From contig JAXHVD010000003.1 in NCBI GenBank assembly GCA_034189385.1, forward strand, positions 32,001 to 96,000: a stretch of 64,000 nt of DNA, in the 5' to 3' direction. The translations under genes and the position numbers were made by a program. The notes beneath the pieces were generated by a model. It searched no databases, had not been told where the DNA came from, and saw only the letters and a program-made list of their open reading frames with translations. The stretch is from Thermodesulfobacteriota bacterium. Lineage in GTDB: Bacteria; Desulfobacterota; Desulfobacteria; Desulfobacterales; C00003060. Of the stretch, positions 1-64,000 are shown in pieces (positions within the stretch are counted from its first letter, which is position 1; each line of letters opens with the position of its first letter).

Positions 1-951
1 CTCAACAAACTCGCCTTTCTCCTTTACCAAGGGCCTCGTCACAGGGCCTGCCCCCACTTCTACATGGGCACCCTTCACTGTTATTCCAAGGGGATCATAG
101 GTGCGGACGAAAGGAGAGGTGAGCCGATCTGGGCTATGAACGAATTGATAGCCAAAGCGCCCCCTAACACAAAGCTCTCCTTGATTCACAGGGTTACTAT
201 AATCGCCTCTGGCTTTCACCACAGTGTTGCCACGGACGCCCAGATAAAGCCCGCAGCCGACACCGCAGTAAGGACAGATGGTTTTCACCTCCCGACTGGG
301 ATACTGGATATTCTTGGGGATTAGAGCCCCTACTGGACAGCGCTCTACGCATTCCCCACAAGAAACACACACCGATTCTCGAAACGGTTTGTCGCCAAAG
401 GTGGCGACCTTCAGGTCGTAGCCGCGATAGGCCATGTCAATGGCATCAACGCCGACGATTTCCCGGCACGTTCGGATGCATATGCCACAATGGATACACT
501 TGTTTGCATTAAAATCAAAAAACGGATTGCTGGTATCAACAGGAAGCTCCTTGGCTACTCTCTTCAACCGGTTGAGCCGCCTCTCGTCGTAGCCGATGCG
601 GTTCACAAGAGCCTGCAAACGGCAAGTACCGCTCTTTGGACAAAGCAGGCAGTTGAAATCATGGTCACTCAAGATGAGTTCAAGGGTCACACGGCGAACC
701 CTTTCGATCTCCTCATCGTCTGTGATGACCACCATGCCCTCTTCAACGGGTGTGCGGCAGGCAGGATGGAGTTTTTTCTTCTTCTCAATCTTTACCAGGC
801 ATATACGGCAAACCCCCTCAGAGGTGAGCCCAGGACAATAACACAAGGTAGGGATAAAAATCCCAGCACTTCGGGCCGCCTCCAGGATGGTCATCTCCCT
901 TCTGGCCTTTAAGTGAATCCCGTCTATTTTCAGATTGACCTCGCCGCTCAT
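1..951 (-). CDS. fdhA: Formate dehydrogenase alpha subunit, N-terminal part (NuoG-like Fe-S domains plus start of molybdopterin-oxidoreductase domain); runs off the window edge
   Basis: Not in the ORF track (no stop in window). Manual translation from ATG 951: MSGEVNLKIDG...IPTLC...CRIC...PAC; HxxxCxxCxxxxxC; two CxxCxxCxxxC motifs; TICPYCGVGC...LCVRGRFG. Confidence 0.88.
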   Translation of the reverse strand, partial: MSGEVNLKIDGIHLKARREMTILEAARSAGIFIPTLCYCPGLTSEGVCRICLVKIEKKKKLHPACRTPVEEGMVVITDDEEIERVRRVTLELILSDHDFNCLLCPKSGTCRLQALVNRIGYDERRLNRLKRVAKELPVDTSNPFFDFNANKCIHCGICIRTCREIVGVDAIDMAYRGYDLKVATFGDKPFRESVCVSCGECVERCPVGALIPKNIQYPSREVKTICPYCGVGCGLYLGVRGNTVVKARGDYSNPVNQGELCVRGRFGYQFVHSPDRLTSPFVRTYDPLGITVKGAHVEVGAGPVTRPLVKEKGEFVE

Positions 952-1055
952 GGCTTGCCACTTACCTGCTCATCGTTACTTGTTACTCGTCACTGGATGG
1001 TGGTACTCTCACACGCCCGAAATCATTATTCAGCGAAACCGGAACGTGTTGTAAA

Positions 1056-2960
1056 TCACATGGTCAGGCCCGAGATACATTCCACAGCGTTAAACTTTGT
1101 GGGACAGGCCTCCATGCATGAGCCACACTTGATGCACTTGCTCTGATCGATCTCATGAACCTGCCTTTTCCCGCCTATAATGGCGTCAACGGGACAGGCC
1201 TTCAGGCAGAGCATACATGCCTTACACCGATATTCTTTTATACGGTAAGAGATCAGAGACCTGCACACAAGGGCCCGGCACCGTTTGTCACGGATGTGCT
1301 CTTCATACTCGTCTCGGAAGTACCGAATGGTGGAGATGACAGGATTCGGCACCGTTTGTCCCAGACCACATATAGACCCAGCCTTCACAGCCTCGGCCAA
1401 TTCTAAAAGGACAGCAATGTCATCGGGCCGGCCCTCTCCTCTCGTGATATCCCTGAGAAGTTGAAACATCTGTCTGGTGCCGAGCTTGCATAAGGTGCAC
1501 TGGCCACAGGACTCGTTTTGGGCAAAATCGAGAAAATAGCGGGCCATGTTCACCATGCAGGTGCGCTCATCCATGACCAGCATGCCGCCCGAACCCATGA
1601 TGGAGCCCACTTCGGCCAATGACTCATAGTCCACGGGAAGATCCAGAAGGCTTTCAGGGATGCAACCTCCAGAAGGCCCACCAGTTTGGACAGCCTTGAA
1701 TTGTCTGTCTCCCCTAATGCCTCCGCCGATGTCGAAGATAATTTCCCTGAGGGTCGTCCCCATGGGCACCTCAACAAGGCCCGTATTCTTCACATTTCCA
1801 GACAGGGCAAATACTTTGGTCCCCTTGCTCTTCTCCGTGCCCATACTGGCAAACCAGTCCGCTCCCTTAGAGACAATGGCCGGGACGCAGGCAAAGGTCT
1901 CCACGTTATTCAAAACGGTGGGCATGCCCCATAGCCCCACTATGCTGGTGTTGGGTCGAGGCAGTGGCTTTGGAAACCCGCGTTTTCCCTCTATTGACAT
2001 CACCAGGGCAGTGGATTCCCCGCATACAAAAGCCCCTGCACCCTTAACGATCTCAATCTCAAACCCAAAACTGCTTCCCATGATCTGGGGACCCAGGAGT
2101 CCCAGGTCTGTAGCCTGAGCAATGGCCGTCGTCAGATGCCGCACAGCAAGAGGATACTCTGAGCGCACATAGATGATCCCTTTGTGGGCGCCCACGGCGT
2201 ACCCGGCAATGATCATCCCTTCCAGCACACTGTGGGGGTCGCCCTCCATGACGCTACGGTCCATGAAGGCGCCGGGGTCCCCTTCGTCACCATTGCAGAT
2301 GATATACTTTTCCTCACCCGGTGCATTTCGAGACGACTCCCACTTGCGCCCTGTGGGGAAACCTGCGCCGCCCCTTCCGCGAAGGCCGGAGTCCTTCACG
2401 CAGGCAATCACTTCGTCCGGTTGCCACCTAGCCAGGACCATGCCGGCAGCCCCGTAGCCACCTATTCTGATGTAGTCCCCAATGTCATTGGGGTCTATCA
2501 CACCGCAATTTCTCAGCACCACCTTGATTTGCTTCTGGTAAAAAGGAATTTCGTCTATGTGGCGGTGCTTCTGGCCTGTCTGGGGGTCTTCATATAGCAG
2601 CCTTTCAACACATCGCTTCTTAATGAGCGTTTCTTCCACGATCTCGGGCACATCGTCTGGTGTCACACTGTGATAGAATATGTTTTGGGGTCGTACGGTA
2701 ACAATGGGCCCTTTCTCACAAAGCCCCTGGCACCCTGTTCTTTTTACAATGATGTTCTCTTCGTTTTCCTGGGTCTTGATTTCTCTGAGGAAGGCTTCGT
2801 GGATCTGCTGGCCGCCCGATACACCACAGCCCGGCACGCCGCAAATAGTCACATAAACAGGGTCCAGCCCTTCGCTGGTGATGAGAGATTCCCTGAGGCT
2901 GTCCAAGTCATCAAGACTTGTTATGGGGGGCAAGGTGTGTTGTCTATCGGGAGTTGTCAT
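1056..2960 (-). CDS. NuoF/HydB/HylB-like NADH- and FMN-binding subunit with N-terminal [2Fe-2S] and C-terminal 2[4Fe-4S] domains
   Basis: GLRGRGGAGFPTG, CNGDEGDPGAFMDR, GAFVCGE, GGPSGG, ESCGQCTLC, two C-terminal ferredoxin motifs. Confidence 0.95.
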   Translation of the reverse strand: MTTPDRQHTLPPITSLDDLDSLRESLITSEGLDPVYVTICGVPGCGVSGGQQIHEAFLREIKTQENEENIIVKRTGCQGLCEKGPIVTVRPQNIFYHSVTPDDVPEIVEETLIKKRCVERLLYEDPQTGQKHRHIDEIPFYQKQIKVVLRNCGVIDPNDIGDYIRIGGYGAAGMVLARWQPDEVIACVKDSGLRGRGGAGFPTGRKWESSRNAPGEEKYIICNGDEGDPGAFMDRSVMEGDPHSVLEGMIIAGYAVGAHKGIIYVRSEYPLAVRHLTTAIAQATDLGLLGPQIMGSSFGFEIEIVKGAGAFVCGESTALVMSIEGKRGFPKPLPRPNTSIVGLWGMPTVLNNVETFACVPAIVSKGADWFASMGTEKSKGTKVFALSGNVKNTGLVEVPMGTTLREIIFDIGGGIRGDRQFKAVQTGGPSGGCIPESLLDLPVDYESLAEVGSIMGSGGMLVMDERTCMVNMARYFLDFAQNESCGQCTLCKLGTRQMFQLLRDITRGEGRPDDIAVLLELAEAVKAGSICGLGQTVPNPVISTIRYFRDEYEEHIRDKRCRALVCRSLISYRIKEYRCKACMLCLKACPVDAIIGGKRQVHEIDQSKCIKCGSCMEACPTKFNAVECISGLTM

Positions 2961-3469
2961 TTCTGCCCTTTTCCCCGCTCTGGCCTGGAGGTTCTTTGCC
3001 CAGCTTTGTCGCTATCTTCCTTGTCTCGGCTCAGGAGTTCATTCATCTTAAAAGCCGTCATCTTAGGATATACTTCATCATCTATCATAACCACAGGCGC
3101 CATGGCACAAGAGCCGACACAAGCAACGCGCTCAAGGCTATATTCATAGTCTCTTGTAGTCTGCCCCGTCTTTATGCCCAATCGATACTGGGCTGTTTCC
3201 AAGATGTCACTGGCACCGCGGACATGGCAGGCGGATCCTTGGCAAACTTTTACAAGGTGATCACCTCGCCGCGTGAGATAAAAGTGCGCGTAGAAAGTAG
3301 CCACACTGAAAACCTGGCTTCTGGGTAGCCTCAGGAAGGTGGCGATTTCCTTTAGCGTCTCTTCGGGCAAATAGCCGAATTCCTCTTGCACCCTTTGCAG
3401 TATGGGAACCAATGCCCCCCTTTTCCCTTCAAAGACCGCCAAAATTTTCCGCAACCGTGCCTCGATCAT
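2957..3469 (-). CDS. NuoE/HydC-like [2Fe-2S] subunit
   Basis: LQRVQEEFGYLP, VATFY, CQGSAC, CVGSC-AMAP; 4-nt overlap with the NuoF-like gene. Confidence 0.95.
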   Translation of the reverse strand: MIEARLRKILAVFEGKRGALVPILQRVQEEFGYLPEETLKEIATFLRLPRSQVFSVATFYAHFYLTRRGDHLVKVCQGSACHVRGASDILETAQYRLGIKTGQTTRDYEYSLERVACVGSCAMAPVVMIDDEVYPKMTAFKMNELLSRDKEDSDKAGQRTSRPERGKGQK

Positions 3470-3477
3470 GAAATACC

Positions 3478-4488
3478 CTACCGCTTTCCCTGGACAAATT
3501 GCTCGGCCAGCTCCACATCAGCAGCACTGCCAATGAAGACCGGCACCCGCTGGTGGAGATGCTCAGGTTCTATATCCAATATCCGTTCCCGCCCCGTACT
3601 GGCAGCACCCCCAGCTTGCTCCGCCACAAAGGCAAGGGGGTTGGCCTCGCACATCAGCATCAGTTTGCCGTGCGGTTTCTTGGAATCTCTGCAATCGGCA
3701 GGATACATGTGTATCCCCCCTTTGAGGAGATTACGATGGAAATCTGCCACAAGAGAGCCAGAGTAACGTTGCACATAGGGCCGATCAGTCTTGATATCAG
3801 GGGTCTTGAAGTACTCCACCACATTCTGGACGTTCTCATCCCAGAAGTAGTAATTGCCTTCATTCACGCTGTAAACCCTTCCCTTTTCCGGTATCACGAT
3901 GTTCTCGTGTGAGAGAAAAAACTCGCCTATCCTCGGCTCTAGAGTAAAGCCGTAGACGCCATTGCCGGCCGTGTAGACCATCATCGTGCTTGAGCCGTAA
4001 ATGAAATAGCCCGCAGCCACCTGTCTATGGCCAGGCTGGAGGACATCTGCCGTGAGGCCCATTTCCCCTGCGCTCTCTTTTCTGAGAATGGAGAAAACAG
4101 TGCCTGCCGCCGTATTGACATCAATGTCTGTAATGCCCCCAAGGGGTTCGAAGACCAGGATGTACGGCCCTCTTGAATACTTGGCTGCAATGGGCAGGAC
4201 GTCCGTCTCCCTTTTGGAAGCCATGCAATACAAATGGCCTGTATGACGAACGCGGTTGATGATGGCAGCATGGGCAAACTGCACCAATCTCTGGAAATGC
4301 TCTTCGTCCCCACTGTCCGTGTCAACAAAGCCGAGATCCTCTGTAAGGTTTGCCTTGTTGACCTTCTGGTCAATGATCTTGGCTGCCACCGTCAGCTCCG
4401 CTAGCAAAGCTGTAAAGGCGCCGACAGCCTCTGGGCTCTCCCTTTGCTTGACCAAGAGATGTTCTGTCACAGTAATCCCTTTGGGCAT
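3478..4488 (-). CDS. fbp: Class I fructose-1,6-bisphosphatase homologue, predicted catalytically inactive
   Basis: QVAAGY..YGSSTM, YSVNEGN, RYSGSLVADFHRNLLKGG, EANPLAF..EQAGG conserved, metal-binding motifs altered; start moved to ATG 4488 behind a GAGGAG RBS. Confidence 0.88.
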   Translation of the reverse strand: MPKGITVTEHLLVKQRESPEAVGAFTALLAELTVAAKIIDQKVNKANLTEDLGFVDTDSGDEEHFQRLVQFAHAAIINRVRHTGHLYCMASKRETDVLPIAAKYSRGPYILVFEPLGGITDIDVNTAAGTVFSILRKESAGEMGLTADVLQPGHRQVAAGYFIYGSSTMMVYTAGNGVYGFTLEPRIGEFFLSHENIVIPEKGRVYSVNEGNYYFWDENVQNVVEYFKTPDIKTDRPYVQRYSGSLVADFHRNLLKGGIHMYPADCRDSKKPHGKLMLMCEANPLAFVAEQAGGAASTGRERILDIEPEHLHQRVPVFIGSAADVELAEQFVQGKR

Positions 4489-4549
4489 TTTCTGCTCCTC
4501 TTTTGTCTGGTTATCTTTCAGGACTGGGGCGAATACACAAAATCTGTGC

Positions 4550-5458
4550 TCAGGCACCAGGATACTGAACCGACTGCAAATGGGGCTCCGCTGCCAGAAA
4601 ATCCTGCACCCCCGAAATATCTATCTCATTATTGCCAAGGCCCAGGATCTCTTCGTCTAAGCCCATACTCAGTCCCAGGAGTTGAGGGTAGAGGATGGAT
4701 GGCACGTGGTGGTTTGTGCCCCCATTTGTTACCATCTCCTTCTGGATGGTCTCAAACTGCAACTGGCAAAACACGCACCCCGTTGTCAGATAGTGGGCAC
4801 CTGCACTTTTGGCATCTGTCAGTTTCTTTTCGGTAAAATCCAAAGAAAGGGCGTCGTTGGTCCCCAACAATGGGGCGCCACAGCACTCCAGCTTGGTGGA
4901 CCAGTCCACGCTCTCTGCCCCCGTCAGTTCCACCAGTTGATCAAACAAGGAGGGGGCCACGGGGTCGTCAAATTGAACGATCGGACTGGGCCGCAAGGCG
5001 TGACAGCCGTAATGGGTGGCAATCTTCAGGTCCTCGTAAGGCCTTAAGACTTTCTCCTTGATGGCATCAGTGCCCACATCGTGAAAAAGAACGCTGAGAA
5101 GATGCCTTACCTGAACCTTCGCCTCATATTTCAGACCTTCTTTGGCAAGGATTCTATTGACCTCCTCTCGCAACTGCCGGTCTTCTTTCATGAGATACTC
5201 GGCCATGCGGAATGTGCCGTAGCCGCACTTGCACAAAACGACCAGGTTTAGGTTCTCCCTTTCAGACAGGGCCAAATTCCTGGCCGAGGAGAGCACAAAG
5301 GCCTTTAGGTCGATGTTTCTCAATGGATACCCGCAACAGTTAAACTCTGCGATGTCCACCAGCGTCACACCAAGTTTTTCAAGCACCGCCCTTGAGGCTG
5401 TTTCATATTGCCTGAGTCGGATGGGAATGTTGCATCCAAGGAATATGGCAAGCTTCAT
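4550..5458 (-). CDS. hdrB: Heterodisulfide reductase subunit B-like protein (two CCG domains)
   Basis: FLGCNIP, FNCCG, HYGCHALRP, ECCGAP, GCVFCQLQF. Confidence 0.93.
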   Translation of the reverse strand: MKLAIFLGCNIPIRLRQYETASRAVLEKLGVTLVDIAEFNCCGYPLRNIDLKAFVLSSARNLALSERENLNLVVLCKCGYGTFRMAEYLMKEDRQLREEVNRILAKEGLKYEAKVQVRHLLSVLFHDVGTDAIKEKVLRPYEDLKIATHYGCHALRPSPIVQFDDPVAPSLFDQLVELTGAESVDWSTKLECCGAPLLGTNDALSLDFTEKKLTDAKSAGAHYLTTGCVFCQLQFETIQKEMVTNGGTNHHVPSILYPQLLGLSMGLDEEILGLGNNEIDISGVQDFLAAEPHLQSVQYPGA

Positions 5459-5477
5459 GGGCTTCTCCCCTTATCTC

Positions 5478-7163
5478 CTATGCAGCCTTACTTTTGATCT
5501 GTTTCAAGGCCAGGTTCTTGAGTTCATAGAGCACGTCCGTAACGCGCACGCCCTGTGGGCAGTGTTCCTGACACATGTAACATGTCACACAGTCCCAAAG
5601 CATGTTGGAGCCAATAGCCAGATCCTTTTGTTTCAAAGCAAGGCAGTGCATAATCTCGTGAGGAAGGAGTCCCAGCACAGCCTTTGGATCTTCATAGTTT
5701 CCAACAACAGGACAAACGTTTGTACAGGTCTGACAGCCGAAGCAATAGGAAAAGGTACTTGCTTGACCAGAAATCTCAAGGGCACTGGCAAAGGCCTTGT
5801 CCACAGGGGTCAGGGAGATTGGTTTCTCCTTGAGATGCGCCAAATCGAATTGAGCCCCCATCGTCTCTCTGGCCCAGGCCTCGGGTTTGGGATAGCCTCT
5901 TTGAGCTAACCGCTCATTTAGTTCTGACCAGGCCTTTTCCAGGTTGATGCCTATGGGACAGACATCGGTACAGCGATGGCAATCGGTGCAGATATGGCTT
6001 CCTTCCTGAATCCTGGTAAGCCTTTTCTTGCTTAGCCAATTTCCCGCAAGAAGGGCCCTCAACGCGGCCAGTTTTTCAGAGGGCAGGATGTTGGGATTGG
6101 GAATCTCGTCAAAGGCCACTGCCACAGAACAGCGTAGGGTACAATCCCCACAGTGCGTGCAAGCATCGATCTGCAGGGCCTGTCTGGTTGCCATATTCGC
6201 AGGATCGGATTTCGCCTCATCCATGACACTATCTGCCAGAAAGTACACAGGGGTTGAGAAAATGTGGAAAAACTTGCTAAAGGGAAGGTAGGCCAAACCG
6301 ATGAAGCAAGCCAGAAAATGAAGATACCATAGCCCTGTGTAAACCTTTGCCCGGTCCGTCAACAGGGCCACGGGCTTCAGTGCCCTCGAGGCGGAATAGC
6401 TCATAAATGCCCATTGGGGCCTGGAATGGCAGCTTGCACAGCTCATTTCATGCAGTTCTTGGCCTTGGTCCAGTGTTTCTTTGTCAAAGGGCCCTTTCAC
6501 ATTAGGAGACACCACACCGAAGCTTTGCACCCAGTAAGCTTCAAGGGCCTTGCTTTCTTCCGCCTCTTCTTCTCCAAGGCCAGCATACTCATCCACCATC
6601 TCTTTATATATTGAATGAGATAGGATCTTTGTCGCTTCTAAGAAAAAACCGGATATCATGATGACGCCCAACACGGCGATGGCATAGACATCCATAGACG
6701 CATTTTTCGGTCGAGGCTTTTTCAAAAAGAACCTACGATAAACGGCCATCCCGAGCCCCACAAGCACGACCAGACCAAAAAAGTCTCGCAAAAACATGAA
6801 AGGATTGAGTGTAGAGTAATATTCATCAAAGACAACAGCAGTGACCACTTTGTCGAGTCCATGCATCAGTAAAAGAAACATGAAACCGCCATATATACAT
6901 ATATGGGCAAGCCAGCGGATGAAGTCCTTCTTCAACAACCAGACCTGAAAGAGCACATCCCAAAAAAGGACCTTCACCACTGTGCCAATCCTGGGACTGC
7001 ATAGGCTTGAGAGGATACCCCTAGCTGCTGCCCACACCCTGGCCAAGCTGGAAATCTCCGAAGCCTCAGGGCCGACTTTCCATCTAAACCAGTTTGATAC
7101 CCTGTAGACCAAGCCGACTGCGAAAACAGCCAAAGAGGTGTATAGGGCAACGTCATAAAACAT
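5478..7163 (-). CDS. Membrane NarI-like cytochrome b domain with an inserted CxxCH motif, fused to two HdrC-like 4Fe-4S dicluster domains
   Basis: About 5 hydrophobic helices; His pairs AHICIYGGFMFLLLMH and LHFL...KFFH; CASCH; CTHCGDC, CTDCHRC, CFGCQTC, WDCVTCYMCQEHCPQGV. Confidence 0.88.
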   Translation of the reverse strand: MFYDVALYTSLAVFAVGLVYRVSNWFRWKVGPEASEISSLARVWAAARGILSSLCSPRIGTVVKVLFWDVLFQVWLLKKDFIRWLAHICIYGGFMFLLLMHGLDKVVTAVVFDEYYSTLNPFMFLRDFFGLVVLVGLGMAVYRRFFLKKPRPKNASMDVYAIAVLGVIMISGFFLEATKILSHSIYKEMVDEYAGLGEEEAEESKALEAYWVQSFGVVSPNVKGPFDKETLDQGQELHEMSCASCHSRPQWAFMSYSASRALKPVALLTDRAKVYTGLWYLHFLACFIGLAYLPFSKFFHIFSTPVYFLADSVMDEAKSDPANMATRQALQIDACTHCGDCTLRCSVAVAFDEIPNPNILPSEKLAALRALLAGNWLSKKRLTRIQEGSHICTDCHRCTDVCPIGINLEKAWSELNERLAQRGYPKPEAWARETMGAQFDLAHLKEKPISLTPVDKAFASALEISGQASTFSYCFGCQTCTNVCPVVGNYEDPKAVLGLLPHEIMHCLALKQKDLAIGSNMLWDCVTCYMCQEHCPQGVRVTDVLYELKNLALKQIKSKAA

Positions 7164-7281
7164 TTCTTCTTTTCCTATAGATTGACTTCTTGACTAAGCC
7201 AAACCGCGACTTCTGAGTTCCCCGTTCCACGTGGACAGTTCGACGGATGTGAACGCTTGGTTCCTCACACGAAAGGCAGCC

Positions 7282-8181
7282 CTATAATTCCAGCCACGAA
7301 TCCGAATAGAGGGAATGCCCTAGGAGTACCTTTGCCGTCTTTACGTAATCCAACTCCGCCCTTCCAAGGGTTTCCATGTTGACATCCTTTCCCTCTACCA
7401 CAGATGTGACCAGAGAGGCGATATCCGATCTGTTACCCCGGGCAATGTCATGGAGATCCTTGTCAAAGGCATCCACAATACACGATTTCATGCCAAAGGC
7501 GTCCAGCATGATCATGTACGTCTGGTTCAAGATGGGGCGAAGGTGTTCCGGCGCCCCGTTAGAGACGTTAGATAGCCCGCACGTGGACCTGCAACCAGGG
7601 ACCAGAATTTCTGCTATCATATCCAGCTCCGACATGAATTGATTGCATTCCAGTAACTGGTTTTGCTGAACATTTACGGGCGTAATGATAGGATCGACCC
7701 AAATATCTTCTCCTGCCACCCCGGCCTCTGCCGCCCTTTGGAGGATGTCGGCGGCCAGCAGCCCCCGCTCAGCTGCATCCCGAGGCATTCCTTCAGGCCC
7801 CCAGAGTAGGGCAACCATGCCTGCATCGTACTGCGTCACCAAGGGGATCTGTCCCTCCATCCTCTCGGGACGGCACATGATAGAATTGATGACCGCCTTG
7901 CCCCCTTTATTATTGTACACCTTGAGGCCGGCCTCAATGGCGTTGACGTTGGTGGTGTCGAGATAAAGAGGAAGATCGACCACTTCCTGGACGGTCTTCA
8001 CCATCCATTCCATCAATTCCTCGCCCCCTTTTCTGGCAGGACCCAGATTCACATCTATGTAATCGACGCCGGCTTCGGCCTCGGCTTCAGCCAGTTCCTG
8101 GATCGGTTTCTGGTCCCGGTCCTTCATGGCCTGGCCGATCCTCTTCACCATGATATTCAGATTTTCGCCTATCAGAATCAT
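7282..8181 (-). CDS. acsE: Methyltetrahydrofolate:corrinoid Fe-S protein methyltransferase
   Basis: MILIGENLN start, YIDVNLG, LYLDTTN, INS, GLSNVS pterin-binding barrel; acs context. Confidence 0.92.
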   Translation of the reverse strand: MILIGENLNIMVKRIGQAMKDRDQKPIQELAEAEAEAGVDYIDVNLGPARKGGEELMEWMVKTVQEVVDLPLYLDTTNVNAIEAGLKVYNNKGGKAVINSIMCRPERMEGQIPLVTQYDAGMVALLWGPEGMPRDAAERGLLAADILQRAAEAGVAGEDIWVDPIITPVNVQQNQLLECNQFMSELDMIAEILVPGCRSTCGLSNVSNGAPEHLRPILNQTYMIMLDAFGMKSCIVDAFDKDLHDIARGNRSDIASLVTSVVEGKDVNMETLGRAELDYVKTAKVLLGHSLYSDSWLEL

Positions 8182-8199
8182 GCCCCCCCCCTATTAGAT

Positions 8200-8306
8200 A
8201 AGTGCCTAACGTGAAATAAGATGTGCTAAAGTGTCTAAAGTTACAGGTCTCGCAGAGCCTTTACTGCGACCGCAACTTTAGCTCACTCTAGACATTTTAG
8301 GCACTT
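8200..8306. repeat. Intergenic palindromic element built from degenerate 9-10-mers (AGTGCCTAA / AGTGAGCTAA), copy 1
   Basis: Left arm AAGTGCCTAACGTGAAATAAGATGTGCTAAAGTGTCTAAAGTT; right arm AACTTTAGCTCACTCTAGACATTTTAGGCACTT is its approximate reverse complement. Confidence 0.75.
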
Positions 8307-8318
8307 CTGCTCACTCTC

Positions 8319-9668
8319 CTATGCCTTCCATTCCTTGAGATAGGCCGGGATATGCGCCGATTCCCTTGGTCCAACCAGGACTTCCCAGTCGCTCCCCAGC
8401 TCCTCTTCAAGATCCCCTAATATGGCTGCAGCATAGCCGGGTATGACTACCTTTCTGTGGTTGATCTTATCTCCAATGCCGCACTTCTTGATCGCCATGC
8501 CCACCACGTCTCCTACAAACTTACCAGCAGCCCAAGCCGTAAGGACAGACAGACCTTCGGTGTCCACAATAATCAACCAAGCCGGCACGCGACTGGTTTC
8601 AATCTCCCCGGACACGATAAAGTAGGTCAGAGAAAAATTGGACGTTACCAAGACAGGCGAGTTTTCCGTGGGCCCCCCGATTTCATAGATGCCTGGCGAC
8701 GTGGCCATGGGGCGCTGGGGATCTGTGTAAATGTTCATGCGGGCCAGCAGAAGGGGAAACAGGCTGTGTCCCTGTAAGTCTGAAAGCAAGACAATACCGC
8801 CGTACTTGGCTATACACATAGATGCCAGCAATGTCTCTTTCATGAGATCATCGGTCATCTCACAAGGCAGGCAAATGGTGGGAAAACCAAGGGCCTTGTT
8901 CTTCTTTAAGAGGGCTGCCCGGCGGATGAATATCTGATCTTCAAAGACCTTTCTTGGAGCCCTGGCCCCAGAGTCGATCACCAGATCGTTTAACCCGGCG
9001 GCTGTCAGTCTTGTGGTCAGCTCTGAGACGTCGTCAAGGCCATCTCCCTTGACCGTTAATGCACAGCCATGTTCTTTGGCAACTCCTGACATAGCGTCGG
9101 CATTCTCCTTGGTGGCCGCATACATGAGAGGTTTACAGTCCCCACAGGCTTTCAAGCCCGCCTCCATGACAGTGGCGTCTTCGGTCATGAGGATGATGCC
9201 CCCCTCTGTCTCGTTTTTTACTCTTGTGGCCAGTGCCGCGAACTTGCCAGCATCGCCTGATAGGGATTTCACGGCAACAAGGTCTGCCTTCAAGGTAAGG
9301 CCCACCCGCTCATATTCCAGGGTCTTGAATCGCTCAAGACGCCCGGCCACGTCATCATCAGCCATCTCATCTGTGACAACGACGCCTATGCCAGTTGGAT
9401 GCAAGAAGGTCTTTTCGTGGCGGAAAAGCACTGTTTCGCCGCCCATCTTAAATTTTCGTTCTCCCGTACCGATCTCAACGATCCTGATGGGTGGGGCCGA
9501 GGCATCAGCCAGCTCTGCCTTGGATTCTTCTGTGACATAAGGGCAGGCCGCCAGTTCCGCCTTGCCTGCTGCTAGGTTCATTGCAAATGCCAGACAGGTG
9601 GGCACTCCGCACTCCCCACAATTCGTCTTAGGTAGGAGTTTGTAAATCTGAATTCCCGTCAACGCCAT
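8319..9668 (-). CDS. acsC: Corrinoid Fe-S protein large subunit (CODH/ACS gamma)
   Basis: LPKTNCGECGVPTCLAFA..ACP, IYTDPQRP, TSNFSLTYF, SVLTAWAAGKF. Confidence 0.97.
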   Translation of the reverse strand: MALTGIQIYKLLPKTNCGECGVPTCLAFAMNLAAGKAELAACPYVTEESKAELADASAPPIRIVEIGTGERKFKMGGETVLFRHEKTFLHPTGIGVVVTDEMADDDVAGRLERFKTLEYERVGLTLKADLVAVKSLSGDAGKFAALATRVKNETEGGIILMTEDATVMEAGLKACGDCKPLMYAATKENADAMSGVAKEHGCALTVKGDGLDDVSELTTRLTAAGLNDLVIDSGARAPRKVFEDQIFIRRAALLKKNKALGFPTICLPCEMTDDLMKETLLASMCIAKYGGIVLLSDLQGHSLFPLLLARMNIYTDPQRPMATSPGIYEIGGPTENSPVLVTSNFSLTYFIVSGEIETSRVPAWLIIVDTEGLSVLTAWAAGKFVGDVVGMAIKKCGIGDKINHRKVVIPGYAAAILGDLEEELGSDWEVLVGPRESAHIPAYLKEWKA

Positions 9669-9689
9669 ATCATCCCTCCGTTGTTGAAG

Positions 9690-9802
9690 AAGTGCCCAAA
9701 GTGAGCTAGAGTATGTAAAGTCAGAAAAACAAGACCAAGTAATTTCAAGACTGCTTTCAACTCCTCAACTCAAGGCACTTCAGGCATTTTAGCTCACTCT
9801 AG
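9690..9802. repeat. Intergenic palindromic element built from degenerate 9-10-mers, copy 2
   Basis: AAGTGCCCAAAGTGAGCTAGAGTATGTAAAGT ... ACTCAAGGCACTTCAGGCATTTTAGCTCACTCTAG; same units as 8200-8306. Confidence 0.72.
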
Positions 9803-9807
9803 AAAGC

Positions 9808-12015
9808 CTATTCCAAAATAGGATCCATGGACAGCGCCGGATGACCTTTCTCCTCGAGAAAAGAAAGGATCTCCTCTTCGCTTGTCCCCACCGTTTCATC
9901 AGCAATCATGTCGGGAAGATCGGGGATGCCGATTTCTTCTGCCCTCTTCTTGAGGCGGTCTAAGACCTCTTCTTTCAGACGTTTTGGCATCCAAACCAGC
10001 CGTTTGATCCCACCGTCGCCGCTGATCCATTTCCTCTGCGTAAGATTGTATTTGCCGTGTCCCACAAAGCCTGGCACACTCATGCCGCCGCCGATGGTTC
10101 CCGCAAGGGTAGTGAATTTCATGCCGCAGGGCGTCATCCCCATGTAATCCCGGTCTACGGTCATGACGCCGTTACAAATAGGAAGTATGGCAGCGATGCA
10201 CTCGCAACACCCGCACGTGGTCATGGGGTCATGGACAATGCTGTAGAAATTGTAGTGATCCAATGCCTGCCGTGAGGCCTTGTAGAGAAAGGCATTGCAG
10301 CCCTTCCATTGACCAAGGTTGGCGTCTAGACATTCCCCCTTATCCACAGGCTGGTTCGGACCAGTGGGATTGATCTCATAAGAAGCCTTGCAGTCCATCC
10401 AGTTATAGGCCCCACACAGTCCCGTACGTTCGGGACTGATAATACAGACATGGTTCGGTGCAAAGGACTGGCACAAGGTGCAGGAGTAAAACACTTCCGT
10501 TGTCTCGTCTGTCATCCCCTCGATGCGCGCGTCCCTTACTTGGTATACTTGCCTTGCCTTTTCCACCATCTCCTTGACTTTGTCTTCTTCCGTATACAGC
10601 TTGATCTGGACCTTGTCAAAGATGGCTCCAAAATCTTGATGAAACTTTGCATGGAGGATGTCTCCGATGTGTTTGATCTTCAGCCCTTTTCCCGCTGCCG
10701 CCTTGGACATCCTTATCCAGGCAATGTCTCTTTGGCCGATGTGCATGAGACCCTGGGCATAGTTGACAAAATGATGAATCTGCCGTTCCAGGATAGGCTC
10801 GAAGTCCTCCTGCATCTTCCTGCCAGCAAACTCGGCCAAAATGGCCAGAGGCAGCCTTGCCCCTGGTTCCACGTCGTCCACATCAGGGCCAAAGACCTCG
10901 ATCTTGCCATCTTCCACTTGATCCATTTCCCTGGTAGTCACCCATTCCACAGCCGGGGTTCTACCACCGCCGAACTCCACGTAGAGATCGTCCTTGCGGA
11001 CCCGTTCCCCTTCAAAGGCTGGCCCGTAGGACACCGGTACGGGCACTTTTGCCACGCTTACCTTCAGGCCTCTAACCTCAATGGCCCTGGCTACCAGTTC
11101 ATTGTGGGGGACATTGGAGACCACATGTTCATAGGTACAAATGCCCGTTGGCCGGATCTCCGGGATCGCCGTATCGGCAATGACCGGAAAACCCCAATTG
11201 ATGGCACCGGCTGCATTGGCATACCACTCATCGGTTACCATGCCCAGGGGCAAAGCAAAGGCAAAGATACGATCCTTGTTGTAGAGCAGGTTCCGTCTGA
11301 AATCCCCTGGCTTCACCCCCCCAAAGGACATGGCGGCCCGTGTGGCAAATCCCATGGCAAATATGGTGGCCGTGTACTCTGGACCGAAGGAGACCAGCCG
11401 TGTCCCCCATCCGATCTGTATCCCCGCCTCCACCAACTGTTCAGACATGGTACGCCCTTCGTGATCGGCACACATGAAGACATAGAGATTCTTCTCCTGA
11501 AGCTCCTGGGCAAGCTGGACAGCGATCTCTTTGGTGGGAGGCGCCCCAAGAATGGCTGCAAAGCCTGGCGCGGTGCCGTCAACAAATTCAACACCCCGCT
11601 TGCGCAGTATGATGTCGTCAGCAGCCCCCAACCAGAGGTTGCCGTCAGCCGGCCCTTCCGTCTTGGTATAGAAATCAGGGGCCTCTAGATACCGGATGGC
11701 CTCAATCACCTCTTCTGCAAAAAGTGTGGCCATGCCAGCTTCCAGGGCCGGTGCCAGATAGGGAAGCCACACCTCATCGGCCACCATCTCCGGCAGCAAG
11801 GACCTGCACCGACCAAGGACCTCTTCCACATCTTTGAGGTTTTTCACAGCAATGCCCAAGATGCCATAGATGATGGGAAGATAATAGGCTGTGTTGGGGA
11901 ATCCGATTTCCTGTTCAGGTCCCCATTTCTCCATGGCTGCTTGATGCTTGTCTTGTGCCCGTTGGACGATCTTGTGGGCACCACGAATCGCTGCCGAGCA
12001 GATGATTTTTGACAC
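9808..12015 (-). CDS. acsB: Acetyl-CoA synthase (ACS) catalytic subunit
   Basis: FYSCTLCQSFAPNHVC, GLCGA, PMTTCGCCEC A-cluster motifs; GTG start. Confidence 0.97.
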   Translation of the reverse strand: MSKIICSAAIRGAHKIVQRAQDKHQAAMEKWGPEQEIGFPNTAYYLPIIYGILGIAVKNLKDVEEVLGRCRSLLPEMVADEVWLPYLAPALEAGMATLFAEEVIEAIRYLEAPDFYTKTEGPADGNLWLGAADDIILRKRGVEFVDGTAPGFAAILGAPPTKEIAVQLAQELQEKNLYVFMCADHEGRTMSEQLVEAGIQIGWGTRLVSFGPEYTATIFAMGFATRAAMSFGGVKPGDFRRNLLYNKDRIFAFALPLGMVTDEWYANAAGAINWGFPVIADTAIPEIRPTGICTYEHVVSNVPHNELVARAIEVRGLKVSVAKVPVPVSYGPAFEGERVRKDDLYVEFGGGRTPAVEWVTTREMDQVEDGKIEVFGPDVDDVEPGARLPLAILAEFAGRKMQEDFEPILERQIHHFVNYAQGLMHIGQRDIAWIRMSKAAAGKGLKIKHIGDILHAKFHQDFGAIFDKVQIKLYTEEDKVKEMVEKARQVYQVRDARIEGMTDETTEVFYSCTLCQSFAPNHVCIISPERTGLCGAYNWMDCKASYEINPTGPNQPVDKGECLDANLGQWKGCNAFLYKASRQALDHYNFYSIVHDPMTTCGCCECIAAILPICNGVMTVDRDYMGMTPCGMKFTTLAGTIGGGMSVPGFVGHGKYNLTQRKWISGDGGIKRLVWMPKRLKEEVLDRLKKRAEEIGIPDLPDMIADETVGTSEEEILSFLEEKGHPALSMDPILE

Positions 12016-12117
12016 CTTTCCACTACCTCGTCTGTTTGAGTTAGCCTTTAGCGCCTATCGACCTGGATACGCGCCGCACAACAGATGAAGGGTCTACCGC
12101 TCACGGCCACGGTGACA

Positions 12118-13065
12118 TCAGTTTGCCATCAAATCAGTGACGAAACCTCTGACCAGTTGAATAGCCTTTGGATGACGCATGATGAGGATATCTCCTCCCG
12201 CCAGCAGGAGCAAGAGCGCTGTCATGGCCTCAAGGAGGACGCCTCTTTTCAAAGGATCGCCCAACAAGGGGGCTTGCTCCGTGCTCAGTCTCGCCTCTTT
12301 TACCTTCCACACCTCCTTAGCCAAGTTGCACACAACGGGAAACTGGAGCCTCTCGTCCTCCTGGGTCAGGGCTGCCATCCGGTCTCTTTCCATGACGGAA
12401 TAACAATACTCCAATCCATATCCCAGCCCTGCCACAGTGGGATCTACAACAATGCCCTCGTCAGGCACGCCTAGGTTTCCCAACAGGATGTTCAGCTGTT
12501 TTGCCAGGTTGATATCAATGGGCGAAGAAGCAGCAATGGCGTGTTTATAGGCTATGGCAGCTGCGCCCAAAGCCTTGTGGCTATCTTCTTCCACGGGGCC
12601 GAGGATGAGGCTTTCTTCAGCGCAGGCCTCTGCCACCATCTTCAAGACCTCCGTATCCTTTTCCACGTTCCCGCTTCCCCACACCAAGACAGGGACTTCC
12701 ACGGCAGCAGCCACCTTCTTGGTCACCTCCACGGCCTGTTCAGCTGAGGCATTTTGGGCATTGGGGTCTGTGCTGGCCAACTGCAATGCCACCATCTCTG
12801 CCCCGTATACGGACACACACTTCTGGGCCCATGCTGCCGGGTCATTGATGACATCGGAAAACGGCTCCACTACCGCTTCAGGCCAGTCCTCAGGCGGCGC
12901 ATCATATACGTCCATGGCAATGACTGGCCGGTGGGGCATTTCTCCTTCAAAGAGATAAAAGGGATAGGAGGTCTCTCCTCCCACAGTGATTCGGTTCGCA
13001 TCTTTGCCCAACGGGATCTCCTTGATGACACCATTGTACGATATCTTCGGTGCTTCAAATACCAT
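12118..13065 (-). CDS. acsD: Corrinoid Fe-S protein small subunit (CODH/ACS delta)
   Basis: DINLAKQLN, GLGYGLEY.YSVMER.R.AAL, MRHP; start ATG 13065 with GAGGAG RBS. Confidence 0.96.
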   Translation of the reverse strand: MVFEAPKISYNGVIKEIPLGKDANRITVGGETSYPFYLFEGEMPHRPVIAMDVYDAPPEDWPEAVVEPFSDVINDPAAWAQKCVSVYGAEMVALQLASTDPNAQNASAEQAVEVTKKVAAAVEVPVLVWGSGNVEKDTEVLKMVAEACAEESLILGPVEEDSHKALGAAAIAYKHAIAASSPIDINLAKQLNILLGNLGVPDEGIVVDPTVAGLGYGLEYCYSVMERDRMAALTQEDERLQFPVVCNLAKEVWKVKEARLSTEQAPLLGDPLKRGVLLEAMTALLLLLAGGDILIMRHPKAIQLVRGFVTDLMAN

Positions 13066-13173
13066 ATTTACTCCTCTCCTCACGTCTTTAGGTTAGCTGA
13101 TAACCGATGACTGCTTCCGCTTAAAGGACCACGGCCAAAGCTTGTGTCATGGGGCACCAATCAAACACCGCCC

Positions 13174-14049
13174 CTACATACCTAATTCATCCAAGATGGA
13201 AGGAATCTTGTTCTCCCATCCCAAGGCCATGATGTGCACGCCGTCGCAAAGATCCTTCATCCCCTTGATCAGGCGAACAGCAATGTCCATACTGGCTTGC
13301 GCCTTATCCTCCGATGCCTTCATCTCGTCAATCAGGGGCTCTGGAACAAAGACCCCTGCCACGTTCTTGTTCATGTAGCGGGCCATACCCACCGATTTGA
13401 GCAAGATGACGCCACCTAACACCTTGGCACCAAAACCCTCCACACGCTTCATGAATTTCTCAAAGATATCCAAGTCATAGACGGCCTGGGTCTGAAAAAA
13501 CTTGGCGCCCGCCTCGATCTTCTTCTCCATCTTTATGATCTGCAGCTCCAGGGCAGCTTCATTATCTGCCCCGGGGTTTACAACGGCCCCGCACAAGAAG
13601 TGGGGCGCTCCCTTGAGTTCCTTTCCAGCCATGTCAACACCGGAATGCAGCTTCCTCGCAGCTTCCAGGAGTGTCACAGAGTCCAAATCGAAAACCGGTT
13701 TGGCCTTGGGATGATCCCCCAGCGTGGGATGGTCACCAGTGAGGGCAAGCATATTCCTGATCCCAAGAACCCAGCCGCTTAAGAGATCTGCCTGCAAGGC
13801 GAGCCTGTTGCGATCCCTGCACGTGACCTGATAGATGGGGTCGATTCCCCTGTCCTTTAGCAGATGACAGACCGCCATGGAGCCCAGGCGCATGACCGAG
13901 CTCTGTAGGTCTGTCACGTTCACAGCATCTACTCGATCTTTAATGATATCAGCATCTTTTAGCAAATGCTCTACATCCGTTCCCTTGCCAGGTCCGACCT
14001 CGGCAGTCACCAAGAACTTCCCTGATTCTAAGGCTTCTCTAAAGCTCAT
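13174..14049 (-). CDS. metF: Methylenetetrahydrofolate reductase, copy 2
   Basis: VTAEVGPGKG, AVNVTD, TCRDRNRLALQ, LTGDHP, KIEAGAKFFQTQ, GVHIM. Confidence 0.93.
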   Translation of the reverse strand: MSFREALESGKFLVTAEVGPGKGTDVEHLLKDADIIKDRVDAVNVTDLQSSVMRLGSMAVCHLLKDRGIDPIYQVTCRDRNRLALQADLLSGWVLGIRNMLALTGDHPTLGDHPKAKPVFDLDSVTLLEAARKLHSGVDMAGKELKGAPHFLCGAVVNPGADNEAALELQIIKMEKKIEAGAKFFQTQAVYDLDIFEKFMKRVEGFGAKVLGGVILLKSVGMARYMNKNVAGVFVPEPLIDEMKASEDKAQASMDIAVRLIKGMKDLCDGVHIMALGWENKIPSILDELGM

Positions 14050-14153
14050 GGCTCACCCCTTTACATGGACCATCTTCCATGGAAAATTAACGATTACAAG
14101 GCTCAAAAAAGAAAGCATCTCTTGGGGGGTTCAAAATACTTCGTCATCAATCG

Positions 14154-14819
14154 TCAATCCGCTTGCGTCTTTTCCACCTGCCGCAGATCCTCCCTGACTA
14201 CCCTTCCTGGGTGCACAGGCCAGTCTTTCACCTGGGGCCTTTCCTTGAGATAATGCAGCATGTCTAACCGCTTGAGGGCATAGTATATCTCCTGCCAGGC
14301 ACAGGGACGGTCCCTGGAGACCTCGCATTTCCCTCCTGATGCCCCTCCACATGCGCCATTGAGAAGGCCCTTGGCACATCGGGTCACGGGACACACACCA
14401 CCCGTCCTCCACAGGATACAGTCGCCACAGGCCTGGCAGTTCTCTGTCCAGACGCCTGTCTCCTTTTCCACCCCGATGAACTGGGTATTCAGGGCCGGCA
14501 AGACCGGTTTGTCAGGAAAACGACTGGCAACGGCTTGAACGCCATTGCCACAGGCCATGGAGAGGATAGCTTCATGGTTACCTATCTTCTCTTCCAGCCG
14601 ATCGATAAATCTATCGGCGCATTGTCTTGGGATGGTCGTCTTCTCGACAAAGATCTCCTTGTTTTCAGAAACAAGGGCCTCTGCGAGATTGTCTACCTGC
14701 TCTGCCCCACCGGCAGAGCAGAAGGTCACGCAGGCACCGCAACCTACCAAGAGGATCCTATGGTACGGAGCAACCATGTGCCGTATCTCTTCCATTTGCT
14801 TCTGTTCTGCAATGATCAT
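14154..14819 (-). CDS. metV: MetV-like Fe-S/Zn subunit of methylene-THF reductase, copy 2
   Basis: GCGAC...C, RQC, ACG.G, CQACGDC..GVCPVTRCAKGLLNGACGG...CEV...CAW. Confidence 0.9.
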   Translation of the reverse strand: MIIAEQKQMEEIRHMVAPYHRILLVGCGACVTFCSAGGAEQVDNLAEALVSENKEIFVEKTTIPRQCADRFIDRLEEKIGNHEAILSMACGNGVQAVASRFPDKPVLPALNTQFIGVEKETGVWTENCQACGDCILWRTGGVCPVTRCAKGLLNGACGGASGGKCEVSRDRPCAWQEIYYALKRLDMLHYLKERPQVKDWPVHPGRVVREDLRQVEKTQAD

Positions 14820-14836
14820 TCTATACCTCCAAGACG

Positions 14837-16324
14837 CTATGCTTCCGAGGGCAGCGACACGACAAAAGTCGTTCCTTTACCCACCTCGCTCTCCAAGTGG
14901 ACAAAACCATTATGGGCCTCCACGATCCCCTTTACGATGGATAGCCCTAGGCCCGAGCCTGATATGCTCTTAGTTTCCTCAGTCTTGATGCGATAGAATT
15001 TCTCAAAGACCCTGTTCAAGTCCTGCGGTGGAATCCCAATACCAGTATCAACGACTTTAAACCGAATGTCTTTGCCCTTTTTACGAAGGCTCACCTCTAC
15101 CCTGCCCCCTTTCGAGGTATACTTAATAGCATTGCTGATCAAATTGACAAAGATGGCCTGCACGCCCCCCCTGTCTCCGTTAAAGGCTGGGATATCGTCT
15201 GCGACATCGAACGTGATCTCCACACCCTTTTCTTCTGCAGACAGGCGCATCAGGTCCGCTGTCCGCTCCAACTCATCAGCCATATCCAGGTTCTCAATCT
15301 TCTGAATGGATTTGCCTTCTTGAAGGCGACGATAATCCAAGATGTCGTTCACGAGGGTAATCATACCTTTGGTCTTTTCCTTGGCCTTGCTGAGCAAATC
15401 GTCCTGTTTGGGAGTCAAATCTCCGGCCAACCCGTCTAAGACAACAGAAATCTGCATCAACAGAGAACTCAAGGGGGCCTTGAGTTCGTGAGAGACCATG
15501 GAAAGAAAATCGTCCCTCAGTTTATCCATGGCACTCACGCCTGTGACGTCGTGAAACAGACTCATTGCTCCGATAACGGTTCCTGCTGCATTTTTCACAG
15601 GGTCCACGTGAACGCGAAGGGTCTTGTCTCCCACCTTCACCACCGGCTCCTCGCCGGCCATAAGCGTGATAAGGGAAGTGTCCGACTTGATGGCCCGCAC
15701 AAACAGGGACAGCAGTTCGTCTGATGCCAAACAGACAGAAACAGGGCTCCCTATGGCCTTTTCCTCGGTCAACCCAAAAAGACGAGCGGCTTCGTCATTG
15801 AACAGGACGACGTTCGTCTGCCAATCGGTGACGACAAGGCCATCGCTGAAGCTGTGGAGAATGGCCAGGAGGTTTTCGTCATAGCTCACCTTGGTCAGAG
15901 CAGCCTGCCTTTGCCGGGTCAATATCCCCAGTTGGCGTCTCAGCCGAAAGGCCTCAATGGCACGGTTTATCTTTATTTCAAAATGCTCGGGAGTGAAGGT
16001 TTTCCGAAGGCAGTCGTAGGCCCCGGCGTGCATAGCCTCTAGGGCCTCCTCCCCACAGTCTTCGGACATGGCCATAATCAGGAGTTCGGGTCGAGCCCTT
16101 TGGAGCGTCTCAATGAGCGTTATGCCTCCCTCCTTTGGAAGGTCAAGGGAAAGGAGCATAATGTCTACCTCTGCCGGATGCCTCTGAATGATGCCCAGAG
16201 CCTCTTCCACAGATTCAGCCGTCCGAACCCTATGGCCCTCGTTTAAAAGGAGCTCCCGGCATTTCTGCATCATGGCGATATCGTTTTCCGCCACCAATAC
16301 GTTTATGCTTGGCTTGATTAACAT
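14837..16324 (-). CDS. Soluble hybrid histidine kinase (atypical receiver - PAS - HisKA - HATPase)
   Basis: VSHELKAPL H-box, NLISNAIKY N-box, DTGIGIP, GSGLGL; PAS DGLVVTD...FN; no TM helix seen. Confidence 0.92.
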   Translation of the reverse strand: MLIKPSINVLVAENDIAMMQKCRELLLNEGHRVRTAESVEEALGIIQRHPAEVDIMLLSLDLPKEGGITLIETLQRARPELLIMAMSEDCGEEALEAMHAGAYDCLRKTFTPEHFEIKINRAIEAFRLRRQLGILTRQRQAALTKVSYDENLLAILHSFSDGLVVTDWQTNVVLFNDEAARLFGLTEEKAIGSPVSVCLASDELLSLFVRAIKSDTSLITLMAGEEPVVKVGDKTLRVHVDPVKNAAGTVIGAMSLFHDVTGVSAMDKLRDDFLSMVSHELKAPLSSLLMQISVVLDGLAGDLTPKQDDLLSKAKEKTKGMITLVNDILDYRRLQEGKSIQKIENLDMADELERTADLMRLSAEEKGVEITFDVADDIPAFNGDRGGVQAIFVNLISNAIKYTSKGGRVEVSLRKKGKDIRFKVVDTGIGIPPQDLNRVFEKFYRIKTEETKSISGSGLGLSIVKGIVEAHNGFVHLESEVGKGTTFVVSLPSEA

Positions 16325-16337
16325 AGACTCACAAATC

Positions 16338-16715
16338 CTAGCTTAAGAGGGCCTCCACGCGTTTCACCAGCTCTTCAGATTCAACTGGCTTGGCAATATA
16401 GTCCTCAGCCTCCGTCATGAGACCCATATGCTGTGTATAGGCTGTTCTAAAGATGGCCTGGTCCACGGCAGTGAGAAGAACCACGGGGATCTCTTTAAGT
16501 TCCGGATCTGCTTTTAGGACGACACACACATCGTATCCGTTCATCTCAGGCATCATGACGTCCAGGATGACTAGGTCAGGTTTTTCCGCCCGCACTTTCT
16601 CTAGCCCCTCCTTTCCATCATGAGCCAGAATAACCTCGTAGGACTTGCTTTCCAAAAGGAGCGCTGTGGCCTCACAAAAATCCATGTCATCGTCTACTAA
16701 CAAGACCTTCTTCAT
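16338..16715 (-). CDS. Single-domain response regulator
   Basis: VLLVDDD, ILDVMMP, LLTA, YIAKP. Confidence 0.93.
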   Translation of the reverse strand: MKKVLLVDDDMDFCEATALLLESKSYEVILAHDGKEGLEKVRAEKPDLVILDVMMPEMNGYDVCVVLKADPELKEIPVVLLTAVDQAIFRTAYTQHMGLMTEAEDYIAKPVESEELVKRVEALLS

Positions 16716-16735
16716 GGCTACCTCTGTGTTTTGTC

Positions 16736-17143
16736 TTACTCTTTTGAAATTCTTTGAATGATTTTTCCGACCCTGTCGAGTAACACGCTGCTTTCCACGG
16801 GTTTTTCCACATAATCGTCAATGTCCAGGCGCACTCCAGTCTCCAATTCGTAGCGGCGCTGGCTGACCCCTTCTTGTACTGAGCTGAGGATGATGATCGG
16901 CATGGAGGCATACTTTGCATACCTGGGGTCCTTTAAGGCCTTGCAGACCTCGAAACCATCCATGTTGGGCATCAAGAGATCCAGAAGGAGCAAATCAAAG
17001 GGCTCCTCTTTCAGCTTTGACAGACATTGCTCCCCGTCTTCGGCCAGGACCACAGCGTATCCTGCAGACTCCAATATCATCTGCAAAGTCTCCCGCATGT
17101 CAGGGTCATCGTCCACAACCAAAATCTTAGTACTTGTTCCCAT
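16736..17143 (-). CDS. Single-domain response regulator
   Basis: ILVVDDD, LLDLLMP, LSS, YVEKP; start ATG 17143 behind a G-rich RBS. Confidence 0.92.
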   Translation of the reverse strand: MGTSTKILVVDDDPDMRETLQMILESAGYAVVLAEDGEQCLSKLKEEPFDLLLLDLLMPNMDGFEVCKALKDPRYAKYASMPIIILSSVQEGVSQRRYELETGVRLDIDDYVEKPVESSVLLDRVGKIIQRISKE

Positions 17144-17212
17144 GTCATCCCCCCCTAGTTGCCTGGCCATGGGTCATCTGTTATCCCTTCTGAGCAACCC
17201 CAAAGTGAGACT

Positions 17213-18130
17213 CTAGACGATCGGCCTGGGCATCAAGCCGGCTTCCTCCACAATTCGCGGTACAATGTCTTCCCAGGCTACGGCCATGATGTGCACACCG
17301 TGGATCCCGTCAACCTCCTTGAGCTGCTCAATGGTCTCAAGGCAGATCCGCACCCCTTCTTCCTTGGGATCCTTGGCATCGCCCATCCGATCAACGATCG
17401 CCTTTGGCACGCTAAGGCCAGACACGTTGTTTCGCATGTAGCGCGCCATGCCAACGGACTTAATCGGTATGAGCCCGGCAAGTATGTGGGTTTTTTCATC
17501 CAGGCCCCTGTCTTTAACCATCGTCATCCACTCAACGAATTTGGCCATGTCAAATATGCCCTGGGTTTGGATGAAGTCTGCGCCGGCCTTCACCTTTTTG
17601 GCCAAACGGGTGACGCGAAATACAAAGGGATCGGCAAAAGGATTGGCTGCTGCACCAATAAAGAAGGGGGTGTCTCCTGAAAATTCTTCACCGTTGATGA
17701 ATTGGTGTTCATCCCGCATGTTTTTGACCATCTGAAGGAACTGTATGGAATCGATGTCATATACCCCCTTGGCCGTGGGGTGATTGCCGAAACGCTGATG
17801 ATCGCCGGAAAGGCAAAGGACATTTCGAATACCCAGGGCCGCCGCCCCTATGAGATCACCCTGCAGGGCGAGACGATTCCGGTCTCTGACAACCATCTGC
17901 AGGACCGGCTCCACGCCCACTTCTTTTAACAGCACACAGCCGCTCATGCTGGACATGCGCACAATCGCGGTCTGGTTGTCTGTCACATTCAAGGCGTCAC
18001 AGCAAAACTTGAGAAGGTCGCCCTTTCTCCTAATGACGGTGGGGGCCGGTCCCTTTGGAGGCCCACACTCGGCCGTGACAGCGAATTGCCCGCTTTCCAA
18101 TATCCTTTCCAGATTGCTTCCTGCCTTCAT
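17213..18130 (-). CDS. metF: Methylenetetrahydrofolate reductase, copy 1
   Basis: VTAECGPPKG, LNVTDNQTA, RDRNRLALQ, LSGDH, KKVKAGADFIQTQ, GVHIMA. Confidence 0.94.
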   Translation of the reverse strand: MKAGSNLERILESGQFAVTAECGPPKGPAPTVIRRKGDLLKFCCDALNVTDNQTAIVRMSSMSGCVLLKEVGVEPVLQMVVRDRNRLALQGDLIGAAALGIRNVLCLSGDHQRFGNHPTAKGVYDIDSIQFLQMVKNMRDEHQFINGEEFSGDTPFFIGAAANPFADPFVFRVTRLAKKVKAGADFIQTQGIFDMAKFVEWMTMVKDRGLDEKTHILAGLIPIKSVGMARYMRNNVSGLSVPKAIVDRMGDAKDPKEEGVRICLETIEQLKEVDGIHGVHIMAVAWEDIVPRIVEEAGLMPRPIV

Positions 18131-18795
18131 GACTCAAGATCCTCCCTGACCATCTTTCTGGGGCCGCCGTGTCCGGCCGGTGACCAGTCCTTGACGGGAA
18201 AGATCTCCTCTAGCATCTCCAGCCGATTCAGCTTGGTGAGGCGGTCTATGATGAGTTGCCATACACAATCTACCTCTTTGCTGATTTCACATTTTCCATC
18301 CACCGAACCGCCGCAGGGGCCATTTAAGAGTTGCTTGGAGCACCTGGCAATGGGACAAAGCCCGGCCGTCTTGTCCAGGATGCAGTTTCCGCAGCCAGCG
18401 CAGCGCTCTGACCAGACCCCCAGTCTTTCAGTCACCCCCAAAAAGGTCGTGTTGCAGCCAGGCAGGATGACCTTGTCTGGAAATCGCTCAGCCAAAAGTT
18501 GAACCCCTGCTCCGCAGGCCAAAGAGAGAACGGCATCGCATTGGGCCACCTCTTTTTCGGTCATATCAATGAATTCAGGCTCGCACTGCCTGGCAACAGC
18601 GTCATATAAGACCTCACTCTTGTCGCCCGACATCTTCCTGGCCACACGAATGGCAGCAGCCAGGACTTCGGCCTCTTTCTTGCCACCTGCCAACGACATG
18701 GCGGCACAGGTCTCACATCCCAGCACCAGCAGGCGTCCGCACCCCTTGGTCATCTTTTCAATCTCTTCAAATGGCTTCTGCTCTAAAGTAATCAC
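18127..18795 (-). CDS. metV: MetV-like subunit, copy 1
   Basis: GCETC, RQCE, ACGAG, CAGCGNC...CPIARCSKQLLNGPCGG...CEI...CVW; 4-nt overlap with metF. Confidence 0.92.
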   Translation of the reverse strand: MITLEQKPFEEIEKMTKGCGRLLVLGCETCAAMSLAGGKKEAEVLAAAIRVARKMSGDKSEVLYDAVARQCEPEFIDMTEKEVAQCDAVLSLACGAGVQLLAERFPDKVILPGCNTTFLGVTERLGVWSERCAGCGNCILDKTAGLCPIARCSKQLLNGPCGGSVDGKCEISKEVDCVWQLIIDRLTKLNRLEMLEEIFPVKDWSPAGHGGPRKMVREDLES

Positions 18796-18797
18796 GG

Positions 18798-20876
18798 TTA
18801 TCCTCTTTTTACTCCCATCGGATTTGGCGCCATCTCTTTGACTCGTTCTTCCAGATCCTCAATGAATGCCTTGTCTACAAGGCCCTGCTTCGGCATATGG
18901 CAAAGGGCAAGACGCTCTCCGTCCAGACCCAGAGCGTTCAAAAGAGTTTTGGTACGGGCCATCCGTTGTTTCACTGCCTCCCGTGTCTCGGGAAAGGGGT
19001 CTTTTTCCACTGGGCACCCTGCAAGGAACACCACTTGAGCGCCCCACTCAAAGGCCTTTAAGATGTCTACTGTATCGATTCTTCTCAGCCCGAAGACCAT
19101 GACAGGCAAGATGTTGGGATGCTCCTGTCGAAGTCTTTCCTTGTCGCTGGGGCCGAAATCCCCGTGGAGATCAAAAAAGCCCACCATCAGAGGATCTGGA
19201 TGGGCCGATCTGCTCATGGCCGCCGTCATCTCCCTGTCAATGTCCCCTCGGGGATGGAGATCTATGTCAATGGCCTGGACAGGACATTCCAGGGCGCACA
19301 TGCCGCAAGCCTGACACTCAAAAGGATCGATGGTGATCTCTCCCATTTTACTTGCCCTTGGGATCTGGAGCGGACAGACCCTCAGGCAGGTGAGGCAGGA
19401 CACGCACTTGTCTTTGTCGATCTTTGCGCCGAGAAAACAATGGAGGCACCTCAAAGCCTCTGAGATGGCCCGATCCTCCGTCAAAACGGCTTCTACTTCC
19501 TCAAACCCCTTTAACCTGCGGTCCATGGGCAGACAGATCTTTTTAGCCCGTTCAAATTTTCTGGTCTTTTCGATAATGGCAGAAGAAAGCCTTTCTCTTT
19601 CATCGGATCGGGCCGGCCCAGGGACAGGGTGCCATTTCTTTTTCAAGTAAAGATCTATGGCACAAGCCCTTTCCTTGCCTGCCGCAATGGCCTGTATCAC
19701 CGTGGCTGGGCCGGTGACGGCATCTCCTCCTGCAAACACGCCTGGACAGACCGTGGCACCAGCTTCGTTGACGACGATCCGATGGCTTCTTTGGTCCAGC
19801 TCCAGTTCTTGAGCAAAGAAAGACGACTCCGGGGCTTGGCCGATGGCCGCAATGACCATGTCCACATCAAGGACAAACTCAGAGCCTGCCATAGGATCAG
19901 GGCTTCTTCGGCCGTTGGCATCAGGCTGCCCCAACCGATTCTCCATGCATCTCAGAGCCGTGACCTTTCCGTCCTCTCCCAGGACCTCAACGGGCGACGT
20001 AAGAACGGACAAATGAACGCCTTCGGCCACGGCTTCTTCGATCTCTTCTGGCGCTGCTGGCATTTCGTCTCTTGACCTCCGGTACAAGATGCGCACGGCG
20101 TCAGCCCCCCATCGGAGGGCCGAGCGGGCCGAGTCCACGGCCGTGTTTCCTCCGCCTATGACGGCCACCTGTCGGCCCACCTTCGGGTTTTGCCCACTGT
20201 TGGATCTTTGAAGGAAGGAGATGGCAGAAACGACCCCCTCAAAGGCGTCGGCACCGGCAATGTCCAGCTTCCGCTCCTGGTGGGCACCAACAGCCACAAA
20301 CACGGCCCCATATTGCTGGTCGAAAAGATCCTTAAGCTTCATGGCTTCCCCGATCCGGACTCCTGTCTTCATGACTACGCCCAAATCGCAAATAGCTTCT
20401 ATCTCTTCGTCGACCACGTCCTTGGGCAGACGATATGCCGGCACCCCGAGCCGCAGCATCCCGCCCAGAACGGGCAATGCCTCAAAGACCGTGACATGGT
20501 GGCCAAGGAGGGCCAAATCATGAGCCGCAGCAAGGCCTGCCGGCCCCGAGCCGATGACGGCCACCTTGTGCCCCGTCGGTTCGGCAGGCTGAAGAGCCTT
20601 ACACCGGCCCCTCCAAGGGCCGTCAGAGGCAAATCGCTTCAAAGCAGCGATGGCGATCGGTTCATCCACTTGTCCCCGTTTGCAGGCCCCTTCACAGGGA
20701 TGGGTGCAGATGCGTCCGCACACCCGAGGGAGCGGATTGAGCCCGCGGATGGCGGCATAGGCCTTTTCGAACTTTCTCTCGGCGATGAGCTGGATGTACT
20801 CCCGCCCGTCGGTCAGTATGGGACAGGCCATCGTACATGGCGGCCTGTCATGGTCTGGGCTCGTCATGTCATTCAT
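18798..20876 (-). CDS. GltD/NfnB-like FAD/NAD(P)H oxidoreductase fused to a 2[4Fe-4S] domain and a degenerate MvhD/FlpD-like domain
   Basis: PCTMACP, GRICTHPCEGAC, GSGPAG, GGGNTA, YRR, FAGGD, RCLHC, CVSCLTC..CP, CQACGMC..CP, ILKAFEWGA.VVFLAGC. Confidence 0.9.
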   Translation of the reverse strand: MNDMTSPDHDRPPCTMACPILTDGREYIQLIAERKFEKAYAAIRGLNPLPRVCGRICTHPCEGACKRGQVDEPIAIAALKRFASDGPWRGRCKALQPAEPTGHKVAVIGSGPAGLAAAHDLALLGHHVTVFEALPVLGGMLRLGVPAYRLPKDVVDEEIEAICDLGVVMKTGVRIGEAMKLKDLFDQQYGAVFVAVGAHQERKLDIAGADAFEGVVSAISFLQRSNSGQNPKVGRQVAVIGGGNTAVDSARSALRWGADAVRILYRRSRDEMPAAPEEIEEAVAEGVHLSVLTSPVEVLGEDGKVTALRCMENRLGQPDANGRRSPDPMAGSEFVLDVDMVIAAIGQAPESSFFAQELELDQRSHRIVVNEAGATVCPGVFAGGDAVTGPATVIQAIAAGKERACAIDLYLKKKWHPVPGPARSDERERLSSAIIEKTRKFERAKKICLPMDRRLKGFEEVEAVLTEDRAISEALRCLHCFLGAKIDKDKCVSCLTCLRVCPLQIPRASKMGEITIDPFECQACGMCALECPVQAIDIDLHPRGDIDREMTAAMSRSAHPDPLMVGFFDLHGDFGPSDKERLRQEHPNILPVMVFGLRRIDTVDILKAFEWGAQVVFLAGCPVEKDPFPETREAVKQRMARTKTLLNALGLDGERLALCHMPKQGLVDKAFIEDLEERVKEMAPNPMGVKRG

Positions 20877-20941
20877 GAAGCACTCTACTCACTTCGGCTG
20901 CTTTCGGTGTCCGTACCACGCCAGTCTCCAGGCCATGGCCA

Positions 20942-22894
20942 TTACAGCTCGCGCCGCATGGCCATATCATAGAGGACCCTTTCCTTTTCTTCCTGAATCC
21001 CCAGGGCCTCTCGCCTTTGGTCAATGGCCCGGATCATCTTCTGGGCCATCTCCACGGCGTGGGCCTCAACGTCCCAACGCCCGCCGTACTCTTGTTCAAT
21101 CTCTTTGAAGAGGTAATCGGTCACCACTTTGCTCCCCGTGGTTGGAAAGGTCCTGCCAAACAAGACATAGGCGCCACTGCCGACGAAATACTGACCAATG
21201 GCCACGGCCTTTTCGCTCATCCATTCTGGGGCACAACCGGCTGCCGGTATCTGGCTGATATCGTCGCCCAGTCCGCCTTCCTTACAGATCTGTGTGGCCG
21301 CGATCAGGATGCGGCTATTGTCCACGCAGGACCCCATGTGCAAGACAGGCGGTATGCCGACGGTCTCGCAGACCTCTCTAAGACCGGTTCCTGCATCGGC
21401 GGCTGCCTCAGGCGTCAGGAGCCCTTCCCTGCCACAGGCAGTGGCCACGCAGCCAGTGACCAGCACGAGGACATTGTTGGCAATCAGTTCCTTGACCACC
21501 GTGGTATTCTCACGTCCGGACTGCGTGCGGCAACTGTCGCATCCCACGACGGCGCCAATGCCTCGGATGCGGCCATTGATGATATTGTCGTTTAGGGCAC
21601 GATAAGAACCCCGGAAGGCGCCTCCCAGCATGTGCGTGATCGTCTCATGACTGAAACCGGCTACGACATCCATGCTGCTCTCAGGAATGCGAACCTTCTG
21701 CCTCTGCTGAAACCGCCCCACAGCCCGCAAGATGACGTCCTTTGCAATGTCAAGGGCACGGTGATGATCAAACTCAATGTGGGTCGCGCCTTCAATCCGT
21801 GCCCGTGGCGAAGTGGTAATGAGTTCCGTATGGAAAGACTTTGCCACCGCTGCACAGCCCTGCATAACGCACTGCACATCCACCACCATGGCCTCCACGG
21901 CCCCAGTGGCAAGGACAATTTCTTGTTGGGTGAAGCTTCCTGCAATGGGAACCCCGCGCCGCATCAGGATCTCGTTTCCTGAACAGCACACACCGGCCAG
22001 GTTAATTCCCTTTGCCCCCACTGCTTCTGCTGCCGCCACAACCTCAGGATCCTGAGACACGATGGCCATGGCCTCCGGGACCTGCGGTTCATGACCATGG
22101 ATAACAATGTTCACATGGTCTTCAGAAAGGGCACCAAGATTGACCGTGGTGCGAAGGGGCACGGGCGTACCGAACATGATGTCCTGCAACTCCGTGGCGA
22201 TCATGGAGGCCCCCCAGCCATCGGCCAGAGAACAACGGGTTGCCTGGAAGATCAGACTCCTATAATCCTGATCGGTCCCCATGTGGGTTCGATGCATGAT
22301 TTCCGTCACTTCCCGATCAACGCCTCTGGGCACGACGCCCATCTTCTTCCACAGGGCCTGGCGCTTGTCCGTTGCCCGAGAGGTCATGACCAAGGCACCT
22401 TCCTGCTGGCCGAATTCAGCAAGGGTTTTTTCTCCCAGCTCGATGGCAATGTCTTCCTTGCTGCGTCCTTCTGTTTTGATCTTGTACAGGTCTGCCATGA
22501 AATGGAGTTTTTTTTCGTCCTTGATCTCAAAGGGCGCCTCCCCTTTGGCAGTAGCTAGAAAGGTGAGGGCTGTTTCCCGGCCGTGGTCCATGTGGGCCGC
22601 GGAGCCCGAAGCCACCATGCGTACAAAATTGCGTGTTACCACTGTGGCGGCGTTTGCCCCACAAATCCCGAGGGACGCAGGATCATCTTCGATGATCATG
22701 CAGGGACCAAAAGAGCAGTTTCGACAGCAGGTGCCGCCCATGCCGAAGAGGCAAGGCTCAATGGCACGGTCTTCCATGCGCTGGACGTAGGTCTTTACGC
22801 CTTCCTTGCCACATTCTTCAACAATACACATGCTGGCGTCACAACTGAGGCCCTCGCACCTGTGCTGTGTCAAGGGAATAATCTTTCTGGTCAT
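20942..22894 (-). CDS. cooS: Anaerobic Ni-CO dehydrogenase catalytic subunit
   Basis: CxFG..GxCCRNCSFGPC; C-cluster ligands HGHEP, CCSGNE, DVQC, VGC, TGC, GSCVDN; MSEKA. Confidence 0.97.
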   Translation of the reverse strand: MTRKIIPLTQHRCEGLSCDASMCIVEECGKEGVKTYVQRMEDRAIEPCLFGMGGTCCRNCSFGPCMIIEDDPASLGICGANAATVVTRNFVRMVASGSAAHMDHGRETALTFLATAKGEAPFEIKDEKKLHFMADLYKIKTEGRSKEDIAIELGEKTLAEFGQQEGALVMTSRATDKRQALWKKMGVVPRGVDREVTEIMHRTHMGTDQDYRSLIFQATRCSLADGWGASMIATELQDIMFGTPVPLRTTVNLGALSEDHVNIVIHGHEPQVPEAMAIVSQDPEVVAAAEAVGAKGINLAGVCCSGNEILMRRGVPIAGSFTQQEIVLATGAVEAMVVDVQCVMQGCAAVAKSFHTELITTSPRARIEGATHIEFDHHRALDIAKDVILRAVGRFQQRQKVRIPESSMDVVAGFSHETITHMLGGAFRGSYRALNDNIINGRIRGIGAVVGCDSCRTQSGRENTTVVKELIANNVLVLVTGCVATACGREGLLTPEAAADAGTGLREVCETVGIPPVLHMGSCVDNSRILIAATQICKEGGLGDDISQIPAAGCAPEWMSEKAVAIGQYFVGSGAYVLFGRTFPTTGSKVVTDYLFKEIEQEYGGRWDVEAHAVEMAQKMIRAIDQRREALGIQEEKERVLYDMAMRREL

Positions 22895-23026
22895 TTCTCC
22901 GCCTCCTTGGTGGAGTGGCTGTCTGGTGTCTGTTCTTGGTTACCCGTGGCCGCATGCTGGCCGCCGCCGTGTGCCTCTGGCTCATACCGACCATGGGGCG
23001 CTCAGATTTCAGTGGCCCCCATGCCT

Positions 23027-23911
23027 TCATGGCTCCGTCATGGCCTTGGCTGCCACCACCGTGTTCTTCATGAGCATGGTGATGGTCATGGGGCCCACGC
23101 CGCCAGGCACAGGCGTAATGGCCGCTGCCTTTTCCTGGACCCCATCAAAATCCACGTCGCCCGCCAAAATGGCCTTGCCTTCCGGGGTCTTGCCCATACG
23201 ATTCACCCCCACGTCAATGACGACAACCCCTTCTTTCACCATGTCAGCAGTAATGGTCTTGGGATGCCCTACGGCCACGATCAGGATATCTGCCATCTTG
23301 GTAAAGGTAGCCAAGTCTGCCGTTTTTGAATGGCATATGGTGACTGTGGCATTGCCCCCTGGAGGGGCCTGCAGCATCAGATTCGCCATGGGTTTTCCCA
23401 CGATATTGCTTCTTCCCACGACCACCACGTGCTTGCCCTGGGTAGTGACATCTGAACGTCTCAGCAATTCCACAATGCCGTGGGGAGTGCACGGGAGAAA
23501 AGTCGCTGCCCCAATCATGAGTTTTCCCACATTTACGGGATGGAAACAGTCCACATCCTTGTCAGGGTTGATGGCGTAGATGACACGCTCGGCATCGATG
23601 TGCTTGGGAAGTGGCAGTTGAACCAGAATGCCATGGAGCTTGGCATCATCATTGAACTTGTCGACGAAGTCCAGCAGATCGGCTTCTGAGATGTCAGCGG
23701 GAAGATCGGTCCTTTCAGAATAGATGCCTAGGCTGTTGCAGGCCTTTTCCTTTTGTCCAACATAGACCTTTGAACCGGGATCGTCACCCACTAAAATGGT
23801 GGCGAGCCCCGGTGTGACGCCATGCTTCTTTTTGAGTTCCGTGATCTCTCTAGTAATCTCTTCACGGATCTGTTTTGAAATCTCCCCCCCTTTGATAAGT
23901 CTTGCTGCCAT
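23027..23911 (-). CDS. folD: Bifunctional methylene-THF dehydrogenase/methenyl-THF cyclohydrolase
   Basis: GILVQLPLP, KDVD.FH, PCTP, GRSNIVGKP, TPVPGGVGPMT; start ATG 23911 (upstream extension is repeat-derived). Confidence 0.96.
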   Translation of the reverse strand: MAARLIKGGEISKQIREEITREITELKKKHGVTPGLATILVGDDPGSKVYVGQKEKACNSLGIYSERTDLPADISEADLLDFVDKFNDDAKLHGILVQLPLPKHIDAERVIYAINPDKDVDCFHPVNVGKLMIGAATFLPCTPHGIVELLRRSDVTTQGKHVVVVGRSNIVGKPMANLMLQAPPGGNATVTICHSKTADLATFTKMADILIVAVGHPKTITADMVKEGVVVIDVGVNRMGKTPEGKAILAGDVDFDGVQEKAAAITPVPGGVGPMTITMLMKNTVVAAKAMTEP

Positions 23912-23925
23912 GATAGCCCCCTTCC

Positions 23926-24040
23926 GATTGACGATTGAATATGGAATACTGAAGATTGACGAATGTCCATCGAGCCATGACGATTGCAGCAAACAGCAAG
24001 CCGTTTCTTGCCCAATTCTCAATCGACAATGATCAATTCA
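23926..24040. repeat. Inverted arrays of degenerate heptamers (GATTGAM / CAATYNN) between hdrA and folD
   Basis: GATTGAC GATTGAA TATGGAA TACTGAA GATTGAC GAATGTC ... CAATTCT CAATCGA CAATGAT CAATTCA. Confidence 0.7.
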
Positions 24041-27000
24041 AAAAGGCCTTCACCTGCGAGTCCAACTGCTCATCAGTAAAAGCGTTGACGCCTATGGCGT
24101 GCCTGTAGCAAGAGGCGGCACAAACCCCGCACCCCTTGCAGCCTACGTCTATGACCTGGGCCTTGCGGCCATCTTTCGTTTCAGCCACCCTTAGGGCTCC
24201 AAAGGGACACAGTTCAGCACAAAGACCGCATCCCACGCACAGCTGCTCATCCACGCGGGCAATCACCCCTGGGGTGACAATAGAATCCTGACCAAGGAGG
24301 GTGCCCGCCTTAGCTGCTGCCGCCTGTGCCTGAGCAATGCTTTCCTCGATCGGTTTGGGATAATGGGCAAGGCCCGCCAAATAGATGCCGTCCGTGGCAA
24401 AGTCCACGGGCCTGAGCTTCACATGGGCCTCCAGAAAGAACCGTTCCTGATTCATGGCCACCTTGAAAACCCTGGCGAGTGCCTCGTTGTCTTTAGAGGG
24501 CACGATGGCCGATGCAAGGGTCAAGATGTCTGCCTCAATCGCCACAGGACACTGCAGCACATGATCTGTTACCGTGACGACGAGCTTGTCGTCCTTTTCT
24601 TTGACTACGGGTTTGTTTTCCAGTCTATACCTCATAAAGACAATGCCCTTTGACCGGGCCTCTCGATAAATCCCTTCCCGCTTCCCGTAGGTGCGAATGT
24701 CACGATGGAGGATATAGATGTCCAACTCTGGGTTCAGATCCTTAAGTCTTAAGGCACTTCGGATCGAATGGGTACAGCAGACCTTGCTGCAGTAGGGCCT
24801 TTGAGGATCCCGAGAGCCCACACACTGGATGAAAACAGCTGTCTTGGCCTCGGCGAATCTGGGGCCATTTTCTGCCATCTCCTGGTCTAATTCCAAAGAC
24901 AAAAACACGCGTCCATCTTTGCCGTAGAGATACTCAGAGGGTTTGAAAGCCTCTCCACCTGTGGCCAATATGGTGGCGCCATGGGCGACCCTCTCCTCCC
25001 TGCCCTTACCATCGACGAGGGTCGATTCAAAGTTGCCAACAAATCCTTCCACGGCCTTGACCGAAGTGTCCACATGCACATGAACCGACGGGTGGTCCTG
25101 AACTCTCGTGGTCATCTCTAAAAGGTAGGTCCGGACATCCTCTCCTTTCCAGGTTTCATAGATTTTTCGGGCCTGCCCCCCCAGAGATGACCCTCGCTCT
25201 ACAAGGTGCACTTCATATCCCTGTTCCGCCAAATTCAGGGCGCTTGTCATGCCGGCCACACCTCCGCCCACGACGAGCCCTGCCTTTGTTACCGGAACAG
25301 TTGGCTCGTCCAGAGGCTGAATGACGCTCGCCTTGGCCACGGCCATGCGAACAAGGTCTTTCGCCTTTTCCGTGGCTTTTTCAGGTTCATTCGCATGGAC
25401 CCAGGAACACTGGTCCCTGATGTTAGCCATTTCAAAAAGGTACTGGTTCAGCCCCATTTCCCGCAGGGTCTCTCTGAAAAGGGGCTCATGGGTCCTAGGA
25501 GAACAGGAGGCCACCACAAGGCGGTTCAGATGATGCTCCTTGATGACCTGCTTGATGTCACTTTGCGTGTCTTGGGAACAGGAGAAAAGGTTCTCATCCA
25601 CATAGGCAACGTGGGGAAGCGTCTTGGCGTATTCTTTTACGTCAGGAACATCGACCACCCCTGCGATGTTGATGCCGCAGTGGCAGACGAACACTCCGAT
25701 GCGGGGTTCTTCCTCCCCCACATCCCTCTCGTCGGGATAGGCATGGGGCTCTGCCAAAGTGAACCGTGCCGGTGCCAAGAGGGCAGAGGCCTCACCAGCT
25801 GAAGCCGTTGCCTCCATGACCGATTCGGGGATATCCTTAGGCCCTTGAAAGGCACCACACACGTAGATGCCGGGCCTGGACGTGCTCACCGGTGTAAAGC
25901 TGCCCGTTTCGGCAAAGCCATCATGATCCAGGCGAATGCCCAGTTTTCTTGACAGCTCGACGGCCTGTTCAGACGGTCCCAGACCCACCGACAAGACTAC
26001 CATGTTAAAGATCTCACGGACCCGCTTGCCTTCTTCATTGGCGTAATGGAAAATGAGATTCCCCGTTTCTTCTTCCTGTAAGACCGCATCGATCCTCGAC
26101 TTTACAAAACGCACCCCGGCCTGTTCTCTCGCCCGGTTATAGAACTTTTCGAAATCCTTGCCGTGGGTTCTCATATCGATGTAGAAGATGGCAGTATCCA
26201 ATCCCTCTTGAGCATGCTCTTTGGCCAGCACGGCCTCCTTTATGGCATACATACAACAGACCGAGGAGCAATACCCCCGACCCACAGAGGGATCACGGGA
26301 ACCCACACATTGCAGCCATGCGATCTTTCTTGGCTCCTCGCCGTCAGAAGGCCTGCGCACATGGCCCTCAAAGGGACCTGTAGCAGAAAGGATGCGCTCA
26401 AACTCCAAGCTCGTCACCACGTTGGGGAATCGACCGTACCCGTATGCTGATTTCATCTTTGGATCAAAGGTCTCAAACCCCAGGGCAAGGACCACCGCTC
26501 CCACCTCCAAGGCAAACTCTTCTTCTTGCTGGTTTAGATCAATAGCGTTTCTCTGACAGGCCCCTGTACAGATCCTGCAGACGCCTCTTGTCTTGAAGAG
26601 ACACTTGGTGGGGTCGATGTAGGGAATGGCTGGAATCGCTTGGGCAAAATGGATATGGAGATTCTTGACCCCTGACATGCCTTCATTATAGGGGTCAGAA
26701 ACCGTCAACGGGCAATGCAGGGTGCACTGTCCGCAATTGGTGCAGCGATCTTCGTCAATAAATCGCGGTCTCTTGACCAAAATGACGTTGAAGTATCCCG
26801 CTTCCCCTTCAATCGTCTTCACTTCAGCCAGCGTTATGATGTCTATATTGGCGTTTCGATCACACTCAATCAGCTTGGGCGACAAGATGCACATGGAGCA
26901 ATCGTTGGTGGGAAAGGTCTTGTCCAACTGGGCCATCTTCCCGCCGATGGCGGCTTCCCGCTCCACCAGATAGACCTTGAATCCAAGATCTGCCAAGTCC

Positions 27001-27104
27001 AGGGCAGCCTGAACCCCTGCGATCCCAGCTCCCACCACCATCACCGAGCCGATAGGTGACAACGAGGAATGGGGTGTTGCAGCAATGTCTCTATCGTCTT
27101 CCAT
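24033..27104 (-). CDS. hdrA: HdrA-like flavoprotein with two FAD modules and multiple Fe-S clusters
   Basis: GAGIAG...GGKMAQLDKTFPTNDC, QCVGSRD..YCSSVCC, IGVFVCHCG, ASCSPRTHE, second GGGVAG and QCVGSR..YCSKVCC, C-terminal ferredoxin. Confidence 0.94.
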   Translation of the reverse strand: MEDDRDIAATPHSSLSPIGSVMVVGAGIAGVQAALDLADLGFKVYLVEREAAIGGKMAQLDKTFPTNDCSMCILSPKLIECDRNANIDIITLAEVKTIEGEAGYFNVILVKRPRFIDEDRCTNCGQCTLHCPLTVSDPYNEGMSGVKNLHIHFAQAIPAIPYIDPTKCLFKTRGVCRICTGACQRNAIDLNQQEEEFALEVGAVVLALGFETFDPKMKSAYGYGRFPNVVTSLEFERILSATGPFEGHVRRPSDGEEPRKIAWLQCVGSRDPSVGRGYCSSVCCMYAIKEAVLAKEHAQEGLDTAIFYIDMRTHGKDFEKFYNRAREQAGVRFVKSRIDAVLQEEETGNLIFHYANEEGKRVREIFNMVVLSVGLGPSEQAVELSRKLGIRLDHDGFAETGSFTPVSTSRPGIYVCGAFQGPKDIPESVMEATASAGEASALLAPARFTLAEPHAYPDERDVGEEEPRIGVFVCHCGINIAGVVDVPDVKEYAKTLPHVAYVDENLFSCSQDTQSDIKQVIKEHHLNRLVVASCSPRTHEPLFRETLREMGLNQYLFEMANIRDQCSWVHANEPEKATEKAKDLVRMAVAKASVIQPLDEPTVPVTKAGLVVGGGVAGMTSALNLAEQGYEVHLVERGSSLGGQARKIYETWKGEDVRTYLLEMTTRVQDHPSVHVHVDTSVKAVEGFVGNFESTLVDGKGREERVAHGATILATGGEAFKPSEYLYGKDGRVFLSLELDQEMAENGPRFAEAKTAVFIQCVGSRDPQRPYCSKVCCTHSIRSALRLKDLNPELDIYILHRDIRTYGKREGIYREARSKGIVFMRYRLENKPVVKEKDDKLVVTVTDHVLQCPVAIEADILTLASAIVPSKDNEALARVFKVAMNQERFFLEAHVKLRPVDFATDGIYLAGLAHYPKPIEESIAQAQAAAAKAGTLLGQDSIVTPGVIARVDEQLCVGCGLCAELCPFGALRVAETKDGRKAQVIDVGCKGCGVCAASCYRHAIGVNAFTDEQLDSQVKAFLN

Positions 27105-27211
27105 AATCGATCCAATAAATAAGAATAGCCTGTTGGGGTCTATACGTCAACATAAGGCCCAACGAAGTTCTTTTGTCATCTCTTCCTATTTTGAGCTGAT
27201 AATGGAAAGAC

Positions 27212-28975
27212 CTAGAACAGCCCTTTCACCTTTCCCGTCTCCACATCCACATCAACGCGGCGAAAGGCCGGGTTGGAACAGGTTCCGGGCATCAAGCTGA
27301 TGGCGCCGGCACAGGGGCACAAAAACCTGGCGCCAGAATAGATCAGAACGTCACGAATCGGCAGTGTCCACCCCTTGGGAACCCCTTTAAGGGCTGGATC
27401 ATGGCTAAGGCTCAGGTGAGTCTTGACCATCATCGTGGCGTAGTCATCATATTTAGAGTCTCCCTCAAGCATCTTCGCCTTGGCCTCGGCACCGGGGGTC
27501 CAGGCCACTCCATCTGCGCCATAGACCTCTCTGGCAATGGTTTCCACCCGTTCTCTGAGTTTCATCTCCAAGGGATAGAGATGTTGGAATTGGCTCTCCT
27601 CGTTGCAGGCATCAATGACGGCATCGGCAAATTCCAGGGCACCCTCGCCACCATGGGCCCAGTGGGTGGATTTGGCGCAGCGCGCCCCGGCGGCCTCGGC
27701 GACCTTTCTGACCGTTTCGATCTCATCATCTGTATCGGTATGGAAACAATTGATGCAGACCACAGGATTGATGCCGGCTTTGCGTACTGTGTTGATATGA
27801 TGGACCATGTTCTCACAACCCTTCTCCACCAATCCCACATCCTCCTTGGTATACTCATCAGGAAGGGCCAGACCTGCAACCACCTTGGGGCCGCCACCGT
27901 GCATCTTCAAGGCGCGAATCGTGGTGGTGAGCACAGAGACGTGAGGCTTCAGTCCGCTGTAACGACACTTGACGTTCCAGAATTTCTCAAACCCAATATC
28001 TGCTCCAAAACCGCTTTCCGTGACGTGATAATCAAACATTTTCAGCCCAATCCGATCAGCAATAATGGAAGACTGGCCCACGGCGATATTGGCAAAAGGT
28101 CCGGCATGTACCATGCAGGGCTGATACTCGGCCGTGCACATGAGCGTGGGGTTGATGGTGTTGCGCATCCATGCCGTCATGGCACCACCCACCTCCAAAT
28201 CACCCGTGGTGACCGGATTGCCATCCTTGTCAAAGGCCACGGTGATTTCGCCGAGACGCTTTCTCAGATCTGCCAGATCCCGGACAATGGAAAGGATGGC
28301 CATACATTCTGAACCCACGGCAATGCCGAACTTGGACTGCATGGTAAATCCGTCAAACCGTCCGCCAATGCCGATGATGATGTTTCTTAAGGCCTGGGCA
28401 CAGTAGTCGATGATCCAACCCATTTCAACGCGGGTAGGATCGATGTCGAGACGACGCATGCCGGTGAGCCTCTGCAGCTGTTCGTCACTGTAGTTGCGCT
28501 CATGCTGCATACGGGCCGTAAGAGCCACCATGGCCAGATTGTGGGCGTTCATGATGTCATTGATATCGCCCGTAAGCCCCAAGGAAAATTCGGTCATGGG
28601 AATGAGCAGGGATATGCCGCCGCCCGCTGCCGTCCCCTTAATATTCATGGTGGGGCCGCCTGACGGCTGCCTCAGGGCACCGCCCACCTTTACCCCCCGT
28701 TTGCCCAGGCCCTCCATAAGGCCGCAAGAAGTGGTACTCTTTCCTTCGCCCAGCGGCGTGGGGGTAATGGCAGTCACCTCAATATACTTCCCATCGGGCC
28801 TGTCTTTCAGACGGTCAATGATTCTAAGAAAATCAAGCTTTGCTAGCCTCCCCATGGGAAGAATCTCTTCTTTTTCAAGACCCAGTTTCTCCCTCCACTC
28901 CTCTGGCATGGGCATGTGCTTTTCGGCATCTTCAGAGATTTGCCAGTCCTTGTATTTGGTTGGATCAAGTGCCAT
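27212..28975 (-). CDS. fhs: Formate--tetrahydrofolate ligase
   Basis: [61 protein letters not shown] before ATG 28975. Confidence 0.97.
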
Positions 28976-29207
28976 CGTCATCCTCCTTGTTTTCTAACGT
29001 CGTTTCTAGTCTCTAGGGCCTGTCAGACAACCAGTCTCAGCTGCTCTGGGGAAAAAGGCTTGGCAACAGGCGTCTCTTGTTCATTCTTCGTCATCGATAA
29101 TCAGTATGACTTCGCCCTCGCCTGAGAAGAACCTTGCTGGCTTCGCTTGGCACATACCCCGCGTCACCCCCTTGACGGGCTGTTGGCACCACCGTTGAGA
29201 ACCGTGA

Positions 29208-29223
29208 TACGAATTCTGTGCCA
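29208..29223 (-). promoter_or_regulatory. Putative sigma54 (-24/-12) promoter for the fhs/Wood-Ljungdahl cluster
   Basis: Minus strand TGGCACAGAATTCGTA (GG-N10-GT; -12 deviates from GC); AT-rich tract and palindrome upstream. Confidence 0.5.
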
Positions 29224-29335
29224 AAGGAGGTATGAGAACACTCCAAGGAAGCCACCTTGTAATAAATAGATATCACATGTAAATTTTAATTCCAGTATTT
29301 AATGCCATTTTGGGCAGATCACCCGTGTGGGGCGT

Positions 29336-29357
29336 TTTGCATCGGCAACGATACAAA
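29336..29357. promoter_or_regulatory. Palindromic operator or enhancer candidate
   Basis: TTTGCATCG-GCAA-CGATACAAA; related partial site TTTGTATTGCCTTGACAAA at 29374-29392. Confidence 0.45.
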
Positions 29358-29486
29358 CCTCCCCAACAAACCCTTTGTATTGCCTTGACAAAACCCCCTG
29401 TCCATCATTCTCGGTTCCGTCCCTTGACAACCGTTCTGGTTGTGGAGTACGTTCTTTTTTAATCTGTTGTGGAAGGGGATGAAGAG

Positions 29487-29753
29487 ATGTCCAGATTGAC
29501 CCTTAGCCTGGTTGAGGAAACCCTGCGAAAAGAAGTGCAGAGGCTAGACAAGCGTGTCCAGGTGTTGGGCGTCAACAAGGGCAAGAAGAAGGATTCCTTT
29601 CGGGTGACCCTGTCAAAAGACGGGAGAACCGGTGCAGCAGACCTGAACAAGCAGATCATAAAGGCGTATCTCTCACAGGAGGGCAAGGATAGCGGGTTGA
29701 GAAAGGCCCTTGGCAAGGCGGTGAGTCGCCTAAGCATTACCTTCGGCAAGTAG
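29487..29753 (+). CDS. Hypothetical small basic protein
   Basis: ORF with RBS-like GAAGGGG before ATG 29487 and TTGACA at 29424; divergent from fhs. Confidence 0.6.
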   Translation: MSRLTLSLVEETLRKEVQRLDKRVQVLGVNKGKKKDSFRVTLSKDGRTGAADLNKQIIKAYLSQEGKDSGLRKALGKAVSRLSITFGK

Positions 29754-29811
29754 ACAACCATCCCTTTTGCCTGCCCTTATGTGTGCTTTTAGCTGAACCG
29801 GCACGTCCTCC

Positions 29812-30996
29812 ATGACCTTGTTTTTCACCATTGTCTTCTTCGTCTTCCTCCTCGTCGTCGTCCTTCAATGTGCCCTCATCCGTTTTATCCTTCCTGAGCG
29901 CATGTCTGGTCCACGGAAGACCGTAATCGCCGCCTGCGTGGCCTCTTGTTTCAACACAATCCCCTTTTGGTACATGGCAAAGGCCTCCATCTTGGATCAA
30001 CTCCCCTGGTGGCATCGAGAGCTTATTGTGTACCCCTACGCCATCGTCCTGGTGGCATCGGCCTTTTCCGGTCTGCTCTTTTTGGCCCTGTGGTCTTTCA
30101 GACCCCTTGTGCAAAGGCTGCGGCCTCCATTTGAAAAGGGTAAGCGAGATTTTCTGGGAACCTCAGCAAGAACACTAATGGTCACTTCCGTGGGGGCACT
30201 GGGCTACGGCGCTTACTGGGAGAATAAGAGCCTTGAAGTCTCGAGGCTGACCCTGAAGTACAAGGGACTTCACCCCCAGCTTTCTGGATTAAGAATTGTT
30301 CAGCTGACAGATTTTCATGCAGGGCCCTTGATATCGTTTCAGACTATTTCGGAGGTGATCTCGGCGGCCAATGCCCTCAAGCCGGATCTGATTGTTCTTA
30401 CCGGCGATTATGTGAACCATAACCCCGCCTATATCCATGGTTGCGCAAGCCTCCTTGACGAACTCAAGGCGCCCGCAGGGGTCTTTGGCGTCTACGGTAA
30501 TCACGATCACTATACGGGGATGGTGGCCATGAGGGAGGCCTTTTCAAAAACCCACCTGTCCATGTTAAGCAACGGCTGCGGCCCCGCCAAGGGCCTGGAG
30601 GGGGTCTTGAATATCATCGGTGCAGAAGACCCCGTGTCCGGCTGGGCCAGGGATGCACAGTTTTCCGATGTAACAAGAATCTCCAGCCTTGTTGATCCCC
30701 ATCAATTCAATCTTCTCCTCTCTCACAGGCCGGGACTCTTCAGGACATCCAAGGCATGGAAGGTGGGCTTGACCCTGTCCGGTCATACACACGGCGGGCA
30801 GGTCATTTTTCCGGGGATAGGGGATAAGGGATTCTCCCTTGCGGGCCTCTTTGTCACTTACACCCATGGCCTCTACAAATCCGAGAAAGATGCTGAAGTG
30901 CGTATGTATGTGAGCAGCGGCATAGGCACGATTATCGCCCCGGTGAGGCTCTTTTGCCCGCCAGAAATTGTGGAAATCACTCTGGCCGCGGCCTAA
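29812..30996 (+). CDS. Membrane-anchored metallophosphoesterase (YkuE-like)
   Basis: N-terminal TM helices; QLTDFH, TGDY, GNHDH, LLSH.P, LSGHTHGGQ. Confidence 0.92.
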   Translation: MTLFFTIVFFVFLLVVVLQCALIRFILPERMSGPRKTVIAACVASCFNTIPFWYMAKASILDQLPWWHRELIVYPYAIVLVASAFSGLLFLALWSFRPLVQRLRPPFEKGKRDFLGTSARTLMVTSVGALGYGAYWENKSLEVSRLTLKYKGLHPQLSGLRIVQLTDFHAGPLISFQTISEVISAANALKPDLIVLTGDYVNHNPAYIHGCASLLDELKAPAGVFGVYGNHDHYTGMVAMREAFSKTHLSMLSNGCGPAKGLEGVLNIIGAEDPVSGWARDAQFSDVTRISSLVDPHQFNLLLSHRPGLFRTSKAWKVGLTLSGHTHGGQVIFPGIGDKGFSLAGLFVTYTHGLYKSEKDAEVRMYVSSGIGTIIAPVRLFCPPEIVEITLAAA

Positions 30997-31377
30997 CCTC
31001 CCTTCGGAGTAGGCACCCCACTTGTCACCCGTTCCTGTATGTTCTCTTCTGGCCTTTTGCACGCCCTGCCAGAGGCTCCACGGGCCCCCTTTCCCCGTTT
31101 CGCCCATCTCCTCATATTTCTTGACTTTTCCGTCTTTATGCTTAGGTTGATATAAAAGAAATTGCCAATGAACATCTTTCGTTGTGCAACTATGATAGAC
31201 GGCTAGAAAGTAGTAACTCAGGAAAAGGCCTGGACTCATGAGGGTTTTGACCGTTTGATATTGCAGTGTAACTGCTCGCACTGGATGGACATGAGATGAC
31301 TGTTTCGGACTTCTCACAAAAGCGTCAACAAACCCATAGGGATGATTTCAGGCCAGCAAGAATGAAGGAACATAACG

Positions 31378-31644
31378 ATGAACAAGGACCATTACACTGA
31401 ACGTATAGATACACAGGTTGATGGGGATGAAGGTTTCTGGAGTGAGGACTACGTGTGGGCCACTAGCGAAGAGTCAAAACGCAACACGCTGTCATTACAT
31501 ACCATCGGATCCATTGTGTACCGGCACGGAGGAACTTTAATGGTGGAAACGGAGACGCAGGCCGTCAACATAGACGTGCCGGATGAGAAAAAACGCTCAC
31601 TGGCCGAAGAACTGAGTAGGAAATTAGATATGCGATTGCAGTGA
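31378..31644 (+). CDS. Hypothetical protein
   Basis: 88-aa ORF with AAGGA RBS; no family recognised. Confidence 0.55.
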   Translation: MNKDHYTERIDTQVDGDEGFWSEDYVWATSEESKRNTLSLHTIGSIVYRHGGTLMVETETQAVNIDVPDEKKRSLAEELSRKLDMRLQ

Positions 31645-31754
31645 GAAAATATGATTCCACACTGCAGCACCACGCCTAGCGGCTTTTGTTAGTTATCCGT
31701 TAACTAGGCAGAGATGGAAATAAGGTGTTACTTCGTTTTGTATAGGAGGTAGCA

Positions 31755-32138
31755 ATGCTGAGCATGGGAGAGTACTTTGACAACGCAAAAGGGTTGGGGG
31801 TCCTTGCCACGGCCGATTCAAAAGGAAAGGTAGACGTTGCTGTATTCTCTAGACCTCACGTTGTCGACAAGGAGACCGTTGCTTTTGTCATGGCAGATCG
31901 GCTGAGCCATGCCAATCTTCAGTCCAATCCACAGGCCGCATATCTTTTCAAGGAGTCAGGTGAGAAGTACATTGGCAAGCGGCTTTTCCTGACTAAGATT
32001 CGTGAAGAGCAGGATACAGATCTTCTCTATGAGCTGCAGAGAAGGAATTATCCCAGGGATGAAAAGGACCCAAAATACTTGGTCTTCTTTCACATCGATG
32101 AGGTCCTTCCCCTCATTGGCTCGGGAGAGAAGAAATAG
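31755..32138 (+). CDS. Pyridoxamine 5'-phosphate oxidase-like FMN-binding protein
   Basis: GVLATAD..G.VD.A.FSRPH, NLQSNPQA; AGGAGG RBS. Confidence 0.85.
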   Translation: MLSMGEYFDNAKGLGVLATADSKGKVDVAVFSRPHVVDKETVAFVMADRLSHANLQSNPQAAYLFKESGEKYIGKRLFLTKIREEQDTDLLYELQRRNYPRDEKDPKYLVFFHIDEVLPLIGSGEKK

Positions 32139-32146
32139 GCGGACTG

Positions 32147-33103
32147 CTATACGTGATTCCGTAACTGCAACTCCAGAGGATGGGGATGAAGATAGTACTG
32201 CTCCTCTAGGTAAGGCTGATCGTATTTTCGGACATAATGGTTCATGAGAGTGATGGGAACGATGAGGGGCACGTATTGTTGACGATATTGATCTATGACC
32301 CCCAGTAGTTCCTGTTTTTCATCGGAAGAGAGCTCTTTTTTGAAATAGCCCATTATATGCTGCAAGACATTGGCGTTTTTCTTCACCGTGGTTTTGAGTC
32401 TCAGGGCCTCCATTAGAAGCCCTTCATAGGTTTCATATACCTCCTTGAGGGGCGTCCCCTTGGCCCATGCCACGAGTCTTCCCATCATCTGGTAGTGTTT
32501 CGGGCTGTGAGAAAGAATCAAGAGTTTGTGTTTTGTGTGAAAAGTTACCAGGCGTCCCCGGGCCTTTGGTTGACCCAAGAGTTCCCGCCACCTTCTAAAG
32601 ACGAAGATCCTTTCGATGAAATTCTCTCTGAGTTTGGGGTCGTGAAGACGTCCCTCCTCTTCAACGGGAACCAGGGGAAAGTGTTCCATGAATGCGCGAG
32701 CAAATATTCCCACCCCTTTCTTCACCGGCATCCCTTTTTCATTGTACACCCTCACCCTTTCCATACCGCTGCTGGGAGAATTGCTCTTGAAGATGAAACC
32801 GCAAAGGTCTTCTGATTCCAGCTCACCTACACGCCTGTGGGCCCACATGAGCATCCGTTCCGTATGATCCTCGTTGCTCCTGGAAGTCACCAGACGGGGG
32901 GCGGCGGGATCCCCTACAAGCCGTAAAGACTCTCTGGGGATACCGAATCCGCACTCCACTTCAGGACATACAGGAAAGTATTCCACGAAGCGGCCCAGGG
33001 TGTCGGTCAGGAAGCGGTCCAGTTTATGCCCGCCGTCGTACCGGACCTGTTCACCGAGCAAGCATGTACTGATTCCCAGTTTGATGGTCGACCCCATCGC
33101 CAT
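32147..33103 (-). CDS. DUF523/DUF1722 (YbgA-like; 2-thiouracil desulfurase-like) protein
   Basis: GISTCLLG..VRYDGGH, CPEVECG, KSNSPS, EEEGRL.D..LRENF, YL..Q.Y..P.P. Confidence 0.9.
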   Translation of the reverse strand: MAMGSTIKLGISTCLLGEQVRYDGGHKLDRFLTDTLGRFVEYFPVCPEVECGFGIPRESLRLVGDPAAPRLVTSRSNEDHTERMLMWAHRRVGELESEDLCGFIFKSNSPSSGMERVRVYNEKGMPVKKGVGIFARAFMEHFPLVPVEEEGRLHDPKLRENFIERIFVFRRWRELLGQPKARGRLVTFHTKHKLLILSHSPKHYQMMGRLVAWAKGTPLKEVYETYEGLLMEALRLKTTVKKNANVLQHIMGYFKKELSSDEKQELLGVIDQYRQQYVPLIVPITLMNHYVRKYDQPYLEEQYYLHPHPLELQLRNHV

Positions 33104-33227
33104 CTGTCGCAGCCATCCTTTTCTGAATCATTTGCAGACTGATGGTCTTTATAGTATATTTATTTCCTGTAAGAGTCAAAGCAAACCTAAACCACGTCTG
33201 TACAATAGGCTGAAAAGGAGATGGAAG

Positions 33228-34205
33228 ATGCATGACATGCCCCAAAATATCCTTCTCACCGGCCCTACAGGCTTCATCGGCGGGCGCCTGTTGCATGCTC
33301 TGGACGAAGAAGGCCTGCGGGTGCGATGCCTTGTTCGTATATCAGAGGAGTTGGTGATCAAGCAACCGCTCAAAGAGGAGCCGGAAGTGGGCTATGCCGA
33401 CCTGCTCCAGCCGGAGACGCTCCCGCAGGTCATGGAAGGGATGGACGCTGCCTTCTATCTGGTCCATTCCATGGGAGGACGAAGCATAGCGGAAACCAAG
33501 GCCTTTGCAGAAAGAGACCGAAAATGCGCCAAGAACTTCTTGAAGGCAGCAGAAGAAGCCGGTGTCAAGCGGATCATTTATCTGGGAGGTCTAGGCGAGA
33601 CTGGAGACAAGCTTTCCAAACACCTTGCCAGTCGCCAGGAAGTAGCCCACATCCTCCAGTCCGGCAGTCTCCAGACCACTGCCCTGCGGGCGGCGGTCAT
33701 TATTGGGGCCGGCGGTGCCTCCTTTGAGTTGATCCGCTATCTGGCCGAACGCCTGCCCGTGATGATGTGCCCCCGGTGGATTGACACCCGTTCTCAGCCT
33801 ATCGCCGTGCAGGATGTCATTTCCTATTTGGTCCGATGCCTACGCGAGCCGGCCACCGCCGGTGAAACCCTCGATATCGGTGGGCCAGATATTGTCACCT
33901 ACCGAGAGATGGTAGAGATCTATGCCCGGGTCCGGGGCCTGCACAGATTCCTTTTTACCGTTCCTGTCCTCACGCCGCGGCTTTCTGCCTACTGGATCAA
34001 TCTCATCACGCCGGTGCCGGCGGGTATTGTCTTCCCCTTGGTGGAAGGGCTCAAGAATGAGGTCATCTGCCGGGATAACCGCATCCGGGATCTCATACCC
34101 CTGGATCTTATGACCATGGAAGAGGCGATTTGTACCGCTCTGACCGAGACGGAGAAGGGACCCGGCCAGCTTCCCTCGCAACAGGCGTGCTTTCTCCGCC
34201 AGTGA
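33228..34205 (+). CDS. NAD(P)-binding atypical SDR (YbjT-like)
   Basis: TGPTGFIG, YLVHSM, IIYLGGLG, S.HLASR, QPIAV.DV; start ATG 33228 behind AAGGAG. Confidence 0.9.
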   Translation: MHDMPQNILLTGPTGFIGGRLLHALDEEGLRVRCLVRISEELVIKQPLKEEPEVGYADLLQPETLPQVMEGMDAAFYLVHSMGGRSIAETKAFAERDRKCAKNFLKAAEEAGVKRIIYLGGLGETGDKLSKHLASRQEVAHILQSGSLQTTALRAAVIIGAGGASFELIRYLAERLPVMMCPRWIDTRSQPIAVQDVISYLVRCLREPATAGETLDIGGPDIVTYREMVEIYARVRGLHRFLFTVPVLTPRLSAYWINLITPVPAGIVFPLVEGLKNEVICRDNRIRDLIPLDLMTMEEAICTALTETEKGPGQLPSQQACFLRQ

Positions 34206-34214
34206 CGGTCATCC

Positions 34215-34904
34215 ATGACTTGCCCCAAGAGGTCATTCATAAAGATCCGTCTGGGCTTTTCCAATGCCTATCTACTTCGAGGGAAAGAGCGGACGATCCT
34301 GGTCGATGCAGGCAGTCTCCAACAGGAGGGGGCCTTTGTTCGCAATTTGGAAAGACACGGCATTTCTGCTTATGATATCGCCCTCATTGTCGTCACCCAT
34401 GCCCATTTTGATCATGTAGGAAGCCTCAAAGCCATCCAGCAGCATTGCCAGTGTCCGGTAGCCATCCATGAAGAAGAGGCCCGGTTGGTAAGGCAGGGTG
34501 CGGTGGTCTTTCCTCCAGGCACCAACCTCTTCGGTAAAGCCGCTTCCTATTTGGGTAAGCGGCTCATAAAGTCCTTCTTTAGGTTCCCTGCCATGGAGCC
34601 TGACATCATCATTTCCCAGGACTTCTCTCTTGAGCCATTTGGGATCTTGGGGAACATCATTTCCACAAAGGGCCATACCGAGGGGTCATTGTCTGTGCTT
34701 CTTGCCAGCGGAGAAGCATTTGTGGGCGATTTGGCCGCAAACTACCTTCCCTTCGGCCTCGGGCCCATCTTTCCACCCTTTGCCGAAAACGTTTCAGACC
34801 TCCTTACAAGCTGGCGAAGAGTTCTGGCCCTTGGGGCCAGAATCATCTGTCCCGGCCACGGCAAACCCTTTAAGGCGGAATGGCTCGAAAAAAGACTGGG
34901 TTAA
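34215..34904 (+). CDS. MBL-fold metallo-hydrolase
   Basis: THAHFDHVG, GHT.GS, GD, PGHG. Confidence 0.92.
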   Translation: MTCPKRSFIKIRLGFSNAYLLRGKERTILVDAGSLQQEGAFVRNLERHGISAYDIALIVVTHAHFDHVGSLKAIQQHCQCPVAIHEEEARLVRQGAVVFPPGTNLFGKAASYLGKRLIKSFFRFPAMEPDIIISQDFSLEPFGILGNIISTKGHTEGSLSVLLASGEAFVGDLAANYLPFGLGPIFPPFAENVSDLLTSWRRVLALGARIICPGHGKPFKAEWLEKRLG

Positions 34905-35155
34905 GGAGTAAACCGAAGGCGTGGCTCCCATCCCCCCATTTGAATGACTCCCTGTGACCAGGTTGATTTTCGCCGGAACATGCTTATTATGGTGAAAAGA
35001 AGGCGTGGCCGTAAAATAACGGTTCAACCCGTTTAAGGCAACGATCATGGCCGCGAAAGGGAAGAAGGATCACGTCCGATTATCAAACCCGGCATTTTCA
35101 TGTGAGTGGATGATGACGATTTCGCCTACTGGACCGGTGTATGGAGGTGATAACT

Positions 35156-35491
35156 ATGAGAAACAACCTGGATGAAGTACTCACCAACATTGGGGAGGAA
35201 CACAAGGAAGATATCTTGGACGGCTCCAGGTTCTACCTTGAGGTAGACATTGGAAAACGGGCTGAACAAATGGGTTATTCTGACGTAAGAGAGAAGTATC
35301 CCGATGCCGAGGCCGTGGTGCCAATAAAGGAAGCCAAAAGGGGAGTGAAAGTACGGATTGATGGAAGGACTTATGTGAACTACGCTCAGCTTGAATCGGG
35401 CATTGCGGTGCCAGGCCATGTTGCCAAGGAATCAGGGTTGCCTCACAAAACCTATAAGCCCAATCACAGTATGATACGCCATTTTAGGTGA
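35156..35491 (+). CDS. Hypothetical protein
   Basis: GGAGGT RBS before ATG 35156; followed by a terminator. Confidence 0.75.
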   Translation: MRNNLDEVLTNIGEEHKEDILDGSRFYLEVDIGKRAEQMGYSDVREKYPDAEAVVPIKEAKRGVKVRIDGRTYVNYAQLESGIAVPGHVAKESGLPHKTYKPNHSMIRHFR

Positions 35492-35515
35492 CGCAAAGCG
35501 CTTTTCTGAGAAAAC

Positions 35516-35549
35516 AAAGGCGGGGTCTGAAACAGCCCTGCCTTTTCTT
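35516..35549 (+). terminator. Intrinsic terminator
   Basis: AAAGGCGGGGTCTG-AAA-CAGCCCTGCCTTTTCTT. Confidence 0.65.
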
Positions 35550-35733
35550 GTTACTGAGGTGAAGTCACGGGCAAGGATTGCTGTGAAGCGTCCTTTAAAA
35601 CCTCCACCGGTTCATCTGGGTGACATTTTGTGTGAAGACGTACCTCTCCCCCTTGATCTGTCAGTAAGTAAAGCTGCGAGGCGACTCGAAATCTCTTCCC
35701 CCTCGCCTTTTTGAGGCGGTAGCCCTTTGCCCC

Positions 35734-35946
35734 TTAATCGCCTTCGTACTTGAAGGAGACATTTATCCTGGCACGATAAGCGGCAACCTTGCCGTTTTCT
35801 ACCTTCATGTCGAGCTTGACAACCTCAGCGATACGGAGGTTACGTAGGGTCTTTCCGGCTCGCGCAACTGCTGCTGCTGCTGCTTTTTCCCAGGATTCGG
35901 TACTGGTTCCCACCAACTCAATGATCTTGTAGACACTCTCTGACAT
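35734..35946 (-). CDS. Dodecin family flavin-binding protein
   Basis: SVYKIIELVGTS..SWE.AA, TLRNLR.AEV, YR....VSFKYE. Confidence 0.93.
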   Translation of the reverse strand: MSESVYKIIELVGTSTESWEKAAAAAVARAGKTLRNLRIAEVVKLDMKVENGKVAAYRARINVSFKYEGD

Positions 35947-36461
35947 GTCATCCCCCTTTCCGGTTTAGAAAATGCTTATTATGGCGCAAACCATGCATAA
36001 GATCTCATGAATATTCTAATGGGAAAGTGGTACCGTTTTTGGGTCTTGTGGGCTCTTAGAACCAGTAGTAAAATGAGAGCGGGGTCAGTCAGAATCCAAG
36101 TCACTGGGAAATAGGACCGTGTCCCTCAGAGCACCTCTAATAAACCCCTTTACAGGATCGTTTTTCAAAATGCAAGGGAATACTTATGTAGGCAATCTCA
36201 AGGGGAAAAGCGTGAACGAGGCCCCTTCTGCAGGTCCATGACGGTGAGGTGGGGGAAGAGAGCCTAATCCTGATACACGATGGCGCCTATAAGTAAAAAG
36301 CTCACAGGCACGCCCTTTGGTTGACGATTTTGAGTATGACTTCTCGTCAACACCGAATAGTAGAGACGAATTCGATGGGCTTTCCTTCAGCTTCAATGGT
36401 CGCAAGAAATCAAGGCGAAACGAAGTCTCCCCAAAGGCTTGCGGTATCTCACATACAAGCC

Positions 36462-37505
36462 CTAGAACAAATGGACATCGGCGGCTTTGAATGTTAAATA
36501 GACGCTACTCCCCTGCCTCAGCTTCATGTCGTCAAAAGAACAGCGCGTTAGCGCCGCCACCATCCTTAAACCCGCATCTACGGAGATCCTTACGACTGCT
36601 CCCCCATCCATGATCTTCCTGACGTGGCCTTTCAAGCAATTCTGTGCGCTCGAATCCAGCGGTTTTCGCGAGACCAGGATATGTTCAGGCCGGACCGAGG
36701 CATGGACCTGTCCCTCCTTAGCCGCGACGGACAGAATCTTTTGCCCCTCGATATCGACCATCGCTAGACCATCTTTCATCGTAGACATCCCCCTGAAAAG
36801 GTTGCCGATACCCAGAAACCGGGCCACAAAACCACAGTTCGGCCGGCTAAACACCTCCACGGGTTCGCCGGTTTGAATAACCTTTCCCGAATTCATGATG
36901 GCCATTTGGTTGCCCAGCAGGAACGCCTCTTCAAAGCTATGACTGACGTGCAAAATGGTAATGTCTGTTGAACTATGAAGGCGTTGAAGCTCTTCGCGCA
37001 GTTTGCCTTTGGTCTCGGCATCCAGAGCGCTCAGCGGTTCATCGAGCAACAACACTTCTGGTTTTACAATCAGGGCCCGAGCGATGGCAACTCTTTGTTG
37101 TTCCCCACCGCTTAAGGTCCCGGGATAGCGGTGCCTGAGGTGGTCGATCCGAAGAAATTCTGTCAGCTCAGCGACTTCTTGTCTAGCCTTTGCTCTGGGC
37201 ACCTTCCTCGTTCTGAGCCCGAATTGAATGTTTTCCTCCACATTCAGATGGGGAAAGAGCATGTAATCCTGATAGACCATGCCGATGTTTCGTTGCCGCG
37301 GGGGCAGCGCCGTAATATCTACACCTTTTAGGATAATGCTTCCTTGATCGGGAGTATAGATACCTGCAATGGTTTCGAGCAGAATCGTCTTTCCGGCGCC
37401 CGTAGGCCCCAGAACCATGAAATACTCCCCCTTCTCAATTTGGAGGGAAACATCTTTGAGAAAAAATTCGCCGAGGTCCTTAGATAGACAATCAACTCTT
37501 ATCAC
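36462..37505 (-). CDS. modC: Molybdate/tungstate ABC transporter ATP-binding subunit with TOBE domain
   Basis: GPTGAGKT, LSGGEQQR, LLLDEP, C-terminal TOBE (...FKAADVH); likely GTG start at 37505. Confidence 0.88.
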   Translation of the reverse strand: MIRVDCLSKDLGEFFLKDVSLQIEKGEYFMVLGPTGAGKTILLETIAGIYTPDQGSIILKGVDITALPPRQRNIGMVYQDYMLFPHLNVEENIQFGLRTRKVPRAKARQEVAELTEFLRIDHLRHRYPGTLSGGEQQRVAIARALIVKPEVLLLDEPLSALDAETKGKLREELQRLHSSTDITILHVSHSFEEAFLLGNQMAIMNSGKVIQTGEPVEVFSRPNCGFVARFLGIGNLFRGMSTMKDGLAMVDIEGQKILSVAAKEGQVHASVRPEHILVSRKPLDSSAQNCLKGHVRKIMDGGAVVRISVDAGLRMVAALTRCSFDDMKLRQGSSVYLTFKAADVHLF

Positions 37506-37516
37506 TTGGCCCCACC

Positions 37517-38326
37517 TCAAAACACACGGGCAAATCCACTGAACTTTTCAAAGAGCAACAGGGAAATGAGCGATATAACAATCAAGATCGTCCCTGCGGC
37601 GATAGCCAGAGGGAGGTCCCCACAGGACATATTCAAGTAGAGCGAGATGGGCAAGGTCTCCGTTTTCATCCTCGTTGCTCCGGCCACCATCAGTGCAGCG
37701 CCGAATTCGCCGATACCCTTGCACCAGGTTATGATCGCCCCGGCCGCTAAACCGTTCTTCGCCATAGGGAGCGTGATCCTCCAGAAGGCCTGGACATCTG
37801 TCGCCCCCAGGGTCTGGGCCACATATTCATAGCGGGGATTAATTCCCTGGAAGGTAGACCGGAGGATTCGAAACATGAAAGGCATATTCACAAAGAACTG
37901 CGCCATCACGATGCCTGCGGGCGTAAAGACAAACGCAAGGCCTAGCTCCGCAAGCCCCTTTCCAAAAGAGGTCGTACCAAAAAAGATAAGCAGTCCAACG
38001 CCTGCTACCAGAGGGGGAAGGGCCAGGGGGGCATCCAGTATCATGTTCAACAGGCTCATTCCAAAAAAACGATATCGGGCCAGGGCATATGCCGCAGGAA
38101 CAGATACCACAATGCACATAATGGTGGATATGATCGATGTGATAAGGCTCATCCTGATGGCGAACTGGATTTCACTAGATCCGAGGCTCTCTATCAATGC
38201 CGACAGCGTCGTGTGCGTAGCAACACTCAACAGCAACAACAGGATAAAGACTCCAAGAACCAGGGCGCAACACAGGGTAATGACCTTCAGCTTTGATTTC
38301 TTGATTCGTGTGAAAACAGGAAACAT
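37517..38326 (-). CDS. modB: Molybdate/tungstate ABC transporter permease
   Basis: PLALPPLVAG, A.TLGA, GEFGA, TETLP. Confidence 0.88.
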   Translation of the reverse strand: MFPVFTRIKKSKLKVITLCCALVLGVFILLLLLSVATHTTLSALIESLGSSEIQFAIRMSLITSIISTIMCIVVSVPAAYALARYRFFGMSLLNMILDAPLALPPLVAGVGLLIFFGTTSFGKGLAELGLAFVFTPAGIVMAQFFVNMPFMFRILRSTFQGINPRYEYVAQTLGATDVQAFWRITLPMAKNGLAAGAIITWCKGIGEFGAALMVAGATRMKTETLPISLYLNMSCGDLPLAIAAGTILIVISLISLLLFEKFSGFARVF

Positions 38327-38338
38327 ACAAGCATGCCT

Positions 38339-39127
38339 TTATTCATATTCGGGATTGGGATAGGTGATAAAACCGTGTTTTTCAAAAATCCCCTTGCCTT
38401 CTTCGGATGCACAGAAATCGACAAATTGCTTCGCTTTGACCGGATGCTTTGAAAACGTGGTGACTCCTATGGGAATCACCTTGATGACGTTTTTCTCCTT
38501 GGGTATCTCTATGACCTCAATTTTTCCCACAAATTTTACCGTATCCCACCAATTGATTGAGGCGTCCGCCTGTTCCATGGCAATGTATATGATCAATTCA
38601 TTCATGGTCGCCGTGGTGTCGACACCTTTGGCCCAGACCGCGTCTTTGAGGTCGTTTTTTTTGAGGATTTTGTTCCCAATCTTCCCGATTGCAGCCACTT
38701 TCGGGTCCCCGAAGACGAGCCGCACGTCCGGTCTTGCCAAATCCTTCAAACCGGAGATGTTGGCAGGATTTCCTTTTGGCACCGTAATCACAGGAATGTG
38801 ATACGCAACACCTTGCTGGTATCCGATCAGTCCCTTTTCCCGGGCGATATCAATATAAAGGGTTGCACCAGGCATGTAGGCATCTCCCTTTTTCGTAAGC
38901 TGCATCTGGCTCAACAGGGCATTCGAGCCAGCATAGTTGTAATGCACCTTGGTTCCGAATTTCTTCTGAAATAGTCCACCAATCTCATCCATGGGTTTCC
39001 TCATGCCAGCCCCGCTGTAGACCATGATCGATTCTGCCTCCTGTGCGCCCGCCGGGAGCACTGCGACTACGAAAATAAGCAGCACGGCAAGTGCGCCCAT
39101 GGTGTTTCTGACACAGGTCCTCTTCAT
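38339..39127 (-). CDS. modA: Molybdate/tungstate ABC transporter substrate-binding protein
   Basis: Signal peptide; YSGAGM, NYAGSNALLSQ, VPKGNP..I, GDPK.AAIG, FEKHGF. Confidence 0.88.
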   Translation of the reverse strand: MKRTCVRNTMGALAVLLIFVVAVLPAGAQEAESIMVYSGAGMRKPMDEIGGLFQKKFGTKVHYNYAGSNALLSQMQLTKKGDAYMPGATLYIDIAREKGLIGYQQGVAYHIPVITVPKGNPANISGLKDLARPDVRLVFGDPKVAAIGKIGNKILKKNDLKDAVWAKGVDTTATMNELIIYIAMEQADASINWWDTVKFVGKIEVIEIPKEKNVIKVIPIGVTTFSKHPVKAKQFVDFCASEEGKGIFEKHGFITYPNPEYE

Positions 39128-39422
39128 TTTTACCTCCTGCAACGTGCCTGCGTTTGCCTCTATCTCCTTTGGGTTTCCCTGTCATTGACCTTTATTTTCT
39201 CAATAAGCAGTGGGATGCTTTTCTGGAATCCAAGGAGGCTTACCCCCACATATTAAGATATTGCATCAGCCCCTTATCGCAATCTCTTATTCCGTAGAGA
39301 TCATCTTCTTTCTATAAGGGAAGTCCTTTTCCCCGATATCGGCCCGCTTATGGGGATTTGGAATCGTCTTGGTCGGGTCCGCCAATCTTCCTCATTTTCG
39401 CCTCCTTTTCTCAAGTCGTTTT

Positions 39423-40811
39423 CTAAAGCCTAGCCCTCTGAAACAGTGGCGTCGAGTACTTCCACATCCACTGGAGGAATACCCAGTTTGCCTCCTCGTC
39501 AGAGGCTAGCTTCTTGGCAAATTCGTCCGGCCAGAAATGCCCGTAACCAAATTGAATCTCATGCCCTTTGGAAAAATCCAATTTGAATATGAGATCAAGC
39601 TCCCTGCCCACCTTGTCACCGGAGTTTCCGGTCTTGTCCCGGAACGCCTTGGGGTTCAGGGACCACCCATCTTCTCTCTCGGCCAACCAGAATTGGTGGT
39701 ACCCCCCTGTGAAGGAAAGCCATTTCCCAGGTTTGAGGTCAACGTTCACCTGGGCGTCCCTTAGGTTCTGCCACGCAAACAGATTCATCCGACCATACAT
39801 CTTGTCCTTGGCCCCGAAGGCACCGTCAAATGTTTCAAGGGTGCCGTCTGTGGGGTCGCTATCGCCAGAGGCATAGCTATACTCTAGAGTGACACGCGGT
39901 TTGAAAGCGATCTCTTCGAACCTGTAGCCAACCAGGCAATGATAACCGTAAGCATCAATGTCATCGCTGGCACGATCTCCTTCCTGCTTTATGAAAGTGA
40001 AGTCGAAGTCAAATCCATTGTAATTCGTCCTAAAAATCCTGGCGCCAAAGTAGTACGCGTCAAAGTCTCCGACTGGACCGTCCTCGCCCGTGTACCGGTC
40101 GTGGTCGTTCACCTTGGTCATTGAAAAGGGTTCAACCATTATACCCAGGAAGCTCTCCGGCAGCCTGAAGTGTCCGTAGAACCCTACACTCTCAAACCCA
40201 TGATTGTGGTCCCAACTCAAGTGGCTCGGGTCGTGGACCTTCGTCCCCCCATAGTATGCATCCAAGAACCCTCCCTCAAATGCATAATGGAGCAAAACGG
40301 CATCCCATTGCCACCTACCGGTGTTTCCCCATTGACCAGGACCGTAGATCCTTTTGTTACCGTAAGTGATAATCTGTCTTCCCGCTTTGATACTGAAGGG
40401 CAGGAGCTTCTTGATCTCCAGATAGGCATTGAAAGGCTCCCAATCATCCTCATAGGGATTGTGAAATCGACCGAATCTACTGTTATAAAATTCGCTCTCC
40501 TTTAGGGCCAAATCCCAGGCTTCAGAGTGCTGCATCCCCACAGAGAGATGGATCATTTCGTTGGGATAGTAATGGAATCCAAACCGGAATCTCCCGAGAA
40601 GGAATCCGTCATTTGACTTCCCGGCCCTGGGCTCATCTCCATAGAACTTACCGTTGAAATCATCCTGGTACTCATACCGAAAGCGGATATTGGTCCATGC
40701 ACAGAGTTTACTCTCCTTAGTGCCTTTCTTTCCGGCATGGCCGTAGCCCACAGGCATCAGAATAAGACTAAGTACAACTAAGACGAAGCCCCCTTTAGAC
40801 GTTGATCTCAC
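39423..40811 (-). CDS. Alginate-export (AlgE-like) outer-membrane beta-barrel protein
   Basis: Signal peptide, R.RYE, GRQ.ITYG.KR, YSYASGD..P.DG..ETFD, GRELD; GTG 40811 behind AAGGAG. Confidence 0.8.
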   Translation of the reverse strand: MRSTSKGGFVLVVLSLILMPVGYGHAGKKGTKESKLCAWTNIRFRYEYQDDFNGKFYGDEPRAGKSNDGFLLGRFRFGFHYYPNEMIHLSVGMQHSEAWDLALKESEFYNSRFGRFHNPYEDDWEPFNAYLEIKKLLPFSIKAGRQIITYGNKRIYGPGQWGNTGRWQWDAVLLHYAFEGGFLDAYYGGTKVHDPSHLSWDHNHGFESVGFYGHFRLPESFLGIMVEPFSMTKVNDHDRYTGEDGPVGDFDAYYFGARIFRTNYNGFDFDFTFIKQEGDRASDDIDAYGYHCLVGYRFEEIAFKPRVTLEYSYASGDSDPTDGTLETFDGAFGAKDKMYGRMNLFAWQNLRDAQVNVDLKPGKWLSFTGGYHQFWLAEREDGWSLNPKAFRDKTGNSGDKVGRELDLIFKLDFSKGHEIQFGYGHFWPDEFAKKLASDEEANWVFLQWMWKYSTPLFQRARL

Positions 40812-41203
40812 GATGTACTCCTTTCGCAATCTTGAAACAACTATCTCCGCAAAAGAGATATGGTCGACCCTGCAAACGGAATAGCAGTGCCGTGGAACCG
40901 ACCACTTTCCAAGCCATGGGTGAGCGTTACGATGTTGGGAGAAAAGCCTTTAGCTCACTGACAAGTGCCTGTCTTTTGCGCCACGCCTCCCCTCTTTGAC
41001 ACCCAGCCAATGCCCTCATATTCCCAGGCCAGAAGGGCTCAGGGCAACTCCACAAGCTAGAAGAGCGGTTACGGCGATGTAGCAGTCCCACCTTTTTGTA
41101 GTAAGAAAGACACCTAACGAAGGCCGCAGATAAGCATGGAACTGGAAGGTTTTCAAATAAGCAGAGCCGAGGAGTTGTTCGAGATTCTGAAGCAAGTTTT
41201 TTA

Positions 41204-41219
41204 CCCAAGAACTATGCCA
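41204..41219 (-). promoter_or_regulatory. Possible sigma54 promoter for the porin-modABC operon
   Basis: Minus strand TGGCATAGTTCTTGGG (GG-N10-GG; imperfect -12). Confidence 0.35.
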
Positions 41220-41509
41220 GTTTTGACATATAACATCCCAAAAAGAAAGGGGCTTCCTTTAAAAACGGCACCCCTTTTAACAGGCCTTTTCGGAGAACCT
41301 GAGGAAAGAGAGTTAAACACAAGCGTAAGTTCTTGTCAATATCTTTTTAGTTACTGCTCGATGAGGAATTGTATAACCCCAAAAGGACTTAAAATAACCA
41401 AAAAGGACAACAAGTCCACCGCGTCCAAAAGCCGGACTGAAGTCTCCTCTTTCTTAAGATATCACCTCGGTAGGGCTTAAGAGGGGAAGAAAACGCCTTC
41501 GGCCTAGAT

Positions 41510-42835
41510 TCAAGAGGCAACTTGACGGGCCAGGGACGTCACCTTTTCCATGACGTCTTCAATGTCTATGGTGAGGAGCGTTCTATCTTTTACTACCACT
41601 CGGCCATCGATGATTACATCTTTCACGTCGCTTCCGCTGGCCGCATAGACAAGGTGAGAGCTGGGATCGTAGAGGGGCGTCAGATGGGGCTTGTGAGTAT
41701 CAACAATGATCACGTCAGCCCTTTTTCCCACCTCGATCGATCCGATATCCTCTCCCAGTCCTATGGCCTCAGCGCCGCCCCTGGTGGCCATAGTCAATAC
41801 CTGCCTAGCATCCATGACCGTGGGGTCGAGGAGCCTCGCCTTGTGCACCTTGGCCATGAAGTCCATTTCCTGAAACATGTCCAGGTTATTGTTGCTGGCG
41901 CAGCCATCTGTGCCGATGCCCACCGGCAAGCCGTATTTCAAAAACTCTGGAACCGGTGCCGTGCCTGATGCAAGCTTCATGTGGCTCTCTGTGGTAACTG
42001 AGACGCCCACCGGCCTCTTTGCCATGCAAGCGATGTCCTCTTGGTCCACCCATATGCCATGGACCACAAGGGTGCTGGCTTTCAGGACGCCGATCCGATC
42101 AAGGTATTGGACAGGCGACATGCCGCGTGTTTCCTGGATCTGGTCCGCCTCCTTCTTTGTCTCTGCCACATGGATCTGAAAAAGGGCGTCTGTCTCATCA
42201 GCTACCTTGCGAGCAAACCTCAAGGTCTTCTCACTGCATGTGTAGGGAGAATGACAGAAAAGTCCGGGATGAATCAAAGGGTTCTTCTTCTGCCATTTCT
42301 CAATGAATTGGCGGGCCTCATCCACGTTTTTCTCGGGCTCAGGCACACCAGGGGCCGGAAAGTCCACAATTCCCTGTGCAAGCACGGCCCGCATCCCGGA
42401 CCCCTGAACACCTCTGGCCACGCTATCTTCAAAGAAATACCCGTCACAGCATGTAGTAGTGCCCGAAAGCAGCATCTCAGCGCATGAAAGGAGCGTGGCC
42501 GTAAACACCGTCTCGGGGTTCAGCCAATGTGCTTCGGCCTCAAAAATGTGATCATTCCACCATGTCATTAGAGGAAGGTCATCTGCCAGACCTCGAAAAA
42601 GGGTCATGGGAGAATGAGTGTGGGTGTTGACCAATCCCGGCAGGATGATACCCCCACCGGCATCTACTCTCTTCCTAGCAGCGGGAAGTGGCTGATTCAA
42701 TGCCTTCTCTTCAATGCGTGCGATCTTGCCATCTTCTATGCACAGGAGGCCATCTTTGACAATGTCAAAGTCATTATTGACCGTGAGGATGGTTCCATTG
42801 TGAATCAAAATGTCATACACTGTGTCCTGCAGCAT
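41510..42835 (-). CDS. mtaD: MTA/SAH (5'-deoxyadenosine) deaminase-like amidohydrolase, paralogue 2
   Basis: PGLVNTHTH, RGLADDLPL, HSPY, HVAET, GTDG.ASNN.LD. Confidence 0.87.
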   Translation of the reverse strand: MLQDTVYDILIHNGTILTVNNDFDIVKDGLLCIEDGKIARIEEKALNQPLPAARKRVDAGGGIILPGLVNTHTHSPMTLFRGLADDLPLMTWWNDHIFEAEAHWLNPETVFTATLLSCAEMLLSGTTTCCDGYFFEDSVARGVQGSGMRAVLAQGIVDFPAPGVPEPEKNVDEARQFIEKWQKKNPLIHPGLFCHSPYTCSEKTLRFARKVADETDALFQIHVAETKKEADQIQETRGMSPVQYLDRIGVLKASTLVVHGIWVDQEDIACMAKRPVGVSVTTESHMKLASGTAPVPEFLKYGLPVGIGTDGCASNNNLDMFQEMDFMAKVHKARLLDPTVMDARQVLTMATRGGAEAIGLGEDIGSIEVGKRADVIIVDTHKPHLTPLYDPSSHLVYAASGSDVKDVIIDGRVVVKDRTLLTIDIEDVMEKVTSLARQVAS

Positions 42836-42884
42836 GGCGTGGGCCTTTCGAGAACAGTCAAAAAGGCTGGCCGTGAAATAGTCC

Positions 42885-42956
42885 GGCGTAAGGTGTATGG
42901 CTTGCGGCCCAAAGATGGGGGCCTTTAGCCTTATGCCTTTGCTTTCGCCTCATGCC
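42885..42956. repeat. Inverted degenerate heptamer arrays (GGCNNNN / GCCTYWN)
   Basis: GGCGTAA GGTGTAT GGCTTGC GGCCC ... GCCTTTA GCCTTAT GCCTTT GCTTTC GCCTCAT GCC. Confidence 0.6.
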
Positions 42957-42966
42957 CTTCATTCTG

Positions 42967-44292
42967 TTATGAGCTATTCACTTTGAGAACAATATGTTCA
43001 GCGATTTGACTTACATCTTCCATGACGGTATCCACATCCAGGGTCATGAGCACCTTGTCTTCCATAACTACCTGTCCATTCACAATGGCCGTAACCACAT
43101 CATTGCCGGAAACAGCATAGACCAGGTGGGAATAGACATTGTACATGGGTGTGAGGTGGGGGCGCCTGGTGTCAATCACAATGATGTCCGCCTTCTTTCC
43201 TGGCGCAAGGGAACCGATCTGATCTTCCAGCCCCAGCACCCTGGCCCCGTCAATGGTGGCCATTCTCACCACAGTCTGGGCATCCAGGACAGTGGGGTCA
43301 AGGGTCTGGGCCTTGTGGACCTTGGCAACGGTGTCTATCTCCTGAAACATGTCCAGATTGTTGTTGCTGGCACAACCGTCTGTCCCGATGCCCACTGTGA
43401 CCCCCCGCTCCAGGAGCTGTGGCACCGGGGTTATGCCTGAGGCGAGCTTCATGGTGCTTTCCGGGTCGTGAGCCACCTTGACGTCAAAGGCTTTCAGGAG
43501 ATCCATATCTTTTTCCGTCATGACCACACAGTGCACGGCAATCAACTTGGGATCAAGGAAACCGATGTGTGCCAGGTGCTCCACAGGGGTCTTGTTGTAT
43601 TTCTCCTTCAGCTGCAGGACTTCCGCCTCTGATTCTGACACGTGCATCACCATGGGCGCACTGTGTCGATCGGCAATTGCCTTGGCTTTTTGAAGGAGAT
43701 CTGGGGCACACAGATAGGGGGAGTGCGGTTCCACGGCGATGGTGACGAGGGGATCATCCTGCCACTTTTCGATCAGATCTTCCGTGTACGTTAAGCCTTT
43801 TTCCATTGGTCCGTAATTGGGAGAAGGAAAATCGTAGAGGACTTCCCCTACTAGGGCCCGCATCCCAGCCCTCTTGGCGGCCTCGGCCACGGCATCTTCG
43901 AAGAGATACATGTCACAAAAGGTGGTGGTGCCTGAAAGTATCATTTCAGCGCAGGCAAGGAGCGTTCCCTTATAGACCATATCCTCTGTGAGCTTTGCCT
44001 CAGCAGGAAAGATGTGATCTTCAAGCCACGTCATAAGGGGCAAGTCATCTGCCAGGCCCCTGAAGCAGGTCATGGCGGCATGGGTGTGGGTGTTCACCAG
44101 CCCCGGCATAATGATGCCGCCTTGGGCGTCAATGGTTTTTTCGGCCCCATATCGGCAGACCAAGACATCTTCGAGGCCTATTTCTACAATGCGATCTCCC
44201 TTTACGGCCACAGCACCCTTTTCGATCAAGGTGCTGTCTTGATCCATGGTGAGGACCCATCCGTTTTTTACGATGATATCAACTGACTGCAT
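42967..44292 (-). CDS. mtaD: MTA/SAH deaminase-like amidohydrolase, paralogue 1
   Basis: PGLVNTHTH, RGLADDLPL, PHSPY, HVSES, GTDG.ASNN.LD; start probably ATG 44292. Confidence 0.88.
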   Translation of the reverse strand: MQSVDIIVKNGWVLTMDQDSTLIEKGAVAVKGDRIVEIGLEDVLVCRYGAEKTIDAQGGIIMPGLVNTHTHAAMTCFRGLADDLPLMTWLEDHIFPAEAKLTEDMVYKGTLLACAEMILSGTTTFCDMYLFEDAVAEAAKRAGMRALVGEVLYDFPSPNYGPMEKGLTYTEDLIEKWQDDPLVTIAVEPHSPYLCAPDLLQKAKAIADRHSAPMVMHVSESEAEVLQLKEKYNKTPVEHLAHIGFLDPKLIAVHCVVMTEKDMDLLKAFDVKVAHDPESTMKLASGITPVPQLLERGVTVGIGTDGCASNNNLDMFQEIDTVAKVHKAQTLDPTVLDAQTVVRMATIDGARVLGLEDQIGSLAPGKKADIIVIDTRRPHLTPMYNVYSHLVYAVSGNDVVTAIVNGQVVMEDKVLMTLDVDTVMEDVSQIAEHIVLKVNSS

Positions 44293-44366
44293 CTGTTCTT
44301 GACTTCCGCCCCCTTCTCTTGCCCTTTGAATGACCTTAGGTGTTTTCAACCTGTAGATGCCGTCGG

Positions 44367-45203
44367 TTAACCGGCTTGGGCAGGCAATTTCCCGATTACC
44401 CCGTTGATGATGGCCTGCAGGCGGGGGGCCGTCCTTTCAGCATTGGCGATAATCTCATCGACCTGGCAGGGCTTGGGGTTGTCGGGCAGATTCATGTTTG
44501 TAATCACTGAAAGGCCCAAGATCGTCATGCCGGCGTGGGCGGCTGCAATGACCTCAGGGATGGTAGAAAGGCCCACGGCATCGGCACCAATGGTCTTGAG
44601 AAAACGGATTTCGGCCCTTGTCTCCAGAGACGGGCCCGGGAGTCCCACATAAACCCCTTTTTGGACGCGGATATTGTTTTCAAGGGCAGTTGTTTCTGCC
44701 ATCACCATGAGCGTCCGGTCATAGACTTGGGTCATGTCAGGAAACCGTGGTCCCCAATCATCAACGTTCGGCCCAATGAGAGGATTGCCTCCCGTCAGAT
44801 TGATATGATCCGTTATGACCATGATATCCCCTGCATCAAACAGGGGATTGATCCCTCCTGAGGCGTTGGACAAGATGAGGGTCTTCACGCCCAGCATCTG
44901 CATAAGCCTTACGGGAAAGGTCACTTCCTTCATGCTGTACCCTTCATAGTAGTGGAAGCGCCCCTGCATGGCCAGCAGGGGTTTCCCTTTAATGCGTCCA
45001 GAGATCAGTCTGCCTTTGTGAGTGGGGACGGTAGAAACAGGGAACTGTGGAATGTGATGATAGTCAATAGACACAGCCTTCTCCATGCTATCAGCACTTT
45101 CGCCCAGTCCTGTTCCCATGATCAATCCAATATAGGGCTGGTCATTAATCCTAGAACGAACAAAATCCGTAGCCTCACGGACTTTATTTTCATAAGATTC
45201 CAT
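44367..45203 (-). CDS. punA: Purine nucleoside phosphorylase (trimeric type)
   Basis: GTGLG, QGRFHYYEG, DHIN, GPRFPDM, GPSLET.AE, GADAVG, ITN. Confidence 0.92.
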   Translation of the reverse strand: MESYENKVREATDFVRSRINDQPYIGLIMGTGLGESADSMEKAVSIDYHHIPQFPVSTVPTHKGRLISGRIKGKPLLAMQGRFHYYEGYSMKEVTFPVRLMQMLGVKTLILSNASGGINPLFDAGDIMVITDHINLTGGNPLIGPNVDDWGPRFPDMTQVYDRTLMVMAETTALENNIRVQKGVYVGLPGPSLETRAEIRFLKTIGADAVGLSTIPEVIAAAHAGMTILGLSVITNMNLPDNPKPCQVDEIIANAERTAPRLQAIINGVIGKLPAQAG

Positions 45204-45353
45204 GGTAATAGTCCCTTCATCAACGGCAGATTTATGGGTACCTTAAAATAGATGAAACCTTTGCGTCAAACAGAAACTAGGCGTCAAGACACTGGCTTTG
45301 ACTGGCCACTGTTTTTCTGGCATTTTTGAGATGAGGGGTTGAGATAGGAGAAC

Positions 45354-45842
45354 ATGGGACAAGGCTTGACTAGAACGGGCGTGGTAACGGCTGTTCACGG
45401 AAAGATAGCATTAGTAGTCACCAAACAGGAACCGGAATGTGAAAGTTGCTCGGCCAAGGAGTCCTGTTCTACCCTGGGCGGCTCAGGCTCCAACAGGGAG
45501 GTGAGGGCCAGAAACACGGCAAGAGCCCAAGTCGGAGATGTGGTGAAGATAAGCATTCAAGGATCTGCCTTTCTCAAGGCCACCTTTCTCGTTTACATGG
45601 TACCCATATTGGCACTCATCGCAGGGGCTGTTTTGGGATACTTCTTGTCCAAGTTTTTGGAAGGCAACAAGGATCTTTTTGTAGGGATCTTCGGGGGGCT
45701 TGGTCTTGTCGGGTCCTTCTTGTGGGTCAGGAGAAAAGGAAAGAGGCTTTCTCCAACGAGCGAGTATCTCCCTGAGATCATATCAAGGCAATCCCCGGCA
45801 AAGGCTGTGCCGCCTAAAGATCTTAGCTGTCCCATCCACTAG
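45354..45842 (+). CDS. RseC/MucC family membrane protein
   Basis: CESC...SC motif, A.VGD.V.I, two C-terminal TM helices. Confidence 0.85.
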   Translation: MGQGLTRTGVVTAVHGKIALVVTKQEPECESCSAKESCSTLGGSGSNREVRARNTARAQVGDVVKISIQGSAFLKATFLVYMVPILALIAGAVLGYFLSKFLEGNKDLFVGIFGGLGLVGSFLWVRRKGKRLSPTSEYLPEIISRQSPAKAVPPKDLSCPIH

Positions 45843-46738
45843 TCTCGATCCACAAGGGGTCTCTTTGGGCGATCTCGGCCCTTGGCCTCTTTCAGCTTCT
45901 CCACCAGCCGATAGGATAGGCGCAGGTCCCCTCTGCCGATGCCTATTTGGACCTCTGGCTTAGCCGCCCCATGGAAATCCGTTCCTCCTGTCATCAACAA
46001 ATCCTGGCGACGTGCAAGCCTCTCGAACAGGGCCGTACGCTCAGGCCGATGCTCAGAGTAATAGACTTCCATGCCCATTAATCCTGCCTGTTTCAACTCC
46101 CTCAGACTGCTCTCTAATTCGGCCTCATCCTTTGCAGCAAGGGTATAGGGATGAGCGAGCACTGGAACCCCTCCTGCCCGCAAGATCATCTGGATCGCTT
46201 CAGCAGGTTGCAGTCTATACCTTGGAACATAGGCAGGGCCCCACTTCTTGAGATACTTCAAGAAGGCCTCACCAAAGCTTTGCACCACCCCCTTTTGCAC
46301 CAACACTTGGGCGATGTGGGGCCTTCCCACCTGTCCTCGGCCCGAGACCCCCAAGACATCTTCATGGGTGATGTCCACGCCCAGGTCTTGGAGCTTTTTG
46401 ATGATCCCCACGTTTCTGTGCGCCCGGGCCTCCTGCACCTTCTTGAGGGTCTGAGTCAAGGACGGGTCGTCCAATTCAATAAGATAACCTAGGATGTGCA
46501 TGGTCCCTGAGGGAACATCAGCACTGATTTCAATACCAGAGAGGATCTCAAGGGAGGACAGGGACTGACTTAGGGCCTCGGCCGAGCCTTCGATCGTGTC
46601 ATGATCTGTAATGGCGATAGCGCGAAGACCTAACTGCGTGGCAAGATGAATGATTTCTAAAGGTGATAAGGAGCCGTCAGAGGCTGTTGAATGGATGTGA
46701 AGGTCAACAAAACCTGGATCAGGAAAGGCCATTGCCAT
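45839..46738 (-). CDS. PHP-domain (TrpH/YciV-like) metal-dependent phosphoesterase
   Basis: DLHIHSTASDG, AITDHD, HILGY, GRPHIA, VLAHP, GGTDFHG. Confidence 0.92.
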   Translation of the reverse strand: MAMAFPDPGFVDLHIHSTASDGSLSPLEIIHLATQLGLRAIAITDHDTIEGSAEALSQSLSSLEILSGIEISADVPSGTMHILGYLIELDDPSLTQTLKKVQEARAHRNVGIIKKLQDLGVDITHEDVLGVSGRGQVGRPHIAQVLVQKGVVQSFGEAFLKYLKKWGPAYVPRYRLQPAEAIQMILRAGGVPVLAHPYTLAAKDEAELESSLRELKQAGLMGMEVYYSEHRPERTALFERLARRQDLLMTGGTDFHGAAKPEVQIGIGRGDLRLSYRLVEKLKEAKGRDRPKRPLVDRD

Positions 46739-46760
46739 AGAGGGGTAGGGAGAAGGCTTG

Positions 46761-47123
46761 CTATATTCCCAGGGCGTTTTCCCTGGCCTCTTCCTTTGTC
46801 TTACATTCAATGCACTGAGTGGTAACCGGTCTGGCCTTTAAGCGTTTCACCGAAATATCTTCGCCACAGACCTCGCAAATACCGTATGTCCCCTTGTCGA
46901 TGCGGTCGAGGGCCTCTCGAATTTTTACAATAAGCTTGCGCTCCCTGTCTCTTATACGAAGGAGAAAGTTACGGTCCGCTTCCATGGCTGCCCGATCTGT
47001 GGGGTCAGGGAAACTGGCCTTCTCATCTGTCATGCCAGATACCGTATCACTTGCCTTGGCCAGCAGATTCTGCAAGCGTTCTGTTAGAAGCTCTCTAAAA
47101 AATTCCAAGTCCTTCTTTTTCAT
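46761..47123 (-). CDS. dksA: RNA polymerase-binding transcription factor DksA
   Basis: DPTDRA coiled-coil tip, RERKL..KI..AL.RI, CEVC...RL.ARP....CIEC zinc finger. Confidence 0.96.
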   Translation of the reverse strand: MKKKDLEFFRELLTERLQNLLAKASDTVSGMTDEKASFPDPTDRAAMEADRNFLLRIRDRERKLIVKIREALDRIDKGTYGICEVCGEDISVKRLKARPVTTQCIECKTKEEARENALGI

Positions 47124-47542
47124 TGTGCAACCTACCCGATATGCGATATGAAGACTAACTATTGACTTTTACAGTAAAAAGTGGCTACCGCGTCGCCCGC
47201 TGGACCCCCTTGGCGTAAAAGAACCCTTTGCTGAGAAACAGAGCCCCCTTGAGTACAATTCTTACACCCTGCTGAATTCCTTTTTTTGTAAAGAGGGAAA
47301 ATTAGCACAAGCATATATGCATGTAAACAAAAAAAAGCCAGTCTTTGGACTCGCCTTGGTGACCCGAGGTCGCCCTTTCATAAGGTTGGCCATTCTAACC
47401 CGCCAATGATAGATGTGCCAACACAGTCCCAGAGATCGTCTTCTCTACTAGATGGCGTTCTTCTGCCTTGCCAAGGCATTATGAGACGGGTATGTCTTGA
47501 ACGCCAGGGGCCGAGACACTCAACTATCAGGAGAGAAACGCA

Positions 47543-49696
47543 TTGGGTTTCCCATTGTCACCTAACGGGGTTACGGGCAGACACAGATTCTGGGCCTGTC
47601 TCCTGGTCCTAGGAACTTCATCTGTCTCTGTTCAGCTTGTCATGATCCGTGAGGTCATGTCCAGCTTCAGTGGCAATGAGTTGGTCATAGGGCTACTCCT
47701 TGGTGTTTGGCTCCTTGCTACCGGTTTAGGAAGTCTTCTTGGAATCCCGGTGGCCAAACAGGTGCGGCTGGAACACGCCCTTCTGTCAGGCCACATCCTC
47801 ATGGCACTGATGCCCTTTGGGCAGGTTGCTGCTATTCGAGGCCTCCCACTTCTTTGGGTGCGAGGTGAAATGCTGGGTCTGACCTCTGCAGTGGCTTGCA
47901 GTTCTTTGATCCTCATTCCCTTCTGTCTTGTCTCCGGTGCCATGATCCCCATGGCAGGGGCCCTCCTTAAAGAAAAGGGTACCACAAGAAAGGTATATAT
48001 CGTGGATACCATAGGAGACATTTGCGGAGGGCTTCTATTCAGCCTGGTCTTTGTCTATGCCCTTTCGCACTGGGACAGCTTGGTCGTGCTCGGCGTGTTA
48101 AACCTCATTGCCGGAAGCATCATGACCTCTTACGCAGTTCTCCCCGTCCTGGCTCTTCTGGGCCTTGCAATAGTGGCAACCAGACCTTTTGATTTGGAGA
48201 CTCTCTCTTGGCGTTTTCCTGGCCAGGCCTTGATCTTGCATAAGAATACCCCCTTCGCCCAGCTCACGATTTCAAGAACTGGCAAGCAGCTCAATGTCCT
48301 TCAAGACGCTATTCCGCTCTTTTCCTCCCACGACCTCGATATGGAGGCTTTGGCCCATGTGCCCTTGTGTCAGCTTTCCCAAGGGGCCAGCATTCTTTTG
48401 ATCAGTGGAGGGGTATTTGGAACCATTAGAGAGATGGCCAAACACAAGCCCAGTCATATAGACTATATTGAACTCGATCCCGCCATCCTCAATCTGGACA
48501 GGCTTCTTGACCAACGTCTTTCTCTGCCCTTTGTTCGGGTCCATGTGGGTGACGGAAGACTTTTCATAAAGAAGAGTACCACCTCCTATGACGCTGTCAT
48601 TGTAGACCTGCCAGACCCTGAAAACACCCAACTTAATCGATTCTACACCCAAGAGTTCTTTGAGGAAACTAAATCGAGCCTTACCCCCCGAGGGGTCCTT
48701 TGCTTCACCCTGGTTGGCGCTGACAACTACGTGGAAGAAAAGGGGCTCGCCGTGAATCGGGCTGTCTATGCAGCACTCAAGAGCACGTTCAACCATGTCC
48801 TGGTCTTTCCGGGAATGACACACTATTATCTGGCCTCAAACGCTCCTTTGACCAGAAATATTGCAACTGTCTTGGCCGAACGGGGGATTCAGACCAGACG
48901 CCTTGTGGATTACGACCTCCCGTCCATGGCAGACCCCTTTCGCATAGACCTCTTACAGGGTCTCCTTGCAAGGGAGCACACCTTGCCAAACCAAGACCTC
49001 TCACCACGGGCCTTTGGCCATCTCTTGGATCTATGGCTTAAAAAATCTGGAAGTCCAAAGGGGCTTGTGTTGACCCTGTCTGTCCTGGTCCTGATCTTTG
49101 CCGCTTTGGCATGTCGCAAAGCCCCCTTGCGGTTTACGGTCCTGACCTCCGGCTATGCGGGTATGGCCTTTGAGCTTTCCCTTATCCTGTTGTTTCAGGT
49201 CATATACGGATACGTATATCTGCGGATCTGTGGGTTTATAACCCTCTTCATGATAGGCTCTGCCTTGGGGGCCCTTGTGTCTGTTTGGGCGAAGAAAAAG
49301 CCGTTGTTACAAATACTGGCCTGTGATGGAGGGCTCATCATATTGGCCGCCCTTTCCTGTGGCGGCGCTGTGGCTGGAATCCATGTAAAGAGCCAGGTCT
49401 GGCTTTTTACCATGCAATATGTCATCATCCCATCCCTCATTTTTCTCGTAGCCTTTGGAGCGGGGTGGCAGTTCTCGGTCGTCTCCCGCATGAGCAAAGG
49501 TGCCGAAACAGACATTACCGGTCGGCTCTATTTGGCAGACCTTGCTGGCGCAGCTTGCGGTACCATATTGACAGGCCTCCTGTTTCTGCCTAGACTTGGC
49601 ATTGTTGGAGTATTGGTCTCAGTGCTTGCACTAAAGTGTGTGAGCCTTGGACTGAATATGGTGTCTGGACAGTCCAAGAACACGGGCCTTGAATAG
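47543..49696 (+). CDS. Polytopic membrane protein with a central spermidine-synthase-like SAM/dcSAM-binding domain
   Basis: N- and C-terminal TM bundles; ISGG, IELDP, GDGR, YDAVIVDLPDP, RFYT.EF; TTG start with AGGAGA RBS. Confidence 0.85.
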   Translation: MGFPLSPNGVTGRHRFWACLLVLGTSSVSVQLVMIREVMSSFSGNELVIGLLLGVWLLATGLGSLLGIPVAKQVRLEHALLSGHILMALMPFGQVAAIRGLPLLWVRGEMLGLTSAVACSSLILIPFCLVSGAMIPMAGALLKEKGTTRKVYIVDTIGDICGGLLFSLVFVYALSHWDSLVVLGVLNLIAGSIMTSYAVLPVLALLGLAIVATRPFDLETLSWRFPGQALILHKNTPFAQLTISRTGKQLNVLQDAIPLFSSHDLDMEALAHVPLCQLSQGASILLISGGVFGTIREMAKHKPSHIDYIELDPAILNLDRLLDQRLSLPFVRVHVGDGRLFIKKSTTSYDAVIVDLPDPENTQLNRFYTQEFFEETKSSLTPRGVLCFTLVGADNYVEEKGLAVNRAVYAALKSTFNHVLVFPGMTHYYLASNAPLTRNIATVLAERGIQTRRLVDYDLPSMADPFRIDLLQGLLAREHTLPNQDLSPRAFGHLLDLWLKKSGSPKGLVLTLSVLVLIFAALACRKAPLRFTVLTSGYAGMAFELSLILLFQVIYGYVYLRICGFITLFMIGSALGALVSVWAKKKPLLQILACDGGLIILAALSCGGAVAGIHVKSQVWLFTMQYVIIPSLIFLVAFGAGWQFSVVSRMSKGAETDITGRLYLADLAGAACGTILTGLLFLPRLGIVGVLVSVLALKCVSLGLNMVSGQSKNTGLE

Positions 49697-49739
49697 CTGG
49701 ACAACCTAACGACTCAACCCATCAGCGAATACCTTCCCT

Positions 49740-50861
49740 ATGGATGCATCACGCAGAGACTTTCTAAAGACGGGCCTGTGCATGGCCTGTGGCGGGCTCC
49801 TTGTCCCATGGCAAAACGCCTGGGCCAAGAAGATTGTCTCCCCCACTGACGCCCACGCAAAGGAGGCCTATTTCTACAAGAAGCTTGCTGATGGCGCAGT
49901 GCAATGCGGTAACTGCCCCCATGCATGCATCATTGCCCCTGGCAATCGAGGAAGATGCCGAACCAGGGAAAACGTGGGGGGACGGCTTTTTAGCATCTCT
50001 TACGGCAATCCGTGCGTGGTGAATGTGGACCCAGTGGAAAAAAAGCCCCTCTTGCACTTATACCCTGGCACTAAGGCCTTTTCTTTGGCCGTAGCAGGGT
50101 GTAACTTTACCTGCCTGAACTGCCAAAACTGGGAGATATCCCAAACCAGTCCGGACAAGACCCGAAATTACAATCTTCCCCCAGAAGAAGTCGTGGCCTT
50201 GGCCGAACAATACGGATGCAAGAGCATTGCCTATACCTATTCCGAGGCCACCACCTTTTATGAGTACATGGTGGACATTTCGGCAGAGGCTCAAAAACGG
50301 GGAATCAAGAATATCTGGGTGAGCAATGCCTATATCAGTCAACCCGCCTTGCATCGCCTCTGCGATGTCATCGATGCCGCCAGCGTTAACCTGAAGAGTT
50401 TTTCAGACAAGATCTATTGGGATCTGAACGGCGGACACCTTCAGCCGGTCCTTGACACCTTCAAGACCCTTCATCGGCGAGGGGTATGGATGGAAATCAT
50501 CAACTTGGTCATCCCCACCTACACCGATGACATGGAAATGATCAAGAGGATGTGTGGGTGGATCTTGGAGAACCTAGGCCCTGAATATCCCCTCCATTTC
50601 TCCCGCTTTTCCCCCCTGTACAAGCTGATCCACCTCCCTCCAACGCCCGTTGAGGTACTGAAACAGGCTGAAGCCGTGGCCTTGAAAGAGGGGCTTCACT
50701 ACGTCTATGTCGGCAACGTCCCCGGCCTGGGTGACAAGACCGTGTGTCCTGGCTGCAAGGAGACGGTGATTCAAAGAAGGGGGTATGGGCTTCTTTGGAA
50801 TCATGTTAAGGATGGAAAATGCAGCTTGTGCGGGACCTCTATAAGCGGCAGGTGGGAATGA
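49740..50861 (+). CDS. amrS: AmmeMemoRadiSam system radical SAM enzyme with a twin-arginine signal peptide
   Basis: SRRDFLK...AWA; DPVEKKPL.H.YPG; GCNFTCLNCQNWEISQ; IAYTYSE; YVYVGN; CPGC...C..CG. Confidence 0.92.
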   Translation: MDASRRDFLKTGLCMACGGLLVPWQNAWAKKIVSPTDAHAKEAYFYKKLADGAVQCGNCPHACIIAPGNRGRCRTRENVGGRLFSISYGNPCVVNVDPVEKKPLLHLYPGTKAFSLAVAGCNFTCLNCQNWEISQTSPDKTRNYNLPPEEVVALAEQYGCKSIAYTYSEATTFYEYMVDISAEAQKRGIKNIWVSNAYISQPALHRLCDVIDAASVNLKSFSDKIYWDLNGGHLQPVLDTFKTLHRRGVWMEIINLVIPTYTDDMEMIKRMCGWILENLGPEYPLHFSRFSPLYKLIHLPPTPVEVLKQAEAVALKEGLHYVYVGNVPGLGDKTVCPGCKETVIQRRGYGLLWNHVKDGKCSLCGTSISGRWE

Positions 50862-52321
50862 TGACCATGCGCATCACGGTCCTCTCAATTTGTCTCGTAC
50901 TCACTTTGCCCATAGCTTCGTCGTACGCCGACACCGAGACCGGGTCAAGCGTGAGACCGGCGATAGTGGCAGGTCTCTTCTATCCCAGCCAGCCCGAAGC
51001 CCTTCGAGACATGGTTGCCAAGCAGTTGAAAGAGGCTGGCGGCGCCAACGTTGCCGGAAGAATCAGGGGGTTGGTCTCCCCCCATGCGGGATATGTCTAT
51101 TCTGGAATTGTGGCTGCCGCTGGATACAGACAAGTGGATCCATCTTTCAAAACCGTCATCCTCCTTGGACCGAGTCATCGATTTCCCCTAAAAGGCGCCT
51201 CTATCCCTGACCTCAAGGCCTACCGAACCCCGCTGGGAGATGTACCACTGGCCAGATTGGCTTTCACGCTTCAAGACGAGCCCCTGGTTGAATCTGTCCC
51301 TCAGGCCCACAGCAGAGAACATTCCCTTGAGGTCCAACTTCCCTTCTTGCAGATCATACTCAAAGATTTCCAGATTGTCCCCATACTGAGCAACAATGCA
51401 GACCCAGAGGCCCTCGCTGCCATCCTGGCCCCTCATATAGGGGAAGACACCCTGGTGGTGGCAAGCTCGGACCTTTCCCACTATCACTCCTATGAAAAGG
51501 CCGTTAGCCTGGACCGCCTTTTCACGGCAGCAGTACCTGCCCTGAAGTTCTCCGACCTATCACAGTGCGAGGCCTGCGGCAAACAGGCTGTCTTGACCTT
51601 GATGCATATTGCCAAGATAAAGGGCTGGGATGGCCTGTTCATCGACTACAAGAACTCTGGCGACACCGCAGGAAGGAAGGACCAGGTTGTAGGATATGCA
51701 AGTATCGCCTTTGTTGACAGAAAGGAGGCATCGAAGAGAATGAACGAAACCCTGCCCACCAAGGATAGAAAAGCCCTCCTTCAGCTTGCCCGCTCTGCCA
51801 TTGAGGCAAAGCTTGTCAAAGGCGCCAGGGTGGAAAGGCCTGCCCCCCTTTCTCCTGCCCTGAAAGAGGTGTGCGGCTGCTTCGTAACACTCCATAAACA
51901 CGGCCAGCTTCGAGGCTGCATCGGGTCTATTGAACCCGTGTCACCCCTTGTTGAATGCGTGGAGAGCAACGCCAAGAACGCTGCCTTTCGTGACCCGAGA
52001 TTTCCCCCCTTGAGTCGAGAGGAACTGGCCGACATAGACATCGAGGTGAGCGTCCTGTCCGTGCCGCAAAGACTAGATTTCACAGATGGAGAAGACCTTA
52101 AGCGTCAGCTTCAACCTCTGGTTCATGGGGTAATCTTGTCTCGTGGTTTCAACCGCTCCACCTTCCTTCCCCAGGTGTGGAAACAGTTGCCAGACAAGGA
52201 GCAGTTCCTGGGACACCTTTGTCAGAAGGGCGGCATGCCTCAAAAGGCGTGGCAGGACCCTGCTGACACCAAGGTGGAAGTATACCAGGCCGCGGTCTTT
52301 GGCGAAAAGGATTTCAGATGA
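50858..52321 (+). CDS. AmmeMemoRadiSam protein B (Memo) - protein A (AMMECR1) fusion with a Sec-type signal peptide
   Basis: RPA.VAG.FYP, PHAGY.YSG, GPSH, EHSLEVQLPFLQ, SSDLSHY, VVGY; then FVTL....LRGCIG, AAFRDPRF, STFLPQVW. Confidence 0.92.
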   Translation: MMTMRITVLSICLVLTLPIASSYADTETGSSVRPAIVAGLFYPSQPEALRDMVAKQLKEAGGANVAGRIRGLVSPHAGYVYSGIVAAAGYRQVDPSFKTVILLGPSHRFPLKGASIPDLKAYRTPLGDVPLARLAFTLQDEPLVESVPQAHSREHSLEVQLPFLQIILKDFQIVPILSNNADPEALAAILAPHIGEDTLVVASSDLSHYHSYEKAVSLDRLFTAAVPALKFSDLSQCEACGKQAVLTLMHIAKIKGWDGLFIDYKNSGDTAGRKDQVVGYASIAFVDRKEASKRMNETLPTKDRKALLQLARSAIEAKLVKGARVERPAPLSPALKEVCGCFVTLHKHGQLRGCIGSIEPVSPLVECVESNAKNAAFRDPRFPPLSREELADIDIEVSVLSVPQRLDFTDGEDLKRQLQPLVHGVILSRGFNRSTFLPQVWKQLPDKEQFLGHLCQKGGMPQKAWQDPADTKVEVYQAAVFGEKDFR

Positions 52322-52430
52322 ACTAGGTCTGCCCACCTGTCCTCCACAGCCCTCTTACTTGATTTTCACCCATGCCAACCGCTGAACTTTCAAAGCAGGA
52401 TCCCCCAACATATGCTTCAACATCCAAGGC

Positions 52431-52457
52431 TCAAGGTTTTCGTCCTTGTGCCGATAA
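52431..52457 (+). promoter_or_regulatory. sigma28 (FliA)-type promoter
   Basis: TCAA-N15-GCCGATAA: exact -10 octamer, canonical 15-nt spacer. Confidence 0.7.
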
Positions 52458-52623
52458 ATAAGTAGAGGGAATCGGCACTTGGATGACTCCGTCTCAAGGG
52501 GGTTAACACCGGAATCGGCACCCCATGAGGTGGAATGTGCGTTTGAATCCCCCTTTCTATAGCAATAGATACGTTCATAGTTGAAGGACCAAGAGAGAAA
52601 CCGAGGATACCACAGGAACGGTC

Positions 52624-54804
52624 ATGCCAGAAGCCGCCGGACATGAAGGTGCTGCCTCCAATAGCCTGAATCAGGACGACATCTCGAAGCTCTTTGGAGA
52701 CACCGGGCAAAACGAAAAAGAGGGGGGGAGTCAGAATCGGGAAGCCGAACCGAGCCAAGACCTAGACCATGGCCCTGTTACCCCTGTCAAGTATCCAGCC
52801 GATGCTGAGGGGCTGGGCGGTGAAGATCACATGGGACAGGGAGAGAGTTTTTCAGGCGTGGACGGATCAGAAAACATTGAAGACGATGAGGTTGAAATCC
52901 AAGAGACTGAAGAACTCCTGGCCCAATTGGAGATCTTAGAAGATGAACCGGTAGACGACAACAGTCATAACGACGCAGAAGAAAATGTACCGGACAGAGA
53001 TGATGTATCTACCAGAACCGATTCTCACGAGAACCCATCATCCGAAAAAGGAGACACAACGGCCGATAAGAAGGAAAAAGGGAATAGCGAGACTGTAAAT
53101 GGCCCTGAAGTGGGGGATCAAGACGCAGAAGAACCAGAGGGCGTGACCGAGGAAGATGAGATCGACGATGACAGGGACCACGAAGGGAGCGTTGAAGAAC
53201 ACGGGGTTGATGCCGAAAGCGATAAAGCGTCTATCACCGAAGCTGGCGATCCTGAGGGTCAAGAGGCGGCTGACCATAAGAAAGACCGGACATCAGCAGA
53301 GAATCCGTTGCAAGAGCAGAAAGATAATGAGTTGTCAGAACCTAATTCCGATCAAGAGCCGTTATCCACAAAAGGGGAGAGGGAGGAAGATGAAAACCTG
53401 GAAGCGGACACCGAGAACCATGACAAAAAGGCCGAAGAGGAGGAAGACCGGGACGTCCCCGAAGTGGTGAACGAGGGAAGGCAGAACGAAGACGACATCC
53501 CCTTGAAAGAGGACGATGAGCACGTGGAAGACGAGCATCGACCAAAGAGGGGAAAAAGGTCTTTGATGCTTCTTATCGGCCTTCTCTCCTGCGTGATAGT
53601 GATGGCCGGGATGGCTGGATGGGTCCTTTATAGAAAAAGATACGTCCCTGAATCTACAAAGAAAAAAGTCCTTGCCCCTGTTCAACAAAGAAACGTCTCA
53701 GTTGGCGAGATGGAGACAGGACTGCCACAGCCCCGCCCATCCCACGTTGCCCGTGGTCCGGCCACCTTGGTGGCCAGGCTCGAGTCCAGGCTTCAGGAAG
53801 CGGCAGACCTGAGGGATGAACTGCTTATCAAGGCAGGGGAGATTGATCAACTCAAGGGCCATTTTTCTGAAAGCATCGCCAAGACAGAAAAGGAAATCCT
53901 TCAAGAGAAAAAAGCGCGTGAAATAAACTCTTACCTGCAAGCCATGAATAACAAGAAAGTCGAATTGGGGTTGCGGACCATCCAGCGCAGAGAGGCCTAT
54001 ATTCGACAACTCGATCAACCCTCGGAGTGGTTGGAAGGGGGGAGCCAAGAGCTACTTTATGTGAGGCGGAAAACCATGATTGAAATGGAGGCGAGCAAGA
54101 TTGCAGGTGACATAGACCTTGAGAGACTGATCGCCGATCTAGGGGGGGTCATCCAAAAGAACCGCCATGGTATGAACAGTCTCACCGTCGACATGGGAAA
54201 GGCCAAGCTGCATTGCCTTGAAACCATATGGACAAGACTGACTGAAGCGGACAACGGGAAGGGCAATGGCGAAACCAATACTAAAAAAAGGGTACCCAAC
54301 GGCCCACCCTTTATAACGGGCAATAGAGATAATGAAATATGGCAAGAGCTCTGCGGTGGAAATTATGCGCGAAAAGGGGAGCTGACCGAGCTTTCAGTGC
54401 CAGCGGCCAAATGTCTCTCCAGAATTGAGGTCTCGGATCTTTTCCTCAATGGGCTGATCCGACTGTCCCCAGAGGCGGCCAAACACCTGATGAAATGGAA
54501 GGGTGACTGGCTTTGCCTAAATGGCCTGAAGCAGGTTTTACCAGAGACGGGAAAAAGTCTGTTTCAATGGCCCGGCAAAGTGATTTCCCTCAATGGTCTG
54601 TCCAGATTTCCTCCCGAACTCGCTCCCCTGCTCCTGAAATGGCAGGGAACCCAGCTTGAGCTCATGGGCCTTGAACCATTAGATGATATCGGCCAACTGG
54701 CAGGGATAAAGGCCTTGGCCCAGTGGGAAGAATCGGGCGGTAAGCTTTATGTTCCTGGTAACATCAGAAAACAGATTGAAGACATCATGGGAAGGAGTGG
54801 ATGA
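52624..54804 (+). CDS. Hypothetical bitopic membrane protein: acidic disordered N-terminus, TM helix, helical domain, 24-aa LRR-like repeats
   Basis: D/E-rich ~300 aa; TM LMLLIGLLSCVIVMAGMAGWVL; repeats LxLNGL...W.G. Confidence 0.85.
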   Translation: MPEAAGHEGAASNSLNQDDISKLFGDTGQNEKEGGSQNREAEPSQDLDHGPVTPVKYPADAEGLGGEDHMGQGESFSGVDGSENIEDDEVEIQETEELLAQLEILEDEPVDDNSHNDAEENVPDRDDVSTRTDSHENPSSEKGDTTADKKEKGNSETVNGPEVGDQDAEEPEGVTEEDEIDDDRDHEGSVEEHGVDAESDKASITEAGDPEGQEAADHKKDRTSAENPLQEQKDNELSEPNSDQEPLSTKGEREEDENLEADTENHDKKAEEEEDRDVPEVVNEGRQNEDDIPLKEDDEHVEDEHRPKRGKRSLMLLIGLLSCVIVMAGMAGWVLYRKRYVPESTKKKVLAPVQQRNVSVGEMETGLPQPRPSHVARGPATLVARLESRLQEAADLRDELLIKAGEIDQLKGHFSESIAKTEKEILQEKKAREINSYLQAMNNKKVELGLRTIQRREAYIRQLDQPSEWLEGGSQELLYVRRKTMIEMEASKIAGDIDLERLIADLGGVIQKNRHGMNSLTVDMGKAKLHCLETIWTRLTEADNGKGNGETNTKKRVPNGPPFITGNRDNEIWQELCGGNYARKGELTELSVPAAKCLSRIEVSDLFLNGLIRLSPEAAKHLMKWKGDWLCLNGLKQVLPETGKSLFQWPGKVISLNGLSRFPPELAPLLLKWQGTQLELMGLEPLDDIGQLAGIKALAQWEESGGKLYVPGNIRKQIEDIMGRSG

Positions 54805-55391
54805 TGAAACAAGTTATGGGCAGCACCCGTAGAGTCTACCTCTGGGCGTTGTGCTGCTTGTTCACCATCCTGTCTTCAGATCTTGCACTGGCGGTCCATC
54901 CAACGATTTTCACCCTGCAACAAAAGATGGAACAAATCGCGTCCCTGCGTGCAAGCATTGCTGAAAAGGCTGAACAGGGGAGAAGCATTCGTCAACAGTT
55001 CAAAGAACAGATGGAGGCCATAGCCCAAGAGATCAAAGATGAGCAAGAGTGGATGGAAACGAAATCCTATGAAGAGGCCATCCAGTGCCCCCGTATTGAC
55101 TATGATCTCAGACTCCTTCAGCGGTATGATGGCTACCTGTCTGAAATCGATCGAAGGCTCAACTATTATCAGACTTTGGATGTACAGCTGGCCTACCTTT
55201 TTCAGCGGGCCGAGGATGACATGAAGATCATTGAGACATTAAATGACATGGACATAGCCGCTTTGATGATCCGGATCGACAGGGTCCTTAATGAATATCT
55301 TCCTGAAGCTGAAAAGCCGTTGATCCGTGCAAAACACCTTCGGCTGCCTCAGCACGAAGATGTGTGGAATGAAATCGTGAAGCGTTACTAA
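54801..55391 (+). CDS. Hypothetical secreted protein, paralogous to the helical domain of the upstream gene
   Basis: Signal peptide ending ALA; 4-nt overlap; by-eye alignment with the upstream protein. Confidence 0.8.
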   Translation: MMKQVMGSTRRVYLWALCCLFTILSSDLALAVHPTIFTLQQKMEQIASLRASIAEKAEQGRSIRQQFKEQMEAIAQEIKDEQEWMETKSYEEAIQCPRIDYDLRLLQRYDGYLSEIDRRLNYYQTLDVQLAYLFQRAEDDMKIIETLNDMDIAALMIRIDRVLNEYLPEAEKPLIRAKHLRLPQHEDVWNEIVKRY

Positions 55392-55627
55392 TAGTGGCTT
55401 CAACGCACCTGCAGTGCTGCTACTTGCTTCGGCCGCTCAACACTTGCTTTTTTTCCTGCCAACCCAGATGCACCCTGTGGCCCGGAGTCCTCTTTTCTCC
55501 CAATCTCCTTAGAACGAGGTGGACGAGCCCTCCTTTCCGCAAGTCAATTAAGATGAAATTGCAGAAAGCCTTTTGCGAAACCATCAAGTAAGCAAGGTCA
55601 AGATGATAGGTTGAACAAACAGGGCCC

Positions 55628-55642
55628 CTGTCAATCTGACAG
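55628..55642. promoter_or_regulatory. Palindromic enhancer (UAS) candidate for a sigma54 activator
   Basis: CTGTCA-ATC-TGACAG; imperfect second copy GGTCA-AGA-TGATA at 55596-55608. Confidence 0.55.
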
Positions 55643-55714
55643 CGCCTTGTTCTTTTATAGTGCTCTACAACCAATTCTTGAATAAAAACAGCCGGGTATT
55701 GGCCCACCCACCAT

Positions 55715-55730
55715 TGGCATGCCAATTGCT
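55715..55730 (+). promoter_or_regulatory. sigma54 (-24/-12) promoter
   Basis: TGGCATGCCAATTGCT, GG-N10-GC consensus match. Confidence 0.8.
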
Positions 55731-55830
55731 TCAAGTGCTAGTAGTGATCTCCTTAAGTATAGGTCACCAAGAAGCCTACGGTCTTCAATGAGTCCCTTTT
55801 ATGACAGCGCAGGAACAAGGAGGATGAAAA

Positions 55831-56007
55831 GTGAAAAATCTGATCTTCGGCGTTCAGCATACGCTAAACCCCTTGCATGTGTATTGTCGTCTTGTGGGTA
55901 TTGGGCTGGACACAGAGATCTCTTTTCAACTCAGCAGATATTATGAGGGAGCAGTCTATAGCAAGCTTTTTAGATTTACGAATTACCTGTATCGCTGTTT
56001 GTCTTAA
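55831..56007 (+). CDS. Small 58-aa protein (QHTLNPLHVYCRL motif), missing from the ORF track
   Basis: AGGAGG at 55818-55823, GTG 55831, TAA 56005-56007: MKNLIFGVQHTLNPLHVYCRLVGIGLDTEISFQLSRYYEGAVYSKLFRFTNYLYRCLS. Confidence 0.72.
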   Translation: MKNLIFGVQHTLNPLHVYCRLVGIGLDTEISFQLSRYYEGAVYSKLFRFTNYLYRCLS

Positions 56008-56136
56008 CGGCCTTTTGCCCAAAGCAAGAGACCTTTCATCGATTTGTCCACACGCGTTGGCCACACATTGGTGAAACAGAAGGTGGGAAAAAAGTCCGCG
56101 GGATTGGCCACAAAGAGGGGTAAGTATCGCCGCCCT

Positions 56137-56310
56137 ATGGGGAGACAGGATATCGACGACGTGCTCTATTCCATCAAAGGGGCCATTGACAACCAGGAGC
56201 TTACACCAGAGATGGAACTTTTAAGGAAGCTTCTGGGCGAGCGGGCGTTGCTTTACGACCTAGTCGGAAATCGGCGGGAGATCAAGAAGCTTGTCAGCAT
56301 TTTTGTGTGA
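56137..56310 (+). CDS. Hypothetical small helical protein (start uncertain)
   Basis: Protein-like 3' part of ORF 56044-56310, co-oriented between the 58-aa gene and tusA. Confidence 0.4.
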   Translation: MGRQDIDDVLYSIKGAIDNQELTPEMELLRKLLGERALLYDLVGNRREIKKLVSIFV

Positions 56311-56482
56311 CCAGGCCAGAGAGGTTTCCAATGCCTGTTACCTCAAATGGCCTTGCTGGCAGGTGGCGGCCGGCAAGCATGCCTCCAATGGGAGGGGCCT
56401 GAAAGGAAAAATGCCATGTGCCCCTGTAGCCATCTACAGGGAATAGGCCTGGGTAAGAAAGGATCTGGTAGAGGAGAAAGTT

Positions 56483-56707
56483 ATGGCAATACAAGTGTTA
56501 GACACCCTTGGCATGAGGAGTCCCGAACCAATCCTCAAGATAGCTGTTCAGTCCCCGGACATGAGGACCGGTGACATCCTGCAAGTGTTAGGAGACTGCC
56601 CAACCTTTGAAAAAGATGTGCGTGCGTGGTGTAAGCGGCTCGGCAAAGCGCATCTTTCCACAAAGGCCTTGGGGTTGGACAAGAAGCAGATTCAGATACA
56701 GTTCTAG
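56483..56707 (+). CDS. tusA: TusA/SirA family sulfur-carrier-like protein with CPxP changed to SPEP
   Basis: LDTLGMRSPEPILK, GDILQVLGDCPTFEKDVRAWC; GAGGAG RBS. Confidence 0.82.
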   Translation: MAIQVLDTLGMRSPEPILKIAVQSPDMRTGDILQVLGDCPTFEKDVRAWCKRLGKAHLSTKALGLDKKQIQIQF

Positions 56708-56819
56708 AGGGCATATCATAAGAAAGGGCGGACATGCCTTGCAGCAGGCTAAGAGGTTGCTGTTGCGGCAGAAGGGCCCAAGAGAGAAGTTCGAGCCTTT
56801 CCATCTCCCAAATCAAAAT

Positions 56820-58829
56820 TCAATACAAGACGTCACTTCGAAACATCTTTTCTACAAGGCTTCTGTGATAGGACAAGTCAAAGACGCCTCTTTGATCCAT
56901 GAGCGCATAGTACTGATCCAGGGAAATACCTGTCTCAAATGACTTCAGCGTCATGCAGTAGGTCTCGTAAGGCATACTGATGATGTCGTCCAAAAGGAAA
57001 ATGGTGACCGTTTTTTCAGGCGTGAGGTCACCAGATCCTTCTGTTGCAAGCCTTTTCAAAAAGCATGAAAGGTTCAGATAATCGTGCTCGTGCATGGAAA
57101 GGAAGGCGCGATTCAACCGAGGTCGGCTGGTCTGATAAGAGCTCCTTATTCTTTGGGATCTGTCACGAAAAAGGGCCTTTTGGGTCTGCAGGGTGATCAG
57201 GTCTTCAATGAAGGGGATCCTGGAGAGCATAGAGTCATCTTGCGTGAGCTTCTTTTTCAGTTCATGGAGGAGCGCACAGTGACCTAGGGCTCTGAAAAGG
57301 TTCCCAGCTCTGGCAGTGGACATATTTGCCGCCACTTTCTCAAGGAGACCGATGACGTCTTCGCCTAGACATGCAAAAAGGATGTGAAAGAGCTCGTGGG
57401 ACTCTTCTTCCAGGCTCTTAAGCATGCCTACCAACATCTCGCATCTAAAGATGTCTTCTTCAGACAGGGCCTTGGGGGTGTATATGCAGAGATTGTCAAC
57501 TGAGAAGCTATAGTGCTCCTGGCCCCTGAGCCTTCTTGTCCAAGAGATGAGCGTATCGATGTCCCGGGGATTTTCCACATGGCTTTCCCAGTAGCCGCTT
57601 CCCACATCTGTGGACAGATGGTCGTAGTATACTCTTACGTTTGTGAGTCCACCTACAAACAGATTATGTTTCAGTCGAAAAATGTTTACAATCTCTTCCC
57701 TTAGGGCAACGTTTTTGGGGGTGGTTTCATGATATCGGCTAAAGAACAGGTATGTCTTCACCCCATGGTCGAGCCTTTTGTTGACGAGATCCAGGTTCTT
57801 TTTCAGGTCTTCAATAGAATAGGTCTTTTGATGCTTCACCTTCTGACGGCTCTCATCGTCAAAGACCTCTGGTGACATCTCAAAGAGCGGCCGGTCTTGC
57901 CTATTGAGGACGAAGAGTTCTTTGTACAGATCCAGAAACTCGGCGTCGAACAATTGCCAAGCACCGTAGTTCAGCTGAAAGGTCTTGACCAGGTCCTCTT
58001 CCCCCTTCATGGCCTCGAACAGGGCCTTTACGTAACTTCGGTCTATCTCATAACAGATGTATATTTTTCTAGTATACTCTTTTAGTTGCTTAAGGTCTGA
58101 CACAATTGCAGCAATCGATCTCGTCACCGGCTTTGTTCTGCCGCTGTGAAGCTTGAAAGCCTCACGGCTTCCTCCACAATAACGGCACCCGTACGTGCAT
58201 CCCCTGCCAATGAAGAGAGGAAATCCAAGCTTTCTTTCCAGGAACATAGTGTACAACTGGTAATCAAACAGATACCTGAGATTGGAAAAGGAAATGCTGG
58301 AAATGGTTGCCTTGTCTATGAAATAGGAGGCTTCATTGACGCCAACACCCCTTTTGTTTCTATATATAAGATTAGGGATATCGCGTACATCGGCATGGGA
58401 AAGGAGGAGCTCTAAAGGCCTTTCGGGGTCGCCCTTTACAACATAATCGACAAAGGGCCATTTCCTGATGAGCTCCTCTGCAAAATAGCTGCCTGTGAAA
58501 CCGCCGCACACGATTTTAGCCTTATGGGTCATCGCCTTTATGCGCTCACCTACCCAGTGCACTCCTTCTGCGGTTTCTTGCCAATGAAAAACCAAACCGA
58601 TATGGGTTGGGCGGAATTCTTGCAGATGATGGCCCAGGACCTCTTCCATCTCCGCCTCTTTGTAAAGGGCCAGGTTCAGGATTCTGGCCTGTCTCTTCCT
58701 GTGGTGCAGGTAGTCGCACAACCCAAAGGTCCCCATAGGAATATGGGTAAAGTGGACACTGGGACAGTTTATGATAAGCAGTCTTGGTGGCATATCCATT
58801 TTAGGGCTCAGGAATCTTTCTTCGGTCAT
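56820..58829 (-). CDS. B12-binding-domain radical SAM protein
   Basis: N-terminal GLVFHWQE / IVCGGFT / KGDPE; GRGCTYGCRYCGG; start probably ATG 58829 or slightly downstream. Confidence 0.85.
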   Translation of the reverse strand: MTEERFLSPKMDMPPRLLIINCPSVHFTHIPMGTFGLCDYLHHRKRQARILNLALYKEAEMEEVLGHHLQEFRPTHIGLVFHWQETAEGVHWVGERIKAMTHKAKIVCGGFTGSYFAEELIRKWPFVDYVVKGDPERPLELLLSHADVRDIPNLIYRNKRGVGVNEASYFIDKATISSISFSNLRYLFDYQLYTMFLERKLGFPLFIGRGCTYGCRYCGGSREAFKLHSGRTKPVTRSIAAIVSDLKQLKEYTRKIYICYEIDRSYVKALFEAMKGEEDLVKTFQLNYGAWQLFDAEFLDLYKELFVLNRQDRPLFEMSPEVFDDESRQKVKHQKTYSIEDLKKNLDLVNKRLDHGVKTYLFFSRYHETTPKNVALREEIVNIFRLKHNLFVGGLTNVRVYYDHLSTDVGSGYWESHVENPRDIDTLISWTRRLRGQEHYSFSVDNLCIYTPKALSEEDIFRCEMLVGMLKSLEEESHELFHILFACLGEDVIGLLEKVAANMSTARAGNLFRALGHCALLHELKKKLTQDDSMLSRIPFIEDLITLQTQKALFRDRSQRIRSSYQTSRPRLNRAFLSMHEHDYLNLSCFLKRLATEGSGDLTPEKTVTIFLLDDIISMPYETYCMTLKSFETGISLDQYYALMDQRGVFDLSYHRSLVEKMFRSDVLY

Positions 58830-58974
58830 TATCAAATCCAAATGCAAAAATAAATCCCCATGGGTTGGTCGGCGGGGTTGAGGACTGGCTTTTTTGCCTT
58901 GACATCCCAATAGCACCATGAGAATATATAAATGGTGTAAGACACGAATATCGGGATTGAAAAAGGGCATGGAA

Positions 58975-59046
58975 ATGAAGGGATACTATTTTAGCTACTA
59001 TTATTACCTTGGTCCGGTCGGCCCATGGCTGAAAGGAGGACACTAG
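58975..59046 (+). CDS. Tyr-rich leader peptide of the aro operon (MKGYYFSYYYYLGPVGPWLKGGH)
   Basis: ATG 58975 (alternative 58969) with AAGGG upstream; TAC TAT TTT AGC TAC TAT TAT TAC; TAG 59044-59046. Confidence 0.85.
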   Translation: MKGYYFSYYYYLGPVGPWLKGGH

Positions 59047-59111
59047 GCAGTAGCTAGTCCATAGAAAACCTTAAGCCGTGGGTAGGCCGGTCAGCCTGCC
59101 CACGGCTTTTT
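59014..59111 (+). promoter_or_regulatory. Transcription attenuator: antiterminator 59014-59030:59074-59090 versus terminator 59073-59111
   Basis: 15-bp stem AAGCCGTGGGTAGGC/GCCTGCCCACGGCTT plus T-tract; CCGGTCGGCCCATGGCT pairs with AGCCGTGGGTAGGCCGG (16 of 17, including GU). Confidence 0.85.
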
Positions 59112-59122
59112 GGTTTATAGAC

Positions 59123-59161
59123 AAAGGGTCGGGGCAAAGAGCCGCGGCCCTTTTTTATTTT
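59123..59161 (+). terminator. Second terminator-like hairpin in the aro leader
   Basis: AAAGGGTCGGGGC-AAAGA-GCCGCGGCCCTTTTTTATTTT. Confidence 0.6.
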
Positions 59162-59182
59162 CGAGAAAAAGGGGGGGACAAA

Positions 59183-60205
59183 ATGATTATTGTCATGAAG
59201 CACAAGGCCAAGGAAGAACAGATCGAAAAAGTGATTCAATGGGTTGAATCGGTTGGATATCGTGCGCACGTATCCAAAGGGGTGGAACGTACCATTATTG
59301 GTGCCGTTGGAGACGAGCGGGAAAAGGTCCGCCTGAAAGCTGCAGAAGAGATGTCTGGTGTTGAGAAGGTCATGCCTATCCTTCAGCCCTACAAGCTGGC
59401 AAGCAGGGAGACCAAAGACGGTGACACGGTCATTAAAGTGGGCGACGTGGAGATAGGAGGGCCCAAGTGTGTCATCATTGCCGGGCCATGTGCCGTGGAG
59501 AGTGAAGAGCAACTCATGGAATCGGCGGATGCGGTGAAGAAGGCTGGGGCTTCTATGTTGAGAGGCGGGGCCTTTAAGCCGAGGACCTCCCCCTACAGTT
59601 TTCAAGGTTTGGGCGAAGAGGGTCTGAAAATCCTGTCCCGTGCGCGGGAGAAGACCGGATTGCCCATCGTAACCGAGGTCATGACCGACTCGGACGTGAA
59701 GCTTATTGAGAGTTATGCAGATGTGCTTCAAATAGGGACCAGAAACGTACAGAACTTCGCTCTCTTGAAGGCCGTGGGCCATGCAAAAAAGCCTGTGCTC
59801 TTAAAAAGGGGCATGATGACCACTCTGGAAGAGCTGCTGATGTCTGCCGAGTACATCATGGCCTCTGGAAATGACGACGTGATTTTGTGTGAGAGAGGCA
59901 TTCGAACCTTTGAAACGGCCATGCGCAACACTCTCGATATCAGCGCCGTGCCTGTGTTAAAGGAGAAGACCCATCTGCCGGTCGTGGTGGACCCGAGCCA
60001 CGCCATCGGAAAATGGCGGTTTGTTCTACCCCTGGCAAAGGCGGCCGTGGCAGTGGGGGCCGACGGCCTGATTATAGAAGTCCACCCGCATCCAGAGCAG
60101 GCCCTGTCCGATGGACCTCAATCTCTGAAACCTGAAAAGTTCCATGCACTCATGGACGAGATTGAATCCATTGCTAAGATCGTTAGAAAGGGATATGGAC
60201 AGTAG
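59183..60205 (+). CDS. aroF: DAHP synthase, type I-beta with N-terminal regulatory domain
   Basis: MIIVMK..., IAGPCAVES, RGGAFKPRTSPYSFQG, QIG.RN.QNF, LCERGIRTFE, DPSH, SDGPQSL. Confidence 0.96.
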   Translation: MIIVMKHKAKEEQIEKVIQWVESVGYRAHVSKGVERTIIGAVGDEREKVRLKAAEEMSGVEKVMPILQPYKLASRETKDGDTVIKVGDVEIGGPKCVIIAGPCAVESEEQLMESADAVKKAGASMLRGGAFKPRTSPYSFQGLGEEGLKILSRAREKTGLPIVTEVMTDSDVKLIESYADVLQIGTRNVQNFALLKAVGHAKKPVLLKRGMMTTLEELLMSAEYIMASGNDDVILCERGIRTFETAMRNTLDISAVPVLKEKTHLPVVVDPSHAIGKWRFVLPLAKAAVAVGADGLIIEVHPHPEQALSDGPQSLKPEKFHALMDEIESIAKIVRKGYGQ

Positions 60206-60206
60206 G

Positions 60207-61301
60207 ATGGAGCAAATAAGGGTCCATTTGGAAAAGAAGACAGATGACTCCTATGACATCTTTGTTGGTGAAGGTATCATGGATAGCCTAGGGGCAATGA
60301 TTCAAGCCCAAGAGCCTGCCGATCAATGCATCGTCATTACAGACTCAAATGTGAATCGACTTTATGGAAAAATGGTCGAAGAAAGGCTCAGGCAAGGAGC
60401 GCTGTCCCCAGAGATTATTGAGATTCCGGCAGGCGAAGCGTCAAAATCGATGGGGGTTGTTCTTGATGTAGCCACACAACTCGTTGAGCTGAAGGCCAGC
60501 CGCAAATGTCTCCTCATTGCCTTTGGGGGTGGGGTGGTGGGAGACCTTGCCGGATTTGTGGCATCCATCTACAAACGCTCTGTGCCCTATGTCCAAATAG
60601 CGACCACCCTTGTGGCCCAAGTGGACAGCAGTGTTGGAGGCAAGACCGGTATTGATCTTCAACAAGGCAAGAATCTCCTCGGTACCTTCTATCAGCCAAA
60701 AGCGGTCTTTATCGACCTGTCATTTTTAAAGACCCTGTCTGACAGGGACTTTAAGAACGGATTGGCTGAAATCATCAAATACGGCATTATCAGAGATGGA
60801 GAGATGTTTGGCCTCCTAGAGGCTGATAAGGACCGTGTTATGGAGCGGCAACCCATGCTGATGAAAAACCTGGTGGTGCGTTCTTGCAAGACAAAGGCCC
60901 ATGTCGTGGAACGAGACGAGAAGGAGGGGGACCTGAGACGCATACTCAATTTTGGCCATACCCTCGGACACGCCCTGGAAGCCGCATCAGACTATCGGCT
61001 TTCTCACGGTGAAGCCGTGGCCATAGGAACCGTGGGGGCCTCGAAAATTTCCCGAAAACTCGATTTCCTAGATGAAGAGAGTCATGGAAGGATCGTTCAC
61101 TTAATCAAGCAGTACGGACTTCCAACCAAGATCCCACGAGGATTCAATACAGACGAACTCCTTGATTTCATGGCCAGTGACAAGAAAGTAGTAGGGACAA
61201 AGATCTACTTCGTGCTCATAAAGCGGATAGGAAACCCTTTTGTCACAGCCGAAGTGCCCACAAGCACGATCAGAGACGTGATTGAAGAGATGAAGTCATG
61301 A
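60207..61301 (+). CDS. aroB: 3-dehydroquinate synthase
   Basis: GEASK, GGGVVGDLAGF, TTL.AQVDSSVGGKTG, KN..G.F.QP, LNFGHT.GHA.E, HGEAV (start 60195 or 60207). Confidence 0.96.
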   Translation: MEQIRVHLEKKTDDSYDIFVGEGIMDSLGAMIQAQEPADQCIVITDSNVNRLYGKMVEERLRQGALSPEIIEIPAGEASKSMGVVLDVATQLVELKASRKCLLIAFGGGVVGDLAGFVASIYKRSVPYVQIATTLVAQVDSSVGGKTGIDLQQGKNLLGTFYQPKAVFIDLSFLKTLSDRDFKNGLAEIIKYGIIRDGEMFGLLEADKDRVMERQPMLMKNLVVRSCKTKAHVVERDEKEGDLRRILNFGHTLGHALEAASDYRLSHGEAVAIGTVGASKISRKLDFLDEESHGRIVHLIKQYGLPTKIPRGFNTDELLDFMASDKKVVGTKIYFVLIKRIGNPFVTAEVPTSTIRDVIEEMKS

Positions 61302-62434
61302 ACAAAGATAGCCTTAACACATATAGGGACAAGATTGATGCCCTAGACCTTGAACTCTTGAAGCTCTTAAACGACAGGGCCTCGGTGTGTCTTGACATCG
61401 CAAAGCTGAAGGCCGAAAAGGGCCTTGAGATCCATGATCCCTTGAGAGAACAAGCCGTTTTCACGTACCTGGCTCAGCACAACAAGGGGCCTTTAAAGGC
61501 TGGCGATATCGAGGAGATTTTCAAAAAGATCGTCTCCATATCAAGAAGGCTCCAATCTGCGGCTTCTGCAAACGGCCTTGGCGCCCGGGCCGAATCCGGT
61601 GAAATGGGTGCACCTTTCACGCCAACCGGCAGCACGGCTCTCTATGGGATACTGGGAAATCCTGTGGCGCAAAGCATGAGTCCCCTGATGCACAATACGG
61701 CCTTCAGACTTCTGGGTATTGATGCCCTGTACCTCCCTTTTGAGGTGAACGATCTATCCCTTGCCTTTTCCGGTATGAAGGCCCTGAACATTCAAGGTGC
61801 CAGTGTGACCCATCCCTTCAAAGAAAAGATCATCGGGCTCATTGACGAGGTCGATGATACAGCCAAGAAGATAGGAGCGGTGAACACCCTGGTTTTTGGA
61901 CAAGGGCGCGTTCGCGGTACGAACACAGATTGGGTGGGCGCTGTCAGGTGTCTTGAGGCCCTGCTTCCCGTAAAAGGACACACTTTTGTGGTTCTTGGTG
62001 CAGGCGGAGCGGCCCGGGCCGCAGTCTTTGGCATTACGAGCCATGGAGGCAAGGCCATTGTAGTAAACAGGTCCGAAGCAAAAGGACGGGCCTTGGCCGA
62101 GGAGTTCGATTCCCTGTTCGTTCCCCTTTCTGAGATCCAGGGTGTTTCCGGTGACTGTCTGGTCAATACGACCCCTGTGGGCATGTATCCGAAAACAGAC
62201 GCGCTGCCTGTGCCAAGAGAAGTCTTGGGCCGGTACAAGGCTGTGGCTGATGTCGTCTATAATCCTCTAATGACCATGCTCTTGAAGGAGGCCGAAAAAG
62301 CAGGATGCCTGGTGGCCAGCGGCTTTGAGATGTTCCTCTATCAGGGTGTTGAACAGTTTACTACCTGGACAGGGAAAAAGGCTCCTGTAAAGGAGATGAG
62401 AGATGTGGTCTACGGGAGGTTGTCGACGTCATGA
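61298..62434 (+). CDS. aroE: Chorismate mutase (AroQ class) - shikimate dehydrogenase fusion
   Basis: N-terminus R.KID.LD..LL.LL..R...K...DP.RE...SR..Q; then G.PV.QS.SP.MHN, VT.P.K, GAVNT, NTD, GAGGAA, NTTP.GM. Confidence 0.92.
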   Translation: MNKDSLNTYRDKIDALDLELLKLLNDRASVCLDIAKLKAEKGLEIHDPLREQAVFTYLAQHNKGPLKAGDIEEIFKKIVSISRRLQSAASANGLGARAESGEMGAPFTPTGSTALYGILGNPVAQSMSPLMHNTAFRLLGIDALYLPFEVNDLSLAFSGMKALNIQGASVTHPFKEKIIGLIDEVDDTAKKIGAVNTLVFGQGRVRGTNTDWVGAVRCLEALLPVKGHTFVVLGAGGAARAAVFGITSHGGKAIVVNRSEAKGRALAEEFDSLFVPLSEIQGVSGDCLVNTTPVGMYPKTDALPVPREVLGRYKAVADVVYNPLMTMLLKEAEKAGCLVASGFEMFLYQGVEQFTTWTGKKAPVKEMRDVVYGRLSTS

Positions 62435-63693
62435 GGCCAATTCAACCGACGAGAGATATCCGTGCCAGCATCCGTGTGCCAGGGTCGAAAAGCTATACCC
62501 AAAGGGCCCTGATTGTGGCTGCCCTGGCAAGAGGCCACTCTTTGATTACAGGCCCCCTGTTTTCCGAAGACACAGAGCACCTGATAAAGGCCCTCGGCTC
62601 CTTGGGCGCCCAGGTCAGGCCCCAAGGCCCTGACCTGACCGTGGTGGGGACAGGAGGAAATGTAAGGCGCCCCTCTGGGCCGATCTATATGGGAAATAAC
62701 GGCACGGGTCTGAGACTCCTGACCGGCACGGTCACTCTTGGACAGGGAACCTTTGTCCTTGACGGCAACGATCGCATGCGCCAGAGGCCGATCCAACCCC
62801 TGGTCGACGCCTTAAATGAGCTGGGGGGCGAGGTCTCGTGCAGAAAGAAGAACGGCTGCCCCCCTGTGGAGGTCGTAGCAAAAGGGCTCGGGGGTGGAAA
62901 GACTACCCTAGCAGGAGGGCTTAGCAGCCAGTATCTCTCCTCTCTTCTTCTGGCCGCTCCCTGTGCCAGAGGGGACGTTCGGATCGAGGTCCTGGGCTCC
63001 CTTCCGTCACGGCCCTACATTGACATGACCCTGGATGTGATGGAGCACTTTGGCGCAGAGGTGTCCCTGTTGGATGAGAGGTCTTTCCTGGTCAGGGCGC
63101 CTCGGGCGTATCGGGCCAGTGAGTACGCCGTAGAAGGTGATGCCTCCAGCGCCACCTATTTCATGGCCGCTGCTGCCATCTGTGGGGGCACTGTAAGGAT
63201 AGACAATGTCAGCCCCGATTCTGTCCAGGGGGACCTGCGGTTCACCCATATTCTTGAGACCATGGGATGCCGGCTGGGGAGATCAGACAAGGGATTGGAA
63301 ATCACAGGCCCATTGTCTTATCACGGAGATCTTTCTTTCGACCTTCATGATGTACCTGATATGGTCCCGGCCCTTGCCGTGGTTTGCGCCTTCAGGAAGG
63401 GGAAAACCGACCTTGAGAACATCGGGCACCTTCGTATCAAGGAATCGGACAGGATCGCCGCCCTGACTCAGGAGCTCAGAAAGATCGGGGCCACAGTGGA
63501 AGAGAAGGAAGAGGCCATGGTAATCCAGGGCCTGGCCACCCGAGGAGGCGAGATAGACTCTTATGACGATCACCGTATTGCCATGAGTTTTGCTATAGCG
63601 GGCCTGGCTATTGAGGGCGTCGTTATCAAGGCTCCTGATTGTGTGAAGAAATCCTTTCCCGATTTCTGGGATAAGCTGGAGTCTCTTGGTTGA
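62431..63693 (+). CDS. aroA: EPSP synthase
   Basis: PGSKS, GN.GT.LR, RP, SSQYLS, EGDASSA, KESDRI, DDHRIAM, KSFP.F. Confidence 0.97.
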   Translation: MRPIQPTRDIRASIRVPGSKSYTQRALIVAALARGHSLITGPLFSEDTEHLIKALGSLGAQVRPQGPDLTVVGTGGNVRRPSGPIYMGNNGTGLRLLTGTVTLGQGTFVLDGNDRMRQRPIQPLVDALNELGGEVSCRKKNGCPPVEVVAKGLGGGKTTLAGGLSSQYLSSLLLAAPCARGDVRIEVLGSLPSRPYIDMTLDVMEHFGAEVSLLDERSFLVRAPRAYRASEYAVEGDASSATYFMAAAAICGGTVRIDNVSPDSVQGDLRFTHILETMGCRLGRSDKGLEITGPLSYHGDLSFDLHDVPDMVPALAVVCAFRKGKTDLENIGHLRIKESDRIAALTQELRKIGATVEEKEEAMVIQGLATRGGEIDSYDDHRIAMSFAIAGLAIEGVVIKAPDCVKKSFPDFWDKLESLG

Positions 63694-63702
63694 AAGGAAG
63701 CC

Positions 63703-64000
63703 ATGAAAAAGAAACCTACGATCCTGGTCATTCACGGCCCGAACCTGAATATGCTGGGGCGGCGCGAGCCGACCTGGTATGGCCGTGCCACGCTGGAGGA
63801 GATCGATGCTTCGATCAAGGAGGCCGCCCAAGAGGTCGGTATGACAGCAGAGACGTTCCAGTCCAACTATGAGGGGGCCATCGTCGAGAAGATCCACCAA
63901 GCCATTGAGACATGCGACGGGGTGATCATTAACCCGGCAGCCTATACCCACACCAGTGTGGCCATAAGAGACGCCCTCTTGATGCTGGATATTCCGATTA
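63703..64000 (+). CDS. aroQ: Type II 3-dehydroquinate dehydratase, truncated by the window end
   Basis: Manual translation: [25 protein letters not shown]...FQSNYEG...[17 protein letters not shown]. Confidence 0.95.

Follow-up and report, generated by a model that had tools for sequence, protein, structure and literature searches.

A class I fructose-1,6-bisphosphatase paralogue with a rebuilt catalytic site is encoded with a NuoE-NuoF-FdhA formate dehydrogenase module in sediment sulfate reducers

Why should a formate dehydrogenase gene cluster carry, in front of its first subunit gene, a homologue of fructose-1,6-bisphosphatase (FBPase) whose catalytic motifs are altered? The gene, here called fbp*, lies in a stretch of 64,000 nucleotides from a Thermodesulfobacteriota bacterium (contig JAXHVD010000003.1), which we refer to as the window. 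It stands among the following features:

3478..4488, minus strand: fbp* (P0001), class I FBPase paralogue with a rebuilt catalytic site, 336 aa
4495..4500, minus strand: Shine-Dalgarno sequence GAGGAG, 6 nt upstream of the fbp* ATG at 4488
2957..3469, minus strand: nuoE/hydC-like 2Fe-2S subunit gene, the invariant next gene
1056..2960, minus strand: nuoF/hydB-like FMN subunit gene, with N-terminal 2Fe-2S and C-terminal 4Fe-4S domains
1..951, minus strand: 5′ part of fdhA, NuoG-like Fe-S domains and formate dehydrogenase alpha, running off the window
4550..7163, minus strand: hdrB-like and membrane hdrC-like genes, upstream, optional neighbours
7282..28981, minus strand: Wood-Ljungdahl cluster, upstream; acsE, cooS, folD, fhs and HdrA-like genes by HMM, with acsC/B/D and metF/V named from sequence without HMM support

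A preliminary description had read fbp* as an intact class I FBPase homologue with a strong ribosome-binding site and a stop codon 8 nt from the nuoE ATG, and all of this is found. An alternative longer GTG start of the gene lies at 4557, and a promoter and terminator scan gave output at chance level. The protein matches PF00316 with 151.1 bits and PF18913 with 144.2 bits, scores 411.5 with NF006778 against a cut-off of 368, and has E. coli Fbp as its closest solved relative; automatic annotation names it an active FBPase. An AlphaFold2 model built with a deep alignment reached a pLDDT of 93.9 (39.7 for a shallow-alignment prediction) and displays the two-domain FBPase fold, matching E. coli and mammalian FBPases with TMq of 0.86–0.91 (Foldseek E of 3e-40 with 2q8m). 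Because that alignment is rich in canonical FBPases, the model speaks to fold compatibility and not to the geometry of the site. No structural match beyond ordinary FBPases stood among the top matches listed for the model, and ESM Atlas matches were confined to ordinary FBPase clusters.

The altered motifs are not private to one genome. Of the 120 best database matches, 117 share them, and 163 fetched loci, classed by three positions and including some fragments and some duplicates, separated into 112 altered, 51 canonical and 0 mixed. Among 101 near-full-length members of the altered clade, 96 are exactly 336 aa long. We compared the catalytic site between 172 distinct near-full-length clade sequences and 34 canonical ones, having dropped rows with at least 30 gaps (clade) or at least 40 gaps (canonical) and taking residue numbers from alignment to rabbit FBPase 1bk4. 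The positions that separate the two groups, and those that do not, map to the window as follows:

4282..4284, minus strand: V69 replacing Asp74; Asp in 0 of 172 clade and 34 of 34 canonical sequences
4210..4215, minus strand: K92-R93 replacing Glu97-Glu98; K92 in 172 of 172, position 98 never Glu
4126..4149, minus strand: EPLGGITD replacing DPLDGSSN; Asp121 changed to Gly in 167 and to Ala in 5 of 172
3763..3864, minus strand: N209, R241 and Y242 (Asn212, Arg243, Tyr244), 6-phosphate and dimer-interface residues, each in 172 of 172
3646..3705, minus strand: Y262, K275, M277 and E281; Tyr264 in 171, Lys274 in 168, Arg276 changed to Met in 172 and Glu280 in 172 of 172

In FBPases, D118, D121, E280 and E97 are described as metal ligands (PMC3785478); D74 and E98 are given water-related roles, D74 activating the water, and three metals are described as required (PMC5639204). 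The clade has an incomplete set of metal ligands: E97K and D121G/A run through all 172 sequences, whereas D118 stays in 171 (the window copy has Glu) and E280 in every one. D74, E98 and the 1-phosphate contacts S123 and R276 are each absent from all 172 clade sequences and present in all 34 canonical ones, and N64 is likewise retained in 0 of 172. Five of the eight charged catalytic positions that we checked are replaced throughout the clade. Eight pocket positions together carry a net charge of −6 in all 34 canonical sequences, against −1 (128 sequences), −2 (28) or 0 (16) in the clade.

Every motif quoted in the preliminary description is present (SGDEEHFQRLV, ASKR, EPLGGITD, NEGN, RYSGS, MYP, GK and KLMLMCE), and the clade shows which of the proposed alterations are general. 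Where DPLDGSSN has become EPLGGITD, the loss of D121 and S123 is clade-wide, but the initial Glu (D118E) occurs in 1 of 172 and the final Asp (N125D) in 3 of 172. Most clade members read DPLGGITN, and D118 is present even in a copy 99% identical to that of the window (L090). In KLMLMCE the Arg-to-Met change is clade-specific, but the rest is not, the intact paralogue reading KLRLMCE. The reported loss of loop acids applies to D74 and not to the D68 position, which is acidic (Glu or Asp) in 131 of 172. The claim that motifs on the fructose 6-phosphate side are kept extends to the whole clade, with N212, R243 and Y244 in all 172 sequences, Y264 in 171 and K274 in 168; we take R243 and K274 to belong to the 6-phosphate site. 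N212, Y244 and Y264 are described as 6-phosphate ligands, and D121 as also touching furanose hydroxyls (PMC10289334). Taken together, the alignment indicates that the clade has remade the half of the site that serves the metals and the 1-phosphate, and has kept the 6-phosphate half.

Two features qualify how the kept half may be read. The C1–C2 dimer contacts in Table 4 of PMC4822563 include N212, A242, R243 and Y244, so the conservation of these residues may be structural. The furanose contact of D121 is lost and the M248 and F262 positions are changed in the clade, so the ligand may no longer be a fructose phosphate. The AMP-site positions T27, T31 and Y113 are retained about as in canonical paralogues, which neither favours nor disfavours an AMP-type role.

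Could the rebuilt site catalyse something else? Lys92, D118 and E280 might make up a site with one metal or none, whose substrate would be some phosphorylated sugar or cofactor that formate dehydrogenase or the C1 pathway requires. Both K92 and M277 occur in all 172 sequences, D118 and E280 are retained, and K92 is written with both lysine codons over 77 coding sequences (AAG in 54, AAA in 23), which indicates that lysine itself is selected. However, a salt bridge that replaces a metal would probably produce the same pattern, the loop, like positions 74 and 98, varies freely, and only ordinary FBPases appear among the top structural matches listed. We consider a new enzyme improbable. The catalytic loop (residues 51–70) is the most variable region of the clade, with entropies of 1.39 and 1.22 against 0.52 and 0.43 in canonical copies of the window's genus.

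The preliminary description had favoured targeted loss of catalysis over random decay, and the pattern of selection agrees with it. Over 77 distinct clade coding sequences the median dN/dS was 0.083 and the maximum 0.247 (870 of 2,926 pairs with dS of 0.1–1.5; Nei-Gojobori), resembling the 0.067 of the intact canonical fbp of the genus (13 of 45 pairs among 10 copies; same method), and 99 positions are invariant among the 77. With catalytic residues gone and purifying selection on the gene, the clade shows the sequence pattern of a pseudoenzyme. That fbp* is a decaying passenger in its operon draws some encouragement from the window copy, which sits on a longer branch (0.20–0.23) and carries near-private changes such as D118E; for the clade, the low dN/dS, the invariant positions and the uniform length largely refute this reading, and we give it next to no credence. 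A selected function for fbp* is close to certain, and it is very probable, judging from the residues lost, that the protein is catalytically dead. RNA data came from a single run with a word share of 0.05, in which 123 of 141 contigs were less than 90% alike; the pieces listed included no long one covering fbp*.

The strongest clue to this function is the company that the gene keeps. In all 105 testable loci, which represent 80 distinct proteins, a nuoE start lies at most 350 nt downstream of fbp*; nuoF and then fdhA follow in 73 of 73 and 57 of 57 loci with enough sequence. Canonical fbp loci show nuoE in 0 of 45, nuoF in 0 of 26 and fdhA in 0 of 23. The reverse test gave the same answer: all 25 orthologous nuoE genes (at least 66% identity) directly follow fbp*, in the same 24 of 37 genus genomes, whereas paralogous nuoE loci of the genus have an FBPase gene in 0 of 27 cases (26 with at least 1.3 kb upstream). 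Co-occurrence of fbp* with NuoE-NuoF-FdhA is thus obligate and its position that of an operon gene. The module stays together when duplicated (G015), when it lies away from acs genes (L069, L070 and L121-123) and in two host lineages. The commonest gap between the fbp* stop and the nuoE start across loci is 9 nt, consistent with translational coupling; this tight spacing and the two-way linkage suggest that the product is made in step with NuoE, NuoF and FdhA, in the manner of a subunit. Since the loci are related, the counts are not independent events, and one ancient linkage could have been inherited. Apparent cases of orthologous fdhA without fbp* in G001, G017, G021, G024 and G048 were set aside, because a contig edge or N gap precedes the position where fbp* would stand.

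In G015 there are two complete fbp*-nuoE-nuoF modules (L005 and L019), one after hdrB and the other after acsE. One sub-clade has a small PF09650 gene directly upstream of fbp* (L047:524-847, L014:1094-1411).

We conclude that the function of fbp* is in all likelihood tied to the nuoE-nuoF-fdhA module, and sequence evidence tips us slightly towards a physical partnership of its product with NuoE-NuoF-FdhA. An uncontrolled complex prediction, confined to monomeric fbp*, NuoE (residues 2–150) and NuoF (38–554), scored 0.00 against a mark of 0.32, which carries no weight for or against contact. Distance correlations among fbp*, NuoE and NuoF of 0.79–0.89 are explained by shared descent. In a weak search for fusions of fbp* to a module gene, none appeared among 17 longer matches, none of which belonged to the clade.

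Linkage of this kind speaks equally for a purely structural role, in which fbp* would be a subunit or assembly factor whose oligomer organises or stabilises the NuoE-NuoF-FdhA complex with no sensing, its pocket residues being kept for folding or dimer contacts or to hold a permanently bound anion or nucleotide. That several retained residues lie at the dimer interface (PMC4822563, Table 4) suits this account, and the variability of the catalytic loop region argues against a conserved loop switch. On the other side, Y264 (171 of 172) and K274 (168 of 172) are kept outside the listed interface contacts, and the paralogous NuoE-NuoF modules of the genus manage without an FBPase gene. We regard the structural role as an unlikely explanation, though one to be taken seriously beside that of a ligand-binding subunit.

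The enzyme to which a ligand-binding fbp* subunit would belong resembles, from its domain make-up, NuoF-type bifurcating formate dehydrogenases. It shares these parts with HylABC-FdhF2 (Clostridium acidurici) and HytA-E/FdhA (C. autoethanogenum) as described in PMC5861303 and PMC6288185: a NuoE-like subunit, a NuoF-like subunit with extra Fe-S domains, and a formate dehydrogenase alpha subunit with Sec or Cys. It differs from both in having a NuoG-like part fused to FdhA, and in being led by an FBPase-fold gene, no such subunit being listed in the descriptions consulted. The window's fdhA has an in-frame TGA in DHCARL*H at G000:C23:31827-31829, just outside window position 1, and the genome encodes tRNA-Sec; among 58 linked FdhA motif matches, 55 have TGA, 2 Cys and 1 Gly (L074). 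Readthrough at the TGA means that ORF callers cut fdhA in two. A Cys-containing FdhA relative passed TIGR01591, scoring 864.9 against 666.25.

The claim that fbp* is embedded in a Wood-Ljungdahl and formate dehydrogenase cluster divides along the operon: nuoE-nuoF-fdhA is invariant, but the Wood-Ljungdahl neighbourhood is common and not obligatory. The gene just upstream of fbp* in 64 loci was acsE in 28, hdrB in 22, metF in 2 and another gene in 12. Seen beside the fhs, folD and cooS genes of the window, the module appears from its gene content to supply the CO2/formate step. Inserted in the window's Wood-Ljungdahl cluster are the membrane HdrC-like and HdrB pair (4550-7163) and a histidine kinase with two response regulators (14837-17170). 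A chorismate-binding gene is often found 3′ of fdhA (G000:C23:28080-30122; L029:8973-10229, with PF00425 and PF04715 in L029), and with an adjacent aminotransferase-like gene it may provide p-aminobenzoate for folate.

Two features of the linked subunits were considered as correlates of fbp* and rejected. The NuoF nucleotide-site motif (window about 2000-2045, minus strand) was read in 76 linked matches, as CGES in 52 of them and as CGEE in 24, and unlinked copies show both, so a rule pairing fbp* with NADP-type NuoF does not hold; presuming that this motif bears on the choice between NADP and NAD, the mix may mark a switch between the two. An insertion of about 27 residues in FdhA (conserved ends AYD and T.PLVK; window about 90-170, minus strand) occurs in 24 of 31 linked copies and in both lineages. 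Missing from the other 7, it is not an obligatory docking site.

Where did the paralogue come from? In a careful tree of 29 rows the clade is monophyletic (100/100) with a stem length of 0.39 and falls into two halves, one holding the window copy with C00003060 and S7086C20 records and the other UBA3076 and SeepSRB2 records. We take C00003060 to be Seep-SRB1c. Among 301 genomes across the class, clade-level matches occurred in the window's family only. As sister to the clade stands the canonical fbp from the genus of the window (94/84, not a starred node; unrooted tree), and grouping of the clade with the canonical fbp of the second lineage, a hypothesis chosen post hoc in the light of an earlier tree, was rejected (AU p 0.004). 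This placement and rejection make it likely, as far as the trees can tell, that fbp* arose by duplication near the window's genus and that the module was then transferred. UBA3076 is identified as Seep-SRB2, which fixes carbon via the Wood-Ljungdahl pathway (PMC10553843).

A canonical fbp was found elsewhere in the window genome, as the preliminary description had proposed to check: a class I copy on contig C20, 62% identical to fbp* and with all motifs intact. A class V FBP aldolase/phosphatase lies on C14. Among 37 genus genomes, fbp* is present in 24 (25 copies), canonical class I fbp in 17 and both in 13, six canonical copies being classed by score only. The earlier suggestion of a regulatory subunit of an active Fbp fares less well against these counts. 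In its broader form, fbp* would be an inactive or regulatory member of mixed tetramers with canonical class I FBPase, or a free sugar-phosphate buffer co-expressed with C1 genes. The identity between the two copies fits this, as does their joint presence in 13 of the 24 fbp*-bearing genus genomes, some of these classed on score alone, and in all five genomes of the second lineage. Yet the canonical gene lies beside the module in 0 of 45 loci, it was not found in 11 of the 24 fbp*-bearing genus genomes, three of which are 91–98% complete, and the second lineage keeps fbp* with a canonical fbp from another clade (AU p 0.004). We therefore think mixed tetramers or a free buffer quite improbable.

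Absence of other FBPases bears also on whether fbp* might, for all its unusual active site, still work as an FBPase and serve gluconeogenesis during carbon fixation. Neither canonical class I nor class II or V FBPase was found in 7 of the 24 fbp*-bearing genus genomes, and in G020, G052 and G012 (91–98% complete) class III was not found either; the protein also passes the NF006778 cut-off. Against activity, E97, E98, D121, D74 and R276 are all replaced in an enzyme described as requiring three metals (PMC5639204), and the window genome has two other FBPases. Moreover, G051 (97% complete) lacks fbp* as well as class I, II, III and V FBPases, so missing FBPases elsewhere do not require an active fbp*, and another route or assembly gaps must exist. 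An active fbp* strikes us as very unlikely. The gluconeogenic route in the near-complete G020, G052, G012 and G051 is unexplained; no GGDD-type PFK was seen in G020, G052 and G012, the motif being readable in 8 of 14 PFK loci.

From this evidence we propose a course of events and a mechanism. Duplication would have freed one FBPase copy. In that copy Lys92 would have taken the place of a metal ion next to D118 and E280 and so kept the pocket stable without metal, and the 6-phosphate anchor would have remained. Phosphatase activity would be absent because Lys92 probably replaces the metal and Gly117, Ile119 and Met277 dismantle the 1-phosphate site. The retained 6-phosphate residues might still hold fructose 6-phosphate or fructose 1,6-bisphosphate, and the protein would contact the NuoE-NuoF-FdhA complex, such that ligand binding would let gluconeogenesis feed back on the formate step of the Wood-Ljungdahl pathway. 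The parts of this proposal differ in standing. That the ligand is a hexose phosphate is a tentative reading of the retained residues, somewhat short of probable. We place the mechanism as a whole, in which a dead fbp* is an accessory subunit of the soluble formate dehydrogenase and tunes CO2/formate turnover through hexose-phosphate binding, at a similarly tentative level. Its most specific version, a lysine-for-metal fbp* as fructose-phosphate feedback subunit of a bifurcating formate dehydrogenase whose module later moved to Seep-SRB2, is doubtful by comparison.

Pseudoenzymes and extra subunits are already known kinds of protein. A precedent is MSMEG_2064, which comes from an unrelated family, is encoded 5′ of nuo genes and serves as a subunit of mycobacterial complex I (PMC10068793); it and the supernumerary subunits NDUFA9 and Nqo16 differ from fbp* in having other folds and belonging to a membrane complex, and their binding has been shown whereas that of fbp* is proposed. 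Mammalian FBP1 is an FBPase fold acting as a protein-binding regulator (bioRxiv 10.1101/2023.03.05.531181), but it is an active moonlighting enzyme whereas fbp* is a dedicated paralogue with a rebuilt site. Compared with class I FBPases themselves (EC 3.1.3.11; E. coli Fbp, PDB 2gq1/2q8m), fbp* shares length, fold, 6-phosphate residues, D118 and E280; it departs from them in E97K, D121G/A and R276M, in the loss of E98, D74, N64 and S123, in its variable catalytic loop and in its fixed place before nuoE. In the literature searched, with subscription literature largely outside its scope, we found no description of a dedicated dead FBPase family and none of a sugar phosphate acting allosterically where carbon enters the Wood-Ljungdahl pathway. 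The word 'fructose' is absent from the main text of PMC10553843 and 'bisphosphatase' from the supplements searched; the gene may be drawn in the S10 gene-cluster figure of that paper.

Other class I FBPases have degenerate metal sites separately from this clade (P0150, P0168, P0185, P0190, P0194, P0210, P0218 and P0238, P0150 being a 7-member cluster and P0194 coming from Hahella); some may be real pseudo-enzyme families and others errors. P0123 and P0272, of 766-779 aa, carry two FBPase-like motifs, DPLDGVTN and DPIDGSSN, and are possibly tandems of an active and an altered domain; P0123 represents 91 sequences.

Since clade proteins score above the cut-off of a curated FBPase model and are annotated as active enzymes, metabolic reconstructions can be misled by them. 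The gene occurs in sediment sulfate reducers, including UBA3076/SeepSRB2, a lineage partnered with methane-oxidising archaea. If fbp* is a true subunit or sensor, it would be a regulatory component new to NuoF-type formate dehydrogenases, which attract interest as catalysts for reducing CO2.

Follow-up and report, generated by a model that had tools for sequence, protein, structure and literature searches.

The window, a 64,000-nucleotide stretch of Thermodesulfobacteriota DNA, contained an open reading frame for a 561-residue protein, present once in this genome. The gene was one of 21 consecutive genes in the same orientation, none of them separated from the next by more than 139 bp (Table 1). 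The run started with fhs, hdrA, folD, CO dehydrogenase, the GltD-like/MvhD fusion, metVF, a two-component set and a second metVF, and it proceeded through acsD, acsB, acsC, acsE, the 561-residue gene and hdrB to FBPase-like, nuoE-like and nuoF-like genes. It was followed by nuoG-like and fdhA genes. The names fhs, folD and CO dehydrogenase were assigned from sequence with no family scan. Since aprBA-qmoABC-sat, dsrMKJOP, qrc-like and c3-like genes were also recognized by sequence in the genome, the host was considered a sulfate reducer. A promoter and terminator scan of the locus gave results at chance level only.

Table 1. Position of genes, domains and residues in the window (1 = first nucleotide of the 64,000)
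Feature	Position	Strand	Remarks
nuoE-, nuoF-, nuoG-like modules, putative NAD-linked formate dehydrogenase	1..3469	-	fdhA beyond the left end of the window
hdrB-like partner, 302 aa, two CCG domains	4550..5458	-	19 bp downstream of the 561-aa ORF
Altered HdrB motif C76-K-C78-G79	5222..5233	-	methanogen HdrB (5ODC_B): C78-N-G80-C81
Membrane-anchored HdrC gene, 561 aa	5478..7163	-	cytochrome b domain, heme c insert, two dicluster domains
Dicluster domain 2, HdrC type, motifs C474 and C525	5493..5831	-	PDB HdrC chains, E 4e-13; split scan
Dicluster domain 1, HdrD/HdrF/EMO type, motifs C335 and C392	5889..6203	-	split scan, profile alignment
NarI/HdrE/EMO-type five-helix membrane domain, residues 1-310	6234..7163	-	PF02665, fold matches, hhalign
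His300, predicted proximal heme b ligand	6264..6266	-	120/120; 93/96
His282, predicted distal heme b ligand	6318..6320	-	120/120; 94/96
Family-specific insert, residues ~185-247	6423..6611	-	three helices; predicted periplasmic monoheme c mini-domain
CASCH heme c attachment motif, residues 242-246	6426..6440	-	preceded by class I-like G-x-x-x-H-x-x-x helix
Met189, candidate distal heme c ligand	6597..6599	-	53 residues before CxxCH; putative role
RRFFLKKPRPK, positive-inside TM3-TM4 loop	6705..6737	-	family mean 4.75 K+R, 0.03 D+E
His101, predicted distal heme b ligand	6861..6863	-	120/120, 79/79; Ala101 in twin-heme EMO; presumed equivalence
His87, predicted proximal heme b ligand	6903..6905	-	79/79 loci; presumed equivalent of S. 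aciditrophicus EMO H87, by spacing
acsE, acsC, acsB, acsD (acetyl-CoA synthase genes)	7282..13083	-	directly upstream of the 561-aa gene
metF and metV, copy 2	13174..14819	-	PF02219, PF12225
metF and metV, copy 1	17213..18795	-	PF02219, PF12225
GltD-like NAD(P)H module fused to Fe-S and MvhD (FlpD) domains	18798..20876	-	2 bp before metV
hdrA, 1023 aa, candidate partner	24033..27104	-	NF040770 1017.9 bits, cut-off 1100; putative partnership

Membrane and iron-sulfur domains of the 561-residue protein

In a Pfam scan, the protein matched NarI (PF02665) with 33.6 bits at a cut-off of 22.9 and also matched dicluster families; among the NCBIfam models listed (the best 25 of 29 matches), none reached its own cut-off. 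Its five hydrophobic segments coincided with five long N-terminal helices in an AlphaFold2 model built from a 134-sequence alignment (mean pLDDT 82.8). Together with PF02665, they bore out the NarI-like five-helix domain proposed by the first-pass annotation. The best fold match of the model was mycobacterial EtfD (9OJN; Foldseek E 8.5e-6; VIA Z 15.2, rmsd 5.2 over 320), and NarI matched the membrane domain with a VIA Z of 9.5. By profile alignment with hhalign, an HdrF-like protein of 674 residues (L130) aligned with residues 6-425 at a probability of 99.8%. The protein was not a stand-alone cytochrome b of the DsrM, HdrE or NarI kind, as it carried fused Fe-S domains.

Two histidine pairs had also been suggested, and we found them as H87/H101 and H282/H300, kept together in 79/79 loci. 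In the S. aciditrophicus EMO, the proximal heme has H87/H251 as ligands, H233 belongs to the twin distal heme and position 101 is Ala (bioRxiv 10.64898/2026.08.18.745454). Since all four positions, as matched by spacing, were His in the present protein, two ordinary bis-His hemes b were predicted.

The charges of the loops, averaged over 134 sequences, gave the membrane domain its probable orientation. The TM3-TM4 loop was strongly positive (Table 1), the TM2-TM3 loop had 0.74 K+R vs 2.16 D+E, and the TM4-TM5 loop was acidic as well (8.7 vs 15.4). Therefore, the TM4-TM5 loop and the insert within it were predicted to be periplasmic, in support of the topology originally assigned to the CxxCH loop. 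In a coupling analysis that was noisy at this depth (213 sequences, Meff 160), the pairs D127-S255 and F173-S255 ranked first and S255-E176 was also among the top pairs, with D127, F173 and E176 located at the outer ends of TM3 and TM4; the pair Y186-W251 ranked lower.

The C-terminal part had four CxxCxxCxxxC motifs starting at residues 335, 392, 474 and 525, as previously noted, and all 16 cysteines were present in 120/120 homologues. It had been described as a double HdrC, and scanning the two halves separately upheld this for the second domain only. Dicluster 2 matched HdrC (TIGR03290, 1.7e-15), and HdrC chains superimposed on residues 445-558 with a VIA Z of 13.6 (rmsd 2.3 over 106). Thus, a two-cubane HdrC domain was present at residues 445-558, with a whole-protein TIGR03290 score below the cut-off. 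Dicluster 1 was HdrD/EMO-like and matched SdhB, TfrB, GlpC and HmcF models. These split scans suggested that the protein was the front half of an HdrF/EMO joined to an HdrC. We rejected the sequence CTDCH (residues 392-396) as a second heme site because it was part of an Fe-S motif and its His occurred in only 70/120 homologues.

The conserved CxxCH insert

The CASCH motif reported at 6426-6440 was indeed there, as residues 242-246. By chance, about 4.5e-4 such motifs would be expected in 95 residues, as estimated from the ORFs of this genome. CxxCH was kept in 120/120 top homologues (57-95% identity), in 79/79 ORFs from 80 genome loci and in 40/40 further loci, a few of which repeated earlier ones. 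The 80th locus (L010) had two internal stops, yet both CxxCH and the Met were present. At 30-60% identity, 94/96 distant representatives kept the motif; these were the 96 that spanned the region among 150 listed representatives of 50% clusters. One exception (P0158) was without the whole insert, either naturally or by assembly error, and the other (P0260) diverged past the motif start in a frameshift-like manner. The conservation on which the heme c proposal depended was thus found in every homologue set.

Met189 was as well conserved as the motif (120/120 homologues, 79/79 loci and 95/96 distant representatives). In the distant set, the heme b ligands scored similarly to CxxCH and Met189 (94/96 for H282 and 93/96 for H300), and His246 was as invariant as the CxxCH cysteines. 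His238 was rejected as a sixth ligand, since only 64/96 distant homologues had it. The invariant Met that opened the insert was overlooked in the first-pass annotation.

That annotation had treated the TM4-TM5 loop as the inserted element. An insert did exist, but it was confined to residues ~185-247 and was not the whole loop: the profile alignment with the HdrF-like protein showed one clean gap, which started four residues before Met189 and ended one residue after His246. Both ends of the insert replaced the short turn after TM4, which on geometric grounds would bring Met189 and CxxCH close together at the membrane surface. From the sequence we infer a heme c ligated by His246 and Met189 and located near the distal heme b.

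Searched against the PDB, the insert profile matched mostly the heme-attachment helices of cytochromes c (44 matches at E<=10, best 3.2e-4). Pfam Cytochrome_CBB3 was matched by 51/115 members at E<=0.1, with the score of the 561-residue protein itself under the cut-off. In comparison to class I cytochromes c, only the helix before CxxCH corresponded, and the invariant Met was upstream of CxxCH. Residues 176-282 modelled alone reached a pLDDT of 92 (AlphaFold2). The insert alone had no Foldseek match at E<=0.001 and no VIA match at Z>=5 among 48,161 chains (best Z 3.5), which did not by itself prove a new fold. CcoP may use an upstream Met ligand. Its match to the insert was at noise level (Z 3.2, model 12-72 on chain 174-224); the numbering of the PDB profile match puts the two CxxCH in register. 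In the text available to us, PMC7876108 did not mention such a ligand in CcoP. No CcoP over the cut-off was found in five genomes. The insert was also not found in longer fusions (983-2805 aa), which was weak evidence, and similarity to it in shorter proteins amounted to 20 matches, several labelled partial, that established no stand-alone insert. The insert may represent a new minimal heme c fold.

The host could probably mature such a heme. A check for maturation genes, suggested together with the motif, yielded a ccm cluster on contig C7 with CcmC-, CcmE- and CcmF-type matches and ABC-transporter-like ORFs ahead of these. A further PF01578 gene was located on contig C2, and 27 ORFs of the genome had at least three CxxCH. 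PF01578 was over the cut-off in 45/45 other carrier genomes, a permissive observation only, as the sample consisted of carriers and the gene is probably common in the phylum. Three marks of a c-type cytochrome were accordingly present (conserved CxxCH, predicted outer location and maturation genes in the genome), and we regarded the heme c as very probably real.

It was highly improbable, in our view, that CxxCH formed a periplasmic redox disulfide in the manner of DsbB, or a Cu/Zn site with Met189, and bound no heme. DsbB is a precedent for a quinone-linked CxxC, class I cytochromes seldom have a Met ahead of the motif, and the insert had no cytochrome c fold match. These points were opposed by the invariance of His246 alongside the cysteines, by the resemblance of the helix before CxxCH to cytochrome c N-terminal helices, and by the PF01578 maturation genes in every carrier examined.

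Candidate partner genes and the possible fate of the electrons

The neighbourhood was counted in 113 distinct loci of 120, after dropping five exact duplicates, one near-duplicate and the locus with internal stops. The adjacency of hdrB, already seen in the window, was conserved: hdrB was the next gene in 107/110 loci with enough downstream DNA. A gene of the hdrA/hdrL type came right after hdrB in 56/90 loci. It was found somewhere in 37/57 long-flank loci and was absent from 20/57 (loci with 4 kb or more on each side); the counts of its presence may be high, since the hdrL query also matched GltD-like domains. The hdrA of the window was 17 kb upstream of the 561-residue gene within the same co-oriented cluster, and this genome had many other hdrA-like genes. 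No hdrA was present within the flanks examined near the nearest relatives of the window (L001-L005, L036). One locus (L026) had the order metF, 561-residue-type gene, hdrA, mvhD, metV, metF and no hdrB.

Genes for metVF or acs occurred in 18/113 loci. Thus, the link to the Wood-Ljungdahl pathway was local and not family-wide. The genes fdhA and flxAB were found in 17/113 and 7/113 loci, respectively, and etfA in 2/120; etfA was not among the annotated neighbours in the window. According to a FastTree phylogeny, metVF/acs neighbours recurred in several separate clades and the partners were spread across the tree. The carriers included Syntrophaceae genomes with fdh neighbours.

The window HdrB could be aligned from end to end with methanogen HdrB (E 1.5e-57), and its cysteine motif was altered. 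Catalytic HdrB has ten cluster cysteines with a CxxC closing each CCG domain. In the window protein, Gly79 stood at the C81 position and 9 of the ten canonical cysteine positions were kept, while all 10 were kept in 55/75 relatives. Accordingly, the motif in the 75 relatives was CxCC in 55 and CxCG in 20. The middle Cys, at the position of the catalytic HdrB Gly80, was present in 69/69 sequences of the HdrB alignment. In EMO, Gly535 takes the place of C81, which results in a [4Fe:5S] cluster, and the CoM site is blocked by the residue before Gly535, His534 (bioRxiv 10.64898/2026.08.18.745454). The window HdrB resembled the non-catalytic EMO in having Gly at the C81 position and had Cys where EMO has the blocking His. 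Judged from these residues, a relay function was more probable for the window HdrB than disulfide reduction; the conservation of the ten cysteines in most relatives was compatible with catalysis.

This bears on the reading in which the protein is a cytochrome c or quinol:disulfide oxidoreductase similar to DsrMK, TmcCB or HdrDE, with electrons ending on HdrB, for example for the disulfide of DsrC, and with HdrA optional. It would account for hdrB as the most constant neighbour (107/110), for the full-length similarity of the window HdrB to the methanogen enzyme and for the many loci with no hdrA nearby, and the host had the Apr, Qmo, DsrMKJOP and Qrc-like genes of a sulfate reducer. We nevertheless considered it unlikely. 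The HdrB motif was altered at the very position blocked in EMO, the carriers included some Syntrophaceae genomes with fdh neighbours, and an additional HdrC domain would be superfluous: four distant members (P0187, P0191, P0238, P0243) combined this insert with the one-chain layout of HdrF and managed with a single dicluster plus two CCG domains. These four members also suggested that the heme c-cytochrome b unit was modular. Of the readings considered, the disulfide oxidoreductase was the closest to the idea of the first-pass annotation.

Proposed electron path and relation to known systems

Our best reading, to which we gave about an even chance of being correct, was that the protein is a membrane-bound HdrC that links HdrB and an HdrA-type flavoprotein, via hemes b, b and c, to quinone or periplasmic cytochromes and that here it probably serves MetVF. 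The topology, cofactors, ligands, partners and electron direction were all predicted. The expected cofactors would be a single heme c facing outward, a pair of hemes b and four [4Fe-4S] clusters. The chain would lead from heme c (His246/Met189) to the distal heme b (H101/H282) and the proximal heme b (H87/H300), then through dicluster 1 and dicluster 2 (HdrC) to HdrA and HdrB. Its most likely job in the Wood-Ljungdahl cluster would be to carry electrons of the methyl-THF/methylene-THF interconversion (MetVF-MvhD-HdrA) to or from the membrane, and in acetyl-CoA oxidation the flow would be outward. HdrB would be mainly an electron relay or docking site and not a disulfide reductase. It may not be the end point of the wire, given the recurrent third partner HdrA/HdrL, the locus without hdrB and the altered HdrB motif. 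His/Met hemes often have a high potential. Such a heme may be unsuited to low-potential c3 donors, and this would count against our best reading.

It was also possible, but improbable, that the heme c was real and had no periplasmic partner. In such a case it would cap the distal heme b and tune quinone chemistry at the outer face, as a counterpart of the EMO twin heme in a reverse redox loop. The insert was small (63 aa) with both ends predicted at the membrane surface, no periplasmic cytochrome or hydrogenase gene was among the commonest neighbour clusters, and the extra distal heme of EMO serves quinone reduction driven by the proton motive force (bioRxiv 10.64898/2026.08.18.745454). Two conserved His already occupied the distal heme b site, which argued against this role, and the acidic exposed stretch (15 D+E vs 9 K+R) would suit a soluble basic partner. 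Moreover, the gene for a soluble c3 partner could lie elsewhere in a genome.

In a stronger form of the membrane-bound HdrC reading, which we considered doubtful, this widespread and so far undescribed family would make HdrABC-type bifurcating complexes membrane-integral and electrogenic. Electrons would pass from HdrA through two hemes b and heme c to periplasmic cytochromes with no quinone involved, the heme c being held in a new 63-residue fold with its Met ligand ahead of CxxCH. If this were true, complete-oxidising sulfate reducers would have in this protein the coupling site that has been missing for the oxidation of methyl-THF.

Among known proteins, EMO (ETF:(methyl)menaquinone oxidoreductase), EtfD and HdrF were similar in having a five-helix, NarI-like cytochrome b followed by a dicluster domain. 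HdrF (HdrF1-3) was defined as membrane, HdrC and HdrB domains in one chain (PMC2702500). In EMO, EtfD and HdrF, two CCG domains are within the chain, whereas the 561-residue protein had no PF02754 and its CCG domains were on the separate HdrB. In addition, it had the 63-residue CxxCH/Met insert, a second dicluster of the HdrC type and, unlike EMO, His at position 101; etfA was rare and hdrA/hdrL common near the gene. EtfD has one heme b and EMO three, and no heme c was mentioned in the portions available of the two sources (PMC13083937; bioRxiv 10.64898/2026.08.18.745454).

The HdrC domain at the C-terminus was shared with the soluble HdrABC, FlxABCD-HdrABC, HdrABC/HdrL and MetVF-HdrCBA-MvhD (Sporomusa, Moorella) systems. 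The gene order C-B-A(-mvhD), the adjacent hdrB and the flx, fdh and metVF neighbours were also common to the bacterial HdrABC forms and the present family. Thus, the gene order supports a complex of the protein with HdrA and HdrB. In contrast to the small soluble HdrC (22 kDa in Sporomusa, 210 aa in Desulfococcus multivorans), this HdrC was predicted to be membrane-integral, and the CxC(C/G) motif set its HdrB partner apart from that of soluble HdrABC. With an HdrC of 210 aa, the published hdrABC of D. multivorans was outside the family and was rejected as a member. MetVF interacts with HdrA, HdrB and MvhD and is linked to the membrane in Sporomusa, with MvhD assumed as the linker (PMC9430772). 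For the MetVF-HdrCBA-MvhD methylene-THF reductase, the connection to the membrane has so far only been assumed (PMC9430772). HdrA-type bifurcating complexes have been treated as soluble, and the family would supply them with a gene-encoded transmembrane wire that recurs in combination with modules of the Flx, formate dehydrogenase, hydrogenase-like and MetVF kinds.

DsrMK(JOP), TmcABCD, HmcAEF and HdrDE follow the same logic, in which a periplasmic cytochrome c or quinol is connected through cytochrome b to an Fe-S/CCG protein (PMC10553843, PMC10504309). The c-type hemes of this group are on separate multiheme subunits, whereas here the heme c would be on the same chain. QmoC and DsrM had been said to lack a heme c motif, and the copies in this genome were indeed without CxxCH. 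QmoC is similar in combining cytochrome b with an HdrC-like dicluster that serves HdrA-like subunits. Its single dicluster is N-terminal and its membrane domain C-terminal, the reverse of the order in the 561-residue protein, which had two diclusters. The protein scored 53.6 bits against NF038018 (cut-off 300), and the true qmoC was elsewhere, on contig C1. In HotSeep-1, a four-heme 'QmoC fusion' has been described beside HdrA (AMM42179.1-AMM42180.1; PMC10553843); judged by its description, it was a functional precedent and probably a different protein. Fusions of cytochrome c and cytochrome b with 7 and 11 motifs were present in the same phylum, some of them beside HdrD-like genes. Our verdict was that the protein would work like the Tmc, Dsr and EMO wires yet belongs to none of them. 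The wiring principle is already known from Tmc, Dsr and HdrF/EMO, and the noteworthy points were the Met-before-CxxCH insert and the membrane-bound HdrC.

The full texts searched contained no description of this architecture or insert, with subscription journals thinly covered, and no such protein was described in the text available of PMC5109826 (with supplement), PMC5947623, PMC9012536, PMC10504309, PMC13416013 and PMC7876108. Members of the family were named 'HdrC/nitrate reductase gamma subunit', '4Fe-4S dicluster protein' or 'putative heterodisulfide reductase, hybrid of subunit' in the databases, so the fusion was already annotated and the heme c was not. The ESM Atlas had only clusters with NarG-like names (best score 0.85), and plasmids gave no full-length match. 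The insert is genuine and conserved, and it marks a large uncharacterised family, which we found in 45/300 other sampled genomes of the phylum (insert search, E<1e-25). Since the family is present in cultured strains, with Desulfarculus baarsii DSM 2075 (ADK84152.1) as a carrier, it is open to experimental testing.

Methylene-THF reductase genes and neighbours of hdrB

The window contained two metVF pairs that shared about 42-44% identity, and contig C62 of the source genome carried a third one. The gene located immediately ahead of metV encoded a 692-aa protein in which a GltD-like NAD(P)H module was fused with dicluster and MvhD domains; this protein could be the NAD-linked arm of methylene-THF reductase. 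At the related locus L026 (485-8878), the genes were arranged in the order metF, the focal gene for the membrane-anchored HdrC, hdrA, mvhD, metV and metF, with hdrB absent in between.

An FBPase-like gene overlapped the end of hdrB, and the order hdrB, FBPase-like gene, nuoE was shared with the close relatives L001, L003, L005 and L036. A second FBPase gene was present on contig C20 of the source genome. At five other loci of relatives (L054, L059, L060, L076 and L079), hdrB was followed by a nuoE-like gene and, in most of them, also by a nuoF-like gene; hdrA-like sequence flanked these genes on both sides. The window also contained a nuoG-like/fdh N-terminal ORF located next to a separate fdhA ORF beyond the left end of the window, and selenocysteine read-through across this ORF pair was possible.

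Features of the window and of the source genome (G000)
Feature	Location	Strand	Remark
nuoG-like/fdh N-terminal ORF	window 1-951	-	
fdhA	G000:C23:30138-32951		separate ORF, 12 bp from the nuoG-like/fdh ORF
FBPase-like gene	window 3478-4557	-	8-bp overlap with hdrB end
two metVF pairs	window 13174-18795	-	one histidine kinase gene and two response-regulator genes between the pairs
GltD-like/dicluster/MvhD fusion	window 18798-20876	-	2 bp ahead of metV
several large multiheme cytochrome genes	G000:C1:320590-329586 and C12:192810-205319		7-14 CxxCH, up to 1299 aa

Predicted heme c sites in related proteins

The same heme c insert was found in one-chain HdrF/EMO-type proteins (distant homologues P0187, P0191, P0238 and P0243). 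The homologue P0158 (503 aa) lacked the entire insert while the remainder of the protein was intact, reflecting either a natural loss or an assembly error.

At six loci (L131, L132, L134, L135, L136 and L137), a multiheme cytochrome c with 7 or 11 CxxCH motifs was fused N-terminally to a related cytochrome b domain. The L135 fusion protein had no NCBIfam match at E<=1e-6. HdrD-like genes adjoined such fusion genes, at least in some cases.

Follow-up and report, generated by a model that had tools for sequence, protein, structure and literature searches.

In the trpL and pheL leaders of E. coli, a leader ORF, an antiterminator overlapping the 5' arm of a terminator, and a U-tract serve one amino acid and one branch operon each. 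The enterobacterial his leader is wired as a chain, A:B/C:D/E:F versus B:C/D:E, in which C:D is an intermediate switch hairpin and only the last hairpin terminates. The leader described here, which lies 5' of the chorismate-pathway genes of an uncultured Desulfobacterales bacterium, shares the three parts of trpL and pheL and, with hisL, a predicted chain in which one pairing frees a strand that disarms the next hairpin. Unlike hisL, it has U-tracts on both of its hairpins and carries codons for other amino acids and, unlike all of these leaders, it has no Rfam match. A run of cognate codons is a further likeness to hisL in the available parts of PMC3896937 and PMC9291695, and the general mechanism of attenuation is set out in the accessible sections of these and other papers (PMC3223726, PMC5864092, PMC4833913, PMC4615214).

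Leaders with aromatic codons before aroF are also on record. In C. glutamicum, the F-Y-F leader aroR precedes aroF and responds to Phe and not to Tyr, according to the accessible sections of two papers (PMC11802643, PMC4046766). As here, Phe and Tyr leader codons lie 5' of a DAHP synthase operon, and stalling raises transcription there. Going by its description, aroR, which belongs to another phylum, differs from our leader family, in which the run has 6 to 13 codons, is dominated by Tyr and usually includes Trp, and is followed by two hairpins with U-tracts. A conserved F-Y-F core was not found: the window copy reads YYFSYYYY, and F-Y-F occurs in some relatives only. Stav et al. (2019) predicted uORF-12 and uORF-13 as 'aromatic amino acid attenuators' in Firmicutes; these likewise combine an F/Y-rich uORF with a terminator, and about half of the uORF-13 examples precede aroF, but their published description, in the part available, differs in host (Firmicutes and environmental sequences), in an F-Y-F in the P1 loop and in a single terminator stem (PMC6429828). 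Brewer et al. (2021) proposed uORFC-13-1, also a uORF with a terminator before aroF, as an attenuator in Acholeplasma; in the accessible part of that paper it differs from our leader in having Phe only, with 24 examples from Acholeplasma and environmental sequences (PMC8632094). Some environmental members of the uORF-12/-13 or Brewer et al. sets could overlap the present family. A table in a Shewanella study (PMC2659441) enters aroF as 'attenuator sensing tyr-tRNA' and refers for this to an E. coli paper of 1980, and the rimP leader has a tandem terminator with an antiterminator in the accessible portion of PMC2965389. The first-pass annotation of this DNA therefore overstated the novelty of a Tyr-sensing aroF leader, as Phe/Tyr leaders before aroF had been described in C. 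glutamicum and predicted in Firmicutes, as far as the available parts of those sources go.

A literature search, which covered few subscription papers and not Lopatovskaya 2010, found no description of this leader element in Desulfobacterota; within the same coverage of subscription papers, it found no two-terminator relay in a leader-peptide attenuator. Lopatovskaya 2010 reportedly covers deltaproteobacterial attenuators. The mechanism is thus textbook and has published relatives before aroF, so the surprise is moderate; here it takes a predicted double-stop form common to an order. By its sequence features, the leader very likely works like hisL, pheL and aroR, and it falls outside every Rfam family.

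The window that we analysed is a stretch of 64,000 nucleotides from a genome (G000) that is 90% complete. Downstream of the leader, on the plus strand, NCBIfam matches confirmed the gene order aroF-aroB-CM/aroE-aroA-aroQ that had been read from the letters: aroF, a class I-beta DAHP synthase (59183-60205; PRK08673 and TIGR01361 above cut-off); aroB, 3-dehydroquinate synthase (60195-61301; TIGR01357 above cut-off); a fusion of a chorismate mutase-like domain to shikimate dehydrogenase, CM-aroE (61298-62434; TIGR00507 above cut-off, with chorismate mutase models matching residues 1 to 88 below the NCBIfam cut-off); aroA, EPSP synthase (62431-63693; TIGR01356 above cut-off); and aroQ, type II dehydroquinase (63703-64000; below cut-off, the gene being cut by the window end). 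By eye, the next ORFs, outside the window (G000:C23:96165-97749), look like aroK and aroC. Transcript data, a small share of one RNA run, gave a single 229-nt contig of about 99% identity inside aroF and none over the leader, a result that speaks neither for nor against the switch. On the other side of the leader, a gene of about 670 residues resembling B12-binding radical SAM proteins (56820-58829, minus strand; below all NCBIfam cut-offs) points away from it, and we attribute a long minus-strand frame from 58970 to an extension of this gene. As the upstream gene is divergent, the terminator at the leader closes no upstream gene. Farther upstream (52624-55391, plus strand), the window encodes two neighbouring proteins, one of 726 residues, which has a hydrophobic segment and whose N-terminus is long and acidic, and one of 196 residues; neither has an NCBIfam match.

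A sigma-70-type promoter is predicted at 58899-58927 (plus strand), with a -35 TTGACA (58899-58904), a 17-nt spacer with TG at 58919-58920, and a -10 GAATAT (58922-58927); transcription would start near 58934. The first-pass annotation did not have this promoter. A consensus promoter scan did not list this site, and the call rests on genus conservation: TTGACA lies 5' of the control codons in 23 of 23 leaders of the genus, at a distance of 80 to 103 nt in 22 of them, and the genus promoters mostly have TGn ahead of an A2/T6 hexamer. The remaining one, L025, has a deletion that removes the -10 box and the start codon, which may be a mutation or an assembly error. A likely ribosome-binding site, AAGGG (58963-58967, plus strand), lies 7 nt 5' of ATG 58975, where the leader ORF MKGYYFSYYYYLGPVGPWLKGGH begins (58975-59046, plus strand; 23 codons, stop TAG at 59044-59046).

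The first-pass annotation had described this ORF correctly as one of 23 codons with 6 Tyr and 1 Phe in 8 codons, but had placed its start at 58969; that alternative in-frame ATG, two codons earlier, gives 25 codons. An ATG three codons ahead of the aromatic run recurs in several relatives. The control codons, Tyr-Tyr-Phe-Ser-Tyr-Tyr-Tyr-Tyr, occupy 58984-59007 (plus strand). Such a run is exceptional in this genome: among 8.27 million six-frame codon windows only 7 have at least 7 aromatic residues in 8 (one of them crossing a stop codon), and of these 7 only the one at this leader has more than one Tyr. A Trp codon at 59026 falls outside the run, within the antiterminator strand. It was rejected as an activating codon, since in masked folds a ribosome stalled there covers that strand, so a stall would favour termination. 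A 42-codon ORF from ATG 58918 was also rejected because its start lies within the predicted promoter spacer, and no role is claimed for a GGAGG within the leader ORF, since only 22 of 58 leaders contain one.

The antiterminator strand (segment 2; 59014-59036, plus strand) lies inside the leader ORF and can pair with 59068-59090. A recount of 59014-59030 against 59074-59090 gave 13 Watson-Crick pairs, 3 G-U pairs and 1 G-A mismatch, and so reproduced the 16 of 17 first counted. The strand that it captures belongs to predicted terminator 1 (segments 3:4; 59073-59111, plus strand), for which a 15-bp stem (59073-59108) with a U-tract had been claimed; 15 pairs were found, 10 of them G-C (dG -30.4), with U5 at 59107-59111. 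The leader has a short uORF with codons for end products of the pathway and a predicted terminator between it and the first gene, two features of ribosome-mediated attenuators. Could the ORF have arisen by chance in TAT-rich intergenic sequence, next to an ordinary terminator? Terminator-like sites are expected by chance once per 1.1 kb, but the duplex between the leader and the terminator arm (-36.0 kcal/mol) compares with -20.5 +/- 3.0 in dinucleotide shuffles, of which 0 of 2,000 reach it. With the unique Tyr-rich run, conservation across the order and a divergent upstream gene, so that no gene ends at the leader, the probability of a chance arrangement is negligible. On the features of the sequence, we hold with strong confidence that the leader is a ribosome-mediated transcription attenuator.

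Conservation was examined in the genus and beyond. An aroF ortholog is present in 32 of 37 genomes of the genus, and 30 loci were examined; 23 have an aromatic uORF, 2 have less than 50 nt of upstream sequence, 1 has 288 nt without a uORF, and 4 lack the uORF. In a draw of 401 genomes from the phylum, 135 had an aroF match, and an aromatic uORF precedes aroF in 29 of the 29 best non-self loci, which come from other families. The proposed search for conserved uORFs was therefore positive at both depths. In one relative, L011, there is a premature stop within the antiterminator strand. Four loci with long upstream sequence (L007, L012, L014, L015), together with L054, have lost the uORF and retain remnants of the hairpins; an unrelated 285-codon gene abuts these remnants in L012, L014, L015 and L054, and a different upstream gene is found in L007. 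With promoter and uORF gone, the shikimate operon of these five would appear to sit behind terminators with no visible switch. The alignments leave out the aromatic ORF of L014, which is 3' of its hairpins, and most of L031 to L074 as duplicates or distant loci (6 were kept); A3 excludes the training-genus matches L150, L153 and L169, and the antiterminator cross-test excludes L074.

Among the 58 aligned leaders, Tyr occurs in the run of all 58, Phe in 55 and Trp in 54, with all three in 51, and the window copy is one of only 4 without Trp. Judged by its codons, the leader family is tri-aromatic and not Tyr-only; the term 'Tyr-sensing' suits the window copy, with its 6 Tyr and 1 Phe, and does not describe the family as a whole. 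The runs of the genus vary synonymously (TAT 81, TAC 39, TTT 44, TTC 7, TGG 19). Paired changes, which the first-pass annotation had proposed to look for, are seen in both stems: terminator 1 is 95.7% paired, with changes on both sides at 6 of 10 pairs; for the antiterminator the figures are 83% and 7 of 14. These counts cover related sequences in 58 rows, so that the changes are not independent events. Mismatches in the antiterminator concentrate at one position, unpaired in 35 of 58 rows, and another, unpaired in 17, which amounts to poor tracking of the changes in terminator 1. The two structures as wholes are 91.8% and 85.5% paired, against 30 to 52% for slid controls.

A covariance model built from the leader matched 100 of 121 genomes of the order (E <= 1e-5), the weak matches among which may be other attenuators. 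The 27 best matches outside the training genus all have runs with Tyr and Phe, and 19 have Trp in the matched part. Behind them lie 25 genes for ADH synthase, identified by the N-terminus (4 confirmed with TIGR01949), and 2 for class I-alpha DAHP synthase (confirmed with TIGR00034), which suggests that the leader follows the first step of the pathway rather than one gene family. The antiterminator core is read in the same frame (VCP/VGP) in 55 of 58 aroF leaders and in a shifted frame (GLP) in 20 of the 27 others; hence, the RNA is constrained and the distal peptide is not.

These observations bear on whether the switch senses tRNA charging at all. A small protein or arrest peptide could be the sensor, or a protein or small RNA could drive the switch, and equilibrium folds, which give no OFF state unless timing is invoked, lend this some support. 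However, the N-terminal peptide is free to change, the distal part is read in more than one frame, and conservation is confined to the aromatic codons; the identity of leader codons in this genome follows the gene (Trp before trpE-like, Phe before aroF-pheA, Leu before leuA-like). Nor did the searches of the genome find a T-box, TrpR or TyrR. T-box RF00230 had 0 matches in G000, in a search that was positive in 5 of 14 control genomes, and for TrpR/TyrR-type HTH proteins there was no match to TIGR04381 or PF01371 in the 90%-complete genome; PF18024 gave 6 weak, generic matches, one of them borderline. A TyrR-box-like site was not found near the promoter, the one example lying 23 kb away at chance level. 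A search of the whole window against Rfam gave nothing at the gathering score. The 13 weaker matches near the leader fall far short of the threshold, and Phe_leader, Trp_leader and His_leader, which stay below the gathering threshold, are not among them. We therefore regard sensing by a route other than tRNA charging as very improbable.

Folding with a masked ribosome footprint shows how charging could be read. With only the 5' arm of terminator 1 exposed, the antiterminator of the window forms with a probability of at least 0.97 whichever control codon is in the A site; with the A site at 59011-59035 the probability is 0, by construction of the mask. With a ribosome on the first control codon, an antiterminator of at least 7 bp forms in 52 of 58 leaders and a shorter one in 6. 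The folding of both conformers suggested in the first-pass annotation thus supports an antiterminator with the ribosome on the control codons, but at equilibrium one of at least 7 bp also forms in 46 of 58 leaders without any ribosome, and in 41 of 58 behind a ribosome at the stop codon (0.59 for the window with an 18-nt footprint). The OFF state must therefore rest on timing. As the complete terminator 1 wins at equilibrium in every ribosome state of the window, the switch must be kinetic. A post-stop strand (59049-59057, plus strand) is predicted to pair with control codons 58991-58999 and so to close a protector fold (58980-59072; dG -29.1), which the antiterminator outcompetes at equilibrium; protector-like folds appear in several of 14 relatives.

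From the anatomy, conservation and gene context of the leader we infer translation, stalling, termination and a relay between hairpins, in the following order. RNA polymerase would start near 58934, and a ribosome would load at 58975 or 58969. When Tyr-tRNA (or Phe-tRNA) is short, the ribosome would wait on 58984-59007, and 59014-59036 would capture 59068-59090 before the 3' arm of terminator 1 exists. The freed 3' arm (59095-59111) would then capture the emerging 5' arm of a second hairpin, so that neither stop forms and aroF to aroC are transcribed. When charged tRNA is plentiful, the ribosome would cross 59011-59046 while the terminator arms are being synthesised and terminator 1 would form; polymerases leaking past it would meet hairpin 2 as a second stop. 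Most relatives would respond to Trp as well, and the window copy would not. That the leader attenuates the whole chorismate-pathway operon in this way, a stall on Tyr/Phe codons freeing the antiterminator and one pairing being predicted to open two successive terminators, we consider quite probable. Attenuation of the trpL/pheL/hisL type, as first proposed, is strongly supported by conservation, frame, pair counts and gene context, but the proposal had neither the double terminator nor the tri-aromatic family.

A model with one antiterminator and one terminator holds for both of those parts but is incomplete, since a predicted second terminator follows: hairpin 2 (segments 5:6; 59123-59161, plus strand) has a stem at 59123-59153 (dG -21.1) and a U6-A-U4 tail. 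The relay would pair its 5' arm with the 3' arm of terminator 1 (segments 4:5; dG -21.7), an energy that 63 of 2,000 shuffles reach. In the window, with the nascent end at 59140 and the ribosome on Tyr1 to Tyr5, the best fold combines antiterminator and relay; across the 58 leaders this combination is the equilibrium fold in only 21. Hairpin 2 is 87 to 89% paired and the relay 85 to 91% paired in the 58 sequences; in 27 out-of-sample leaders the relay is 96.6% paired, a figure that leans towards pairing as these hits were picked and aligned by the model.

A rival reading is a plain single-terminator attenuator, with hairpin 2 an old tandem copy of terminator 1, or an mRNA-stabilising or translation-related hairpin, and the 4:5 pairing a by-product of near-palindromic stems common to both. 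The 5' arms of hairpin 2 and terminator 1 are alike, so cross-pairing is expected from duplication alone, and the 3' arm and U-tract of hairpin 2 can pair with the aroF ribosome-binding site (-12.6). Comparisons between sequence families argue for more than this. Cognate relay duplexes average -15.3, -15.9 and -13.9 in three families (the last value weakened by an arm window that began too early for L121, L123 and L147), against -5.9 to -11.5 across families and -6.5 +/- 3.8 for unrelated hairpins, and terminator 1 and hairpin 2 stay matched across at least four sequence versions. Within families, however, cognate and non-cognate pairs are equal (-15.3 versus -15.1; -15.9 versus -15.4), as the single-terminator explanation would have it, so the relay signal reflects a few shifts between lineages. 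Two variable relay positions change together between groups: the genus mostly has GC:GC, other families have AT:AT, and the remainder of the order has AC:GT. A C-C mismatch interrupts the relay in 7 of 20 genus loci. Hairpin 2 has a U-rich tail in 44 of 58 leaders and internal covariation, whereas 14 of 58 fail the threshold, being weak or lacking a U-tract. Of 209 terminator-like hairpins in the genome only 4 form tandem pairs, and all 4 lie behind aromatic leader ORFs (this leader, trpE-like, aroF-pheA and paaK-like) with a relay of -12 or lower (background 9.4%). Taking these points together, we think the single-terminator explanation unlikely, if by some way the most serious of the alternatives, and the modelled relay of hairpin 2 somewhat favoured.

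It is also conceivable that hairpin 2 is the main regulated terminator and that terminator 1 is mostly an intermediate switch hairpin, as is C:D in his. The chain 2:3, 3:4, 4:5 and 5:6 is indeed wired in a his-like way, and in the family of aroF-pheA paralogs the U-tract is short on several first hairpins and longer on the second. However, terminator 1 is followed by a U-rich tail in the window and in almost every aroF leader, is stronger in the window than hairpin 2 (-30.4 versus -21.1), and is present in four loci where hairpin 2 is absent (L009, L013, L019, L074). This explanation appears distinctly doubtful, and a relay that opens two stops remains our preferred reading.

Other leaders of the same genome, whose genes were named by eye, carry Trp before trpE-like, Leu before leuA-like and Ile/Val before cimA-like genes. 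A Phe-rich leader with a GRFFF core (G000:C34:167788-168060, minus strand) lies before a 626-residue aroF-pheA-like fusion; it has two cross-pairing hairpins of different sequence and recurs at 19 of 20 fusions examined in the genus (in L119 the upstream bases are masked). A four-Trp leader with two cross-pairing hairpins (relay -25.1; G000:C34:168210-168390, plus strand) precedes a trpE-like operon divergent from aroF-pheA. A Trp-rich leader (G000:C56:42809-43040, minus strand) stands before a third DAHP synthase gene; by eye, only five further loci have a Trp leader at this paralog (L133, L141, L142, L148, L149), 3 of the 16 others in the genus and 2 of the 4 from other families, which makes the three-leader arrangement patchy. 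A link between loss of Trp from the run and a Trp-led paralog was considered and is not clean, as G015 has both by eye. L151 (G000:C17:38030-38250, plus strand), a Phe-rich leader of the same two-hairpin family, is some 390 nt upstream of a gene resembling phenylacetate-CoA ligase, a hint that Phe may be made from phenylacetate. A Leu-rich leader before the leuA-like gene (G000:C56:72120, minus strand) has two hairpins in its fold, and an Ile/Val-rich leader before the cimA-like gene (G000:C10:77303, minus strand) has one terminator.

Read jointly, these leaders may mean that the Desulfobacterota have a portable relay attenuator with two terminators, both of them true intrinsic ones, which a single stalled ribosome opens serially. 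Its tri-aromatic version would gate class I-beta and class I-alpha DAHP synthase and archaeal-type ADH synthase, entry enzymes that are unrelated or distantly related; genomes such as this one would have three DAHP synthase genes under separate leaders, rich in Tyr, Phe and Trp respectively, and so an RNA-level equivalent of the AroF/AroG/AroH isozymes of E. coli that involves no repressor protein. We give this wider reading an even chance. If true, it would explain how aromatic amino-acid synthesis is controlled across an order of sulfate-reducer-type bacteria other than by the TyrR, TrpR and T-box systems, none of which was found in this genome, and a large RNA family absent from Rfam would be gained. 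The leader would also be a test case for whether serial terminators under one switch widen the dynamic range of attenuation, and for whether a long Tyr run makes an attenuator tyrosine-responsive, given that the F-Y-F leader of C. glutamicum did not respond to Tyr in the accessible part of PMC11802643. For annotation, the leader would mark ADH synthase genes as the working pathway entry in the genomes that have them.

Short ORFs rich in aromatic codons also occur ahead of aroF in Gribaldobacteria, Peribacteria, Peregrinibacteria and Clostridium oceanicum (L066, L070, L071, L072). In a member of the Nitrospinota and in three unclassified genomes (L056, L057, L060, L073), the sequence upstream of aroF holds a leader of another type, in which a short ORF region is combined with a long GC-rich hairpin and a single terminator.
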